Below are positions 1 to 64,000 of a stretch of DNA of 64,000 nucleotides, piece after piece (positions within the stretch are counted from its first letter, which is position 1; the number at the start of each line of letters is the position of its first letter). A program made the position numbers and the translations under genes. The DNA lies in NCBI GenBank assembly GCA_010093605.1, contig MU004181.1, forward strand, positions 2,914,001 through 2,978,000, written 5' to 3'. Under the pieces are notes generated by a model that worked only from the letters and a program-made list of their open reading frames with translations, made no database searches and was not told the origin of the DNA. The DNA is from Lophium mytilinum (taxonomy: Eukaryota).

Positions 1-470
1 TCGTCTTGCTCGGGGCGCCAGTCGGATTCCACAAACTCGATCTGGGAGGCCGACTGTTGTCTCGTATCTCCCCTCGTAGTTGCAAGGCTGCTTGTGCCAG
101 CATCGTTGCTCGAATTATAACCGAAAGGGGGGCCTGCCGAGCTGGCCATGGTGTTGGAGCGGGGCTCTGATGTCTCGAAGATGAAGCTGTCGTCATCGCT
201 CTCCTCGGTATCTGCAACAGAGGACATGTCGTCGGGGGTGTTTCCGTCTACTGAAGCTAAAGACTCGGTACGCTCCTCATCGTCTGACTCAACAGAGTCG
301 TCATTGAGCAGCTCGTAGGAGCTGTCCTCCAGCGAGGACGCAGCCTCGTGTCTCTTGGTGTTGGAACGCATGGCGGGGGGTTCGGGGGCAAGACTGGCGA
401 GGGCACCGTCGACGTCGAGAGAAGGAAAGGCAAGGTCGTGGGATGACGCTGACGAGCTGCAGTGAGACAT
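1..470 (-). CDS. 5' part of a hypothetical protein with an acidic, Ser-rich N-terminus; runs off the window start
   Basis: ATG at 470 opens a frame MSHCSSSASSHDLAFPSL...ASSLEDSSYELLNDDSVESDDEERTESLASVDG that continues toward the window edge. Confidence 0.7.
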   Translation of the reverse strand, partial: MSHCSSSASSHDLAFPSLDVDGALASLAPEPPAMRSNTKRHEAASSLEDSSYELLNDDSVESDDEERTESLASVDGNTPDDMSSVADTEESDDDSFIFETSEPRSNTMASSAGPPFGYNSSNDAGTSSLATTRGDTRQQSASQIEFVESDWRPEQD

Positions 471-1439
471 GGTTAGCTGGGCACCTGGAGGAGGCAAAGG
501 TGCCGCGTCGATGAGCGTCGAGGAGCGTAGTGAAGAGGACAGGAAGAAGGCCGGAGCATACCTTTGCACGAGTGCCTTAGTCACTCTATAAGAGGACAAC
601 TACCTAGGTACGGTACCCGGAGTCGGAGGGCGATGACTGCCTAATGTATGGTAGCGAACGGGGCCTCTGGGGGAGCCTTGTGAAACGGGGTGCGGGGCAG
701 GCAGGCGGCGTCGCCAGCTCATCCGCTGCTTGTCTGGAGACGGAGAGGGACCTGAGCAGCTTGAGAGTACTGCAGCGTCAAGTGTTGAGGTGAAAGGCGT
801 ATGTATGGCGTCGTTGGGGCGGCGAGAGAGGCACTGAGGTAGTGTTGGAGTGACAGCAGCGGGGGGCTTCATTGACGGGGAGCCCCACCAGCTGCACGTC
901 TTATCGAAGCTGATAGGCAGCACCTGTCACGCTCTCCCGTGGCCCACGCATCCAGCCCAGCGATGCCCGATATATCCTCGTCGCGCTGCTTGTAGAGGCA
1001 TGCAGCGGAGAGAGGATGCGGCGTCGGGGAGCTCGCCGTTGTTCTGCTGTTGTGCATATATACATTCACCGCGTGGAGCCCTGCCTAGTCGGGCAACACG
1101 GAGCAAGGGGACACCGTGCAGTGACAAGGGCGAAAGGGCAAAGGGCACAGGGCAAAGGGCGACAGGCACTCCTCGGCCATGTACATACATGACGACAGCC
1201 GTCTCGACGTGATGCTGAATTGCTGCCCATCGAACGGCCCAAGCGGGTGAATAAATACAGTGTGCAGCCGTCCCAACTCCATGATACATCCATCCCAGAA
1301 GCGTCTCACTCCATCCAGCAAGCCCGGCCCTGCAAAACCGACGACGCGCTTTCGTCGCTGGCCACAAGACAACACAAAAAGCCATATTCGAACGGTATTA
1401 TGAAGCAGAGAACCCACACCCCTACGCCGTCTCCCGTGT

Positions 1440-3243
1440 CTATGGTGATGCCCACCCCCCTGCTACGTCCACCCATTCTGCAAGACAGCTGCCCTGCTTG
1501 CCCTCGACGTCCACAATATCCGTATCGCATTTACATCTACACCCCACGCCGTTCTCTTTCGGTGGGTCGAACGTCGCCCAGTATTCGTCCTCCTCGATTC
1601 GCTTCTTCTCATCCTTCGTTGTCTTCTCCAAGAACGGTATCCGCGGGAGCTGTCGGGCAGGCGCATTGGCCGGGCAATGCTGGATTGTCGTATGCCTATA
1701 TCCAAAGTCTCGGAAGTAATGAATGTCCTTCGGACTTAAGAGGGCTCCGGCCGCCAGTGAATGAATTGGAGCATCTCCCCACTACTCATCGTTAGCTCAC
1801 GTCTGCTTAGAGTCCAGATGAACACGTACCCGCTCCATCCAAAATCCTCCGCTGCGGTCCATCATCTCAAAGAAATCGTTGTATTCTTTACTCCGGAACC
1901 AATCCAGCCTGGCAATCTCAAAGTTACTCCAGAAATGGCACATGTTGTATTCCTCGCCCTCCATTGCGTCTAGACTGATATCCGGTAGTGATCCCGCTCC
2001 AGGTTCAGTGTTGAGGATCTCCTCCGGTAAGGGCTTCTTGTACTTCGGATCGTCTTTTGGCAGCGACTTCTTCTCGTCGGGTTTCACGGTAAACATCTCC
2101 CACAGGCCCTGTGAAGTGATGTTGTTGTTTCGCTTGAATGCCGACGCGTAGCGGAAAATGTTCGGTACTGTTTCCTTGAGCTCCTTCACCGCGATGGTGA
2201 AGCCGTACGTCTTCTTCTCGCGTTCCATGTGAATGAACGGGTCGCTGTCAAAATTAGCATTGGCCAGTAGACGGAAAAGGGATACCGCGGGAGCCTTACT
2301 AGGTGATGTCGCAGAAGTATTTAATCTCGGGCTCCAGCCTCCAATACCATTCGTACTTTTGCAGTAGCTCGTGCTTGTAGAAGAATCTGTGACAGTGTTA
2401 GCTGCGATGCTTCGCATGGGATGCAAAAGGATCAACTCACCCAGAGTAGAATCGACACATATGGTGATAGCTCTCCATACCACCGTACATGATTGCCGCA
2501 TCGCCCTGTTTCGCGATTCCCTCCTTTGCAACCGCCATGTCAGTCCACGTTGGATACCCCCACATTGTCGAATCTATCTTCCCCCATTCTACCGATCCGC
2601 TAGTATGATTCAAAATCGCCTCCTTGAATGTGGAGTTGAAGTCGCCATCGTTGAGAAACACATAGGGGTAGTGGAACCAGCGATTGAAGTGCCGTTCAAT
2701 CGATTTGATGGATTGGAGCACGCCCTCCAATTCCTTGTTCCTCGCTAGTACCACAAATGCCGCGTTTGCTCGAGGACCGTCGACCTGGGGCTCTAGGCAG
2801 CCTGTCACGAAGACTTTGTCGTACTTATCGTTGATTTTCCTATAGAAAACGTACAGTCAGCATGAGCTCAATTGTGGTATCTTAAGGCGGAGGCGATAAA
2901 AACCTTCCCGCCATTGACCTCCCAACCAATTTGGACTCGGAGTCGAAGTTCTTGAGCAGGGTTGCGTACCGTATCGATGGAGGCGCGCCCGCGGGCATCA
3001 TCATGATCCCCGGCGATTGGGGATGCCGTACGAACAGTATGAGTATTAATATTATGACCAGGCATGGAAAGAGCAGAACAATGCCTAAGGGTATCGAGAT
3101 GGACGAGTTGCCTTTTATTCGTATGCGGCGGCGGAAGAAGGCTAATCGGGGGGACAGCTTGTCCGCCCGTCGTTGTAGGTCATCGAGGCCGGGAATGCTG
3201 GGCGAGGAGGGTATCCTCTTAACGAGATTTTGTACAAGCCCCA
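1440..3243 (-). CDS. Alpha-1,2-mannosyltransferase, KRE2/KTR (GT15) family, 5 exons
   Basis: N-terminal TM helix (IPLGIVLLFPCLVIILILILFV); motifs RANAAFVVLARN, YPYVFLND, ESYHHMCRFYSG, YNMCHFWSNFEIA, GGFWMERWGDAPIHSL; GT-AG introns near 2970-2843, 2440-2389, 2297-2245 and 1826-1782. Confidence 0.92.
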
Positions 3244-4329
3244 TTTGGTTCTCGTCTTGGACCGCGATGGACGTCGACCGAGCTCGGGGGAGGCGTTGAG
3301 AAGAAGCCACTCTGGATCCAGCCAGCAGAGCGGAGCGCTCTACGGAAATTGCGGAATCACAATGAAAAGGCCGAGCGTTACACGGCGTCGGGGCTGCGAA
3401 ATAGAAACGGCGAAGGTTGTTGTGAAGATAGGGTGAGGCAGGTAACGAACGGCTGGAGAGGCCTCCAAAAAGCGAGCTCAACCCCCGACGGCGGCGGGCG
3501 GAGTTGCCAGGGGCGGGATGGCGGCAGACTCGGCGGGACGGCGGAGAGAATCGACGAGAGGGCGCACTATGGCGGAGCGTGAGGGCGGTGTCGAAGAGTT
3601 GCTGAAGCCAGGCGCTGGAGGATTCGTGCAGACTGTCGAGCAATCTGAGAAGGAGGCGAAGAGATGCCAAGACAAGCGGGCCAGGGTCTTTCGTCTTTCG
3701 TCGTCAGCTTGCGGAGACTGCACGTGCAATTCACTGCTGGGCCCGCTTAGTTTAGATGGAAGAGCAGCTGCTATGTTTCAAGCGTGAGCAGATGAAGGGC
3801 TTTGTGGCTTCATTCCGTTTTTGGCTGTCTGCTCAGCGTGCGCGGAAGCTATTACTGCGCAAGCTGTTCTCTCGTGAACCTTGAGACCACGGCCCCTTTC
3901 CTCGCCTATCCACCCGCGCGTCTGGCAATATCTCCATTGCCACCTCAACATAGGAGAAAACCCTAGCACCCAGCTACGAGCCCAATCGGCCGCCCCATCA
4001 AGTGACAGCCGCCTCGATTGCTCGGCCCGTGTGCCCATCCCGTCCGCCGTCTCTCCTAGTGCCCTCCAACGGCGTCGTGTCGCCCTTACGCGTCGAATTC
4101 GAGGATATCGCCGTGGGCTATACCACGTGACCATTGGCGATTCACCAGACGCTTGGACATCATTCACTCATCTCGACTTCACTGTGTATCAGAATCTAGT
4201 CACCACATTATTCAGCAGCACTGGAACGGCCCAAAGAGCAGAAAGCTGACACGAATCGCATTTGCGGATTGAGCCAACGTACCAACCCAACCATTCTCAT
4301 TGACGAACCTCAACACCAGCAACACTACC

Positions 4330-4824
4330 ATGAGTAACAAACTCAAAGGACTGACCTTCGAGGCCAATGAACCGGCCTTCTTGCGTCGCCTCCGCGGCGA
4401 AGCCAGCTCCGGCCGGGACCCAGCCCGTCACGAACGCCCCGTGGCCCGTCCGAAACGTGCCAAAGGCGAGGACGAGGATGATGCGCCGACCTACGTACTC
4501 GAAGACGGGAACGAATCGCTGTCAAAAGCAGAGTATGAGGCACTGATCGCTGGGAAAGACGCTGACCAAGAACTGGGCGTGGAGGGTGCTGCTTCGGGGA
4601 AGAAGGGAGACGCAGATGATGCGGAGAAAGAGGAAGCGTCGAAGCAACCATCTAAACACCAATCGATCGAAGTTGGCGCTGTCTCGAAGAAGAGGAAAGC
4701 GGTCAAGGTTGTGCAGACGAGCGATGGGGAGGACGATGCAGATGCGAAGCCGAAGAAAGCAGTCAAGAAGCCGAAAAAGAAGGCTAAAGCAGTCAAATTG
4801 TCATTCGGGGACGACGAGGGTTGA
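4330..4824 (+). CDS. DUF4604-like (KIAA1143-like) small charged protein
   Basis: N-terminal LTFEANEPAFLRRLR and C-terminal KKKAKAVKLSFGDDEG are typical of this family; single exon. Confidence 0.8.
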   Translation: MSNKLKGLTFEANEPAFLRRLRGEASSGRDPARHERPVARPKRAKGEDEDDAPTYVLEDGNESLSKAEYEALIAGKDADQELGVEGAASGKKGDADDAEKEEASKQPSKHQSIEVGAVSKKRKAVKVVQTSDGEDDADAKPKKAVKKPKKKAKAVKLSFGDDEG

Positions 4825-6010
4825 TTGTCCTCCAAATGAAATGTCATTATTAGAGCAGGACCGTTACATGCGCCTGGTCAGATATATCGGTAGGCGGCTT
4901 CGCACTCCCTCTATTTCCGGCCTCGCTGCTTCCAACATTGATTCCTGCCTTATTGCTCAACGCGCACTGACTGAGGGGAAGGCTTCAAGAGGATGCCGAG
5001 TCGAGCGACCACTTTTAGAACGCCAGAACGCCTCCGCCAGTCACGCGCACGCAATGATTCATCCTACGGCTGCAGTCCTGCCATGAACCTCATTGCTTCT
5101 TCCAGGAACAATATCACGAACGTGCCTCTGGCCCATCACCTTGTCACGGAGGGTAACATCGATGCTACGGGCTACGAGGCACTGCACGCAGGCTGGATAG
5201 AGCGTGTCCGGGTCCGCGAGATCTTATACGGCAATCGGAATCGGGGCCGTATGGATTGAAGCTCCGAGAAACATGATTCGCAATATTGTGAAGAGCAACC
5301 GTGGGGAGCTGCAGAGAGCGGAGTCAATTCAGTATATATATCAAGTATTAGTACACGGAGGCTCTTCCGTGTCTCAGTCTCCAACGTCCCTTGCAGGGCC
5401 GGCGTGGCCGATGCAGTTCGCCAAGCAGTTTCATCGTGGACCATCGTGGACGTAGATACTGTGCACCATTCGTGGCCGTTTTCCACTTCAGCCGGATCAG
5501 GCACGCCCGCACTCTCTCATACCGCTTTTGGCAAAGATAATCAGCGGTGTATGGACTCCATCGGGCTGAGATTTCAGCCTCGAGGGCCGAGATGCGCTTC
5601 GAGATGCAACCTTTTCGGCTGCCCGCCTGCATCCGGCGATTGTGGCTTGCACAAGCGACCTGACTCGAAAGCCCTATCGTAGCGTGGTGGGCCTAGCCTC
5701 AGGCAATTCAGGATCTGCAAGGGCTGTTCGAATCAGATGGTGTTGAAGGCACCATTTGGTCTTCTATTGGTCATGCAGCGAAAGGTGACAGTTCTTTCGT
5801 TCTACAAGTGAAGCTTCGTCCCCTCCCTTCAGAGATGTTATCATACATCTTGCCATCCCAGCAACATATCTTTTTGCGACCTTCTTTTGCGTATCTAGCA
5901 TTCGGTGTGTCCATTTCTTGGTCTTCGCCACCTTTCACCGCCTCTGAGAATTACCTGGAAATACGAACTCTCAATTCTACGACGACCGTCATTTAGCACT
6001 CGCATACGAT

Positions 6011-8194
6011 ATGGCCATAAATATGAGGCGAGGAACCGTCGGGGCGGAACCTAAGAAGAGAGGTCTACTGACCCGGTTCCAGACGAAGATCCACAAGAAG
6101 TCACGAAGTCTACTCTGCGACACTTGCCGTTCCATTGACATCAATTCTACGCTGCCGCTGAATTCGTCCCATGCCACTCCGCCTCTCCCTTCAAATCCAG
6201 CTTCTGCTGTGCGGACCCCCAAACCGGTTGTACTCGGCAGCTATAATGACTTGCTATCGAATGCCTCGTGTCCTTGCTGTCAACTGTTTTTGCACCTTCT
6301 ACGGCAAGATGAAGCATCGAATTCCGCTACTCTCATAAACAACGGAGACATTGGCTGTGCCACTTCGGCAAAGTACGAATTGCAGCGATCCAAGCACGGG
6401 TTTGAGGTCAAAGACGCCACAGGGACACAGGGTTATGTACTACCCGCCTCACAAGACATGCCTTCAATATCTTCCAATATCTCCTCCGGAACGCCTGTGC
6501 CAGCTCTGGACGCCGCTTGCGTCCGTGGATGGCTGTCAGACTGCGAGACTACGCACGTGACTTGCGGGATTATGGACGATTCGCTTCACACCAATGATCC
6601 GGTCGATATCATACTGATTGATGTACGGAACAACTGCATTGTCAAAGGGAACACCCATCAAAGGTACCTAGCTTTGAGCTATGCTCGTGGCGGAGTCAGA
6701 TGTCTCGAAGCCAGCAAAGCCAACTTCGATATAATCCAGAGAGATGGTGCACTGGACCAGCAGAAGCTAAGGCTCCCAAGGGTCATTGAGGACGCCATGA
6801 AACTTACCCTGTCGCTGGGTGAGAGATACCTTTGGGCTCATTGCCTAAGCATCGTACAGGATGATGATATCCACAAAAAGGCCCAGATTAATAGGATGCA
6901 TGAAATCTTTGGCCAAGCAGCTATGACGATTGTTGCCGCGACCAGAAGAGACCCACACTCAAGGCTTCCAGGTGTTGGAGCTGGAACAAGGGCTTCGTAT
7001 CTAGCCGAAAAGACAATCAAGGGAAGAACATTTGTTGCTCGCCCCGCGAACCTTCGAGCTTTGTTGGAACACGGCTCGTACGGCGACGAGGCGTGGGCGT
7101 ATCAAGAGAGGATTCTGTCTAGAAGGTGTCTTATTCTTACGCAGCACCAAGCCTACTTTCACTGCCAGACTGCGACCCAGACCGAAGCAGCAGACTGCGA
7201 CTCAGAAGATATACTCCTAGCATTAGACATGCCTTCAAACCCTCTAGCTATGGTCCAAACGGAGCGCAGTCTAGACGGCATGTCTCAACCCGACACCTTC
7301 TCGAAGGAAGCAATGAGCCTATACTCCTCCCTCGTTCAGTCATCGACCCGTCGCCATCTCTCCCACCCCACCGACCGCCTCGCTGCTTTCGCTGGCATAT
7401 CTACCATCCTGAAATCCTGCTACGGCAGTCCCTCCATAGCCGGCCTCCCCGAAGCCATCCTCGACGCTGCCCTCCTGTGGGTCGCTTCGACCCCTCAAGC
7501 TCCAACCCACCGCATCCGCTCCCTTCCCAGCTGGTCCTGGGCCTCCCACCACGGCAGCGTCGACTACCTCAGCGGTCCCCTTGCCTCCACCTTGCACAAA
7601 AACTCACCACCCATCCGCTCCGAAATCGGCGCCATAGTCCTCCGCACGCAGAAGCACCTCCATCCCGTCTCCCGCGTCTACAGCGACCTCATCCAAAAGC
7701 TCCGCATGGACTCCGCGACCACATCAGACGTAGGCGAAATCCCCACCCCCTTCATCTCCCGCGACGTCGAGACACTCTGCTTCTCCGCGCGCGTCGCAAA
7801 CGTCGATCGCTTCCACATCCGCGCCTTCGAATGGGACGCCGGGCGCGTGCTCGTGTACTCGAAAGGCTCGACGTCCACCGCGTCGCCACATCCCACCTGC
7901 TGCGGCAAGATCTGGCCCGACAACGCCGCCGCTTTCGCCGAAGCAAGGTTGGTGCTCGAGCCGGGCGTGAGGAGGGAGCTGGTGTTGCTGAGCAGTGTGC
8001 GGGTGCCGGATATGGCGGAGCATTTGGGGCTGGGGAAGCATTTTGCGGTGGGTGCGTTTGCGGCCGGGGTGCTGATGAATGTGTTGCTGGTGGAGTGGAG
8101 GGGGGATTATGCGGAGAGGATTGGGGTCGGGCAGGTTCATGAGGGGGCTTGGGAGGCGGTGGAGGAGGGGCAAAGGGGGATTGTTTTGGTTTAG
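6011..8194 (+). CDS. Heterokaryon incompatibility (HET) domain protein, intact ORF with degenerate motifs
   Basis: 727 aa ORF; N-terminal CxxC and CPCC; YLALSY, LPRVIEDA, ERYLW..LSIVQDD, AWAYQERILSRR, PSWSWAS; C-terminal VLLVEWRGDYAERIGVG. Confidence 0.88.
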   Translation: MAINMRRGTVGAEPKKRGLLTRFQTKIHKKSRSLLCDTCRSIDINSTLPLNSSHATPPLPSNPASAVRTPKPVVLGSYNDLLSNASCPCCQLFLHLLRQDEASNSATLINNGDIGCATSAKYELQRSKHGFEVKDATGTQGYVLPASQDMPSISSNISSGTPVPALDAACVRGWLSDCETTHVTCGIMDDSLHTNDPVDIILIDVRNNCIVKGNTHQRYLALSYARGGVRCLEASKANFDIIQRDGALDQQKLRLPRVIEDAMKLTLSLGERYLWAHCLSIVQDDDIHKKAQINRMHEIFGQAAMTIVAATRRDPHSRLPGVGAGTRASYLAEKTIKGRTFVARPANLRALLEHGSYGDEAWAYQERILSRRCLILTQHQAYFHCQTATQTEAADCDSEDILLALDMPSNPLAMVQTERSLDGMSQPDTFSKEAMSLYSSLVQSSTRRHLSHPTDRLAAFAGISTILKSCYGSPSIAGLPEAILDAALLWVASTPQAPTHRIRSLPSWSWASHHGSVDYLSGPLASTLHKNSPPIRSEIGAIVLRTQKHLHPVSRVYSDLIQKLRMDSATTSDVGEIPTPFISRDVETLCFSARVANVDRFHIRAFEWDAGRVLVYSKGSTSTASPHPTCCGKIWPDNAAAFAEARLVLEPGVRRELVLLSSVRVPDMAEHLGLGKHFAVGAFAAGVLMNVLLVEWRGDYAERIGVGQVHEGAWEAVEEGQRGIVLV

Positions 8195-8536
8195 GGATTG
8201 GAGATGGGAGGTGTTTTGAGCTCAAGGAGGCGTCAGGGAATGTTCTTTTGGTTGGTATGTGATGATGGACGATGCTTTCCTTGTAACGAGGAATAGGCTA
8301 GGAATAATGCATGGGACGTCTTAAAGTGTGTATCTCTTTGCAATTAAAGCGCGACGGCTGTGTTCACGAATGAAAGAAGGGGCGCCGTTCCATATGCCGT
8401 GCCTTGAACGCCTTGACCATCTTAGGCGTGATTAGGTGAGTATTGATGCGATTAGATGAATCAGAATAGAAAAACTAAGATGTTAGGTGGGTGAGTTGAA
8501 CTTCTTCAACCTTCCTGCGAACAACCTTCGCATCGA

Positions 8537-10757
8537 TCAACCAAGTAGTACAGCCTTACGCTGTGGCCTAGCTCGTAGCCAAAAGGAGACCGGGATCAGG
8601 ATCTGAGCCATATTGACCCGGTGTGCAATGCCTTCAACCCATTCAACCAAAACCACGAAAACCTTCCGCGATGAGCTACCACAATGAATTCCTGAGACGA
8701 TGGCCGCCTCAGCAGCCAATCCTCCGGCAAGCCCAAGTTTACAAGGATGTATTCTGTATGCGTTAGCACATTACCTTCGAGAAATGACATGCACGCCATT
8801 CACACCTTCGTAATCTAGCACTTTATTGCTTGGTATAAGCTTAGAGTAATACGTCGACCCCTTGAACCGCTTCTCCAATGGCAGGATGACGAATTTAGCG
8901 GCGCTAGTGTAGAACGCTAAGACATGTGGCGGTGTTTGCGCGCTACGGAGAAAGGCTTTCCAGCTCGTCCTCAGCTGGACGTCTTGGTAAACCGAAGTGT
9001 GCTCGTAGGAAAGGGTGAGACATAGCGGTCAAAGCTTCGTATCTTACCCGAATGACCTTGCCGCTTCGCGAGAGAAACCAGGCCGTCAGAACCGGATCTA
9101 CGTTCACTGGAACTGGGAAAGTGACCTTAGTAGTCGAGGAGTGGACCCAACCAGCCCAGGACCAAGATGGGAAGCCTGGTCGACGCGCCGGGATATCGTC
9201 CTCAGACCAGGTGAGACTGACTGAGAATAGCTCTCGAGGAACACCGTAGAAGAAGAGGCCTAGATATGGCCGCAGTGCCGTCGTGATTCCAGCGAATGCG
9301 TTCAATATATCTTCGATTTTCGAAAGATCTCTGCGGAGATAAGAGTTCAAGAGATGAACGTACACGTTTCGGAAGAGATCTTCCTTCGTACGCCCTTCTA
9401 AATCATCCAGATCGAGCCGCGGAAAGTCATGTCGTCGCCAGAAGAAAGGCTTCACGGCACCGAAAACCTCTAAACAGGTATCCTCGATCCAGTCGCCGAC
9501 CCCACAGCTGAAGAAGACTTGGTCGGGTAGGAATATCAGTCGGCGGCAAGACAGGACACTTTCTTGAAAGGTCCACCCACGCGAGTTCCAGGTAGACCGG
9601 TACAAATCCTCGTACACCGATGTTTGAACTGTGATCAAGTCAAGATCCTTAACCCGAACTCTGAATTGGGTGATACTGCGGCTTCTGGTTACCCCGGGTA
9701 AGCCAGAGCTGCAATCAGGCCCTGCTGCGGCGATAATGGTCAAATCCGCTCGTCGGTATATCGAATCCATGTGCATGATCTGGCTTTCCTTCTCGTCTCC
9801 CTCTTCTTCAATGATGCATAGACTGTCTACCCACAAGTGTGACTCGTTCAATAGACGGCATAAGACTATTGCGTCAGAGATTGTCCTCGGCAGTTCAACT
9901 CTGTTGAGTGCGCCAGGCTGCATGAGCGAATCCAGATTCCTGGCAGTCAGCCTAATCTGTCCAGTAACTCCCCAGACATAACTCAAAGCCAAGAAACGCT
10001 CTTCGGTTGTTGCTTCTATTATACAAGACATGTTTACGTCGATGAGGCGGAACCCGGCTTGGTGTGGCGCTGAGGATATTGCGGATTTGGGGTTACAGAG
10101 CTGTGGAGGGTGAGTTTCGTGGCAGCGTTGCAGCCATTTCGAAATCAAAACAAGATCAATGTAGCCAGATGTGATGTCTCGTCCGTGGAAGAGGTCTCCA
10201 TAGTAATCTTTCGGACTCTCCCACAACGAGGAAGAGCTAACAGTCGTCAATGGAATGATACTAATGGCGAATTGACTTTCTAAAGACTTGCTGATAAGCA
10301 ATCGACGACCACATCTACTGGACCAGTCCTCTAGGCGATATGAAGCGTACGGCTGTGAAGTTCCGGTAAGCTGGTGTTTGGTCGGTCTCCTGCGAGACTG
10401 TAGTGCAGTGGCATGATATAAGAAGCGGCAGAATGGGCAGCTGCTGTTACGAACAACCGATTCCGACTCCCAAATGATATCGTCGTCTTGATACCTGCGG
10501 ATGTCCGTGAAGAAGAACGCATGAAAGTCTAGCGTCTCACAAGTTCGACAGAAACGGTCCTCTGTGAGAGCCAGAGAGGAAGTCAGAGTATCATCTGCAA
10601 GGTCTATTGCTGCGTCGAGGCAATGTGGTGTAGAAGGATCACCCGTGTCTAAGGCAGCTGGCTCCGCGATCGGATTCTGGTAGTCCGAAAGATCGGTCTA
10701 GTGCGCGGAGTCATGCCTTTGAAAGGCTACTCTGGGTTGATAGACTGGACTAGCCAT
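8537..10757 (-). pseudogene. Second HET-domain gene, disrupted
   Basis: Canonical RFLALSYVWG, LWVDSLCI, WNSRGWTFQE, FPSWSWAGW. ATG at 10757 is in frame with the 8943-10301 ORF but has TAG at codon 20 (10698-10700). C-terminal HET-type segments (HVLAFYTSAA, LPEDW..QEFIVV, VLVEWVEGIAHRV..W..RP.R..VLLG) lie in successive different frames. Confidence 0.8.
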
Positions 10758-11286
10758 TTACTTGAAACCACGTTACTACGCACACTTTGGTTAACATCAG
10801 CTTGAGCGTAAGAGTGAGGCTATCCCTTACATCTAAACAGAGACTGTGTTCGCGTGAAAGCGAAGGGAACGTTGCCAAGGTAGATGACTTTCGGACTTTG
10901 AAACCATTGTAAGTTGGTCCGCATACATGTTGATACTCGAAATGGGTGTTTTGCGTAAGAGCTGAGGGTCATAGAAATCTCACGGTTGCCTTCAGCATCA
11001 GGCATGAGCAGGGCTGAAGATTGGCGTCTTGGCTGCAGTCCGCTTATATTACCCCACGCGGCTCAGCTGCATGTCACTCGTGGCGATCGTGGTGTCTTCC
11101 GAAAACCGTCAAATTCCAATGTACTGATTTAAGAGCAATTACTTCATAATCGTGCAAGTAGCAATTGTAGAGACCAAGGTGGCCTTAACCTCTGCGATCC
11201 TCGAGCCCGTGTCGTGGAATTTTGCTTCACTTTTAAAGTGCTCATGCTTGATCTTTGTAGCGTAATACTTTCTCGCGGTATGTCTG

Positions 11287-12509
11287 CTAGAGAAAGGCTT
11301 GGTTAGCTTCCGAAAGGCGCACACGTGTCCCTTCTTCTTCAAGTTGCTCCTTTCCCACTTCAAGATCGTTCAGATGCGTGTTGTCGAGTGTGAAGATGTC
11401 TAGATATCTGATCTGCATCATCTGATGGAACATCGTTTGTCGTCTCGGGTAAGCGAGATCGGCCTCATATTGCCAATCTTGTGCTCTCTGAATCCAGCTT
11501 AACAGCCAAGACCTATTCAAACCGTCTTTGTCTGATGCTCGTCTTACACAGTCCGTCAATGTGGGATCGCTAAAGACGTAGGCACGCCGCTGGACCATCT
11601 TCTCAATTAGTAGCTTGAGGATGAGCCTTGAGGAGTTGTATGTCTCGACTGCGTTCATCAGATCAGCCCCAGAGGGCCGGACGGCTCGCTTCAGACGATG
11701 GGAGAGTAAAAGAGACAACAGGTCGTAATTGCCGAGCGTCAGTCCTTCCTGCCATGCTGAAGAAAAAACGTATCCCTTTCGATCCATTGTATGTCGCACC
11801 ATAACGGGATTGGTCGTTAGGAAGCGAAGGAATGCAAGCTTGTCAGCAGTGAATGGTCCGTGCAAAAGCTTCGGCGGAATGCGACAGTGAATAGCATTAA
11901 GATAAGGATGAAATGTGTCAGTATCTTCGTTTGACGGAGAAAAATTTGGAGGGCGCAGCTCGGGCCTCCCAAACCGGTTCCATTCCCTTTTTATGAAGCA
12001 GACTTCGGGACGGAAACGAGATATTGGATAGCCACATTGTGTGCCACCGTCGTACACCCGCCTGTGATACTCTTCGTATGCTTTGATAGCATAATTTTGA
12101 AACAAGCTCCATGTCATCCAGCGCCGTGAAAAGAGCCATCTTTGGTGTATCGGACTGGGTGCATTGTCGTGGTAGTAGAAGAACCCTTGGAAACAAAAAT
12201 GCATGTATATGTGCTAATTACTTGTTAGATACCGCTGCGCACAACGTTGAATGCCAATCTCACCTCACAGGATAGTTTGGAACCGACGAGACTACTGGCT
12301 TGGGGTAGGAAGTGGTTATTGCTAAGCACAGTAATTTCCTGCAATATCTCGGCGGGGAGCCTCTCCAAAGGAGACAGGGCAGGAGGCTGGCCATTGATTC
12401 GACGAATCCGAAAAGTCTTGCTGATTCGGTGTTTAGGTTTCGTGACCTTCAAGTCCACGAGTCGCTCTGGGGCCTTTGTTGGCCGGGTGCTTCTTCGGAC
12501 TACCATCAC
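11287..12509 (-). CDS. Hypothetical protein with F-box-like N-terminal motif, 2 exons
   Basis: Exon 1 LSPLERLPAEILQEI..SNNHFLPQAS..VGSKLS; GT-AG intron near 12262-12200; long second-exon ORF. Confidence 0.7.
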
Positions 12510-12967
12510 AGAGACTGTATGAGCTGGTAGAACTCTCTGGTCCGGGATTTGGAAGTCTAATTGGGTTCAGACTCAAGTCGATGCCGTTTGAATGCTGAGA
12601 AAGGAGACAAGCCTCTTATGGTATCAAGATTTCAGGCAGCAGAGCCAGGATTCGCGAAATCGGCTGACTTAGCGCCTAATGACGACTTGGCGTTATCCGG
12701 TCTTCTACTATTCTGCCGTCACAAGCCGCTAGCCGTGGGAGATAGGAGATGTCGTTACAGGGGTTATAAGTCAAACCGGTTGAATAAGGACGTTTCTAAA
12801 AGTCCTAGTCTGTAGTGTTTCTAGTGAACGAATTTGATAAGACCAGTGACTTTGACCGGAGCTCCGATTATACTGCTTATATTTCGAACCCGATTTAAGA
12901 TGAAATCGTTGACCGAGAATCTTACGAGGAGATCACGACGCTGACTTGTAGCCAGCGATCCTTACGT

Positions 12968-13406
12968 TCAGCCGCCATGAAGCGTCGACACGAATAGGAT
13001 GTTGTCGCCCTTCTGAATTTCATACTTGTCTTCACCTTCAAGCTCCCAATCGGCATCATTGATGAGAACCAAGATACCTGGGCGTCTTGTGGCAGTCAGT
13101 TTTGGACTTGGCTATGCTGAGGTATTTACAACGCACACGGTGTCGTCAAGTACGAAGAGATCCTTTCTCGGGTCTTTCATGACGTTGTCGCACAGGTAAC
13201 GAACCAGAAAAGCAACGTTCGAATTCAATCCCGACTCATCTTTAGCTGCTATCGAGAAGTCGAGTTTTCTTTGATTGGAGAAAAGCATTTCGAGTCCGCC
13301 ACTAGACACTATTTAGAATGGAGGTTGCCACTTTTGCGCAAGGTGGGCGAATGTACCTGAATTCTACGGTGATAGGAATAACGTCTTCACTGCTGGCTGC
13401 CGACAT
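12968..13406 (-). CDS. URM1: Ubiquitin-related modifier 1 (sulfur carrier for tRNA U34 thiolation), 3 exons
   Basis: Spliced translation [29 protein letters not shown]...[47 protein letters not shown], with the diagnostic C-terminal LHGG. Confidence 0.96.
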
Positions 13407-13601
13407 TGTGTACAAAGAAGCTTCTGTAGGGTTGATGGTAGATGTCGACTTGAAGGCTGGAACGAAGGTTAGGAGAAGAGTGAGCCACGCTAGTCCACTT
13501 AAGCGTTAGCGTAATGGCATAAACTCTGAATGGAGACCCCATCTTTTTCACCTGCAAAACCAAGCAAGACAACAAACTGTGCGAATACCAAACTCGTCCA
13601 A

Positions 13602-16140
13602 ATGGACCATATATCAGCAGACTTCCTATCGACAGGAGGAAATCGGCACCCTTCCGCCGCAGACTGGGACCGGGAAGGTTCGCAATTACTTGCCTTCGGT
13701 GCAGACCATAATATCGCTTTATGGAATCCTGAAGTATGTGCGAAATAGTTTTTATATGTTCAAAATTCGCTTTCTGGCGATAGAAAGAAGTGCCGTCTTT
13801 TTGGTCTTTTCCATTCTTTCAACAGTATCATACTGACTATACAAGGATGAAAATCTTCGTGGAGTCACTCGTCTGTTAAGCGGCCACGAAAAGCAAGTCA
13901 CCGTTGTCAAATTCTTCCCCACTGGATCTTCCGAACGAACGGTGCTTATCAGTGGTTCTGCTGATAAGACGATACGAATATGGCTTCGTACCAAAAAGCC
14001 TAATCTAGATTTTGAGTTAATGAAAACTGTCTCGGACCACCAAAGCGCCCTCACTCGGGTCGCAGTATGTCCTGGCTCAGACATTTTCGTGTCTGGAGCT
14101 TCTGATGGTACGATCAAAGTGTGGAAGCTCATCCAAAGGGCCGATGATCGCACAATTGACGTTGAACCCCTCCAATCCATAACTTTAACCCCAAAGTACT
14201 TTCCACTAAGTCTAGCTCTTGCTAAGCTCGATGGCTCATCCCTTATTCTGGCAGCTGCTGGTACTAGAAGCGCGATACAAATGTTCGTCTCTAGAGAAAG
14301 CCAATTCGATTTGGCAGCGACCCTCACCGGCCACGAAGGGTGGATTCGATCTCTCGAATTCACACGAGAGAGCGAAGAAGACGGCAGCGATCTGCTTCTC
14401 GCGTCAGCCAGTCAAGATAAATACATACGACTATGGCGCGTACATCAAGGTGATGAGCTTCCGGCCGTTAGCAATGCAGCAAGTGACCCGTCACTTGGAA
14501 TAATCGGGAAGTCGCTGTCAAACAAAGCTCATCGAATCGAGTCAAAAGATTCTCTATATTCAGTCACTTTCGAAGCGCTTCTTCTTGGGCATGAAGACTG
14601 GATTTACACAGCTTTGTGGCGTTTTCAGCGTGGAAAGCTTCAACTACTGACCACTTCCGAGGATAATTCATTGGCCATCTGGGAATCCGATTCAGCATCT
14701 GGTGTATGGGTGTGCATAACTAGGCTAGGTGAAATCAGCTCCCAGAAAGGTTCTACAACGGCGACCGGCAGTGCTGGAGGCTTCTGGATTGGACTCTGGT
14801 CACCAGATGGCAATCTGGTAGCGTCATTAGGTCGAACTGGTAGCTGGAGAATGTGGCATTATACCGAATCAGAAGATCGCTGGCTACAGCGAGTAGCAGT
14901 TAGCGGCCACGTCGAAGCAGTGAAAGGAATATGCTGGGCGAAAGACGGCTCCTATCTGCTCTCTACAAGCTCCGACCAGACAACCAGACTCTTCGCGATA
15001 TGGAAGCGAGGAAGCAAGCGCTCATGGCACGAGTTCTCCAGGCCTCAAATCCACGGATACGATCTAAACTGCATTGACTCAATCTCTGCCACTCAATTTA
15101 TATCTGGCGCCGACGAGAAGCTCCTGCGTGTCTTCGATGAACCTCGAGGGGTCGCAAACCTCCTTAACCACCTCTGCGATATAGGGTCCGACACAAACCA
15201 AACTCTACCAGACGCCGCAAACATCCCCGTCCTTGGTCTTTCCAACAAAGCCATCCAGGCTGTCGAGGATGACGAACCCGCCGCAGAAGAAGATGACGAA
15301 CGCGAGGCCGTCGATCCGGCCTCTATCGTACGCAAATCTACATTAGATCTGGATCATCCGCCCTTCGAAGACCACCTCGCAAGACATCTTCTTTGGCCAG
15401 AGTCAGAGAAGCTCTACGGCCACGGCTATGAAATCTCTGCGGTTGCCAGTAGCCACGACGGCTCTGTGATCGCAACAGCATGCCGCGCTAGCTCTTTAGA
15501 GCACGCTGTTATCCGCCTTCACGATACAAAAGAGTGGCTGGAGATCAAACCTCCGCTAGCAGCTCATTCGCTAACCGTCACGGCACTGGAGTTCTCTGAG
15601 GACGGTCAATACTTGCTAAGCGTTGGGAGAGATAGGCAGTGGGCAGTATTCGCACGCACAGAAGGGTCCGCTACGGAATACAACCTCGAACACTCAAACC
15701 CCAAAGGCCATTCTCGGATGATCCTTGACGGATCCTGGGCGCCGAACACCTCGTGCCGTATGTTTGCTACCGCTGGCAGAGATAAGATGGTCAAGATTTG
15801 GCGATTTTCCGGCGCCGAGGTGGAGCTGTGGACCTCGATTTCTGGTACAGCGGCAGTCACTGCTGTGGCCTTTCTGCACACTACACTCTCGGGTCATCTC
15901 GTCCTCGCGTATGGCGATGAGAGTGGGACAGTGGCCATCTGCGTGATCTCAGTGGAGGATCCTGCGAATATCAAAGTCTCTATTGTTGGAAAGGAGTTCG
16001 TTCCAGCCAAGCAAGTAAATCAGCTTGCGTGGAGACCGGCCTATCAGGGGGTCGGCCAAGAGGAGAGACAGGAGCTAGCTATAGCTAGTGAGGACAGTTC
16101 GGTGCGTATCCTGCGAGTTAGGATAGCTACTGAGCCTTAG
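13602..16140 (+). CDS. ELP2: Elongator complex subunit Elp2 (double WD40 propeller), 2 exons
   Basis: GGNRHPSAADW, LLASASQDKYIRLW, FEALLLGHEDWI, WHEFSRPQIHGYDL, SGADEKLLRVF, LWPESEKLYGHGYE; intron about 13734-13845. Confidence 0.95.
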
Positions 16141-16434
16141 GATGTCCAAAAGATACTCCAACACCACCTGTACGTCTACGATCAACATGCCACTCGAGTA
16201 CACACGTGACATCGAAAGCCCCTATGATTCTGCGAAACCCTACTCCCTATATTAGAAGCTGTTTGATTGTATACTACCCATCCTTGGAAGATGCCGAAGC
16301 ACCCCATGCCCCATCCTAATCCAAGCGTACGCGTACAAGTACACCAGCATAACCGTGCCGTACCATGCCACCCTCTATAACCCAACCCCCAAGATACGCC
16401 TCGCAAAATAACCGCCCACATAAACACATCCGCG

Positions 16435-18316
16435 CTAAGGCAACATGTCAAAAGAGTCCCGCTCCCAAATCTCAATATGCTTAACCACATCTCGCGACAC
16501 CATCTTCACGACCCGCATGTACCGCACATCGCCATCCGGCTTCGCCCGCTTCTTGCCCATGCTGACCGTCGCGCCGAGCTCGAACACCAGATCCCCGAAC
16601 CCGACGTACTTAAGGTTCTTGTACTCGGGCCGCCACATCTCGGTGCCCATGGCCAGCTGGTGCATCTCGGGGTCCATGGACTCGAGCTTGTCCCATAGCT
16701 CGGAGCCAGGCCGGACGAGCATCCTCAACGCGAAGAGCTTGGGCGCGTAGGCGACTACGAGCCGCATGGATTCTGGCGAGGGTTCCCGGATGGCAATGCC
16801 CAGTTGCTCGAGCTTCGGGCAGTGGCGCGCGATCTGTGAGATGACGTCTGCACTCAGTGCCCAGCGGTCTGGGAGGAGCAGATGGCGCATCGTCCTGCCG
16901 TGGCTCATCTGAATAGCAGCCAGGTAGTCCGAGGCGAGGTGGATCGTGTCGTGGTTGAGCGGAGTATCCGCTGGGGATGCAGAAGACGGCGATGGGGTTG
17001 CCGGGGTGGTGGCCACGCTGTTGGACTTGGAGCGCGCGCTGCGCTTCTGGCTGACATGGTAGATTTTCTCCAGCCCCTCGAACCGAGTCATGAATGATGT
17101 GTGTGCCTCGTCTACCATGTCTCCACGCATCATCTTGAGGTTGGCGGGGACTTTGTCTGGTCGGTTTATGCGCCAGGTGTCGTCGAGGAATACGGTCATT
17201 GGGTCGCCGGAACCCATGCAATTGAGAAATGTGCATTCCTCTAGGCTTTCGTGGCTAATACATTCGTCGAAATCGCCACCATTGCGCGTGTACAGATTGT
17301 AGAGGCCTAATCGCTTGAGTTTCATGGTATGTTTGTTGGTCATGCACCGGCCGAAGTACGTCAGCATATTGACAGATTCTTCGCCCATGTCGCGCATTCG
17401 AGGGCTCCAGTGTAGTGTGAGGTCTTGCAGCTTTTTCGAAGAGACGAGGAGCATAGAAATGTCGTCTGGATAGCATAAAGGATCAATGTCGTAGACCTTT
17501 AGACTCTTAAGGTTCGGTATTGGTGGTACTAGCACGGTAGGTCGAGGTATGCGCCTGCTCGGCGAGCGTAATGTGACGGATGTCAGGGTTGATCGCGAGT
17601 TTAAACCTTGATAAACGGTTTGCATGGGCTTCGTGTTTAGTTCCCACCTTGGCAAGTCAGTCTCAACTTTCGAACTGCAAGTGGGAGTCTTGCTAGACGT
17701 ACCCAAACGACTGCATATTTTGCATCTTATCAATGGCAGCCCGCAAGGCAATATTCAGCATCATGCTGTTATCCGGTACCCGTCCTTTAGAGAAGTCTTC
17801 GATGTCGGACTCCTTCCACTCTCCTGACACAGTGAAGTTTTGGACGTAATTCGTAAAGTTGCGGGAGACAAGGGCGTTGAGGCCCATGGAGAAGGGACTC
17901 CCACTCCCATAGCCCTCTGGTTTGCCATTGACGTATCGTATCTCGGCGTATGAACGAAGCGTGACATGTTCGTAGAGTCGGGGGAGGGTCATGTAATATA
18001 GAAGACGCGATGTCCGCGTAAGGCGTGCAATATCAGCGACATCGTCAATCTATTATCTAAGTTATTAGCAAGCTACTTGGGACACTGGGAGCGTGGTTGG
18101 GATCGGCAAAAGCTAGCGAAGGTCCTCAAAACGTACATATGATATTATAAGAGCTAGAAGGTGTAAAGGGATATCTTGTCTCTCAGCGACACTCGTAGGG
18201 TTGCGCACGGGAGACGTCGCAAGGGTGTGACGGTGAAGCGCAGCAGGGTGATTTAGATGCGCCATATGAAGGCCGGATGGCGGCGGATGGAGCGCGATGG
18301 TTGCAGGCCCTATCAT
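16435..18316 (-). CDS. F-box/LRR-like conserved fungal protein, 3 exons (start 18316 or 18267)
   Basis: DIPLHLLALIISY/IDDVADIARLTRTSRLLYYMTLPRLYEHVTL F-box-like start, followed by LRR-like segments. Confidence 0.75.
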
Positions 18317-18856
18317 GCATGGAAAAGGTATTGCGCCGGGAGACTGAGGAGGGCTGACAGATGCAGTTTTGGTGGTTTCTGACGGTCGGCTTGAGATGCC
18401 AACAAGAGATTCCTCCAGGGTTCGACCGCCCCTCGTCCGCCCCGGCGTAGCCTAGTTCCAATCCTGGTGCACATCGGCACGTCATCCCTATACGGTGATT
18501 AGGCGAATTTTGTGCAAGCTTTTCAGGCTCCCAGCTGCCGAGTGAATGCATCGGCAGCTTCTGATGTGAGGCATAAGGCGAGGCGGCAGAGTCTCCTGCT
18601 AGTGAGCTTGCACATGTGATAAGCTGATACCCATACCGCCGAAGGCGTTGGCATTATTCCGGAAGACACGAGTAATAGTGCATTGATATCGTTTATCTAG
18701 GATGATCGGTGCGCTTTGTGCAAATTCTGGAAGGTCTCATCCGTAGACCTAGCCTTTTTGCTGACCGTGCCTAACTCCGTGCAAATGCCGCTGTATCCAT
18801 GCCAGACGCTGGAAATAGAAAAGAAAGGGCCAGGAAAAGGATTAAAAATGTCTACG

Positions 18857-20811
18857 TTAGTGACGCTCCATGAAGAACCTATGCGCAGGTTAGTCTCAAG
18901 CCTCTTCGAGCATCGAAAGGAAATATCGTTGGTCTTACCAAGGCTTTTTTGCGCCATACTTTTCCCCGGGATACTCAAAGGGCACATCGACGTGTCCCGC
19001 GAACACGTTCATGGGGACCAGACCCTCGAGAGTCTTGAAGGCGTCGAGCTTTTCTGGTGGGATTGCAATGAGCACGCCGCATTCCCAGTTTCGGCAGTTC
19101 AATTTCTCGGCCTTCTTAGACCTGTCCATCAGCAGCTTTCCCCAGGCGCTTTCGGACACGTTGGCGCTGCCAACATAAGCCCACGCCACGTTAGTGGAAT
19201 GTCCATCTTTTGACACGCGTTGGCCACGAGCGAACAGGATCTAAATCATAGTTAGTTCGGTGAACGGGTGATACTAAGCATCTTTGTACCTTGTTGTGGC
19301 TGAGTAACCCTGTTCTGATTGACTTGTAGTCGTGCATGCACTCCTTCGGGAAGCGACTGTTGTTATAGTAGCTGGCTTGCAGGCAGTTTGTACCGGCATT
19401 ATCTATCCCACCTATGGTCTTTAGGACCGTTTCGTGAAGTGGAAAATAGATACGAAACTTGTTGCGGAATGACTTCGGTACATCGCGGGCGATGATCTTT
19501 GCTGGGGCCTCTCCTTTCGCACCAAAGTAAAGATTTTTGAGAAACGCATCGTTCAAGGATCCAATGGAGGACGCTGTGAAGTCAACTTCTAGATTGTCGG
19601 TTTGCAGGTTGAGACTCCGGACCGCTCTGCTAAGGCCGGGGATACCCGTTCTCTTAAGGTCTTCGCCATGATGAGACCCTCCACTGTATACAATCAACAG
19701 TTTGGTCACGATGGAAGGGGTGGGGAGTGTACATGGTATGAACGAAAGCTATGTGACTAGTTTTGGAGTAGTCGAAGTTCTTGAGACCCTCGAGAACATC
19801 CTCTGGAAGTCCTTTCGCCTGAACAAAGTGAAAAAGTTCTTTAGCAAAGGGAGTCAGCTGCATGTCGGCATCTTCACTGGAACGTCGCGGTAAGTCGATA
19901 AGAAAAACCGACTATCAATGTTAGCGCGGTCTCTAAGATAGACATCTCTAACCTACGTTCTCCATGATTCCCGTCTCACCCCAATCATATGAGTTCAAGT
20001 TAGCGGTCGGAACCACAACGCGGAGATGCGTAGGGTGAAACAACAGCATCAACTTGCTGTGCATGCAATTGATCTGCCCAGACATGTCTGGGAAGCAAAG
20101 CTTGATATTAGTAAGGCCTTTAGCATCTTCACGATGCTGGTCTTGTTCTGCTTTTCCTTTTGCCTGCATGACTAATATCAACTTGGTCCTTGGAAATTCG
20201 AACTTTCTCAACAACCATTCAATGTCCCAGTCGAAGGCGCTAAGAACGGCGATATTGAGAGTGCTCTTCTGCAGAACTTCCTGAATCTTGATATCGTTAG
20301 ACCTCGCATGGCGGAAAGCCCAGGTTTTCCTAACTGCACCGAGTGGATACTCCAATGCCGATTTTCGGGCTTCAGTAGACGCGCTAGAAAGGGTTGCTGG
20401 TGGAGTTGCCACGGAGCATTTCTGTCGAGATTGGGCCCTTGTGTCGGCATCGAGATCGATAACCTCTGGAGCCGAGTTCGGTTTCTGCCGCTTAAGCTCT
20501 CGATCTGACGACGCGGGCGCGTGACGCTTTATTGGAGGAGGGGAAATAGACCGCTGTCTCTTATTCTTCATTATCTCGACCTTCCTGGCCTCATGTCGTG
20601 CTAGACGTTCGAGGTGCATTTGCTTAAAATCGGGTTTGGCATTGCCCGTAGCGGTCATAACTGACTTTTCAGTTGTCTCCTTCGGTAAGGCCTCACTGTT
20701 TGCGTACTGGAGCTCCTCTGCGGCAGTGGGAATGGTCGAATTGGGGCTTTCTTGCAGAGATATTGCAATGGCGAGCTTGGTTTGCTCATCTTCGTCATCG
20801 AATGGGTCCAT
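18857..20811 (-). CDS. Tyrosyl-DNA phosphodiesterase (Tdp1-like, PLD superfamily) with N-terminal UIM-like motif, multi-exon
   Basis: Two HxK motifs (CMHSKLMLLFHPTHLRVVVPTANL; LLSHNK), WAYVGSANVSESAWG, NWECGV, PW near the C-terminus; an upstream in-frame ATG at 20946 is possible. Confidence 0.88.
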
Positions 20812-21469
20812 GGTGACCAAACCTTCAGCATTTGCGAAGTTGCGTGGTGGTGTAGTTTGTGGTGTCTTCGATTTCCGACCTCCCGGAGGTCGGAAGCCTG
20901 GAGATGGCCTGAAAGGCAAAGGCGCGATCGCGGCCGCACGTGGCATTTGTCACTACGTACCGTATTCTCTGAGTATATACAAAAGCCACGCTTGGCAGCG
21001 CAATTTTAACCTTACCCGTTGAGCGAATCATGTTACGCCTATCGAGCTGATTTGTGGGCCTGTCGGCGCCCATCGGCGCCCATCGGCGTCTGACAGCTCG
21101 ATTTCCCGATAAACTAAACGCTTATAGGTTTAGGGGTGCCAAGCGTGGCTTTTGTATATACTCAGAGAATACGGTAGGTAGCACTAACGGCTTGGCACAG
21201 TACACTTTCCAACCTTACCTGATCGAGGCTGGTCACTTTCCACCTCATTCACCACATATGTTTGAGGACATAAATCGCAGTCGTCATTTTCTAGAATACA
21301 CATAGGCATCTTGCTTGCCTCCATTAAGCCTCGAACCTCCATTGAACCTCACGGAGTTGCAGCTATCAGTTCAGATCGGCATCTCCAATCTATCCGGAGA
21401 CTATTCCCATCAGAAGCACCCGGTTGTACGATTCACCACGGGCAGACCACGGCAAATCATTGTCTAGTC

Positions 21470-23742
21470 AGCTCGTAATAGAGGACAATATGTACAGGAG
21501 TAAAACCTCCAACAAGTGTTTGTTTCTCTCCAAACGCCCATATGTACTTACGTGAAAGGAAAGATTTGAAATGGATTATACATGCTCACCAAGTGATATC
21601 TTCGAACGCGGTACGCAGCACATCTGTGCGCGTTTTCTGCATCTCAGGCGCAACACTACTCACCAGCTCCAGGATATCGAGAGTCTTCCTCACGTCCATT
21701 TTTGCGAGCATGAAAAGAGGGTCAGAGCTGGGTGGTATGGCGAATTGGTTTGGTGAAAGCGGCTCATTTTGGGCGGAGAGGATGCGAGCCATCAGTAGCT
21801 ACGTGAAGTTTTAGCTTTGGTCTTACACATCGTGTCTAGATGTCTTACTGCTTCCTCGAAAGCCCGGTGTTGGAAAACCCACCAGACCCCCGCGTCGACT
21901 CGTAAGAACTCCCAGAAGTCAAAGAAGGACGCCAAGGCCATTCGTGCGGCTTCTAGGGCACCTTGCACGTTGCATGAAACGCCTTCGGCATCATTGACAT
22001 CTGCTTGAACGATCATAACACAGTGCCAGTAGTTCGAGCGGAAAAACATCGATTGGCGCAAAACGCGGGGATTGCTATTCGCAAGGCTAGATACGCTGTC
22101 GTAATCGGATGCTCTTAATGTGGGGGGAAATTTATCGTGCACCTCGCTGTAAGTTTTGATGAGGTTTTTCTTGTCTTCTGGAGAATTGGTTAATGGGCGG
22201 TTGAGAGACCGCGGAGTGCACAATGTTCGCTGCACAAGATTGGCGAGATGCCACATGGAACGGATGTACTGTCGGTCTGCTAGCTCATATGGTGGGTGCG
22301 GGTCTGACATTGGTGCAATGTTGTCGATGCTCATGGGGTTTATGACGGTTTCATGACCGCCATTTGCGGTCAGTCCAGCTCCAGCGGCCTCATCGAGATC
22401 GTCGGTCAGTGATTCGACTCGGACATCCGAGAAAGTGGTCGTTGGGGGTAATTTGAGAAGCACGGTTAGGAAGGTGTCTTGAAATAAAACCGCTTGCCAG
22501 ACTTTTCGTTTCTGCTGTCTCTCACTCAGCGAACAACGGGGACACACGATATCTGGATCTCGGTTTAGACCCATAGCGTATGCTTGGCGAGTCAAGACAC
22601 CGCCGAAACCCCAAGCATCCGAAGCATGATTGTCGTTCATGAGGAAATAGCAAACGAGTACCATGGCTTGGATGGCCCTCACTGACGTCCTACTTAGATA
22701 AGAAGACAATCGTAGAGCTTGGTGAGCGGCTGATACGTAGAACTCGGCAATCTGGGTTCGCTCTTGATCCGATGGCGTCTGTATGAATTGCGTTCCTAAA
22801 GCATAGACAATGAAATGTAGGGCGAGTAAACTCGGGTCGGCTGTCTGCTTTTCTTGAAGAGACAAGGACCAGAAACGCTCATACTCGGCGTAGAAGTTTC
22901 TTTTGTGAATCATGGGATACACTGGATCGACAGCATCAAAGTACTTGGCCGCAAGTATGTCGGCTTGGTCCTTGCTTGGTAGCACTCCAACTACTTCGGG
23001 TAGGCCACCCTGGCTGGTCCAATAGTTGGTAAAAGGATGCTGTGAACCCAGGCCAAAAAACATGGACGAACTCTGCGTGGAATTCGGAATCTTTGATAGC
23101 AAGAAAGAAGACGAGGTCGTTGATGTAAGCGATACACTTCGGTCCTGTGACCTCGATGTTGGCATCTTAAGGTATGTCAGCTTACAGGAGGCGGACCAAT
23201 CGCAGAGATACAATTCAACATCACCTTTTGAGATAGACTGCCATTTTCATTCCCCGTGATAGGCGTTTCTGTTTGCTTCTTTGCTTTCACAGAGTGCGAT
23301 CGATCAACACGGCTTCGGCTAGAACTAGAACATGTTAGCATATCGAACATATCCGTACAGGACTGCTGAGCTGGAAGTTTCTGAGCTGCGATCTATGCTT
23401 GAGAGACCAGCAAAACTCACTCAGCAGAAGCTATCAGGTTTGCTACCTCTGAATAGCGACATTCGGACTGACGTTTGAGGCAGGCAAGACATCCTGGGCG
23501 TCCTCTGTCGCACTACGCGTCCCAATAAGGTCAATCAGGCGTTCAATTGGAGAACCAGTCCCACATACCTTAGTCTTGCGCTCGACACACTCTAGGCAGC
23601 TTAAAGTGGGCTTGTTGCGCTTCTGCTTCTTGCGCGGCGGGGTGTTGTCGTCGTGGTTGTCTGGGGGCGCGATGGCGGCCGGGTCCATTGTGGGCGTCAC
23701 CAAGCCTTGGCCTCTGCGGATTGCCGTCGTTGCCGCCTCCAT
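21470..23742 (-). CDS. Zn(II)2Cys6 transcription factor with fungal TF domain, multi-exon (3' end approximate)
   Basis: KRNKPTLSCLECVERKTK/CDRGRPGCLACLKRQSEC across an intron; middle homology region (YFDAVDPVYPMIH, RQAYAMGLNRDP, KRKVWQAV). Confidence 0.88.
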
Positions 23743-24461
23743 CTGGCTTCATACCATGCTTGCCTGTGCATGGATGTGCAACCTGGAGTGCTGATATTCC
23801 CGGATCTAGTCAGAGGTTGTGTTCTGACTTGCTGCTAGCTTCAAGTAAGATTCGCCCAGGCGCCGCCGCTATATGGGAATAGGCCTGTTAGCGGGGTACA
23901 TTATAAGCACTACCGATTTCTTTCATCCTTCTTCGTCGCCATGTCTTTGTTCCATACCGTCACAGAACACTCATTCATAGAGTATTTCTATCGGAGTTAC
24001 GTTTAGTCTTGGGTTGTGGCGACAGCCACGCAGCTGAGGAGCTGAGAAATTACAGCTGGCCCGGCTGTTTCTACGCGATTGGATCCGCTTACATGTCCCT
24101 GATGTGCTGTTGCTCCAGGAATATCTGTCTCCTAGGCGAGAATCCTGTTGGAGTCGTAGCGAGGAGTCAAGCCTTGCTTCTGTGTTGGAGAGGATATCAG
24201 AGATCGAAGTTATCTGTTGAGTTTTCTGGAATCAATATTTAAAGTGAGCAAGTTGAGTCTCCTTCACACTGTCGAAAGCATTGAGGCTCATATGCCAGTG
24301 GTCGATGGGCTTGAAGAAGGTGATCGAAATTCCTTATGCTGATATTGACAATATAAAAATGACATTAGTAGATCAGAACAACGCCGACATGTTTTACAAA
24401 TCCTCTAAACCGTTGCTTCCCCTGCCATACCTGAACCATGCACTCGGACCGCACTTGATGC

Positions 24462-25338
24462 TCAATAGGTTAGAGTCGCGCACTTGCCCTCCCATCCTCC
24501 TTTCTTGATGACTTCTTGGAAGATCCAGTGGCCAACATCTGTCTTTCCCACATACCAGCCCAGCGCGGGGCCTTGTTCCTTCTCTCTGCCTTCAACGCCC
24601 CTGATTCCCCATTCCCACCCGGCTCTGACCTTATCCGCCCCATAAGCCCCACCGCTCAGCAACGTCGGCCGCACAACCACAAAGTTGCGGATCTTGCTGT
24701 CCTTTGCAGCACCGAAAAGCTGCAGCTCCATTGACCTCTTATCCTCATGTGGCACTTGCAACGCCCAGTGGTATAGTGGATAGAGCAAGAACGGCACGTC
24801 CCGTTGTCCATCAGTCACACCCGTTGTACTGATCGTCACATACACCGGTTTCTCGCCGCTCGCGGTAGTCCGGATGCCTTCCTCTGCGAGACTCGTCAAA
24901 GCAGTAAGAACGGTTGCTGTGCCTGTCGCGCAGACGTGGGGATCATCAATCGTGAAAGGCGCCCATAGCGACTTGTTGAAGCGGGGAGCGCCCCCCACGC
25001 CAAACACGATCGTATCCACGAGATGGCCGGGGGATGTTGGAGACACGAGTGTCTTCTTAACGTCTTCTACGGACTTGACGTTGCCGGCGATAATTGTGAG
25101 GGCGCTGTCGAGGGTCGAGGAGGGAACCGAGTGCGGGGCTGAGGCAAGTATTTTGCGGAGTTTCTCGGGGGTGCGAGCCACTACGTGATACGTGTTAGAT
25201 GCGGTTGTGTGCTGGAGGGCTGTGGTAGTGCTTACAAGCTGTTGCGGTATAGTTGTCTTTCAAAGCCGCAGTGAGGGCAGCGGACGCGCATCCGCCTGTT
25301 GCGCCGAAGAATGCGAGGGTAGGCTTGGTGGTGCTCAT
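24462..25338 (-). CDS. NAD(P)-binding Rossmann-fold protein (flavin-reductase/NmrA-like), 2 exons
   Basis: LAFFGATGGC, then LARTPEKL after the intron, HEDKRSME, FVVVRPTLL. Confidence 0.85.
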
Positions 25339-26223
25339 TATGCTATTTGGGAATGCGATGAAGCTAGGAAGAATAGGCCGGCTCTTCAAGTCTTGCGAAG
25401 GTAGTATAAGTGTCTTTGGTGTTGGGAAACTGTGGGATGGTCTTGTATGATGAATGCTCCCTCGTTCGCGGTCAAGTGTGCTCTATATACTTCGACGGCG
25501 GCCTCAGCTCGCTGCGGCCTTGGACGCGGACTGCCATATTTAGCAGCTCGCTGCGGCCGTAGACGCACACTGCCATGCCAGAGAGCGAGTGTTCCCCGGT
25601 TTGCGGGGAGTTGAAGATCGAGAAATGAGCGAGTATGACTTTTGGAGGGCTGTCGGGGAGTTATCAGAGTAAATCGGGCTGACATGCACCCGCCTCGGCC
25701 ACAGGCCCCCGAAAGCTTGCCGAGCGCCCTGCACGGGCCAAGCACGCACCAAGTTACGTGATTGGTCTGGAGTTACGGGCTGGGTACCTTTGTACGAAGG
25801 TAACGTTTATCGTTACCTCTGCCTCTTTCTTTCGGATGGATAGCCACCTATATCGTCTGATAGAAGAAATTCCCGCACTATTTGTAATATATGCCTTCTA
25901 TTACTGGAGTTCTCTTAGCTTTTAAGTATCCTTTTCCTAACATAAATCGTTCCTGAAGATAAAGACACTCTGCTTCGTATGTACGCGATGGCACTCATTT
26001 GGTGTCATCTATTACATAAAGAGGGACATGAATAAAATCCAGACCTTGCTCCCTAACATCCCATTAAAAGACAACGCGCAGAGATATAACCGTATACAAA
26101 GCCGTATATGCTAGTTCCGTGGGAACACTCTCGTCGAGGTCAAAGTCTCTGGAACATGAAGTAGAATCCACTCTATATCCTCACATACGGCCATTCCATA
26201 TCAACTGCCATACCCTACAGAGC

Positions 26224-27719
26224 TTAACCCTCTACATCGCGCATTGGGTAACGCGCCCTTCCCCTAGATCGCCGAAGCAACTTACCGGACGATGGGCAGC
26301 TATCGACCTTCTTTCCGCTCTGAATCTTATTATCGGCAAGCTCTTCAGTAATAGTGTCTTTGAGATAGCAGAATCCAGGCCCTCCATTGGTTGGAGGGAT
26401 CCAAGAAGCTGCAACGCAGGTAGAAAGTGCGTTACACTCGTCGATACATCCAGCTATGCTATCAGCCTGTTGCGGGCTTGAAGGGAGATCATTTCCGTAG
26501 AAGTCAAGATAGCAGGAAATGACATAGTAGCCCCCTGAGGTCAAGACGCATTCGCCGTCGGATCCGGGGCACGTGGGTGGGGAGGGAAGGACAGTGGGTC
26601 CTGAGGTTGTGGTAGTGACAGAGGGCTGTGGAACAGTGACCGAGGCAGCAGACGAAGAGGGTGAGCTGACAGCGCTGGATAAGGAGGCTGAAGAAGATAG
26701 AGCAGACGAGAGCGTGGATGATGGCGTAGAGACCGGTGTAGATGATGGCGTAGAGACCGGTGTAGATGATGGCGTAGAGACCGGCGTAGAGGAAGGCGTA
26801 GAGGAAGGCGTAGAGGAAGGCGTAGAGGAAGGTGTAGAGGAAGGCGTAGAGGAAGGCGTAGAGGAAGGCGTAGAGGAAGGCGTAGATGATGGTGTAGAGG
26901 ATGGAGTAGAGGATGGCGTGGGGCTCGAAGTGGGAATCGGAGTGGAAGAGGCCGGTACTGGGGTGGACGACGCCGAAGAAGACGGTGGGGACGAGGAGGC
27001 ACTGCTCGAGGAATGAGACGTGCTCGAGGAATGCGAAATGCTCGAAGAATGAACCGTGCTCGATGAATGAGAAGAACTCTTTGAGCTCGGAGTGGGCGTT
27101 GGCGTGGCAGAAGGATGAGAAGATGTCTTTGAACTTGGCGAAGACGCTGGTTTGGTAGAAGAATGAGAGGAACTCTTCGAAGTCGGAGTGGATGCGGCTT
27201 TGGTCGAAGAATGAGGGAGACTCTTCGAGCTTGACGTGAAGAGTGGCTTGGTCGATGAATGAGTGGAAGACTTCGAGCTTGGCGTAGGCTTTGCGGATGT
27301 TTTCACCGGTGTGACAGTAAGCTGGGTTCCTGTCAGACTTGCGTATAGAGACCGGATAGACTCTTAGGTCCTGATCTTACCGTTTTGGTCACCGGGGTCT
27401 CGATGCAAGAGCACAAGGTACTCAAGAAGTGGCCCCCGGTCTTATATGCACTTGACCACTTAGCAGTACAGTCTTTCGGGACAGCGGTCGTCAAGAATTT
27501 CTTGCTGCTGGTTGGCGCGTGTCTGTTCGCATACTTGTGTGGAGTCGAAGTAACTGTGACAGTGTGCTTCGGCAAGGGGTAGTGAAGAGAGCAATAGCTT
27601 TCTGCAGCAGGGTGAGCTGACAAGACAAGAAGGTCCTTGTAGATTCCACTCGAGCAAACGGAAGCTGAAGCAGAAAGTGACAATGAAGCGAGCGTGATCA
27701 GACACACGTGGATACGCAT
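26224..27719 (-). CDS. Secreted Ser/Thr/Pro-rich protein with Cys-rich N-terminal domain and C-terminal Apple/PAN-like Cys domain, 2 exons
   Basis: Signal peptide MRIHVCLITLASLSLSASA; SYCS...STLCSCI; mucin-like PSST repeats; YVISCYLDFYGNDL...CIDECNALSTCVAASW...CYLK. Confidence 0.8.
26712..26920. repeat. Coding minisatellite: 12-bp unit (GCGTAGAGGAAG) plus a 24-bp variant
   Basis: Tandem gcgtagaggaag copies visible directly, encoding (PSST)n and (PSSTPVST)3. Confidence 0.95.
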
Positions 27720-29172
27720 GTTGATGAAAAGCGAGGTGCAAGCGACTCAAGCGAGTGAAGGTCGACGGAGCAAAGCAAGAACGGGCAAGATGAGGAGTGA
27801 AAAGCTTATGAAAAGAAGCAGATACATGGCGAATGGTAGTTATTATTGGAATATTCCGAGTGCATGTCTCCTCAGGGGCTAGGCCACGGAAGACGATCTC
27901 CCATAGAAGATGCTTGTCTATCCCGCGCAGGGACAGCCGTACCTGAATAGTGCACAGACCCCGGCCCGGTATAAAAGTTGAAACATCTTCCGCATCCTGT
28001 GATTGGCAGGAGGCAAGACTGTCGTCAGAGAGCTTCTTCGTTGTTGCTACCTCTTGGTACCTCTGTTGTTCTTTCATGTAGATGCCATGGGACGAAGTTT
28101 GAGCTAAAATGCGCCGTCTTCAGATCCCCTCGATGCAAGCTGCTGATAGAGAACAGTCCCGCAGACGTGGTGAACCATGGCCGAAGCGTTCCGGCGATAG
28201 ACCTGGGTGGGAAGCTCCCGTGGGTAGTGGGCTGTTGTGCTTGTCAAAAGGTGGGCGCTAAGCAGGATTGGGTCTATCATAGGAGAAACGGGCGGCGATT
28301 GTGGCGGCCAACTCATTCTCGTGGTGGAGATGAGGCGGCGGGAAGGGCGAGCTAGAGCACGTTTTGCTATCGGACAGTCTAAGACCACTATGCGCCACGG
28401 CTTTCGTGCCTGTTTCCTAACGGACAGCTGTCGATATTGTGGCGCCTGCACCTGGAGCCACCCTGAACCCTGACGATGCAGACATCGGGAGGGGTTCACG
28501 GGTGGAGAGGCTGAGAGCGTTCCGTGTTCTATTCGGGGAGAGCGGCATGAGCCGTTCTGTGACGTTGAAATCAGGGACACTCAGAAGAATCATTCCTTTT
28601 CAACATTCTACGTGAGATGGGTCGATATCCTGCCCGCACAATTGTGGAGGGTTGAAATGCATTGCATCTACAAACCTGGCCGCGATGCCAACTCACCGTC
28701 GCAGATATTGCTTCCTTGCTCCCTCTGTACGCTATTAATCTAAGATGACAGCTAGCACTTCGCGAATCAGCTTAGCAGTCATAGGAAGGCGTGAAACGTC
28801 CCAAGAGTACTGACAGGACAGACTTACACCTCACGTTCTGCAAAGGTAGCTTCAGGCTCGCAAAACATCATATTCTATTAACATCTCAGACTATTTACTT
28901 AACGCGTGTGTGCAAACCCCGCCGTGGACTACGTATTGGTGTGCACGAAGGAGAGTGCCCGTCTGCAATCTCCTAGTCTCAGCTCGGCGAAACTCTCGGT
29001 GGCACAATCTAAAGTGCAATAAAGATAGCCACATAGCTTGCTACGTACATACACTTCCCGGGATCTCGCCAACGCGCCTCTTTCCTTCCTGTGGCATGCG
29101 CTCTTGATCAATATACTCATATTGCAATGAATTCGGATTCGGATACATTCGGACGCGCCTAAGATTGTTGCC

Positions 29173-31252
29173 ATGCCCCGATCGCATCGCCGTTCGACCA
29201 AGGTCTGCACACGATGCAGACAACGTAAGACCAAAGTACGTATCGATGCAGGCTATGCTTCCTTCCACGGGCACCTGTGCTGATAAGCTGCATAGTGCGA
29301 CTTCAAGTTCCCCGCATGCACATCCTGCAGAACAGCAAATGCAGCTTGTCTGGGGTTTGACCCTGCGACGAGAGAAGCAGTCCCGCGAAGGTAATCACAC
29401 AATCTGCAGCCTTCCGCAGCCTGCGGCCTGTATTGGCGGCTGAAGATGCCCTCTATAGCTTAGTCAAGTCTCTTGAGGCTCGTGTGGCGGAACTTGAGGC
29501 CCAAGTGCTTCATTTTCGAGCAGCCCCTCAGAATGTGCCCTACTCCATGGCTTCCAAGATTGCGCAGGCCACTATTTCATTCGATTTGCCTAGGCATAGC
29601 TCGTTTCTGCACTCCAAGGTCTCCTCGGCTCTCTTTTTCCGCCCTTCATGCCCCCCGCTGGCTGTCATTGGGGAACGGGGAAGAGAAGAAGGCAAGTTTC
29701 CTGCCAATGAGCATTCCCCTGATCACCACAAAAGACCGTACACCGGTAGTCTGATCAATTTGAAAAGCGTGCCTCGCTCGGCCTTGACACGCATGATACG
29801 CAACTACGCTGATACTCATCTGCCTCAATACCCCTGCGTGGCTGAGTCTATGCTGGAAGATATCGTCCAATACACCCAGGATGCCGAACTTGGAGACACG
29901 AACTCGATCCTAATTTACGGGATCCCCGCTAATTCACGTCTTGGTCATTTTGAATACTTTACGCTTTTCATCGTTTTAGCTATTTCAGCCATCACTTTGA
30001 CGTGGAAAGCCGAAGATCAAGCGCGAGAGGCATCTGCGTCCTTCTACAAGTCCGCTTTGAAACACCTCCAGGCCCTAGAAGGTCACAGCGAGATCCAAGC
30101 CCTCCAAATTTCATTGCTCTTGGCCCATTACGCGCACATGTGTCCAGAGAGGGTGGACAATTGGACTTGCATTGCCAATGCAGTCCGGATAGTTTTAAGT
30201 CTGGGCCTATACGGGAATGGTCCAGAAGGGCTTGATGCAGAACAGGTCCAGCTACGATCGGCGCTCTTCTGGGTAACTTACGGAATGGAAAGGTCATTGT
30301 GCGCCAACCTTAGGCTACCCTTATCGTTTCCAGAAGAGATAGTCACTACCAAGGTAAGTGATCCCGCTCTACTCCTCTCCTTTCTCATTCACAGTAATAG
30401 TACCGACCTCCCCACGAAGAGCCTTCCCATGAATCTGCTGCCGATAGCGCAAAGAAGTCTTCTGCCCATCACATCTACCGGTATCGTGGTTTAGAGACCG
30501 AGGTCCATAGAGTACTCCATCTCGAAGAGGATATTCACACTTTTGGCAGCTCAACAGTGGAAGACTGGATTGTAGACATTACCGGTCGCTTAGTGTCCTG
30601 GTACGACGAGGCTCAACTCTACACACAGTATGACATGCTGGAGTTCAAGCATGTGCAATTCTACCACCTCAGGGCTCGTATTCATCGACCAACTCCCCGG
30701 CTGCGGGTGAGGGATTTTGAGGATCGACGCGTTGTCCTGGAATCATCTCTGGAATTGATCGAAGACTATCTTGGTCAGGACCGCAGACGAAGACTGTTCT
30801 ATCCCTGACATGGTGTTCATATTCTATTCGAAACCGCCGTCATCGCCCTAGAGGCATGCTGGTCATCTCGCGACTATCGGCCCTTGCGAGACCTGGCTCT
30901 GCAACTACTCGAGAGATCTATCCCCCAGTGCTTGCAGCTGCTCACCAGTATTGGGGACCGATGGAACGAAGCTACCTTATGCACCCGAAGCCTGACTCCG
31001 CTGCTTCAAAAGGTCTCATTCGCTTTCACCAGGAGCCAAGACGTCTCCGTTTACGACGACACGTTGATAACGGAAGAGATTCATAACATACTCTTTTCGG
31101 ACCAGTCCCTGACTTGGGATCAGGTCACACACACCCACTATGACTTTGGCGTGGAAGAAAATGCTTTGTTCTTCGACAACGCATCAGGTGATGATACGGT
31201 GCTCCTCCCGTGGGCCGCTGAGTGGGACATTATGCCGGCGGAGCTCCTATAA
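29173..31252 (+). CDS. PPR1/UaY-like Zn(II)2Cys6 transcription factor with an internal in-frame TGA (30806-30808)
   Basis: Spliced CTRCRQRKTK/CDFKFPACTSCRTANAACLGFDPATREAVPR/SLVKSLEARVAELE; LRSALFWVTYGMERSL; the frame continues after FYP-TGA as HGVHILFETAV to 31252. Confidence 0.85.
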
Positions 31253-31474
31253 AAAGGCACACACTTAGTGAACACGAAGGCTACGTGGCGATGCAACTTG
31301 GCGACTTCAAATTCACAATCAATATGTAAGGCATTGTCTTACGATTATAATACTATCGGACACGAAAGCACAGATACAAAACGTCCCAATTCATAACCCT
31401 CGATGTAGTGAGAGGATGGCCCAATAAATCTACACAGCCCAGAGACGCGTGGTTTCTTTATTGGCACAACCGAC

Positions 31475-33192
31475 TCACATGGCGTACACGAAACGTGGCT
31501 GCTGCTTATCGGTGAGATCGAGAAACTCCTCGTTCTCGACTGGACCATTGTCATCACTACTTTCCGCGAGCTTCTTCTGCTTTCGCGCATTCAACCATCT
31601 AGCATAACAGAAATAAAGACCGGGAGCAAGCGCAGCGATGGAGAACATAATAATCATAGTCTTGAACCCCATAGGGTAGCCAGGTGCCTCGCTGGCGCGG
31701 AAGAATTGGGGACCGATGATAAAGGCTGTGGAGTATCCGACAAAGAGGAGGGCGGTGGACACAGATCGCTTGGTCTGGCCGGCGATGTTGGTGGTGGTGA
31801 GAGCGAACATCATCGGAAGTGACGCGTTGGTGAAGTTGGTGCAGTAGAAGGAGACGAGCCGCCCCGTGCGATTGTGCTTAGGGAGCGTGTACACGAGAAC
31901 GGATCCGATGACGGCAGGGACGTTGCAAGCGAACTGCATCAGGCAGCGTGTGTTCGGGTAGTAGAAGGTTACGAATCCGGCGGTCACAAGCCCCATGCAT
32001 TGCGTCAACCCCAGAGGTGTGTTGAGCAGAGATGTCTTGAAGCTGTCATAGCCGAATCCTGGAGGAATGTGTTAATCCAAATAGCTTCATGTTCACGGGA
32101 AGACCGGTACCTTTGATGATGAGGCCGCCAAAGTTGGCCACCGCCGTGGCGGGAACGACACAGGCAATGCTGTAGAAGAAGCCATACCAGACCTTGATAT
32201 CAAGCAAGGCTTCGACGAGTTGTTCCTTCTTGAATGTAGTGTTCGAAATACCAGTCCGGTTGTCGCGCAGCCTTTCGATCGCAATCGCCCGTTCCCTTTC
32301 ATTGAGGAATTTGGCAGTCAAAGGGCTGTCTGGCATATATATCCACAGCACGGCACCCCACAATAACCCAACGATACCAAAGATGATGAAAAACCATCTC
32401 CAAACGGCGATACCAGTGTCGATGTGGGCAATTCCGTAAGCAATGAAGGACTGAAGGATGATCGCAAAACCATTTCCACAGTACCACGTGGTGATGCGGA
32501 GTGGAATCTCGTTCTTCTTGTACCATGTGCCGGTGATGAGGACGTATGCTGGAGATACACCAGCCTCGGCCATACCCAAGAAGAAACGAACTGCCATCAT
32601 TCCTCGGAAGTTCATAGCTCCGGCAGTGCAGAATAGAATGACTGCCCAAATGATGGAAGTGGTTGCCACGAAGCGACCAAGGGGCACATAGTTGAGCAAT
32701 CGGGCTGCAAAGGGTTGGAAGGCGAGATATCCAAAGTAGAAGATTGACCTGGAGCGTTCCAGATTGGTTGAAAACTTGAAGTTGGGTTTAGAGGATACTC
32801 ACGAGCACCAAGAGTACTGTTGACCTTTCAGTCCGAGATTCGAGATCAGATCGTAGACCGCCGATTGAGCCATGACACTCTTATCCATGTACTGGATCGT
32901 GTACGAGATAACCATCTGCCCAGAAAACTTGTGAGTACACGAAAAGCAAATACGGGGAAGAAGAGAAATAGATCTAGTTCACACAACGGAGGGGATATGC
33001 GTGACATACGAGTGGCATCAAGACCCAGTCAATCTTGCGTAGAACCGCTCTCTCCTCTTCTTTTGTGTATGTTATAACCTCAGACGTCTCAAGGTAGGCT
33101 AGAGCCGCATCTCCCTGTCCTGGTTTCAGGGCAGCCTTGAAATCCGGCTCTGAAGTAGAATTCATCTTGACAGAGATGCTTCCTTCACCCAT
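31475..33192 (-). CDS. MFS transporter, Dal5/allantoate permease (ACS) family, 4 exons
   Basis: EERAVLRKIDW, QYMDKS, RFFLGMAEAG, TWYKKNEIPLR, WRWFFII, NIAGQTKR, FLDLTDKQQPRFVY. Confidence 0.93.
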
Positions 33193-34008
33193 TGTGATAG
33201 TGTTTTCGAAGTGTGCAGATGTTGACTTTGAAGGAAGAGTTCAAATCTTCAACTCGAGGGTTCGACGGAGTAGTATGGACGTCCTTCCGTAAACGGGGTT
33301 CTCCACCCTGTAGATATGAGATTGACTCGATGAGTACTGGATGTAGATCCCAAATCGCAGGTTTGAGGCTCGACTAAATACCATACGATAGTCATTGTTG
33401 TTATCTTTCGTGAATATCAGAAAGATAGAATGCGATAGGTTGAGTAGTGCGTCAATGTGCTACATTATTCCGCAGTAGCTCAGTTACCAAGCTGGAAATC
33501 TTCAGTTAGGCGTTTCCCGACTCCATGGGCAAAATCGTCGCGTTGCGCCGAACCCGATTATCAGGAAGCCTAGTAGATAGCCTAGTGAGGTAGTTCCATT
33601 CTAGGCCTCATACAGGCCCCGGCTTTTCTCCGTCAAGAGTGGTGTGGAGAATCTTGACGAGGGTGCCAGAATTACCCCATGATGTCGAATTTAGTGCTTA
33701 TTAAAGACCTTTTACAGTCTGAGAAGGGACCGCGATGCAATTGTAGTATATACATGACATGGTACCTAAAGGGATGTATGTTAGACGGTTGCTAGTCACG
33801 TGCTCGGCTAACGCCAGCATATATCTCTCGCTGCGCGCCTCCTTTTCCTTTATCTCCTCAATGACTCGTCTCTCAATACCTGATTACCATGAATTCCATT
33901 TCCAGCCCACCCTTCCGCACTCCTATCTCTTACACAGTCTCTCTTTTCTTGAAGCAAAGCCGTTAGACTTAAAATTAACCATGTTGTTCTTGAGTCATTT
34001 GCACGTAT

Positions 34009-34020
34009 CGGGTTTACCCG
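34009..34020. promoter_or_regulatory. CGG-N6-CCG inverted repeat (PPR1/UaY-type site) in the MFS/amidohydrolase divergent promoter
   Basis: tCGGgtttacCCGg. Confidence 0.5.
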
Positions 34021-34255
34021 GTTTTGTCTAGTAAAATCACGCTTTGATCCGATGCGGTGCTTCCGATTCCGACTTTTCTTATCGTCTATAGTTCGGCTTC
34101 GCTCTACGTCTTTAGTTCGATAATACAATCCATGTTTCAATGCGCATATCTCAGAGGCGTTTTTGGATGATTTAGTTCTAGACGTAAAGTCTGCTCTATC
34201 GACGTAATCATTTCCATAGGCTCTTATTCGTCTAATGCTCGGATCAATAACCATC

Positions 34256-35664
34256 ATGACCCAATATACACTGCACACATCGTCGCTGTTCGATCCCAAG
34301 GCCAAACGAGTTCGACAGAATATTTCAATCACTGTTGACTCTGCAACTGGCCTGATCACTCGGGTCTTCGAGCGCGATGACAAAAAGGCACCTTTCTCTG
34401 AGACGATGAAGGAGGGAGATATTGACCTGCGCGCAAAGTATGTATTGCCTGGACTGGTCGACGCACATACGCATGTTTTCCTGCATTCTTACGAGTGAGT
34501 TCCCAGCTGCTTCGTTAGCGCTACTTCTGATTCCTAACCAAATCTATAGCGAGAGAGGTGCTCTGCAGCAGAAGAGAGACGAAAGCATGACCGAGAGAAT
34601 CGTCCGTGGGGTCAATCATTGCCGCACAGCGCTTCTTGCGGGCTACACAACCTACCGGTAATTATTTGCAGCATCCTTTTTTTCGTCTCTGTCGATTCTG
34701 ACTCACCTTCTGCTTGGTCAGGGATCTAGGTTCAGAAGGCATGCAAGAGTGTGACGCGAATTTACGAGATGCTATTGCTCGGGGTCTGACTCCTGGCCCT
34801 CGCCTATTCGTCGCGACAAAGGTCATTGCTAGCACCGGTTCTTACGAGTGTCGCACAGAGAACAGCGGTGGAGGCCACTGCTTACCCGCGGGCGCTGACG
34901 CTGTCGATGGGGTAGAACAGTGCCGTCAGGCAGTTCGACGACGTGTTGCCGCAGGAGCAGACATTATCAAATTCTTTGCAGATTACAGGCGAAGAATCAT
35001 GAGGTCTCCGCCTGCACAGCAACATCCTTATATTCCAGGTGTGCTTCATCCCTCCAAGGAGCCGAACCCTGACTATCTGGTGTTTTCACAAGAGGAGATG
35101 AACACGATAGTCGCAGAGGCTGCGATGGCACGCTGCCCGGTGTCCGCTCATTGCTGTACCCGCGAGGGAGCGTTAGCGGCCATCGAGGCGGGCGTCAACA
35201 CGCTTGAGCACGCTTATTTCCTTTCAGATGAGATGTGCAAGCTGATGGCCGAGAAAGCCATCATTCTGGTGCCTACGCTCGCAATTGCTGAGAAGCTGCA
35301 CGCCCACCGGTTTGACGAGATTTTGCGTCAAGTCAAACGAGCCCATGATCTTGGTGTTCGAATTGCATGCGGAGGAGATACAGGCACGTTTCCGCATGGT
35401 GACAATGTCAGAGAGCTAGAGCTAATGATCGAGGCCGGCATACCCATTGCGGATGTTTTAGAATCATGTACTGTGGGCGGCTGGGAGGCATGTGGCGGCG
35501 ATCTCTGTGGACGGCAATTCGGGTGGTTTGAAGAGGGCTCGCAAGCAGACATCATTGCTTTGGACGAGGACCCAGAATACAACCCTGGTGCTTTGAGATC
35601 AGTCAATTTTGTTATGAAAGATGCTAAGGTCTGGAAAGCTAGCGGCGAGCAGTGTGGTATATAG
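34256..35664 (+). CDS. Metal-dependent amidohydrolase (amidohydro_1; prolidase/ochratoxinase-like subgroup), 3 exons
   Basis: PGLVDAHTH, LLAGYTTYRDLG, GADIIKF (carboxy-Lys position), VSAH, TLEH, GGDTG. Confidence 0.92.
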
Positions 35665-35981
35665 TTTAGAAATATACAAAATATCGACAGACTCGAACTC
35701 ACATACTCATAATTCAAACGACGTATACGCTCCTCTGTAGACCTTTCAAGTTGTTTAAGCATACGAATCATATTTCTCAAGCTTACAGAGCGTTTGCGCT
35801 TTTTCAAGGGATGCATCAAATCAAAATGGCCCCAGAAAAACGAGTTTGGCGTCCCAAGTCATATGCGCACATAAATCCATAGATAAAAGGGTCCCATCAG
35901 CATGTTCAGTTATCTACGTCTTATTTGCATCGATTCCTATGAACAGACTCAAGTCTACCATAGGCATCTGACACCGGATCA

Positions 35982-37854
35982 TCATCGTAGGAGAGGCTCA
36001 GCATCAACTCCAGGAACTAAGTCGGCCAACTCGTCCTGAGATTGCGTCAAGCACTGCTCTAGAACTGATGTATCCCTTGGCGTAAACCTTACTTTAAATT
36101 CCGAGGCGATAGAGTTTGACTCAGTTGAATCACGTTTATACTTAACATAATCTGTGTTCGGAGGTGACACTTTACTCTCCGTGATTTTAAAGGACACGAT
36201 CAAGCGGAGAAATAGTGCGTAAAGCACTCGATTGGAGAAGTTGACAGCAGTGCACATACGGCCACCAGCTCCAAAAGCGAAGTGGTACGGTGGTGGAATG
36301 CCATGGTCCTTCTCTACCCATCGGTCTGGGCGGAACTGGTCGGCGTCGGGGCCATAAGTGTTTTTGTCTGGCTTCTAATTAGCGAACAAATACGCATTCG
36401 ACCAGAAAATGGAAGAAAGTGCCTACCGCGGTTTATCGCTTGGGTGTTGATATAAACGAGCACACCTTTCGGGATAGTAGCTCCTTTATAGACAAATTCC
36501 GTGAAGGTCTGTCGCGCTGGGAGGAGTTTTAGCGGTGGATAGAACCTCAAAGCTTCTTTCACCAGGCCAACCAGGTAGGGACTCTTCTCCTCCGTTAAGC
36601 AAAGCTTAAAAGAATCTTCAGGCGTATCGTAGACTTTCATGATATCGTCGTAAGCCTTTTGTTGCATCGACTGTCCCTGCGCCGTCGATAACATTCCAAT
36701 GGTGATAATGGCAGTTGAATAAATAGTCTCGAACCCGCCCGACATAAGGCCACCGAGAATAGTTTTAATATCAACTTTGAAGGTTAGCATCCTTCCGGCA
36801 GGAGATATTTCGAATCAGTGACACATACGCGCAGTGAGGTCCTCCTGGCCACTGTCTGCAAGCAGCATTTCGGCCACGCTCTTTTTAGGCCCAGTGCGCA
36901 GATTGAACGTGTGACGAACATTGTCCAGCATTTTCGCCAGCCATTCGTCCCGGCGGCTACGGACCTCTTTGGCCGTTGTCATTCGTCCATTTCCACCGAG
37001 ATATCTCAGGTGAGGAATGAAGTCTTGAGCATTGGAGTTCGTTGACCGAAAGCTGTAAAGCATGAGCGTCCATGTTATTCAACACGTGGGTACCCCATTC
37101 GGGAGTCATACCTAGCAATGGTGCTGGCGTCTTTCAAGATCTGAAGAAGTAGAGGGTCTTTGACCGAAGAAAAGCGTGTGCCGTAGCAAAACATCATCAT
37201 GAGATTTAGAGCGAGCCGCTCCTGGTAAATATGAGGCATAATTTCGGCTGTTCCCTTTTGACTGTCATAGTAGAGCGTCGAGATTACTGCGCAAGTCTCC
37301 ATGTCTAACGCATTTCGCAGCTTTTGAATCGAGGGTCCCGTCGTGAATGCGCCCACGACCCGTCTCTGCTTTTTAGTCCTCTCATCCCAAGGGCTTGTTC
37401 CGATTGTTGCGGCTGTAGTGAATGATTTCAGCACACGTGTTAATCTTAGGAATAGCTATCACCCACCTGAAGTAGCCGAAATGATTCCATGGAACGTGTA
37501 GAACCATGGTCGATCCAAGGTGGCTGACTGGTTTTTAACAATCCAGTCACGAGCGGCCTCAAAAGAATTTAGCATGATAGCCCGTCGTCGTCCCATTCTG
37601 AGCTGAAAAACGGGCCATCCATATCTGGAGGCCCATGCTTCCGCAGTGGTGGCATGGTCCGTTCCCAGTTTATAGAGATGGCCAGCGAGGAGTTCACCGT
37701 CTGGAATTTCGGGAATCCCGTTGATTTTCGGTATATCAACGTAGAAGAAGTAGAGATAGACAAATATCACCGCAGTGATTGTTGTCACGAAGAGGCCCGA
37801 GAAAAGCAAGAGTTTGGACCTGAAAGGGGAAAGTACGATGTCCATGGCGGGCAT
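35982..37854 (-). CDS. Cytochrome P450, CYP504-like (phenylacetate/hydroxyphenylacetate hydroxylase family), 5 exons
   Basis: IPEIP..GHLYKLGTDHA, DRPWFYTFHGIIS, TIGTSPWDE, GGFET, KEALRF, heme motif HFAFGAGGRMCT. Confidence 0.88.
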
Positions 37855-38147
37855 ATTTTCTCAATAGCGAGTAAACAAAAGAGTACAAATGGCCGAACGG
37901 TGTCTCTTGACATGCTCTGGGGCTATCCAAATATGCAGGAGCTCGTCCGTGAACTGGTCTTGAAGGCACATTGGTAAAAAAAATTCGGAGTATACAAATT
38001 ATCCATTTTTAGCGTAACAATCCCCAGCGCATTGACGAGGAAATCGGGTGATAGGGTCGTCGGCGTATCGCGTCGGTTTTCCACAATCCGTCGCAGAACG
38101 GCGAAAAAGGCCCAGTTTCGGGCCGTTTCCCCAAACTCAATCAGCTG

Positions 38148-38159
38148 CGGTTTCCCCCG
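38148..38159. promoter_or_regulatory. CGG-N6-CCG site in the P450/SDR divergent promoter
   Basis: gCGGtttcccCCGa. Confidence 0.5.
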
Positions 38160-38296
38160 AACGATCTGAAAGAGAATGAATAGATAACGTTTAACAAGAT
38201 TCTGAAAGCGACGTAAACTTATACTGCATACAATGTAGACGCCTTGAAAGAGGTTGTCAAGTCTCATCACGGATTTATCAAAGGCTAATTTCGATT

Positions 38297-39382
38297 ATGG
38301 CAAACCATCTGCGGGTGAACGAGCTTTTCGATGTTGCAGGTCGCTGGGTAGCAATAACTGGCGCGGGTGAGTCCTCTCAAAATCCCCCTTTAGCCACCGA
38401 TATAGTGTGGTTCATTCACTGACGTCGACTATTTAGCTTCCGGTATAGGTCACATGCTTGCACGAGGCTGCACAATTAACGGAGCAAATACAATATTAAT
38501 AGATGTCAACTTGGACTCTCTATCAAGCGTTAAGGCCGAACTAGAAAGCCTCTCGTCTTCTTCTGAAACCGTCGTGTTCGTCTGCCGATGTCCCCCTTAA
38601 AGATTGATTCACTGACATAGATGACAGTATTCATGGCGACCTTTCAAGTGAGGATGGAATCAAGGAAGTCGTGGAGAAAGTCAAGTCCACACAAACTTCA
38701 CTTGATGCGCTGATTCATTGTGCTGCGGTGCGGTACATGAATGAAGTCACTTACGTTCCAGGCGATGCCCTGGACAAACTCGAGGCTGCAACGCTATCTG
38801 CACCTTACGAAGGCTGGGAGCATACTTTTAGGCTAGCAAGTCGTCTATGCTTGGGATGCTTGAGTAAGATGCTAATCGTCTACTAGAATGTTCTCGCACC
38901 TTATTTCTTGACTGCTGGCTTGATTAGCCTCCTCGGAGCGGCAGCCGCAAAGGGTGAGGGAAGGGGCTGCGTGATTTTGTTTAGCAGTCCCGCCAGTGTG
39001 CACAACCACCAATTCGTTCCTTGCTACCAAACTTCAAAGGCAGCAGTGGACCACCTTGTTAGGATTATGGCGGCCGAATTTGCCGACTACTATAGTAAGA
39101 CTCAGCATACTTACAGTACACCCTCCAGCTTACCAGTCTGCAGTCAGAGTCAATGCCATGTCCCCTGGAATAGTTCCGTCTGGAATGACGACAAGTAATG
39201 CTGAATCGAATCTTCATCTGGCTGCTGAGGCCCCAGCGGGCCGAGCCGGCAGTGAAGAAGATATGGTGGGAAGCGCATTGTGGTTGATGAGCAAAGCCGG
39301 CGCTTTCATGGACGGGAAAGTCATCCGAATTGATGGAGGACGGTTGCTCATTCTCAAAGGCGTGACATCAAACTCCGACTGA
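38297..39382 (+). CDS. Short-chain dehydrogenase/reductase, multi-exon
   Basis: VAITGA/ASGIG glycine motif across an intron, catalytic YQTSK, RVNAMSPG, IRIDGG. Confidence 0.9.
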
Positions 39383-39835
39383 CGTAGCGTCATGCCTCAA
39401 TAAATCCTCTCGATGGTGATATATCTAATTGATCCAATGTATGTACAGAATTCAGCGGTTAGTGCGTCTTTTCAAAGGTCCATATTCCGGTATCCTATCG
39501 AAAGGTCAGACCTAGAATCGTGAGTGCATTGGTAACAGTTGGATTGCACGTCATCCAGCAAAACTCTGTATTAAGAGTGCTCAAATTTGGAGAGAGATGA
39601 GCCGAGCGGGATGCACCCGCAATCTAGGTATCATGGTCATGTTTGACTTCTGCGGAGAAAGGATTGAAATAGAACCCATTTTTACGTGACAGGCTCGAAT
39701 AGAGAATGACAGAAGTAGCAATGGAGCTCGATCCTCAGAACATGTAGCGAATAAGAAAGACGTATCTATAACATTGAAAGCACTCACAAAGCAAGACTTG
39801 AATTCCCACATAGCCCAGAACACGTAAGAGTGGGC

Positions 39836-39847
39836 CGGATCACTCCG
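39836..39847. promoter_or_regulatory. CGG-N6-CCG site upstream of the C45 hydrolase
   Basis: cCGGatcactCCGt, about 195 bp upstream of ATG 40042. Confidence 0.5.
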
Positions 39848-40041
39848 TCGGCAGACACTAAATTGTCGCGAAAAGCCGACGATGCAGTCCAGTGCAGGAG
39901 GTCTTATCAAATCAATTATTAGTTCAGACTGTTTCCTTGCCCAAAATGAACTCACTATCTGAGCCCTTCGATTTTATTCCTGCTCGAATCTGAATTTTGT
40001 CAAAAAACCACTAGCATCTTGCGCACTCGAAGGTCGAAACC

Positions 40042-41139
40042 ATGCCGTCTGGAAACGCACGTAGCGACGTCGCTGAATGCTGGAACGGAGTACCCGAGGT
40101 CATAGCTAGCGGTTCACCTTGGGAGGTTGGGTTCGCTCACGGAAGTCAAATACCACATCGGATTGCAGTATGCATTTCCAACTATGAGCGGCTTTTCCTT
40201 GAAACTGCCGAAGCCGACTGGACAGAATCGAAGGCCAGAGCAGCTACATATCTTCATTCTTTAGAAAAGAACGAGCCAGATCTTGTGGAGGAAATGCGCG
40301 GAATTGCTTCTGGTGCCGGACGGGATTTCTTGGATATCCTTGCGCTCAATTTGCGTAGTGAGATAGCCTTGACGAACTATTCAGATGGATGTACGTCAAT
40401 CGTCACGCGAAACGCCGCTCGAGGAGAGGTGTACCTAGCACAGAACTGGGACTGGGTAGGAGAAGCCGGCACGTCAACCGCCTTTTTCGACATTCGACCA
40501 ACCGGCAAGCCACGACTTCGGATGATGGGAGAGGCAGGAATTGTAGGCAAGTTTGGATTCAACGACTCAGGTGTTGGCGTCTGTATGAACGCGATCAGGT
40601 GTGGAACAGTCGACAAGTCTCACCTGCCTGTTCATCTTGCGATGCGACGGATCCTAGAGTGCAGGTCATTTGACGAAGCCCTGGTTATGTTGACCAGCAA
40701 AGGGCTAGCCACATGTGCAAATCTTGTGCTTGCCGACAAAAGCGGAAAAATTGCTACCATCGAATGTACACCAAAAGGTCTAGCTCCTATTTTTCCGGAG
40801 CCAGGAAGCTGGACGACTTTCCACACCAACCATCTTTGGTCGCCGCACGTACCTGCCGGCATTCGGGACCATCCTTCTAAAAATTCTTTCTCCAGGCTAG
40901 AACGAATCAAAGTCTTGAGTGAAGACCAAGAAGCAAGCGTAGAGAAGATCCGATCATGGCTTTCAGACGACGAAGGAACGCCTGTGTCCATCTGTCGCTC
41001 TACGCCAGACAATGCCGTCGGTATCGAGAGGATGGAAACTCTGGCAACGATTATTATTGACCTGCCAAACTTGAAGACTGAAGTGTCCTTTGGCAAACCA
41101 AGCCTCTCACCTCCCGTGCGTACTTTAACGATCGAGTAG
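40042..41139 (+). CDS. Peptidase C45 / acyl-CoA:6-aminopenicillanic acid acyltransferase-like Ntn hydrolase
   Basis: GFAHG, EEMRGIASGA, LNLRSEI, autocleavage site DG|CTS, AQNWDW, EAGIVGKFGFNDSGVGVCMNA, HTNH; intronless; no C-terminal PTS1. Confidence 0.92.
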   Translation: MPSGNARSDVAECWNGVPEVIASGSPWEVGFAHGSQIPHRIAVCISNYERLFLETAEADWTESKARAATYLHSLEKNEPDLVEEMRGIASGAGRDFLDILALNLRSEIALTNYSDGCTSIVTRNAARGEVYLAQNWDWVGEAGTSTAFFDIRPTGKPRLRMMGEAGIVGKFGFNDSGVGVCMNAIRCGTVDKSHLPVHLAMRRILECRSFDEALVMLTSKGLATCANLVLADKSGKIATIECTPKGLAPIFPEPGSWTTFHTNHLWSPHVPAGIRDHPSKNSFSRLERIKVLSEDQEASVEKIRSWLSDDEGTPVSICRSTPDNAVGIERMETLATIIIDLPNLKTEVSFGKPSLSPPVRTLTIE

Positions 41140-41270
41140 CGAACATGGAGAGAGGACAAATCGGATGGCAAGCATGCTGCTTGATGAGTTGCGGTATCCT
41201 TCGAAACCCTCCATACCGCCGAACTTGATTGATGACGTCTCGCGTTGGGGACGGTGATAATGACTAAGCT

Positions 41271-43094
41271 TCATGTCATTTGAGCTGGTTCGAAGTCAAG
41301 CAATTCTACAATAGTCCTCCAAACTTGGAGATAGCGATGGCCGCCCGGCCAGTGTGGCGCAAACATAGATAGGATATCCGTACACTTGTTTAAGTCTTTC
41401 GTATGGAACTGTGAGGAGATCCATCTTTTGGAGATACTTGTGACGATTGCGCAGCCAGAGACGAGGGCCCTCGAGCTAGCTAAGATTGGTGGAATGAAGT
41501 CGTCCTTCGCGGTCGCAGCTCGGTGAACTCTGAGTATGAGCTGAGACGCCGCATCGATGACCTTGCGCCTCAAGCTTCTCATCCCTTTGGTACCGTGCTC
41601 ATCCGCCTCTTGGAAACAATGAATGCACTGCTTATGGTTGACGCAGACAGGCAAGAACAAAAGCCAACTTTCGAGGATAATTGCATGTTGATTTCCGACG
41701 CTTTCGGCCAAATCCATTAATGTGGCAACTTCACCAACGAATGGGCAGCCGCTGCTTTCGAATATTTGACCACCACCATATAATTGATCAGATAACTGGA
41801 GGAACACTTGGAACAGAGCCTCCTTATCAGAAGTATCCAGCAGCTTAGACGCAATTAACATGGTCGGTCGATTGAAAACTGTTTGTAAATCTCTATAGGC
41901 GGTAAGCCTAGGCAAGCACGTCGATACTGTATTGCGCTTACTTCTCAATATCCTGAAGTGCAGATATCATTCCGAGCTTACTGGGACTAGAACTGTTCGT
42001 CTCTGCCGTGCCTCCGCTCTCTAGCGAAGCGGCGCCAAAGTGTGAGATTCGTAGAGTTCGATGCCAGCCCAGCTGCAAGCATGTTCGTCTAGCGAGGTCG
42101 AGTAATTCCCAAGCATTGCCTCTGGTTGAATCCGCTAGCTCATATATGAGAAGCAATAGTGTCGCCGATAGCGCATCACCATCTGGCGTAGATATGATGG
42201 GTGTGACCAACTCGTTCGCCCAGTCTCGGCAGACCTGGGCTAATGGCTTCCAATCAGGACGCTTGTAGCTTTCGCAGGCAGCAGCAATTGCGCATGCCAT
42301 GAGTACCTTGAATTTCTGGGGATCAGGCAGCTTTTTAAAGCCCGCCCCGTCATGATTCAAGATATCTGTCTCTAGAACATCATATTGAGGCCTAATACAG
42401 CTGTCGTAGCGGCCGAGAAGAAATCGAACTATTTTGGGGGTCAGTAGGGATCTATTTAGGCCGTGTGAAATGTTTGGCATGGAATCAACATCGTCGGCGG
42501 CGGCGTCTAGGGCATCAGGTATCCTCCCGGGCAGTAAGAGTGCTCCAAACGTCGTTCCTGTGATGCGTGATGCAAAGGAAAGGTTCAGATATAGGTCCGG
42601 CCCTACGTCTCGTACAGAGACATGTAGAGGGTGGACTAGTTGCGGATTTGAAGATGCTATTGCCGCTGATGTTGTGCCCGTTGGATCGGTATGCAAGAAA
42701 TCGCTTCGTGAGTTTTCTAAATTAGCTAGATTGCATGACGTAACTAGTTGCAAATGACTTACTTGGGCAAACGGTGTGAGTGCAGAGCCAGCTCAGAGCT
42801 CAACTCTTGAATCCGATTGTTCAAGGACTGGATGTAACTAGATACTAAGTGAGTTCAGAAGTTGCGAAATTCGCTACAAGACGCAGACTTTCTAGGGATG
42901 TCCTTCTGGAGAGCCTCGTCTCTGAATTTGCAATCTAAATCGCCTTTGGCACAATTGGAGCATGCTGGAAGGAGGGAATCGCACTGCGGTATTGACGTCA
43001 GGGACAAGATCATCCTCGGTTTGCCCATGGGGACTATGCAGAGATGGAGTACCTTAATTCTTCGTTGCCGACAACGCGTGCATGTCTGCAGCAT
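41271..43094 (-). CDS. PPR1/UaY-like Zn(II)2Cys6 transcription factor, multi-exon
   Basis: MLQTCTRCRQRRIK/CDSLLPACSNCAKGDLDCKF...DIPR/YIQSLNNRIQEL; WELLDLARRTCLQLGWHR. Confidence 0.85.
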
Positions 43095-43219
43095 TGTGTG
43101 AGGCTACAGCTCCTACTGTCCACGAGATCCCGTGTGGTTGGTTCTTGGATGCCAGTAGTAAGAAAGGACAGATTGGAAGCAAAGCGAATCCTAGCAGAAA
43201 ACACGTCTGATGAGAGTGT

Positions 43220-43231
43220 CGGAGATCTCCG
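43220..43231. promoter_or_regulatory. Perfect palindrome CGGAGATCTCCG (CGG-N6-CCG) upstream of the second TF
   Basis: tCGGagatctCCGc, about 125 bp upstream of ATG 43094. Confidence 0.5.
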
Positions 43232-43862
43232 CGCGCTTAGAACTACTGGATAGGCTATTATTACAGGCTAGGTACACGAGTAATGCTAACGATAGTGTAA
43301 ATTTGGGGCACAGCTGCCCAGAGCCCGTAAAGTCTTGCTAGCGAAGGCTTTGACATCTAGTATCGCGTCTCATGTGGAACGTACCGCTTCTTTGAGGGCT
43401 AGTTCTACACATAATAGTCACATCCAACGCACTCAAGAAAAAGGTTCCTTCCTCGGAGACGTGGAGCGGAAATGAAAAGCTCTGCAGCGTAAGATTTTTG
43501 TGCGGATGAAGTTTCGTGCTTGTGGTGTTGCGGGGATTTCATATCGACGCGTTGACGTGACTTGCCCGTGCTACAGAGCGAAGGACCCTTGACCCTTCGC
43601 CGGAAATGTGCAGAATTTTTGTGTCTATTTCTTCAGTTTGGTCAAAATCAAATCAAGCAATCAGATTGAGTGTTTAAGTAGAGCAAAAGGATTCAGATCA
43701 TAGAGTACTGCTCTGTACTCTAGTTCCTCTGATACAGGACCCGGGGTGCAATAACTACCAAATGCTAGGTGCTGCACCTTGTAAAGCTAAGTCCGTGAAC
43801 AGCGCAGTGCATACCCGCTAGCAGCGCGCAACTTCTCTATTGGAACTCCGAGCCCTAGTTAC

Positions 43863-45181
43863 CTACTGCCAGTGAGCAAGAACCGTCTCACCCTCCTTCA
43901 AACCTGCCAACCTCGCTGTCTCCTTCCATACCAACTCCCTCTTCGCTGCATCCCTCGACTCCTCGCTCGTCTCCAACGGCGCCCTACCATCAAAGTACTT
44001 GTCCTTCGGCAGCTCGCCCCCACTACCCACCCCAAACGCCGCCTCCAAGACATCGCCCGCCGAGCGGCTTAGTGGCCTCACTCGCCCGTTATTCGGGCTC
44101 ATATATAGCAAGGCCGGGTAGATAATCTTGAAAATAAGCACGCGGATCACCCAGGGTGCAAGTCGCTGATGGCCGGTGATCATAGGACCCGGGTCGACGC
44201 CGAGGATGCAGATGCTGCTGAGCGCGGCATCAGCGTTCAGCCGCGCCTGCAGCTCGTGCTGCATCATAATTACGAAGAGCTTAGAGGCGCCGTACCGCCG
44301 GAACCCGCCCCGGAAGGACGCGTCTTCGGTCGCAGGGCTCCATGTTCCCTTCGCGATCGCCTCGAAGCTGGCGGCGTCGGAGACAAAAGTCTTGTATTCT
44401 GGCTTCTCGAAGGCTTTGGTGACCGCGTTTCGCGGGTCCTTGGGACTAAGCAGTTACATGGTAGGTTAGCTTCGGTCCCGCTGTACATAGTAGTGCTTCT
44501 GGTGAAGCTATTCCGCTTATTCGGCCTCGACCGCCACACAGGATCAAAAACAAAAGCGCTAGGACACCAAAAGTGCTTTAGGCAAAAAGGAAAGTCACTT
44601 ACTCGTGACTTTGACTTCCAATTACCACAATTCGCCCGGCCTCCTTGTCTATGCTCTTGAGCAAAAGAAGGGTAAGTAGCCAGTGCCCGAGATAGTTTGC
44701 CGAGAAGGTAACGTCGAACCCGTCGTCCGTCCACGACTGCTTGCCAAAGTCCTGGAAGCCAGCGTTGAGGATAAGGGCGCTGATCGGCGGGATGTCGCCT
44801 GCCAAAACGCGAGCCTATGCGGAGATTGTTACCACTGGGCGCCTATATCGGTACCTGAAACATGTGCAGAATAACAAAGACGCAAGTGTGCAAGGATAAA
44901 TAAAGTTGTTGGGGTTGGGCGACGGGAGTTGGTGGACTTGCATTAATTCCCTCCGCCACCTGGCGAACATTGTCGAGCTTCGTCAAGTCGAGAGACACAA
45001 TGTCATGCTGGTGTGTGGCATCTTTTGTAAGGGTCGAGGTAAGAGTGGACGCGTGCGCCACGTCGCGGACGGTATAGAGCCCATAGTAGGCGGAAAGTTC
45101 GGGTTTCAAGGCAATTTGTTCTGCTATTGCGCTGCCGAGCCCGCCGTTTGCCCCTGTGACAAGGATAGACCCTTTGGCCAT
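43863..45181 (-). CDS. Short-chain dehydrogenase/reductase (retinol-DH/WWOX-like), 3 exons
   Basis: ILVTGANGGLG, LILNAG, NYLGHWLLTLLLL, RRYGASK, VDPG. Confidence 0.9.
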
Positions 45182-45505
45182 GACAGCAGCCCCTTTTTTG
45201 CTCGCAGCTGCTTAAACGTCTCGCTAGCTATAAAGGCTAGACCGGTTTGAGTCGGAGAAGAGAGGCGTGTAGGCGGAGGAGATAGAACGTAAGACTAAGA
45301 AAAACGAAATAATAGGGAAACATTACTTTAAGTACTGTCTTGACTGAGCGCAGGAGCGTATACCTGGGATACATAAGCCCACCTTAGTACGCTCCGTAGA
45401 TCATCTAAGCCTGTTATCGTAGTGGTAGCTACAGGAAAGCTTATTGCTTATGTCACATGACCTACGCGATCTATTGCAGGTAAAAAGGGGTACCTTGGGG
45501 GACAA

Positions 45506-46260
45506 ATGGACCTAAGCTATGCAGCCGTCTGCAAAGTGAAAGGTTGGCGTGAAGATCGGCACCTCGAAGCAGGCACTATTGCCTTCGTCAAGCACAACTG
45601 CTCCTCTATCCCAGTGCCTGAAATTCTTTACTCATGGATCGATGTACCTTTCAACCGATCGCTCCTATCTTACGAAGAGTACGCGGTCGCACTTTGAACA
45701 GCGCATGGCCTTCTCTTTCCGCCTGCCAGCCCCTGAAAGTTGCCAAACAGGTAGCACAACATTGCTCTATGCTTGCACGCCAGACCTCACCGCGATTTGA
45801 AAGTGTTTCTGGTCATGGTGTTCTTGAGTACTGGCTTATGGGGCGGCCCCCCGCTTCCAATCCGACTTGGTTGCCTATGGTACTCGGACCTTTCTCGGGC
45901 TCAGAATTGAAAGCATACATGACTCGAATCTCCAGCGAGCCCGTTCCCGAAATCGATTCTGAAGTCGACGAGTCCTTTCCGTTCTATCATCCAGATCTTG
46001 GTCCAACAAACATCATGGTTTCAGACCATGGTAATAGCGTCACTGCCATTAGTGACTGGGAGGCAGCGGGCTACTTCCCAAAATTCTTGGTTGCAACAAG
46101 ACCTGCAAGCAACCCTGCATATCGACTTATTATTCCGAATACAGATGCCGAGAAGAACGAACGGAGCAAGATGCTCGTCGAAGCTCTCGAAGGGATGGGG
46201 TTCGTCTGCTTGGACACGGCATACACGAAATGGAACATGGTGAAGACAAGCCCAGCATAA
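45506..46260 (+). pseudogene. APH/choline-kinase-like phosphotransferase, frameshifted and probably 5'-truncated
   Basis: EAGTIAFVK..IPVPEILYSW in one frame; ILRRVRGRTLNSAW, HPDLGPTNIMV and DWEAAGYFP in the next; shift near 45665. Confidence 0.75.
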
Positions 46261-46747
46261 GTGAAGTGCACAGGATTTGAGCGAATCGGACAACCTTGCT
46301 CCTTCAGCGTCCAGATAATTAAGAGATAGTGCGGTTTTCAGACAACCGAAAGCATGGGATAAAATACCACATTTGCTTTCGCTCTATGTGGATGCTCCAC
46401 TTTTCTTACACGTCGCCACGTATGCAGGATTGTTTTACGAGTAGTGCTTGTTGGAGCAGGATGTCTCGTCTGCTAGAGGAATGTATGTACTCGGTGATTG
46501 TTGCATTCGCGATAGGAGCAGATGTGTGAGCCATGTTGGTATAGCACGTTAGTGAAGAGGATTGAGCGTAGATGAGAATTGAAGAGCAAATCGATTGACG
46601 AGCAGATAGCGTGATTCTTCGGGCGGTGCTCTATGAGTCTGGCGGAACATGGCATTGCACTTATATCCCAAAGCGCACCCACTGTCCCAGCGGCGGGGCT
46701 ATAGTGTCACGGAACATGTAGCTGTAAGCCGTGTACGTGATGTATTG

Positions 46748-46766
46748 GATGATGATGATGATGATG
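46748..46766. repeat. (GAT)6 microsatellite
   Basis: gatgatgatgatgatgatg. Confidence 0.85.
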
Positions 46767-47463
46767 TAGAAGAGAAGAGGTCTGGAGGAAGTGAGGCTAT
46801 ATACAAAAGGTAACACGTCCTGCCGTAACCCTCACCACTACTCCCTGACAGTTGCCGCCCCAAAGGGCATCGCTGTCTGCTGCCTATTAAAACAAAAATA
46901 AAGGAAAGAAGAGGGAGTAGGTGCTATACAAGCTGTGCCAGTGCAGCAGGCGTACACGTTGTACGTGAATGAAGAGTGGAATGTGCTATGTCAAGTGTCT
47001 GGCTGGTGAGAGAGGAATGTGCTGTCGGTGTGCTGATAACGCGGATAGGCGATGGGTCGTGAGAGATCGCTCGCAGTCCTGCTATAGAACAAAGCGTACA
47101 GGGGAGATAAGTGCTACTGCTGCTGTGGAGGGAGGTAGGGGTTGTTGACTGATGCTGTTGTAGGGGTTGTTCGGCAGAGAATCGACGATATCGGGGTTTT
47201 TGACGAAGCCGATAAGGGGACGGTTTCCGGGGTTCTGATACCGTGTCGACAGAGAGGGGGCCCCGCAGCGAGTGAACGTACAAGGGTTCGGAGAAGAGCC
47301 GCGTGTAGTATCATCGTGTTCCGCTACCTCCTCCGTGATAGTTTACAATGGTCTGATACCGTCTGAAGCGCTCCAGCACATTTTCAAAAGCCAGAAAAGC
47401 ACAACTTCGTCAAGGCCAGTAGCCTTTTGGGCCACCCCAGACGGTGTCAAAGCTTTGTAGCTC

Positions 47464-47780
47464 CTAAACAGGTTCCATGAATCTGCTGAGCCAAACATAC
47501 CAGGCTCCATCTACAATACCCTCACCGATCAGCCGACTGAGCACCCTCATAGCCCAACCCTGACAGTTTTCCGTCACCTCTCTTCGGTTTAAGGCTCAAG
47601 GAGGAGGTTCTTGGATAGCACATTAGTAAACGCGCAGAGCACTATTCGAGTCCATGTTGGCCAGTTCATATGAGTCGAAGAAAGAGATGGAACCGAAGAT
47701 GTCGACATTCTCCGCAATGACGTAGTGCTCGGACTTTCTGTTGAACGGGACGGCCTGACACCGTTTGAGGTGGCCCACAA
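47464..47780 (-). pseudogene. Remnant of a small fungal DUF6540-like gene
   Basis: Frame reads VDIFGSISFFDSYELAN...RVY*CAIQEPPP*ALNRREVTENCQGWAMRVLSRLIGEGIV...MEPV*; NCQGW..RV..L...GIV motif with two internal stops. Confidence 0.6.
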
Positions 47781-49243
47781 GGCTTTTAGTCTTATCAAAA
47801 CTGACCGTTTCCGATCTCTCAGAATGTGCTACAGGACTCTAGGCGGTGCTAGGCTAGCACACGAAAAGCCTAAGGGGCATATGTTGGAGTTTCGAATAAT
47901 GGAGCGCAGAGCTGTAAGTTGTAAAGTTATCTTACCTGGAGTTTATATAGAATTCACTAGCATAGAGATACGTCTCGAAACTGTAGGATCATCTGACCAG
48001 GTTGCACTACATTCTCTACGCCGCGACCGTACTGATATCCCTTAACCCGCTGAGACGCGCTCAACGATATCGCGCCAATCGGAACGTATCGCTTAGCTTA
48101 TCTCGTGCTCCGATTAGCTTTTGGCAAAAGAGTTGTAGGTTTGCAGCGGGTTAAGGGATAGAATGGGCTTTTTCCGAGCCACGGGCGGCCGTAGAATGAT
48201 TGGAACCGACAGAGCAGGTCTTTCTCAGGGTTAGCAACATGTGCTAGATATGTTTTCTCGCTTAGGAGCCACTTAATCGGCACATAATCCTAAGTGCAAG
48301 ACCTTTCAATCAGATCGCTCCATTTTCTCCCACGCTGCAACCGTACCAAACATAGAGAGTTGATTGTCAGAAACGCGGGCGGTTGTAGATTGAATGGAAA
48401 TTGCAGGAAGACATTGCCAGTGGGGAGTGGGAGAAGCCGATGAGCAGAGGCAGATATGGTGTGCTGGTCGATAACGGCCCCGCTGTGAATTTGCTGCGTC
48501 GGGTATTTTCGCACTGGATGGGCATTCTAGTGGGGAGAAGCGTGATGGGGGATCGAGGAGTGCTGAGTGGATGTAGACATTGGTAGCTGGCCCTGGGACT
48601 CGCACTGATGGAGAACACAATGTTATACTGCAACACACGTGGATACATACTTTCAATCCGAAGGCGGGAGTCTAGCCCGCAAGTGTTTAGCGCATTGCGA
48701 TTGCAAAACCATGTTCAATGAAGATGCCAGGTCTCGGATGATGGAAGACAGGGCGGTCGTGTTAGCCAGTTTCAAGCTAGATGTTAGAGAGATCTCAACA
48801 CAGACTTGTTTGCATTTTGTGCAAGCTGAGCCCCTGATCAACTACCCAGGTCCAAATCGTAGAACTGAAACACGACAGAGGAAATCAGCTTGAACGAGAG
48901 ATCGCAACCGGAATGCGCCATTTTCATCGTAGTGATGAAGTGGAACGGAGAGCAGTGAATCATAATCTGGGTAGTCAAGATTCGGGTCCGGAATAACCTT
49001 CCTCCGCTGCAAAACGAAACCTCGGCGTACTTAAGCCCTGGCCTAGTGCCCGTTCCTCACCAGGACACCCTTGCACTACACCGTGTGTTATCATACCCAA
49101 GAGTCTCCCTAGAGGACGATTCTGAATTTGTACCTACGAAGCACCTCACGACTACCATTACGACCAGGACGGCTACGACTACTACCAACACCATCATACT
49201 AGGCACTCTGCGATAACTCACGTGCCTCTTCATTTCTTCTGCT

Positions 49244-50275
49244 ATGGAAGCCCCTCTCAAAAAGGTTCCAGCAGCGCTACTGCCAGAATGGATTTCAGAC
49301 TTGCCTCCACCCGTGAAGGTTCAAATGGAGGCTCGCGAAAAAGGACTCGATGATGACACGATCCCCCCTCCCGGAAACGTTCTAGCAGCGCCACTACCAG
49401 AATGGAGTTCAGACTTGCCTCCACCACCCTGGATCCTTCAAACGGCTCGCGTAAACCGACTAGATGATGATACGATCCCCCCTCCCAGAAGGGTTCCACC
49501 AGCGCCACCATCACTATTGGAGTCAGGCTTACCTCGACCCGTGATGCTTCAAATGGGGGCTCGCATAAACCGACTCGATGATGACACGATCGGAAAATCT
49601 GGCAGCAGAGTACGGCCTCGAGAGGAGGCTGCTATGAGGCTCGTGGCCAAACATACTGATGTTCTAGTCCCCGATGTTCAGTATTCTACCTACAACGAGG
49701 TTCATGGCGATCTATTCATGAGCATCATTCCAGGGTCGCCTCTCAGCGTCCATTGGGAGAAGCTTGATGATCAAACGAAGGAGCGCGTCTGTCATGATAT
49801 CTGGAACCTGATCGGGAAGTTTCGACAGATCCCAAAGCCACCTGAACTCAACAACTTCTTCCTTTGCTCGGCCGACGGGTCTTGCAGCCAGGACGTGTTT
49901 ATCGAAGATCTGGAATCTCCTCCTCGACCTCTTGTCGATGATGATGCTGTTAGAACTCGGATATCTGAACGCTACTATCACTATTATGGTCGAAGATATA
50001 CTAAGGAGGAGATACTTAGCTTGCTTCCTCACTCTCAGGCCTCCGTCTTCACGCATTGCGATATAGCACCAAGAAACATCATGGTGGACGACCACACTTA
50101 CCAGATCACAGGACTTATTGACTGGGAATTTGCTGGTTGGTATCCGGATTATTGGGAATATTTGAGAATCCATAAATATAACAACAACGAGGACTGGCGC
50201 GACTGGATGAACCGTACGGCACCGCAAAAATGGGATCTGGCAGGTTTCGTTGCGGTTAGTCGAGTGCTGTTCTAA
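49244..50275 (+). CDS. APH/choline-kinase-like phosphotransferase with tandem N-terminal repeats
   Basis: EEAAMRLV..HTDVLVP, LFMSIIPG, VFTHCDIAPRNIMV, GLIDWEFAGWYPDYWEY. Confidence 0.88.
   Translation: MEAPLKKVPAALLPEWISDLPPPVKVQMEAREKGLDDDTIPPPGNVLAAPLPEWSSDLPPPPWILQTARVNRLDDDTIPPPRRVPPAPPSLLESGLPRPVMLQMGARINRLDDDTIGKSGSRVRPREEAAMRLVAKHTDVLVPDVQYSTYNEVHGDLFMSIIPGSPLSVHWEKLDDQTKERVCHDIWNLIGKFRQIPKPPELNNFFLCSADGSCSQDVFIEDLESPPRPLVDDDAVRTRISERYYHYYGRRYTKEEILSLLPHSQASVFTHCDIAPRNIMVDDHTYQITGLIDWEFAGWYPDYWEYLRIHKYNNNEDWRDWMNRTAPQKWDLAGFVAVSRVLF
49250..49592 (+). repeat. Three imperfect 114-bp (38-aa) coding tandem repeats
   Basis: gatgatga(c/t)acgatc recurs at 49349, 49463 and 49577. Confidence 0.9.
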
Positions 50276-51216
50276 AGCTCCGAAGATGTGGGTTGATAAA
50301 AGAAATCCTCGGAGGTAGGCAGGAATGACGGAAAAGAATGCGCTCTCCGTGGTGACCGGGTCGAGATGCAGACCTGTGAGGAAGGCGTGGTCTGTATTGA
50401 TCTACGGGTAAGGCGTAGATATAGGTGTCTCCAAGCCGAAGTCGTATATCATTGCGCCACAATAAGCGGCACGTACGTATATCAATCTCTTCGGCACCGA
50501 AACAAGCGGCCGGAATGAGGCATGGTGGGCACCACATCAAATTGAATCCTACCTCCTACATAAATCAGAGAATCTTATTCTGAAAGTTCATAGCATGAGT
50601 TGAGTGAAGGGACTTTACCTCTGTTCATTATGAAAACATTTGCAACATATTTAGATGAGTTGTATATATTTTAGTGGGGTTCGTGTGATGCTTTATTCCA
50701 GCCCATTATTTCGGCGCCGAAGAGTCAATATACCGTAAAAATCCGTTGAGGAAGCAGTACAATAGAGAAGGCTTTTCTTTCAGTCAGGCCATCCACTAGA
50801 ACGCGGCTTTTTCGTGGAGTAAGAAAAGATATGTGCTCCGATGGCTCCCGTTATTTACACCGCCCTACTGTCACATGCACAGATTATTACTCGATCTCAA
50901 GCATTTTTAAAGTATCTCAGATGAGGTAAGAGTTTTAAATCGGCGGAGAAGGCATAATAAGTTGCGATGATTTCTGCATTAATAACGTAGGTAGGTCTAT
51001 CTAGCACAGATGCAAAACTAGAGTCTTGGCATCAGATGAACCTTTCAATTGGGCCGGGGTGGTTGGCTTACGAAAAATTTCTGTCAGCAGCGCCAGCAAC
51101 GCACAACGCAGGGTGGAGGTATGATTTTCAGGGTCCAGGAAGGTCGAACCCATGATAATCAAATTATATTACTATATGTATTTTTTTAGTGCTGCATACC
51201 TCAATAACAACGTCAA

Positions 51217-51296
51217 GACTGAGTGGTTTAGTGGTAAAATTAGCCGTTGCCATGTGCACTATCGGCTAGCCCCGGGTTCGATTCCCGGCTCAGTCA
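51217..51296 (+). tRNA. tRNA-Gly(GCC) with 9-nt intron
   Basis: Acceptor GACTGAG/CTCAGTC-A, D arm TGGTTTAGTGGTAAAAT, anticodon arm AGCCG-TTGCCA[TGTGCACTA]T-CGGCT, T arm CCGGG-TTCGATT-CCCGG, downstream TTTT. Confidence 0.9.
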
Positions 51297-51880
51297 ATCT
51301 TCTTTTGCATCTTGGAAGCTCCTGGAGCATATCTTTCACATCGTTGGCCTCTTAGAGGCATCGTGGTAGTGTTTCACGTTCTTTTTGCCTAAGCAGGGGA
51401 GGTTCAATGACAAGTTAAGTGGAAGAAAGTGCGGGAAGCCTTTGGCGCACCACCACGGCCAAAATTCGAGATCAATCCTCTCGTCTGTCGCTGCAAAACG
51501 CGGCCTACCAAGTAATCATCATTGCTGGTTTACCGTGTATATACTTGTTCCATTTTTTAAACGTCGTCAGTCTCCGACTTGGCCACATTGCCCTCGTACT
51601 GGCTATTCTCAGACTGATATTTGCATCTGAAAGAGTATGGAGCAGAGGGCAACGCAATGCACACAGTCAACATAGACACGCTTATTGGATCCTCTACTTC
51701 TCGCCGCCTGCATAGACGCCATCGACGAGTTTAGAAATCCCCTTTTCAATTTGGAAGACATTCGCAGTGGCAGAGCCGGACCTGGAAATGTCAAAAGCAG
51801 TCCAGTGATATATCAGCCTCCATCAAACGCTTTTATAAACCGAATTGTCATGAGTATGCCACGTTCTCCGGATGGTTGCT

Positions 51881-52460
51881 CTAGGCTCCTTTCTTTCCAA
51901 GATCGTGACCGTTCATTGCAGCTTCATAACACAGATTACGAGTTGCTTCGAACATCTCAAAGTGATGCCTTCAGCCTCGAGTCGTTGTTTGCCGTAATTG
52001 TCAACAATGAACGTATTAGGCTCCGGGATTCCGACATAAACCGTCCTGAGTTTTTCCTTCAGTGCCACAATCCGATCGCAGCACGTACGGTTGCCGCTGA
52101 GCCTGGCGTTGCACGGTCCCATGTTGGTATACAGAACTATATTCGCGGGAAGCAGGTCTTCTATGCGCTCCTCAGCACACCTGCGGAAAGATGGTGCTTC
52201 TGAGCAATTTTGATGAAACAACATTGCTCTGCATGCGTGCTTCCCGAATCGCCTTCCATGTAGCCAGGTAATTCGATGGAATATCCTGTCGATGAGACTT
52301 CTCCAGTGTGGCCGTTGGCGAGCACAGCGCCGACGCAAAATCTATCGGGACCTGGGGGCGGGGCGATAGGCGAACCTGTTGCATATCATATTTCATGAAA
52401 GCATTGTGGTCGCCTGGAGCGATCTGAGGATGAGTGGCATTCGCCGTGAAGCTGTGCCTT
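51881..52460 (-). pseudogene. Cytidine-deaminase-fold (DRAP/Rib2-like deaminase domain) gene with about 3 frameshifts
   Basis: Joined frames: HPQIAPGDHNAFMKY / [28 protein letters not shown] / VLYTNMGPCNARLSGNRTCCDRI..VYVGIPEP / ..AMNGH; HAE and PC..C zinc motifs. Confidence 0.8.
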
Positions 52461-53144
52461 GAGGTCCCGAGATGTTGTCGACTAGGCAGAACCTATGAGT
52501 TTTTTTAGGGGTACGAAGTAGCTCGCTATCGGACAGGGGCTTTAAAAATACTCTAACTGTTGCACTAAACCTCTCTGTTTCAAGGTTTTTATTACAAAGG
52601 GTGCGGCGCGGAGCTCAATCCGATCTCCACCAGCTACGCGAGGCGAGGAACATCAAAACCACCAGTTTTCGGTATCTTAGAAGAGCTACACCACAACAAT
52701 TACCGCGACCAGATACAATCTAAATTCGTAGAAGTATCTTTTGGTGCTTCTTGATAATATTGTTCGAAGAAAGTAAAATTATTGACCGATGGTGGGTGGT
52801 GCAAAGCAAATTTTGAGATTTGGGTGAGATGCTTACGTAACCGGATTATGCTCTGGGCCGCACCCTTTGTACAGGATCTTGCAACAACATTAGGGGTTTC
52901 GATATTTTCAATGAACTTACACACCTTTATCATACGACAGTCCTAGGTCCCTACTTCCTAAGTCCTAAAGATCACACGCCTACTACCCTCTGTTGCGCGT
53001 TGATCAGCACTACTGGCACATTCTTTGCTGTGGAAAATGAGGATCCGTGCATCGGCGTTCGGAGAAACTAATTGATCCTAAAAGAGCCAAAGAGGCCGCG
53101 ACCTGCACCCATTAACGACTATTGCAGCCGATTCGGCTCTAGTT

Positions 53145-54524
53145 ATGACCTATCTACTACCGACGCATCTTTCTCTATCTTGTAGTGATCCCCTAGGAAT
53201 TTGCGATGAAGAGGATCCAACCCAAGCCGACGTACTTAGCCAGCTTATTCACGAAGCGCGTATCGCCCCAGGAGTCTCATCTCTCGCTACTTTGATTGAG
53301 GACATCGCTTACTCTATACATGGAAATGGAAGACTGGATACATCTCATCTACGCTATCTTCTTCGCACTAATTGGACAGACCAATACGTTGCTGCTCTAC
53401 AGAATCTGTTAGAATCGGCTCTACGTGTTCCCGATCTGTTCGACAAAAGCGCGCTCAATACACTGAATGGCCCTAATATATCTTCCACGATACCAAACTT
53501 TCCTTCAAGTTCATCAGTTGTGCAGTTCACTGGTCCCCAAATAAATGCTTTGCTTGCACACCAATTCCTCGGAACTTTATCTCAACCAGCAGGAAATACA
53601 TGGGGACTTCCTTGCTTCACGTCCTGGTTTTCTGGAGGTGCTGCACATGAGAATGCTGTTGATGGCTATTTGGCAACAATCCTACGCCATTTCGAGCATG
53701 GGGGATACGACGAGTCGGCCAGTTTCTCTTTCCTGATGCAAAAGGCTGACCCGATGCCCAATCCCTCACAGTGCGAGGCCATCCCAGATCTTGAACTGGT
53801 TGTAGTATTCGAAGAATCCGAAACATCTAGCTCGAACTCTGAGATAGAGTCTCCTTTTGTTCTTGTTGCAGCTCATTCACAACCTGGCCCTGGACCGACG
53901 GCCACGCACGAGGAACGCCTCCAGTCCGCGTCACCTGCGTTGAGTATATCAGCCTTAGTCTCGCCTATCATTCCTCCCGACGCTGCTGTTATTACTTCGG
54001 CCTTCCCGCTCCACGCCGCGTGGAAAGGTCATAACCGTACTGCACGGCTCGAATGCCTAATCCCTCCGTTGTCACGCCCCAAGCGTCACTATATACTTGC
54101 AGACGCTCTTCCATTAGACGAGGCGGATGATGTAGAAGGTGGTGGCTTGAGAGATCTACAGGCGGGTCGCATGTTACGAGAGGTCCGGAAACTTTTCGCA
54201 GCGTTTGAGGGCTCAAAGGTGATGTGGTCACAGGCCGAACAGCTTTCTTCAGCTCCGTGCGTTGTAAAAGCGGTGGCATGGGGCTGTCAGGCTTTTGGGG
54301 GGAACGTGCTAGCAAAATGTGTATGCATGATGATCGCAGCAGGACTCTCCGGAGTCCACGTAGATCTTTCGCTGCTGGAGAATCGTGGTGAAGATATCGA
54401 AGCCGTGAAGGAGGTCCTATCAAGGAAGCACTCCGTTTCAGAGCTTTGGAAGATAGTCGAAAGTCCCGAAGTTTGCCATTGTAGAGACAGTGCTGAGCTG
54501 AAAGAATTCATTTTGTCTCATTAA
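53145..54524 (+). CDS. Poly(ADP-ribose) glycohydrolase (PARG)-like macrodomain protein
   Basis: QINALLAHQFLGTL, catalytic-loop-like PGPGPTATHEER, LADAL, REVRKLFAAF, WGCQAFGG. Confidence 0.8.
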   Translation: MTYLLPTHLSLSCSDPLGICDEEDPTQADVLSQLIHEARIAPGVSSLATLIEDIAYSIHGNGRLDTSHLRYLLRTNWTDQYVAALQNLLESALRVPDLFDKSALNTLNGPNISSTIPNFPSSSSVVQFTGPQINALLAHQFLGTLSQPAGNTWGLPCFTSWFSGGAAHENAVDGYLATILRHFEHGGYDESASFSFLMQKADPMPNPSQCEAIPDLELVVVFEESETSSSNSEIESPFVLVAAHSQPGPGPTATHEERLQSASPALSISALVSPIIPPDAAVITSAFPLHAAWKGHNRTARLECLIPPLSRPKRHYILADALPLDEADDVEGGGLRDLQAGRMLREVRKLFAAFEGSKVMWSQAEQLSSAPCVVKAVAWGCQAFGGNVLAKCVCMMIAAGLSGVHVDLSLLENRGEDIEAVKEVLSRKHSVSELWKIVESPEVCHCRDSAELKEFILSH

Positions 54525-54736
54525 CGGTAAAGTATATCCCTCCTCCGTCCTTTTGTACTGTACTAAAAGGATTTTGAGCAATGAAATTAGCGTTTAGAAC
54601 GAATGAGAATTGTTCTCTATTGATATTCCACACCATCGAAACAGTGTTAATAACGCTTAGGAGTGATTTTTCGTGAGGTAGAGAGTTTGTTCTGGTACGT
54701 CTGGCTCGTTATTGGATATTGCTCATGAGGTCATAA

Positions 54737-55519
54737 ATGTCTAGTCACAACCAATTCACGATCTCAACCTTACCAAGTTCAATCGTAAAAACGGTCTCTG
54801 AACAGACGAAAGACGCAATCATCATTGCCCTTCCTCTCATCAAAACACTTTTGCCTCTTCCACAGGAACTCAGAGAACTAATTTACCCAAAGGTTTACGC
54901 AGACCACCCCCGAAAGCTCCCCCGATGCCATCTTCCATACATCGGAGTCGTCTACAGCGGACGACCAACGCGATTGGAAGAACTCTATCCTCTACTATAC
55001 ATCTCCAGAGAGATACGGGAGGAAGTGCTGTGGACTTGTCTCTCCGAAACAGTCTTCAAAATGTCTCTCAATGAAAATAAGGTGTCTCAAGAAACTATCG
55101 AAGGCTAGCTGGACCGATAGCTCTCCATTCTCAAAGCGCCAATAGTACCGGCAGCGAGTTGTCTACGCATTATGGACCTCTTCTTCACGTTCTGCAACCC
55201 GGGGGATGAAAACGAGTCCAAGAACGTGAATGAAGGTCACTCCATGTCCCCTCCGCTGGAGTCTCTCGACCCTATGAACGCCGGAGACTGGGCGTTTGAG
55301 ATCAGGATTAAGAAAGAGATCTGTAAGGTGACGTGCCCACGTGGAGCGATCAACGATAGAGTCAGGCGTGTCATGGCTCATGCTCAAGGGCAGCTTCAGC
55401 AGGCTATCGATATCAAAGAAGTTGAGGAACCAGGATTGAGTGTGGAGGATTGGGAGGAGGCTATTTCCGTGATGTATACTGAGATGCAGGGAGGCATGCC
55501 CACAGCACCTGGTTCGTGA
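54737..55519 (+). pseudogene. Hypothetical protein (LPLPQELRELIY F-box/2EXR-like start) interrupted by two in-frame TAG
   Basis: ORFs 54737-55108 and 55172-55519 are in the same frame, joined by EG*LDR*LSILKAPIVPAASCLRIMD. Confidence 0.6.
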
Positions 55520-55727
55520 TCAGAATCTGCTGGTGCGCATAGGCGGTGGACTCGCGAAGGCAATTGTTTAGCAATATGGGTTTGTATTTCACGAGGCAAT
55601 TTCTGATGTCCCACGAGACTACTGATCAGGTAGCAATCTGGTGCTTCCTACTCTGCTGAATATCGCTTTGGTCTTTTGTCTATGAGGAAGCTGGACAACG
55701 CCTCGCCGAGCCGTTCACCTCGCAATC

Positions 55728-57211
55728 CTACTTCCGTCCCTGGAAGATGTACCGGAAGTGGTTCATGTAAAAAAACGAATGCTCAGGCCCCTCCAGGAAA
55801 TCCGGCGTGGGCATGAGTCCTCTCCATCTGTTCACTTCCGGCCGCGAAATGACATTCGCGCCATAGCCATCCAACTCCGCAATCTCTTCTTTGGCTTCGC
55901 GCTCATTATAAGTCGTGCAAAGTATCAATGTCTCTAGGTCAAGCAGCGCTTTCGTGGTTGGTGCCCAGTCCGATTGTTCAGCTTGAGACCGTCCACTATG
56001 GAATAGCACCGCCATATCTGGCTGCGCAGATTCCGCCCGCTGAACGAAGTCGTGATAGAAGCCGCGAAAAGACTGCATAGATCGCTTGCGACCCGCTTTC
56101 TGGCAGTCTGGGCAGCACTTGAGATCCATTTCTTGTGATAAGATGTCTTCTCCTATCAGACCATACGAGTTTGGGCCCGCGCAGAGTATGCGTAGCGATT
56201 TGAGGGCGGGGAGGAGGTGGAGTAGCTCTTCGAAGAGAGCTATGTTGCGCCATTCTCGAGCTGTTGGTCCAACGAAATGCAAATACAGGCTTGTCTTTTT
56301 TGCAAGGTCCGGTACGGAGTCTTCGAGTGCTGCGAGAATCGTAATTGGCATCGTCATGACATCGGTTGCGAGAATGTGATGGAGGCGTATCCGCTCTGGT
56401 ACTGAAGACTCAAAGTCCGGAGCCAATGGCTTCAGTAAGCTAAAGCTGGGCGTGGTGGCGATTTTGTCGATAATGGCTCCGTCAGAGAGGTCTTTGTAGT
56501 ATTTCTCCCAGCTATCGTAAGTAGCGAGGGGTTCATAAGTGCTTCTAGGTTTCTGAGTCGGTTGTGACGGTGTTGCTTCCCCGGTGAGTTCGAAGCAGTC
56601 GATGCGGAAGCGTTCGAGCTGATTGAAATTGTGATTGTCTTTACACACTTTCTTGGAATGGGAGTTCTTCGCTGGGCAGGTCTGACACGTAGATACCCGC
56701 AGGCAAGACGAACATGCCGAAAACTTGGACCAACCAGTATTTGCTTCGCTGCGATGACAGACCACACAGTACACTTGTGCTCTTCGCTAATAATCAGCGA
56801 AACCCTGGACCATAAAATTGCGGAGAGGTGACTTCAAAGGCACGTGACTTACTGTATCATATCCTGGACAGCTGGTGGCACGTCTTGTGTCGATTTGAGC
56901 CACTGAAGTTTGGAATACAAGCTGTCTCGATATAGATCCCAGGACCTGTTCGGCGCGGCCTCTTTCTCCTCAATGGCATTGATTTCCTTCAGCAGTTTAC
57001 ACTGCGTTTTGTGACCAATTTTCCAATCGCTTACTTGACATTGCTTAGAGCAATACACAGCGCGCTTACAGGCACCGCATTTCGAAAGCTTTTCAGCTGA
57101 CTTGCAGCATCGAAAGCAAAGGTGGCCCTTGATTGCTAGTGTTGGTATGCTGGGAACAAGGACCTGATCTCTTTGCATCAGCTGCTCGCGATTGGCCATG
57201 CGAGAAGCCAT
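55728..57211 (-). CDS. MYND zinc-finger protein with MSS51-C-like domain, 2 exons
   Basis: CFRC..LSKCGACKRAVYCSKQCQVSDWKIGHKTQC; LHFVGP, FEELLHLLP, PDMAVLFHSG. Confidence 0.85.
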
Positions 57212-57674
57212 GATGCTGATTATTGTGGCCGAGACGATGGGTATGAGCTGCAAAACCGTTAGCTCGGCGTTGGAATGAGCGTGCAGCTGGATGTGCCTGA
57301 GTTGGGAGGAACGACGATTACGTTGGCGTCTTCTACCCAGCAGGCTAGTACGTGGTTAGGTCCACTATTCTGAAGTGCACGCTAAATGTAGACAGGGCTA
57401 CTCCACCCGAGCCAATAGAACGAACAGCGTCAAGATGCTTATCGAATTATACACAGTAGCCAGCGAAAAGAGTGAATTCGCACAGATAGGCAGCTCAATA
57501 GAAGATACAATATTACGGGACTCTCAAGCAGCATACCCAGGCTACTCTATAAGGTCAGACACAAAGCATGCTAATCAACTCTAGAAGCGAAATAATCATA
57601 TCGAAATATATGCTACTATTCTAAAGCTCAAGCCAAAATCAGCTCAACGTCACAGAGGCCGGTTTGGGAGCACC

Positions 57675-58727
57675 TCAACGCCAACGAACCACCCTCGCAT
57701 ACTCATGAGCCCTCTCAGAATAATCACTCCAATGCCCGGTCATTGGACGAAAATCATAGCCTACTCGATAACCCTGAAAAGGCACATTCTTGCCCAAGAG
57801 GTCGGCGGAGAAACGTCCATCGAATGTTGTGCAAGCAGCGTCGAGGAAATCGATATATCCAGTGTTGCTGTTGAAGTAATCTACCTGAATCTCGCCTTCG
57901 CCTGTCTCGCGGCCGCGCCACTTGAGGTAGAGACGACGAGTCTGCTCAGTCGAAGTCGACTTGACTCTTTTGGCGGTAGAGTTGGTTGCGGTTGAAGGGG
58001 CCTGGCGTTTGTTACTAGGTGGATTCAAGGCAGTCCGCTCGTCGTCTTCAACGCTTTCGTCTTCGTCCTCTTCTTCAGAACCGCTATCTTCTCTATCTAA
58101 CAACGCTGCTTCGCTCACGTCGAATCGCATGATGCCTTCGAGAACCGCAAAGTCGAACGAGCCGACTAAACCCCCTGGAGCTTCCGTTATACTGAGATGC
58201 ATAGGGCCATCGAGCTCATCATACCCCGTGGCTTTGTCGCATTGGACAACGTATGAACCTGTTGCGCATTCGGCAGAGAAACTTTGGTCCTCGGCAGATA
58301 CCGTCAGACTTTTGACGAAGGAGTCGTGTGTCTTCATCGATTCGGCCCACTCGGCATCCTTCTTGTTCTCGCGGTCAGCCCGCTGTGCTTTGTCGATGTT
58401 GCCTGCTTCTGCCCAAACGGCACTCCTACTCCATCCAATGACCAACGTCCGCACATTGCCTTGCCCACCGCTGTGTGTCTCTAGTCCAGGTACCTCTTCA
58501 GCCCTAGCATGCATGTCGTACCTGTCGTTGTACCCCGTGAGGACTAAAGGCCGAGACATTTTTGACCTATCGGGCATTTCGTTCTCATCGAGGAAGTACT
58601 TGCGCATGAACAATTCCATATCGTAGCTGGCCTCCTGGCCAGGTGTTTCAAGTCTCTTGAATGCTTCCGCTTTCATCTTCTCTCTCTCCGCGATGAGGTT
58701 TCCAACACGTTTATTTTCGAGAGCCAT
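57675..58727 (-). CDS. Conserved fungal hypothetical protein
   Basis: 350 aa single-exon ORF; FDFAVLEGIM, acidic linker, WRGRETGEGEI, terminal YARVVRWR. Confidence 0.75.
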   Translation of the reverse strand: MALENKRVGNLIAEREKMKAEAFKRLETPGQEASYDMELFMRKYFLDENEMPDRSKMSRPLVLTGYNDRYDMHARAEEVPGLETHSGGQGNVRTLVIGWSRSAVWAEAGNIDKAQRADRENKKDAEWAESMKTHDSFVKSLTVSAEDQSFSAECATGSYVVQCDKATGYDELDGPMHLSITEAPGGLVGSFDFAVLEGIMRFDVSEAALLDREDSGSEEEDEDESVEDDERTALNPPSNKRQAPSTATNSTAKRVKSTSTEQTRRLYLKWRGRETGEGEIQVDYFNSNTGYIDFLDAACTTFDGRFSADLLGKNVPFQGYRVGYDFRPMTGHWSDYSERAHEYARVVRWR

Positions 58728-59591
58728 GTGGGGATTGTTTTTCGTGTTGTATTGAGCGGCAAGTGTGGTCTCAAGGTCGCGAATATGTTGGGGAACAGTA
58801 TCGCACTTTCACAATCTATCATCAGAGAAGACCACCGAGCCAGGGAAAATGGACTAACCTTCTCTTCCTTCACACTGCAGCCTAGAAGCCCCTTCATTTC
58901 ATACACTAGAGCTCTTGGAGGGATGGCAACACCGTAATGGGTCAATTGCGCGAATAGCCAGTCTCCCCGAGTGATACTCTTTGCTTCTTTCTCTACGTAT
59001 TTCTAGGCCCGTACACCCTTAATCTCATCAGTGAATAGAAGGTATCGGAGCCTGGCAGCGTGCGTTGACACGCTGGTGGCGTTTCACGGTAAAACCGTCG
59101 CTGCCGTACGAGAATAGACCGCTCGTCAGAGGCGGCAAAGGCACCGCCTGGGTGGTCATCTTCCTTTTTGATCTGAAGGATGCAAAGTCGACAAGACTTT
59201 GAGGATATTGATGGACGTGACATTCAGGAGAGAGACACGAAAGGCCTTTATGAATAGGTATCGGAGATTTGCAGCATGTTGTGCTAGTGTGGCGTGCTTG
59301 GCGGAAACGCGCAATCGCCTGGGCACGTGAAATGCCTGAAACCATCTTATCGAATCCATGAATCATCGTTCTTTCTATATTTTTGTTCAGGCACGCAATT
59401 TACGATCATTTGACCTCGTTGTATGACACGAGTATCAAGAGGATTCTATCTTGAGTCTGACGCTAAGAAATACAGAATGGCTCCTGACTAGCAAAGAGCA
59501 AATACAAACATGGATTACGATGTTATGTTTACGTTCGCCAAGTCACACAGTATTACCAACAATAGAAGCCGTACAAGTAGGTATCAAAGAA

Positions 59592-60813
59592 CTAGTTGAG
59601 GAGAGAGGGCTTGGACTCGTCCGACACGGTCGTTTCTGCTTCTCCTTCTTCTTTCTTTGACTCAACCACGGGCGCGGCCTCGTCCAACATCTTTTCCGCG
59701 AATACGACTTCTTCAAGCTTAGGCTCGGCTTGCTGTTCATCTTGCACAGGCTCCGGCGCTGCCTCCTCGTCATCTTCGACAATCAACAAAGCGGCTTCGG
59801 GGTCGTCGATAGCCCTCTTCGCCTTGCGCCTCTGGTTGATGCGGCGTTTCAAGACAATGAGGACGATGGCCAACGCAGCAAGGAGAAACGAGTGATCAGA
59901 GATCCAGTCCCCAGTTTCTCCAATAGTTTTATTCCAGGTCCACTTGAGGGTACCGATATGGCCATAGTAGTCCCATTCCGTGAACCTGAAGACTTGGGTG
60001 AACCTAGGCGCTTCTTTTCCACATGGCATGATCGCATGTGTCATCTTTTCGCCCTGCTCTACGAGCTCAATGCTCTTGATCTTGAGGCCCTCCTGGATGT
60101 TCTCGTGGCTCAGCTTCAGCTGGATCAATTTCTGCTTGGGCTGGTTCAGCAGGGCGACGCCGGGGTTTTCGCCTCGGATTTCAGCGTGCGTGATATCGAA
60201 CTGGAGAAGCTGGACGAGACGCTCATTTGTCATCATGGTCGTATGCTCGAACGAAATCTCGAAGCTGCCGTATTGAGTGCCGACCATCCAGGAAGAATCC
60301 ATCATCCTCATATCGACCATTTTGTGCATAACGTTGGCCGACAAGTTTGCGGGAACTTGGAATGAATAGATTTTGGCAGGTAAGGCGAGGGGGTAGATTT
60401 GTCTGCCATTTACGAGAAGAGAATGCTTGTCCTCTGCGATAGAGAAGTTGAATAGCTAAGCAGAGTCAATGATGTTCAAAAACACGTCCGCGAGCCGTGC
60501 TGAAAGGATATTCTCTCACCAAAGAGTTATCCTGCGGATTCTCCTGCCAGTGCTCACCCCTCACTCCATATTCGCGGACCCGGAACGGGCAGCCCAAACA
60601 CTCGAGCTTCACGACATAGTTGTCGTGCTCGTGAACCGTTGTGATAGGCGCCGCGATTTCTGGCAATGGGAGTCCGAGTTCCTTCAACTCGTCGGCAGTG
60701 TTCTCGGGATAGTAACTCCACTGATAGTCTCTCCAGTCATCGGACGTAGGTCCAAGATGGGATGCCAGCGCTCCGGCAGCGAAGAATGAAGCGAGTGACA
60801 AGAAGGAACGCAT
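59592..60813 (-). CDS. Secreted/type I membrane hypothetical protein, 2 exons
   Basis: Signal peptide MRSFLSLASFFAAGALA, KLECLGCPF, intron about 60518-60457, single TM followed by a basic stop-transfer segment and an acidic tail. Confidence 0.75.
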
Positions 60814-61115
60814 TATGTTTAAGAAAAGAGGTTGAACTGTAAGGGGAGGAGGGAGTGGAGGGAGCAGAGATGGATGCTGACAACCCGGGCCAGGAGGCAC
60901 GCGAGGTTGGAGGGGCGAGACTGGTATGGCCTAGCCCCTGTTTCTAAATTTAGACCCTACGCGGCCTCGATGTCGTATTCACAGACAAGCAACGATTTTA
61001 GACAATAATATCGTTCAAGATGGCACGTGGTTATGATCCTACCAAACACTGAAAATGCTCGCCGTAGAATAAAACAAGCCGCAAAACGTCCCAAGCAGTA
61101 GAATTGGCGATGAGC

Positions 61116-62728
61116 CTATCCCGTAAGACCAAGAACAATTACTTCATCCTCCGTCTCGTTCTCAGCAAAACCTCTGTCATTTTGGTCGGCTTCTCTTTGG
61201 TATTTCTGACGGCTCGGAGTGTTGAAAACGTAAGGCTCTTCCGAGTCGTAGATTACGTGTTCAACCGGGGTCTCCTCACCATATAGAAAGGGGGGGATAA
61301 ATATCTCGCCCGTCTGAAAATGTTCCGCGTACAATTTGAAACTTCTGCCCTGGTCTTTCAATACAAAGGCGAACCTGTAGACGTCTTGCCGTCGCTCTTT
61401 GGCTTGCCAAATGCGGTGCAAATCTTCCATCTTGTATCCACGTGATGTCAGTATTCCATCGGCGAAGGTTTGAGCGAGAACGATGTCCACTTGACGAACA
61501 TGTCGCATTTTATCGGTTATCTTCACCAGCTCTTTCCACCCGGCTCTCCCTCTATGCGGAAGCGACCTCGCCTGTGGGTTGAAGCAATGGACGTAGTCGC
61601 TGAACAGCCTTAGCGTTTCTAAAGACTTTGGAGCTCCGTTCGTGGTTATATGTGTCGTGAGAATAGATTTGGGATCCAAGGCCAAGCACCGAAGGCTCTT
61701 GAAGTCGCGAAGAGTTATAGGCCCCAGCTGCGATGGATCGAGCCGCCAACGTCGACGGCCGACATGTCTGATGTACTCTAGGGACTCATGCTGTTGGTAA
61801 AGAGCGTACATGAACTCTCTGTCATAGTGTACCAAGGGTTTAGTAGGCGATTCGTGGAAATGATGTATTCTTTCCCCAAGGTCTATCTCCTTCAGGGCTC
61901 GAGGATACCGCAAGATGATGCCCAGTGCAATCGCGTTGATGTTACACTCGATGAAGGTAAGACTCCTGAGAGAGGTGGTCTTTTCAATATTGTCGATAGC
62001 CGGAGGAAGTGGCATGCGGGTTGTGATATCGGAGCAAGAAATCGTTAGATTCTGGAGCGTCGGGTGAAGAAAGATGACAGCATCGTCCCCTAACTCAAAT
62101 CTTTGCGTATTCCCATGAGTATGCAAGACGACTAAAATAGGTCAACTAATAGCCTTAAGTGTATGTATTAGGCAGGAATCTTACCAGTTTGAAGCTTGTT
62201 GAATAGAAGAGGCCCATTTGAATGCACTTCTAGGCTGGTTGCCCGATTGGCTGCTCGAAACAGGGGTGTGTACCTTATTCTGCAGCCACTCCTCCAAGGA
62301 ATCATCTCGTCACCTCGCCAAGGATTGTTGTTGATGCAGGGGGACTCGATTGTTAGATGACGAAGGTTTCGTAGATGTGGTAATATCCGGTCGATAGATT
62401 CGATACCACTCTCATTGTCTGATTGAACAATGCCAGTGTCGTCGACCACAACTTTGTGAATATACCGGACCTCAAAGTGCTGAATCTCTAAAGCACGCGA
62501 AGGCCTACGATCCAAGGCGGTGGCGAGGCATATAGCGTTGGCTCCAGTGCGGACAAGAACCGATCGGTAGATATATGGTTCAACAAGGGCTTGGAAGCGG
62601 CCACACGTTCTGGCAAGCGTGCAAAGGTCCTCGGATTGATCGACCCGCTCAATGACAGCAAGAATCATTTCATCCGCGAGAGAAAGAAATCGGCAAAAGC
62701 CAGGCTGAAATGATCCTGGCCCGGCCAT
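61116..62728 (-). CDS. F-box/LRR-like protein, 2 exons
   Basis: FLSLADEMILAVI..DLCTLARTCGRFQALVEPYIYR; LRR-like LRSLTFIEC; IPPFLYGEETP. Confidence 0.78.
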
Positions 62729-63674
62729 TGAGGCTGTGGTTGATTCGGAAAGACAATGCAATAGGTTCTCGCTGACGAACACGTTCTTAGAGCTTGAAAG
62801 TCGCAGGCTGGTAACGGCTAGTGTTGGAAAAAGGGTAGGTCGTACCAAATACAAGCACTTCTGGCGGACTGTTGGCCTACTAAGCAGGTGTGCTTTAGCC
62901 TGCTGAGATTTTTGTCCGTCTTTCGGATTGGCAAGTTTGTTGGTGGGAGGTGAAGGCAGTCGTGGAACGTCGCGAGTACTAGTGGCAATGCTTGTAAGGC
63001 AGTGTCAGCCAATCATGTTTTCGACGTCTCTACCTCCTCGGAATGGCTTCTGCAGCTGTCAAACCGCTCTGCAGCTCTGGATTCCTCAAATCGTCGAACA
63101 CTAAGTCACTACTTCCACCTTGACATTGAACCTCTGTGATAGATTATCGTCGGGCATGTATGGAATACTCCACCAGCGCGTCGTCACGATGATCAGAGCT
63201 CCGGCGCGCATCATGTAACTTACCTTCGCCAAAGTAGTAGTGAAAATCTAGCCTACCATCCTCCACTTCAGAGCCTCAAGCACTTATTGTGTCTAGAAGT
63301 TTGATGGTGGCCTAGATTATAGATTGGAGCTTAAAAGGACTTGGGATGGAGTACAATCCTCTAGCCTCTATATTGGCGATTTTCAATGCTCAAAGTACCT
63401 AGGTAGCTTCTCGTTCAGTGGGGCATCACAAGGGTGCAAGTACAGTCACCCTCAAACGGACTGTGCACTGACTGGGGCTGGCACAGTGCAATACCCTTGT
63501 TTTGCACACGGGTGGTGTCCAGTCCGTTCACGAAGAGGGGAGGGGTTGACAGTTGGAGGCCGTATACTTGAAAGGTATAAATAGTTAGCTCTCACACTTA
63601 GTCCACTTCATCTCACAGTTGCACATTCCTCCATCTACAACAAAGCAAACACAAAATTGAGTCTGTCTGTCGAA

Positions 63675-64000
63675 ATGACGAAGCCCATCACCCTCTATAG
63701 CCACGCCAGTGGGCCAAACGGTTGGAAGGTTGCCATCCTCCTTGAAGAGCTCGAACTCCCCTATGAGACGTCGTGGGTAGTGGTTCGATCAAATCAAGAA
63801 ACAGCCATTTATATCGATTAACCCCAATGGACGGGTCCCAGCCATCGAAGACCCAAATACTGGCGTCACGCTCTTCGAGGTGAGTTCCAAGTAGACATTG
63901 TTCAACTTCACGTAGAGACTGAAGCCACCACTAGTCTGGCGCTATAATCCAGTACCTCGTCGACACCTACGACAACACAAATAAGCTTGCATATACCACT
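63675..64000 (+). pseudogene. Glutathione S-transferase (Ure2/GST-II-like), partial at the window end, with an apparent frameshift near 63780
   Basis: TATAAATA at 63576; MTKPITLYSHASGPNGWKVAILLEELELPYET then, in another frame, FDQIKKQPFISINPNGRVPAIEDPNTGVTLFE/SGAIIQYLVDTYD. Confidence 0.8.

Follow-up and report, generated by a model that had tools for sequence, protein, structure and literature searches.

A probable catabolic gene cluster with two hydrolase families in Lophium mytilinum and its conservation among fungi

Fungal catabolic gene clusters are much less mapped than biosynthetic ones, and the locus considered here raises the question of whether seven contiguous genes, for two regulators, a permease, two unrelated hydrolases, a cytochrome P450 and a short-chain dehydrogenase/reductase (SDR), serve a common pathway and, if so, in which direction and on what substrate. 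A preliminary description of the same DNA had proposed an amide-catabolic pathway. Based on gene models, protein families and conserved linkage, we conclude that the locus is a real, undescribed and probably catabolic cluster. Throughout, the window means the whole 64-kb stretch of DNA that was analysed.

Gene content and layout of the locus

Between 28.1 and 45.7 kb, genes were sought by running 140 stop-to-stop ORF pieces, each 55 aa or longer, against Pfam; the remainder of the 64-kb window was covered in the same way with 124 ORF pieces of 95 aa or more. Pfam and gene models recovered all seven genes of the preliminary description, with the coordinates, order and orientation it had given (Table 1), and the ends of its interval, 29173 and 43094, are exactly the start codons of TF1 and TF2. 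The two divergent pairs that it had recognized, permease/amidohydrolase and P450/SDR, were borne out by the gene models. The locus had also been called synthase-free, and PKS, NRPS and terpene synthase domains were indeed absent from all Pfam-searched pieces of the 64-kb window; CoA ligase was likewise absent from these ORF pieces. An extra SDR gene lies directly beyond the interval on the reverse strand (45181-43863).

Modelled introns were checked against spliced contigs of one public RNA run, using GT..AG or CT..AC joints; such contigs cannot rank expression. The joints of this run back 11 modelled introns, three in TF1, two in the amidohydrolase gene, one each in the P450 and SDR genes and four in TF2.

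Table 1. Features of the locus, with positions in the window
Feature	Position	Strand	Product	Evidence	Pfam domain span	Introns and exons
TF1	29173..31252	+	Zn2Cys6 + Fungal_trans factor, model of 634 codons	PF04082 at 9.5e-11	Fungal_trans 29361-30491 +	introns 29236-29295, 29391-29458, 30354-30400, all three confirmed as GT..AG joints
In-frame TGA within TF1	30806..30808	+	site of conserved Trp, ..LFYP*HGVHILFE..			
Permease	31475..33192	-	MFS permease, ACS family (TC 2.A.1.14), 507 aa	MFS_1 at 1.5e-21	MFS_1 31478-32798 -	modelled introns 33009-32916, 32802-32749, 32104-32059; no spliced joints seen in the one public run
Divergent intergenic region, permease/amidohydrolase	33193..34234	.		gene models		
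Amidohydrolase	34235..35664	+	binuclear metal amidohydrolase (MEROPS M38 / COG1228 type), 436 aa	Amidohydro_1 at 1e-20	Amidohydro_1/3 34220-35661 +	introns 34495-34549, 34658-34721, both confirmed as joints
P450	35982..37854	-	cytochrome P450, 548 aa, 5 exons	Pfam p450 on 3 exon pieces and gene model	p450 35985-37455 -	exons 37854-37467, 37412-37112, 37052-36829, 36774-36427, 36367-35982; intron 36368-36426 confirmed as spliced joint
Divergent intergenic region, P450/SDR	37855..38296	.		gene models		
SDR	38297..39382	+	classical short-chain dehydrogenase/reductase, 287 aa, 5 exons	adh_short, adh_short_C2 on four pieces	adh_short 38406-39379 +	intron 1 confirmed as joint; third intron 38836-38886 predicted GC-AG; introns 3 and 4 retained in a 938-nt RNA contig
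C45 protein	40042..41139	+	C45-family autoproteolytic Ntn hydrolase (IAT/IAL-like), 365 aa	PF03417 at 5.4e-24	AAT PF03417 40015-41136 +	intronless
TF2	41271..43094	-	second Zn2Cys6 factor, 531 aa	Zn_clus at 4e-4, weak Fungal_trans	Zn_clus and weak Fungal_trans 41941-43103 -	introns 41893-41941, 42704-42762, 42838-42888, 42984-43052, all four confirmed as CT..AC joints

Comparison of the promoters of the cluster genes found no common promoter word. One CGG-N6-CCG site was seen at 34009 in the permease/amidohydrolase intergenic region and one at 38148 in the P450/SDR intergenic region, each a weak lead only.

Properties of the encoded proteins

The spliced product of the amidohydrolase gene is identical, letter for letter, to protein P0121, and is an enzyme of the carboxylated-Lys binuclear type, with PDB relatives at E values from 8e-48 to 5e-25. 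The metal and catalytic positions are intact, all being aligned with those of 9kov and 8yag (DAHTH, IKFFAD, SAHC, LEHA and GGDTG, for HxH, Lys, His, His and Asp). The enzyme shares the TIM barrel, HxH, bridging Lys, His, His and Asp of the subtype-II binuclear amidohydrolases, among which its relatives are ADH3 (8IHQ), 8YAG/9L2O/9KOV/LlADH, the Xaa-Pro dipeptidase 2QS8, the Arg carboxypeptidases 3BE7/3MTW and ochratoxinase 4C5Y; unlike the bacterial members, it carries an insertion of approximately 17 residues (YRRRIMRSPPAQQHPYIP). Mutual identity within the fungal orthologue group is 65-86%. The metal motif is described in the available part of PMC7804941, and the metal-ligand roles, mechanism and ochratoxin A hydrolysis of the ADH3 type in that of PMC12147602. 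The nearest solved relatives cut N-acyl amino acid or C-terminal amide bonds (PDB alignments; PMC12147602, in part), in agreement with the subgroup first proposed for the enzyme. In MEROPS M38, A. niger An15g04370 is listed together with ochratoxinase An14g02080 (PMC7804941, in part); An15g04370 is presumably the amidohydrolase orthologue, judging from its number, which adjoins that of the P450 orthologue An15g04380. Identity with the Caulobacter Xaa-Pro dipeptidase was rejected, because the score of 199 bits lies under the 500-bit equivalog cut-off.

The C45 protein is identical to P0001, scores 257.9 bits with the NF040521 C45_proenzyme model (cut-off 85) and is matched by P. chrysogenum IAT (2x1d) at 123 bits (E 1e-34). 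Its DGCTS aligns with DGCTT of IAT, and D115, G116, C117 and T118 are invariant across 27 orthologues. Like IAT, it has the PF03417/NF040521 fold family and the Gly-Cys self-processing site, with IAT Ser227 aligned to Thr; the 2x1d alignment thus upholds the family and nucleophile of the IAT-like hydrolase first described. The G-K-S309-R-G of IAT is aligned to G-I-E-R-M, and this Glu (E329), which fits the assumed hydrolase, is nearly invariant in the 27 orthologues; Ser309 is essential in the thioesterase active site of IAT (PMC2692852, in part). The gene further differs from that of PenDE/IAT in being a single exon, as opposed to three introns, in ending in ..RTLTIE with no C-terminal ARL/ANI PTS1, and in not lying beside pcbAB or pcbC, the window being devoid of NRPS. 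Because Ser309, PTS1 and the introns are all missing, a penicillin acyltransferase identity was rejected, and the protein fits a hydrolase. It resembles IAL in having no PTS1, in an intron content unlike that of penDE and in being found in fungi without penicillin production. The IAL of P. chrysogenum undergoes self-processing yet is without penicillin-related activity, and the available part of PMC2692852 gives it no other role.

In a C45 tree of 58 rows, 29 rows including the window protein formed a clade of their own (support 96), separate from the other fungal C45 groups (41-55% identity); none of the named rows could be identified as An02g08570, the IAL homologue of A. niger. Bacterial C45 homologues show 30-39% identity to the window protein. 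Of 20 loci chosen from 80 with such homologues, and with two neighbours considered on each side, 6 had an Amidohydro_3 gene next to C45 and 5 an M20 peptidase gene, and solute transporters often lay alongside. These bacterial loci resemble the window in combining C45 with a neighbouring metal amidohydrolase and solute transporter, but the bacterial amidohydrolases are Amidohydro_3 proteins of approximately 540 aa, against the 430-aa type here, and P450 is absent.

The P450 model aligns end to end with 61 hits (85% identity over 545 aa to P0242) and contains the heme Cys FAFGAGGRMCTA, EALR and PDRW motifs. A search of the PDB with it gave no close relative, the best match being CYP1B1 at 1e-17. 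'Phenylacetate 2-hydroxylase' is the automatic source name of 17 of the 61 orthologues. PhacA and PhacB (CYP504) are the phenylacetate hydroxylases of Aspergillus nidulans (PMC5863032 and PMC10785452, both in part), and membership of a CYP family is set at more than 40% identity to a named member (PMC5863032, in part). From automatic names alone, the P450 is a candidate member of CYP504. The likeness to PhacA/PhacB lies in these orthologue names, the window P450 being of the microsomal type with an N-terminal anchor and standard motifs; apparently unlike PhacA/PhacB, the orthologues here are approximately 545 aa long and adjoin the amidohydrolase gene. The spliced SDR model carries TGAASGIG, FSSPAS and YQTSK (cofactor motif, Ser and YxxxK), as in classical SDRs.

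Dal5 is a member of the ACS family (TC 2.A.1.14). The permease had been called Dal5-type, and membership of this family is backed by TIGR00893 '2A0114', its best family model, which scored 1.1e-38 on the 250-aa exon 3 piece and 2.8e-9 on exon 4, the last piece, both under the whole-protein cut-off since only exon pieces were scored. The next-best model was HpaX (1.7e-13), and the ESM Atlas label is 'MFS' only.

The TF1 model contains the CX2CX6C...CX2CX6C motif, and its full-length orthologues, at 54-59% identity, adjoin cluster genes in other genomes; TF1 is a conserved regulator linked to the cluster. Of 34 aligned homologues, 32 span the column of its in-frame TGA, and 31 of these have Trp there; at the TGA, an RNA contig across 30399-33332 carries the letters of the genome and is unspliced. 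The likeness of TF2 to TF1 is confined to the Zn-cluster region (33% over 99 aa).

Linkage of the orthologues across fungi

Synteny was surveyed with the orthologues of the amidohydrolase, P450, C45 and TF1, and these were found to adjoin in many genomes on the evidence of locus tags, consecutive accessions and common contigs (Table 2). The linkage crosses fungal classes and was observed in Capronia, Exophiala, Cyphellophora, Penicillium, Talaromyces, several Aspergillus sections, Clonostachys, the Fusarium solani complex and Lachnellula. Gene spacing in Capronia coronata, Exophiala aquamarina, P. angulare and Cyphellophora, all Eurotiomycetes, is identical to that of the window.

Table 2. Linked orthologues in other genomes
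Genome or orthologue	Genes	Basis
Capronia coronata	A1O1_07005 C45, 07007 P450, 07008 amidohydrolase	locus tags
Exophiala aquamarina	A1O9_02067, 02069, 02070: C45, P450, amidohydrolase	locus tags
P. angulare	N7456_004995 C45, 004992 amidohydrolase	locus tags
Cyphellophora	HMPREF1541_06001 C45, 05998 amidohydrolase	locus tags
A. niger	AnigIFM60653_011876/011877 and 5 other strain pairs; one further pair	consecutive tags; consecutive accessions (further pair)
F. floridanum, F. euwallaceae, F. ambrosium, F. kuroshium, F. oligoseptatum, Neocosmospora mangrovei	amidohydrolase/P450	consecutive tags
Ilyonectria robusta		consecutive accessions
E. dermatitidis	HRR83_004018 amidohydrolase, 004020 C45	two tags apart
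Lachnellula hyalina	TVY28548 P450, TVY28549 C45	accessions
Clonostachys rosea	CAG9942477 C45, 480 amidohydrolase, 481 P450	accessions
T. pinophilus	KAF3402674/5	accessions
TF1 orthologue HMPREF1541_06002	Cyphellophora cluster neighbourhood	
TF1 orthologue N7468_003181	beside amidohydrolase 003184	
TF1 orthologue ACJ41O_012262	beside 012256 and 012258	
TF1 orthologue ABZX51_008049	beside P450 008046	

One contig of 10,298 bp bears C45, amidohydrolase and P450 together, and another of 17,395 bp bears a TF, C45 and amidohydrolase. Contigs of exactly equal size being taken as a common contig, C45 orthologues (at least 55% identity, n=59) shared a contig with the amidohydrolase in at least 19 cases, with the P450 in at least 18 and with both in at least 12, among the matches listed; some of the contigs shared with a partner are merely 12.9, 18.1 and 28.1 kb long. 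For 34 of the 59, no amidohydrolase or P450 partner was matched among the matches listed, which may reflect either the length of that list or real absence. In T. atroroseus, C45 (UA08_02686) and amidohydrolase (UA08_07996) lie on separate contigs, and for E. dermatitidis no P450 orthologue was found among the matches listed. As judged from these sequences, cluster content varies between genomes. Searching the literature by gene-family name or locus tag turned up no publication that connects these genes.

Proposed pathway and alternative readings

From the family identities and motifs described above, we infer a catabolic direction, an order of steps and a substrate class. An anionic compound would be imported by the ACS-family permease, and the binuclear amidohydrolase would take off the C-terminal amino acid from a bond of the N-acyl amino acid type; the C45 Cys-Ntn hydrolase, where present, would cut a second, acyl-amine bond, the released aromatic acid would be hydroxylated by the P450, and an intermediate would be oxidised or reduced by the SDR, with TF1 presumably exerting pathway-specific control. 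We hold with moderate confidence that this is a conserved, co-inherited cluster for the uptake and breakdown or detoxification of an amide that bears a carboxylate; most likely it joins an aryl-acyl group to an amino acid or small peptide. Against this reading count the varying cluster content, the TGA that interrupts TF1 in this genome and the absence of a common promoter word. A phenylacetyl conjugate as the substrate is plausible but unproven. The amide-catabolic reading of the preliminary description stands in part, as regards a real, conserved and synthase-free cluster with two hydrolase families, but its two-amidase scheme may not fit every copy, because no C45 orthologue is named from Aspergillus section Nigri among the matches listed (120 rows), though amidohydrolase, P450 and TF1 orthologues do cluster there. 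The A. nidulans quinate (qut) and nicotinate (hxn) clusters likewise keep a Zn2Cys6 factor, a permease and catabolic enzymes together, with divergent promoters; the set in the window differs in pairing two unrelated amidases with a P450 and an SDR.

The linkage data could also be read as two or more modules, in which TF1, amidohydrolase and P450 (perhaps with two more genes) are conserved, C45 is optional, and permease, SDR and TF2 are lineage-specific neighbours that do not all belong to the pathway. Amidohydrolase and P450 are consecutive in many genomes, including A. niger, A. welwitschiae, T. pinophilus and P. occitanis; for the first two species, both of section Nigri, no C45 is named among the matches listed. 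TF1 lies 3-4 genes off amidohydrolase/P450 in A. tubingensis, gene order varies (C45, x, x, amidohydrolase, P450 in Clonostachys), and TF2 is unrelated to TF1. We nevertheless consider separate modules somewhat unlikely, in view of the linkage of C45 to one or both partners in at least 25 of 59 orthologue contigs, some of only 10-18 kb, the spacing shared with four Eurotiomycete genomes, and the adjacency of C45 and amidohydrolase in bacteria, which argues that the two hydrolases act together.

Distinctly unlikely, in our view, is a cryptic biosynthetic or tailoring cluster with no canonical backbone enzyme, in which C45 would serve as the acyltransferase and a small amide product, tailored by the P450 and SDR, would be exported by the MFS protein. 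A TF, an MFS transporter, a P450 and an SDR are the usual accessory set of secondary metabolism, and IAT-family enzymes are capable of acyl transfer (PMC2692852, in part), but the essential Ser309 (same source, in part) is here a nearly invariant Glu, the permease belongs to an uptake-type family, the relatives of the amidohydrolase are all degradative, and the window contains none of PKS, NRPS, terpene synthase and CoA ligase. A chance neighbourhood of unrelated genes is hardly credible: TFs, MFS transporters, P450s and SDRs are very common in Pezizomycotina, but the same orthologues adjoin in Eurotiomycetes, Sordariomycetes, Leotiomycetes and the window, and this synteny contradicts it.

Returning to the catabolic cluster, a more specific form of it, which we regard as unlikely and put forward tentatively, is a mobile catabolic island that is patchily distributed, perhaps through horizontal transfer, in Pezizomycotina associated with plants, wood and soil, is switched by TF1 and degrades aryl-acyl amino acid conjugates, such as the phenylacetyl- or indole-3-acetyl-amino acid storage forms of auxin, or ochratoxin-like aroyl-amino acids.

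The carriers include tractable and important fungi, namely, Aspergillus niger and relatives, Talaromyces, Clonostachys, the Fusarium solani complex, Colletotrichum and black yeasts, and the conserved genomic partners provide a concrete, testable context for the IAT/IAL-like C45 family. The amidohydrolase group supplies ochratoxin-detoxifying enzymes, which gives the natural substrate applied interest. Should the function prove to be ordinary peptide or amide scavenging, the gain would be one of routine annotation. If the mobile-island reading is true, the cluster would give the first physiological role both for a C45 hydrolase of the IAT/IAL-like kind, outside penicillin synthesis, and for a new branch of phenylacetate-hydroxylase-like P450s.

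Gene content and transcripts of the locus

Exon models were built after a Pfam search of 140 ORF pieces of the cluster region, and all seven genes listed in the preliminary description were recovered: a Zn2Cys6 transcription factor (TF1), a permease, a metal amidohydrolase, a P450, an SDR, an autoproteolytic Ntn hydrolase of the C45 family and a second Zn2Cys6 factor (TF2). The permease and amidohydrolase genes form one divergent pair, and the P450 and SDR genes another. The window is of fungal character: its introns are short and of the GT-AG type, and the domains found on the ORF pieces include Zn2Cys6 factors and HET. The cluster had also been described as free of synthases and, in agreement, a Pfam search of the window outside the cluster (124 ORF pieces, each 95 aa or longer) detected no PKS, NRPS or terpene synthase domain. 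Just beyond the cluster, the gene immediately upstream of TF2 encodes a second SDR; one of its introns (44446-44602) is present as a joint.

Features of the cluster and of the surrounding window
Feature	Position	Strand	Product and basis
HET-domain gene or WD40-repeat ORF	5948-8191	+	
HET-domain gene or WD40-repeat ORF	8946-10697	-	
HET-domain gene or WD40-repeat ORF	13837-16137	+	
TF1	29173-31252	+	634 codons (Pfam, exon model)
MFS permease	33192-31475	-	507 aa (Pfam, exon model)
Metal amidohydrolase	34235-35664	+	436 aa (Pfam, exon model)
P450	37854-35982	-	548 aa (Pfam, exon model)
SDR	38297-39382	+	287 aa (Pfam, exon model)
C45/AAT protein	40042-41139	+	365 aa, intronless (Pfam, exon model)
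TF2	43094-41271	-	531 aa (Pfam, exon model)
Second SDR	45181-43863	-	
APH-type kinase	49217-50272	+	
Deaminase-like ORF	51916-52341	-	
PARG-like protein	53082-54521	+	

Elsewhere in the window, genes for a PARG-like protein and an APH-type kinase accompany an ORF that matches PF18785, the AID/APOBEC-like deaminase family of invertebrates (5.6e-28), a trio unusual for a fungus. Upstream, a long WD40-repeat ORF is grouped with two genes for HET-domain proteins in what looks like a heterokaryon-incompatibility or NLR-like neighbourhood.

The RNA evidence consists of assembled contigs from one public run, which carry no ranking of expression. Canonical splice joints were present at 11 modelled introns of the cluster genes, and therefore the run includes spliced RNA from the locus; spliced permease introns and spliced SDR introns 3-4 were not seen in these contigs. 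The third SDR intron (38836-38886, 51 nt) has a GC donor (GCAAGT...CTAG), the sole option keeping the frame, and is retained in the single RNA contig over it. One contig (30399-33332) runs unbroken from TF1 exon 4 through the entire permease gene, with the three modelled permease introns retained, and may be TF1 read-through, antisense to the permease. A 3486-nt contig of run X1 extends on the minus strand from 41892 back to 39787, antisense over the C45 gene; all TF2 introns are present as joints at a contig depth equal to that of this contig, and a joint (CT..AC) in the same run leaves out 293 nt (39494-39786) between the SDR and C45 genes. Possible explanations for this contig are an antisense RNA, an extended 3' UTR of TF2, or convergent transcripts that were merged during assembly.

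Conserved neighbourhood and the regulator TF1

Homology searches were performed with the C45 protein, the large amidohydrolase exon and one P450 exon, and synteny was judged from NCBI locus tags, consecutive accessions and contigs of identical size. By locus tags, A1O1_07005 (C45), 07007 (P450) and 07008 (amidohydrolase) are neighbours in Capronia coronata, as are A1O9_02067, 02069 and 02070 in Exophiala aquamarina, and the C45-amidohydrolase distance of three tags in Penicillium angulare and Cyphellophora europaea matches the spacing in the window. Amidohydrolase and P450 tags are consecutive in six A. niger strain pairs, A. welwitschiae, six members of the Fusarium solani complex and Neocosmospora, Ilyonectria, Talaromyces pinophilus and Penicillium occitanis. 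A cluster look-up placed P450 and C45 side by side in Lachnellula hyalina; all three genes fall inside five accessions in Clonostachys rosea, C. byssicola and C. solani, and a 10,298-bp contig carries them together. Contig matching was based on 59 C45 orthologues (at least 55% identity, among the matches listed), whose contig had exactly the size of that of an amidohydrolase match in at least 19 cases, of a P450 match in at least 18 and of both in at least 12. A partner match on either gene was missing for 34 of the 59 among the matches listed, which is no evidence of absence because the amidohydrolase matches were the best 120 of 3623. T. atroroseus, with its two hydrolases on separate contigs, is a counter-example.

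The regulator was searched with the C-terminal 283 codons of TF1, translated through an internal TGA, against 1.84 billion representatives, which gave 125 matches (16 at E 1e-30 or better); the neighbourhoods of ten of these were looked up. The TF1 orthologue HMPREF1541_06002 adjoins the C45 gene 06001, N7468_003181 and AtubIFM55763_007431 lie near the amidohydrolases 003184 and 007435, respectively, ABZX51_008049 near the P450 008046 and ACJ41O_012262 near 012256 and 012258, while a 17,395-bp contig holds a TF1 orthologue, C45 and amidohydrolase. Full-length identity of TF1 with the A. tubingensis and Cyphellophora proteins is 54-59%, and the resemblance of TF2 to TF1 is confined to the Zn-cluster region. 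The gene neighbourhood is thus more than chance: the conserved synteny proposed as a check in the preliminary description was found for amidohydrolase, P450, C45 and TF1 orthologues by tags, accessions and shared contigs.

In the main alternative, only TF1, amidohydrolase and P450 would form the conserved core, and the other genes would be optional additions. It is favoured by the observation that no C45 orthologue among the matches listed is named from Aspergillus section Nigri; set beside the C45 linkages in the other fungi, we consider it rather unlikely.

A metagenome scan for syntenic DNA (80 loci kept) yielded a sole orthologue, L001 (1.9 kb, 68% identity), too short for context; the remaining loci were 28-41% relatives. 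In Exophiala viscosa, a C45 homologue (P0070, 52%) and a P450 (P0300, 42.5% over 522 aa) lie on contigs of identical size (1352981), which hints at a diverged, paralogous version of the cluster.

The in-frame TGA of TF1 (30806-30808, +) occupies a column that holds Trp in 31 of the 32 homologues covering it. Because the 147 codons beyond it are open and conserved, and the RNA contig letters are identical, the TGA could be a recent nonsense change with inactivation, a read-through site (the base after the stop is C) or an assembly error. Concerning promoter motifs, no 8-, 9- or 10-mer is common to all three core intergenic regions (random triples average 0.77 shared 8-mers). A single CGG-N6-CCG is found in each of these regions and another upstream of TF2 (34009, 38148, 39836 and 43220), so that 4 of 13 window sites fall in 4.6% of the window length; the total of 13 compares with a shuffle mean of 12.98 and the spacing was selected from 48 tried, and this placement is a lead, not evidence.

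Properties of the encoded enzymes and permease

The preliminary assignment of the C45 protein as IAT-like held: it scored 258 bits against a cut-off of 85 with the C45_proenzyme model and matched isopenicillin-N acyltransferase (IAT) of P. chrysogenum (2x1d) at 1e-34, with DGCT aligned. The IAT column of Ser309, which PMC2692852 describes as essential in the thioesterase active site, is Glu in the window protein. Because of this replacement, and because PTS1 and introns are absent, a penicillin acyltransferase was rejected; the protein resembles the IAL type of Ntn amidohydrolase, IAL being the paralogue of IAT. In a tree of 58 of the 120 matches listed (62 mostly unnamed rows were left out), the cluster-linked proteins formed one clade (29 rows, support 96), within which the window protein was sister to that of Lachnellula hyalina (86% identity, support 96); inner branches were short, with a long-branch warning on the join of bacterial and Coniochaeta sequences. 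Lachnellula sits in a different fungal class. Together with the P450, which shares 85% identity over 545 aa with a Lachnellula subtilissima protein (64-72% with most other orthologues), this closeness raises the possibility of horizontal transfer of the cluster.

The spliced amidohydrolase product is identical in every letter to P0121, a hypothetical protein of Lophium mytilinum at NCBI. Its matches at 8e-48 to 5e-25 comprise ADH3-type ochratoxin hydrolases, Xaa-Pro dipeptidase, Arg carboxypeptidases and ochratoxinase, and the alignment retains HxH, the bridging Lys, two His and the catalytic Asp, residues whose roles are described in PMC12147602. In PMC7804941, A. niger An15g04370 is placed in MEROPS M38 alongside ochratoxinase; the P450 orthologue An15g04380 carries the adjacent number, from which we infer that An15g04370 is the A. 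niger amidohydrolase orthologue.

The ACS-type assignment of the permease was borne out by its best family model, TIGR00893 (TC 2.A.1.14, 1e-38), followed by HpaX, a 4-hydroxyphenylacetate permease (2e-13); the ESM Atlas name is only 'MFS'. Of 61 P450 matches, 17 are named phenylacetate 2-hydroxylase by their sources; a PDB search with a P450 orthologue returned no CYP504-like or close structure, and the ESM Atlas name is only 'Cytochrome P450'. The epimerase part of an 853-aa P450-epimerase fusion of Fusarium nematophilum is without a window counterpart, and simA of PMC5863032 is an unrelated CYP548. The spliced SDR model contains TGAASGIG, Ser and YxxxK.

Proposed function of the cluster

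What the analysis shows is the family to which the proteins belong, the preservation of their catalytic motifs and the conserved linkage of the genes. In the proposed pathway, a carboxylated amide would be taken up and hydrolysed by one or two amidases, the released aromatic acid would be hydroxylated, and a redox step would take place, all under the control of TF1. We infer the catabolic direction, the order of steps and the substrate, and regard uptake and breakdown of a carboxylated amide under TF1 as the probable general function. The phenylacetyl-conjugate idea of the preliminary description is coherent with the IAT-like hydrolase, the automatically named P450 and the HpaX-like permease signal; as a specific substrate class, it is doubtful.

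Bacterial C45 homologues (30-39% identity) were analysed with 8-kb flanks at 20 of 80 loci, two neighbours on each side. A large Amidohydro_3 gene was adjacent at 6 of 20 loci and no amidohydrolase neighbour was present at 14, while an M20 peptidase was adjacent at 5; solute transporters (SSF, DcuC/AbgT, TRAP, Asp-Al_Ex, ABC and MFS) were common. At six loci (L082, L085, L094, L102, L109 and L113), C45 directly adjoins an Amidohydro_3 protein of ~540 aa, with two copies in L109 and L113. These loci, often with M20 and transporters, resemble an as yet uncharacterised operon for the use of amides or peptides.

A literature search by family names or locus tags gave no paper linking the cluster genes: a review of beta-lactam transport (PMC7183595) contains three of the family names, with the genes not linked there, and the match otherwise was an A. 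niger degradome/protease inventory only. We class the cluster, not linked in the literature found, with the fungal catabolic gene clusters, and the recurrence of a C45 and metal amidohydrolase pairing in another domain of life supports a common role of the two enzymes in amide breakdown.

Follow-up and report, generated by a model that had tools for sequence, protein, structure and literature searches.

Every promoter region of a seven-gene cluster in the window (the 64-kb stretch of DNA analysed here) holds the inverted repeat CGG-N6-CCG, and the genes at the two ends of the cluster encode the Ppr1-class regulators TF1 and TF2. These sites are proposed, with moderate confidence, to be the UAS of a catabolic cluster, read by its two end regulators, most likely as a TF1–TF2 heterodimer. 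The motif and the regulator class are textbook material; the cluster and its regulator pair were not found described in a literature search, and locus-tag searches likewise gave no match. The cluster consists of the following genes.

29173–31252, + strand: TF1, a Zn2Cys6 regulator with a Ppr1-type linker, a Fungal_trans domain and an acidic C-terminal tail (Pfam; 1PYI, E = 2.6e-12; RNA joints)
29236–29295, 29391–29458 and 30354–30400, + strand: introns of TF1 (RNA joints)
31475–33192, − strand: MFS transporter of the anion:cation symporter type (PF07690; TIGR00893 below cut-off)
34256–35664, + strand: amidohydrolase of the ochratoxin-amidohydrolase / Xaa-Pro dipeptidase / carboxypeptidase group (PF01979; PDB 8YAG, 8IHQ, 4C5Y; spliced in RNA)
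35982–37854, − strand: cytochrome P450 (PF00067)
38297–39382, + strand: short-chain dehydrogenase/reductase, SDR (PF13561, PF00106)
40042–41139, + strand: peptidase C45 / isopenicillin-N acyltransferase-like Ntn amide hydrolase (PF03417; NF040521; PDB 2X1C/2X1D)
41271–43094, − strand: TF2, an intact 531-aa Zn2Cys6 protein with a Ppr1-length linker, no acidic tail and four introns (Pfam; RNA joints)

The MFS transporter is presumably Dal5-like, and the P450, for which the ESM Atlas returned nothing finer than 'P450', may resemble CYP504 phenylacetate hydroxylases. Judging by enzyme families, the cluster is probably catabolic, with N-acyl amides as its substrates. An N-acyl amino acid or a similar amide would be imported and cleaved by the two amidases, and its acyl part would then be oxidised by the P450 and the SDR, the cluster serving partly as a nitrogen source. 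Orthologues of TF1, TF2 and C45 with neighbouring locus tags or accessions occur across ascomycetes (for example BJY01DRAFT_236708/236709, BDV06DRAFT_212298/212297, CGMCC3_g5542/g5541, UA08_02688/02686 and A1O9_02065/02067). The distribution of TF1 and TF2 is patchy, and the cluster is widespread and probably mobile.

The initial annotation had reported four sites, and all four 12-mers are present exactly, one in each of four intergenic regions that together measure 2,932 bp, within the 3 kb it had stated. It had seen no site ahead of the first regulator, but a fifth site is present there, weak when taken alone (P about 0.25). As for its two near-misses, the one with seven spacer bases lies where it was placed, and CGG-N6-CCA exists but starts one position after the 33293 given. 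The elements, to which no strand is assigned, are listed below.

28543–28554: fifth CGG-N6-CCG, in a divergent gap, 630 bp before the TF1 ATG
33294–33305: near-miss CGG-N6-CCA, lying roughly 100 bp upstream of the MFS start codon
33620–33632: CGG-N7-CCG, a spacing wrong for Ppr1
34009–34020: CGG-N6-CCG, −247 from the amidohydrolase ATG and about −820 from the MFS ATG
38148–38159: CGG-N6-CCG, −149 from the SDR ATG and about −300 from the P450 ATG
39836–39847: CGG-N6-CCG, −206 from the C45 ATG
43220–43231: CGG-N6-CCG, a perfect palindrome, 126–137 bp before the TF2 ATG

Two further copies of CGG-N6-CCG nearby lie outside promoters: one is within the coding sequence of the SDR, at 39237, and the other is at 44522, where the next gene probably has an intron. 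A point against the proposed role is that the RNA contig of the amidohydrolase already begins at 33826, ahead of the 34009 site, although contigs cannot fix a start.

Assignment of the flanking regulators to the PPR1/UaY class is supported, as both have a Zn2Cys6 domain, a linker of Ppr1 length and a dimerisation helix. The best match of each is 1PYI (Ppr1), aligned without gaps through the linker and helix in TF1 and over residues 15–59 in TF2 (E = 2.3e-5), whose first two cysteines are encoded in exon 1 according to RNA joints. The distance from Cys6 to Pro-Arg is 11 residues in 12 of 13 TF1-type and 8 of 8 TF2-type proteins checked. The linker determines spacing (PMC4245848), and Ppr1 requires a 6-bp spacer (PMC10250231). 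The Ppr1 element of Saccharomyces cerevisiae and Candida albicans is the same inverted repeat with a 6-bp spacer (PMC10250231, PMC11534201). Ppr1 itself, however, is a single gene whose homodimer acts on unlinked pyrimidine or purine genes, whereas here two paralogues belong to a single cluster that also encodes amidases, a P450 and an SDR. TF1 and TF2 are 19% identical, and their C-termini differ: the last 50 residues have a net acidic value of 6 to 15 in 18 of 18 TF1-type proteins and of −3 to +2 in 12 of 12 TF2-type proteins. At the base-contact position of Gal4-K18, TF1 has Lys; the TF2 of the window and 8 of 8 orthologues have Arg, which may relax one half-site.

In the heterodimer favoured here, each subunit would contact one CGG half-site, the halves lying six bases apart, with the activation domain supplied by TF1 and TF2 acting as a DNA-binding partner without one. 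The dimer would be turned on by a pathway metabolite, and TF2 would act back on its own promoter; such autoregulation through the 43220 site is plausible. A predicted complex of the Thozetella orthologues of TF1 and TF2 scored 0.75, against 0.07 for the best of three controls, with runs agreeing in at least 51% of contacts and a partner pLDDT of at least 67. Beyond the coiled coil, the model places TF1 79–98 against TF2 104–118 and 501–513. Among solved complexes, 51 of 78 attained the score mark, compared with 2 of 108 mismatched pairs, but when close cousins stood in for true partners it was attained in 10 of 12 tests. Because of these cousins, and because TF1 and TF2 are paralogues, the score may stem from likeness to solved Ppr1/Gal4 homodimers.

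Comparison with related loci draws on a metagenome scan of 80 loci and a quick version of the C45 tree. Usable upstream DNA of close relatives was present only in L001/L005 (which differ at one position and were counted once), L002, L004 and L018, with less than 160 bp upstream in L003, L006 and L007. Conservation of the motif in orthologous promoters, suggested earlier as a check, gives a mixed picture. In L002, the only intact orthologous promoter that is readable, two sites lie upstream of C45 within 385 bp (shuffle P = 0.002), and the position of one of them, −206, is that of the window's site. The paralogous L018 promoter has one site (P = 0.08). L005, a decayed cluster with a TF2 remnant only and no TF1 within 10 kb, has no exact site in three regions, and L004 has none in its 163-bp TF–TF gap. 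TF1–TF2 pairs standing head-to-head recur next to a C45 gene (53%) in L004, and again in a sister cluster located on C6 of the genome of the window, with the same acidic-tail split (12 vs −1). Within 10.3 kb, the C6 cluster contains four of the genome's 88 matches to an asymmetric pattern in the N6 register; the four are near-identical, and the pattern was defined after they had been seen. None of the window's own sites fits the sister clusters' asymmetric consensus exactly.

These observations also bear on whether the regulators read the sites as homodimers, with TF1 as activator and TF2 as competitor, repressor or dispensable partner, a reading that is unlikely. The solved complexes of Ppr1, Gal4, Put3, Hap1 and Leu3 are homodimers (PMC10954478), and two-regulator clusters of Aspergillus usually combine one activator with a co-activator, a repressor or a partner of no effect (PMC8395729). 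The missing acidic tail of TF2 and the palindromic site at 43220 point the same way, but the high-scoring TF1–TF2 model, with its contacts outside the coiled coil, and the asymmetry of the C6 sites argue for two different subunits.

It is rather improbable that the genome's own UaY/Ppr1, or another paralogue with a Ppr1 linker, reads the sites, which would make the cluster respond to purine or nitrogen regulation. The UaY regulon of Aspergillus nidulans shares the structural class and the motif, the full UaY site being TCGG-N6-CCGA. The gene of this genome probably closest to UaY, judged by its signature, is a separate one at G000:C12 (L112), not TF1 or TF2, and CGG-N6-CCG lies upstream of uricase, allantoicase and four xanthine/uracil-permease-family loci (6 of 6). 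The MFS/amidohydrolase promoter is GATA-rich (12 HGATAR vs 4.9 expected, P = 0.0025), significantly so in this one region of five, and the cluster genes give spliced RNA in one RNA-like run despite a truncated TF1. Yet none of the five cluster sites has the full UaY sequence, itself found in only 1 of 7 purine-locus sites, and the cluster enzymes and the neighbours of TF1 and TF2 lie outside the purine pathway; the decayed L005 cluster, with no TF1 nearby and just a remnant of TF2, also lacks exact sites. Because a separate UaY-like gene, other Ppr1-linker genes and purine loci with the same motif all exist, the site does not identify its reader. The earlier reading is supported in part: the placement is well above chance, but the motif gives no independent evidence that TF1 and TF2 are the proteins that bind it.

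CGG-N6-CCG occurs 6,967 times in 43.4 Mb, or once per 6.2 kb in place of the roughly 4 kb first expected, and the window has 13 sites against 12.98 expected; as a whole it is not enriched, so that the signal is confined to placement. The chance of filling four of four regions is 4.1e-5 when each region is dinucleotide-shuffled 3,000 times, or 1.2e-4 by the genome rate, and that of five of five is 1.0e-5 or 2.6e-5, respectively, values computed for this cluster alone out of very many windows read. When any of 63 CGG-pair spacing and orientation patterns is allowed, the four regions are all filled in 1.3% of shuffles and the five in 0.4%; of the 63, only inverted N6 is present in each of the four. 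Besides whole-genome counts, the background comprised 40 windows of about 850 bp upstream of other Zn-cluster genes, 4 of which have the motif (Fisher 4/4 vs 4/40, P = 5e-4), and 16 non-coding gaps elsewhere in the window, of which 1 has it. A Ppr1-type UAS is characterised by two CGG triplets in inverted orientation with a 6-bp spacer, found in promoters more often than by chance, and this is the pattern seen here. An extended CGGAG half-site, present in 5 of 10 exact sites vs about 15% genome-wide (P = 0.01), was rejected as a diagnostic because it was defined after the fact and occurs at purine loci. Chance placement of a short, common motif chosen after the fact is highly improbable: its abundance, the unenriched window, the shuffle rate with all patterns allowed and the many windows read speak for it, but the linker predicts a spacing of N6, the overlooked fifth site fills the fifth region, L002 repeats a site at identical distance, and both controls are sparse.

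The proposed switch appears to be damaged in this strain by a nonsense codon in TF1.

30806–30808, + strand: in-frame TGA at TF1 codon 487 of 634

This codon, which is Trp in orthologues (47 of 53 long homologues), cuts the protein short by 148 residues, and the acidic tail is lost with them. No differing letter was seen at the codon in the DNA or RNA-like contigs, an agreement that rules out assembly error as its cause, and one RNA-like run showed no A-to-I editing, which is not known from this fungal class. That run, X3, was taken as RNA from its spliced joints, none of the runs being recorded as RNA, and its contig depth is not a gene ranking; the DNA runs X1 and X2 are not independent, since the source DNA may be what they contain. 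Owing to the stop, the switch is probably crippled here, and since the TF1 tail is cut off, it probably no longer induces fully, with the sites as its relics. The public TF1 gene model masks the nonsense mutation with an intron absent from the RNA contig. The initial annotation had noted neither this stop nor the signs that the two regulators work as a pair.

Two zinc-cluster paralogues acting on one element are known from Oaf1/Pip2, Pdr1/Stb5, Pdr1/Pdr3, Rds2/Gsm1 and Rds2/Ert1 (PMC10954478), but these yeast heterodimers are global regulators encoded outside the clusters they control. Two regulators per cluster, with one main activator, are likewise found in AflR–AflS, DbaA–DbaG and HasA–HasF (PMC8395729). 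Those clusters are biosynthetic, whereas the present one looks catabolic and both of its regulators keep matching Ppr1-type DNA-binding and dimerisation regions. A literature search found no Ppr1-class pair in which an activator is combined with a partner that lacks the tail.

It is possible, although short of probable, that a two-part switch recurs in filamentous ascomycetes, in which in-cluster Ppr1-class paralogues form an obligate heterodimer of activator and tail-less partner on an asymmetric N6-register site with a strict extended half and a relaxed half. The window, C6 and L004 would be three versions of it, and on passing from one fungal class to another the cassette would take its sites along. 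The result sets the boundaries and the likely switch of a probable amide-catabolism cluster, and TF1–TF2, if an obligate heterodimer, would be tractable for structure work, no yeast zinc-cluster heterodimer structure having been reported (PMC10954478). If the two-part switch is real, many clusters would reuse the Ppr1 spacing without UaY cross-talk, and obligate heterodimerisation would offer a simple answer to how the several paralogues with Ppr1 linkers in a single fungal genome share CGG-N6-CCG yet run different pathways.

The window is of fungal origin, and proteins that match TF1 and TF2 at full identity over the regions searched are labelled Lophium mytilinum. The order of the seven genes is confirmed by Pfam: TF1 (+), MFS (-), amidohydrolase (+), P450 (-), SDR (+), C45 hydrolase (+) and TF2 (-), with the Zn2Cys6 regulators TF1 and TF2 at the flanks. 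All four CGG-N6-CCG 12-mers reported in the initial annotation are present at the positions it named, and a fifth exact site lies before TF1, where none had been seen:

28543, fifth exact CGG-N6-CCG site, 630 bp upstream of the TF1 ATG
34009, exact 12-mer, 247 bp upstream of the amidohydrolase start codon
38148, exact 12-mer, 149 bp upstream of the SDR start codon
39836, exact 12-mer, 206 bp upstream of the C45 start codon
43220, exact 12-mer, 126-137 bp upstream of the TF2 start codon

The RNA contig of the amidohydrolase gene starts upstream of the 34009 site, and the promoter shared with MFS (33193-34255) contains 12 HGATAR sites against 4.9 expected. One RNA-like contig (30399-33332) runs unspliced from TF1 through the entire MFS gene, and another (39787-41892) extends from TF2 through the C45 gene; a joint on the minus strand lies at 39493-39787. 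Long antisense read-through from both regulators over their neighbour genes is possible. Elsewhere, positions 26224-27719 (-) hold a gene for a Ser/Thr/Pro-rich, probably secreted protein with short tandem repeats, whose first exon has no Pfam match, and about three imperfect copies of a unit of about 117 bp lie at 49260-49600 within the ORF 49217-50275.

The 43.4 Mb of the genome contain 6,967 copies of the motif. The window holds 13, where 12.98 would be expected, so that only placement is meaningful. The probability of sites in 4/4 regions is 4.1e-5 when the regions are dinucleotide-shuffled and 1.2e-4 at the genome rate; for 5/5 it is 1.0e-5 and 2.6e-5, respectively. When any of 63 CGG-pair patterns is permitted, all four regions are matched in 1.3% of shuffles; in the real sequence, inverted N6 is the sole pattern found in all four. 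Among control windows upstream of other Zn-cluster genes (the top 40 of 150 listed, excluding the two Ppr1-type genes on contigs C12 and C7), 4 of 40 contain the motif; of 16 non-coding gaps from the rest of the window, 1 does. All these figures are uncorrected for the large number of windows screened. The placement originally observed is borne out and strengthened.

Ppr1 (1PYI) is the top PDB match of both TF1 and TF2, with linker and helix aligned without a gap, which upholds their earlier assignment to the PPR1/UaY class. Ppr1 recognises CGG half-sites 6 bp apart (PMC10250231; PMC11534201), and half-site spacing is fixed by the linker (PMC4245848). Since both linkers are Ppr1-like, N6 is the spacing expected from the proteins. 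The Gal4-K18 contact position is Lys in TF1 and Arg in TF2. The element is a putative Ppr1-type UAS, an already known kind.

The motif itself names no reader. The genome also holds a separate gene on contig C12 (L112), which we take to be UaY-like from its signature, together with other Ppr1-linker genes. Upstream of all 6 of 6 purine-related loci (uricase, allantoicase and four xanthine/uracil-permease-family loci, the start codons of these four being inferred by us) the motif is present, which indicates that it marks real regulons in this genome. Cross-regulation may occur. The proposal of a single regulon thus stands in part: site placement makes a regulon likely, but the motif is silent on its reader, given L112 and the purine loci. 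At a further locus, L097, TTCGG-N6-CCGA (2749-2764) lies in the promoter shared by a Ppr1-linker regulator and a divergent MFS gene.

The C45 clade includes about 55 orthologues (58-87% identity) across ascomycete classes, and a metagenome scan for relatives yielded 80 loci, few of them close. In L002, where a 68% C45 is preceded by SDR and followed by TF2, 385 bp of promoter hold two exact sites (P = 0.002); one of them is at -206, the distance found in the window's C45 promoter. A single site at -234 (P = 0.08) is present in L018, whose C45 is a 51% paralogue. L005 (4785-11600; L001 is near-identical) keeps the amidohydrolase-P450-SDR-C45 order and is decayed, with an SDR stop, a P450 frameshift and TF2 reduced to a remnant; TF1 and MFS are absent within 10 kb, and its three regions contain one-mismatch sites and no exact one. 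Nor is there an exact site in the 163-bp gap between the regulators of L004. With sites in L002 and L018 and none in L005 and L004, conservation in orthologous promoters, a check suggested at the outset, is supportive but thin.

The two regulators appear to travel together. Locus tags or accessions of TF1, TF2 and C45 orthologues adjoin in Aspergillus, Talaromyces, Colletotrichum, Exophiala, Elasticomyces and Lachnellula, and in L004 (1000-4408) TF1-like and TF2-like genes stand head-to-head, 163 bp apart, adjoining a 53% C45 hydrolase. The C-terminal 50 residues are strongly acidic in 18/18 TF1-type and neutral in 12/12 TF2-type proteins. A predicted complex of Thozetella orthologues (P0130 1-470 and P0222 1-520, folded without alignments) scores 0.75 against 0.07 for the best control, with at least 51% of contacts agreeing between runs and partner pLDDT of at least 67; the mark used is reached by 51/78 solved complexes and 2/108 mismatched pairs (eukaryotes: 39/65 and 2/126). 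This pass may reflect likeness, because TF1 and TF2 are paralogues and Ppr1 homodimers have been solved. A TF1-TF2 heterodimer is plausible. Zinc-cluster heterodimers are already known from yeast (PMC10954478) and two-regulator clusters from Aspergillus (PMC8395729); the available text of PMC6265462, PMC8478523, PMC13532921 and PMC11502921 does not describe this cluster. A literature search, with most subscription journals and supplementary tables outside its scope, found no paper on it or on a cluster-encoded Ppr1-class heterodimer.

A second cluster with a TF1-like/TF2-like pair lies on contig C6 of the same genome (about 336-351 kb; L093, L094), with an M20 hydrolase, a probable permease, an FAD monooxygenase and a 2OG dioxygenase. 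Its pair has the same acidic/neutral C-terminal split, and three promoters within 10.3 kb carry four near-identical asymmetric N6-register sites (339818, 340263, 346635, 350047) of the form CGN-T(G/C)TTCT-CCG, which occurs 88 times in the genome. The looser CGN-NN-TTCT-CCG is also found in the promoters of L002, L018 and L005; both forms were set after inspection of the sequences, and the sites of the window itself conform to them only partially. A further head-to-head pair of Ppr1-linker Zn-cluster genes (L089, C7:1470400-1475600) has a single N6 site between the two genes, and no acidic tail in the last segments examined of either protein.

The amidohydrolase is nearest to ochratoxin-type amidohydrolases and carboxypeptidases, C45 to isopenicillin-N acyltransferase and the transporter to anion:cation symporters. 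The P450 presumably resembles CYP504. Together with the GATA-rich MFS/amidohydrolase promoter, these likenesses suggest that the cluster serves to take up and hydrolyse an N-acyl amino acid or related amide and then to oxidise the acyl part. C45 and TF1 are 84-87% identical to proteins of Lachnellula, of another fungal class (cluster 29173-43094). Horizontal transfer of the cluster is possible; a quick C45 tree, grouping the window's protein with Lachnellula (support 99) apart from Elasticomyces, the other Dothideomycete, would fit.

TF2 is intact. In TF1, modelled by splicing from RNA joints, an in-frame TGA (30806-30808) stands at codon 487 of 634, a position that is Trp in 47 of 53 long homologues, another residue in 1 and without a pattern match in 5. 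No other letter appears in two DNA runs, possibly from the source sample, or in one spliced RNA-like run. The public gene model (P0121) leaves out the segment through an intron; an RNA contig spans the stop without a joint and shows no such intron. With the acidic tail removed by the stop, this strain probably induces the cluster weakly or not at all.
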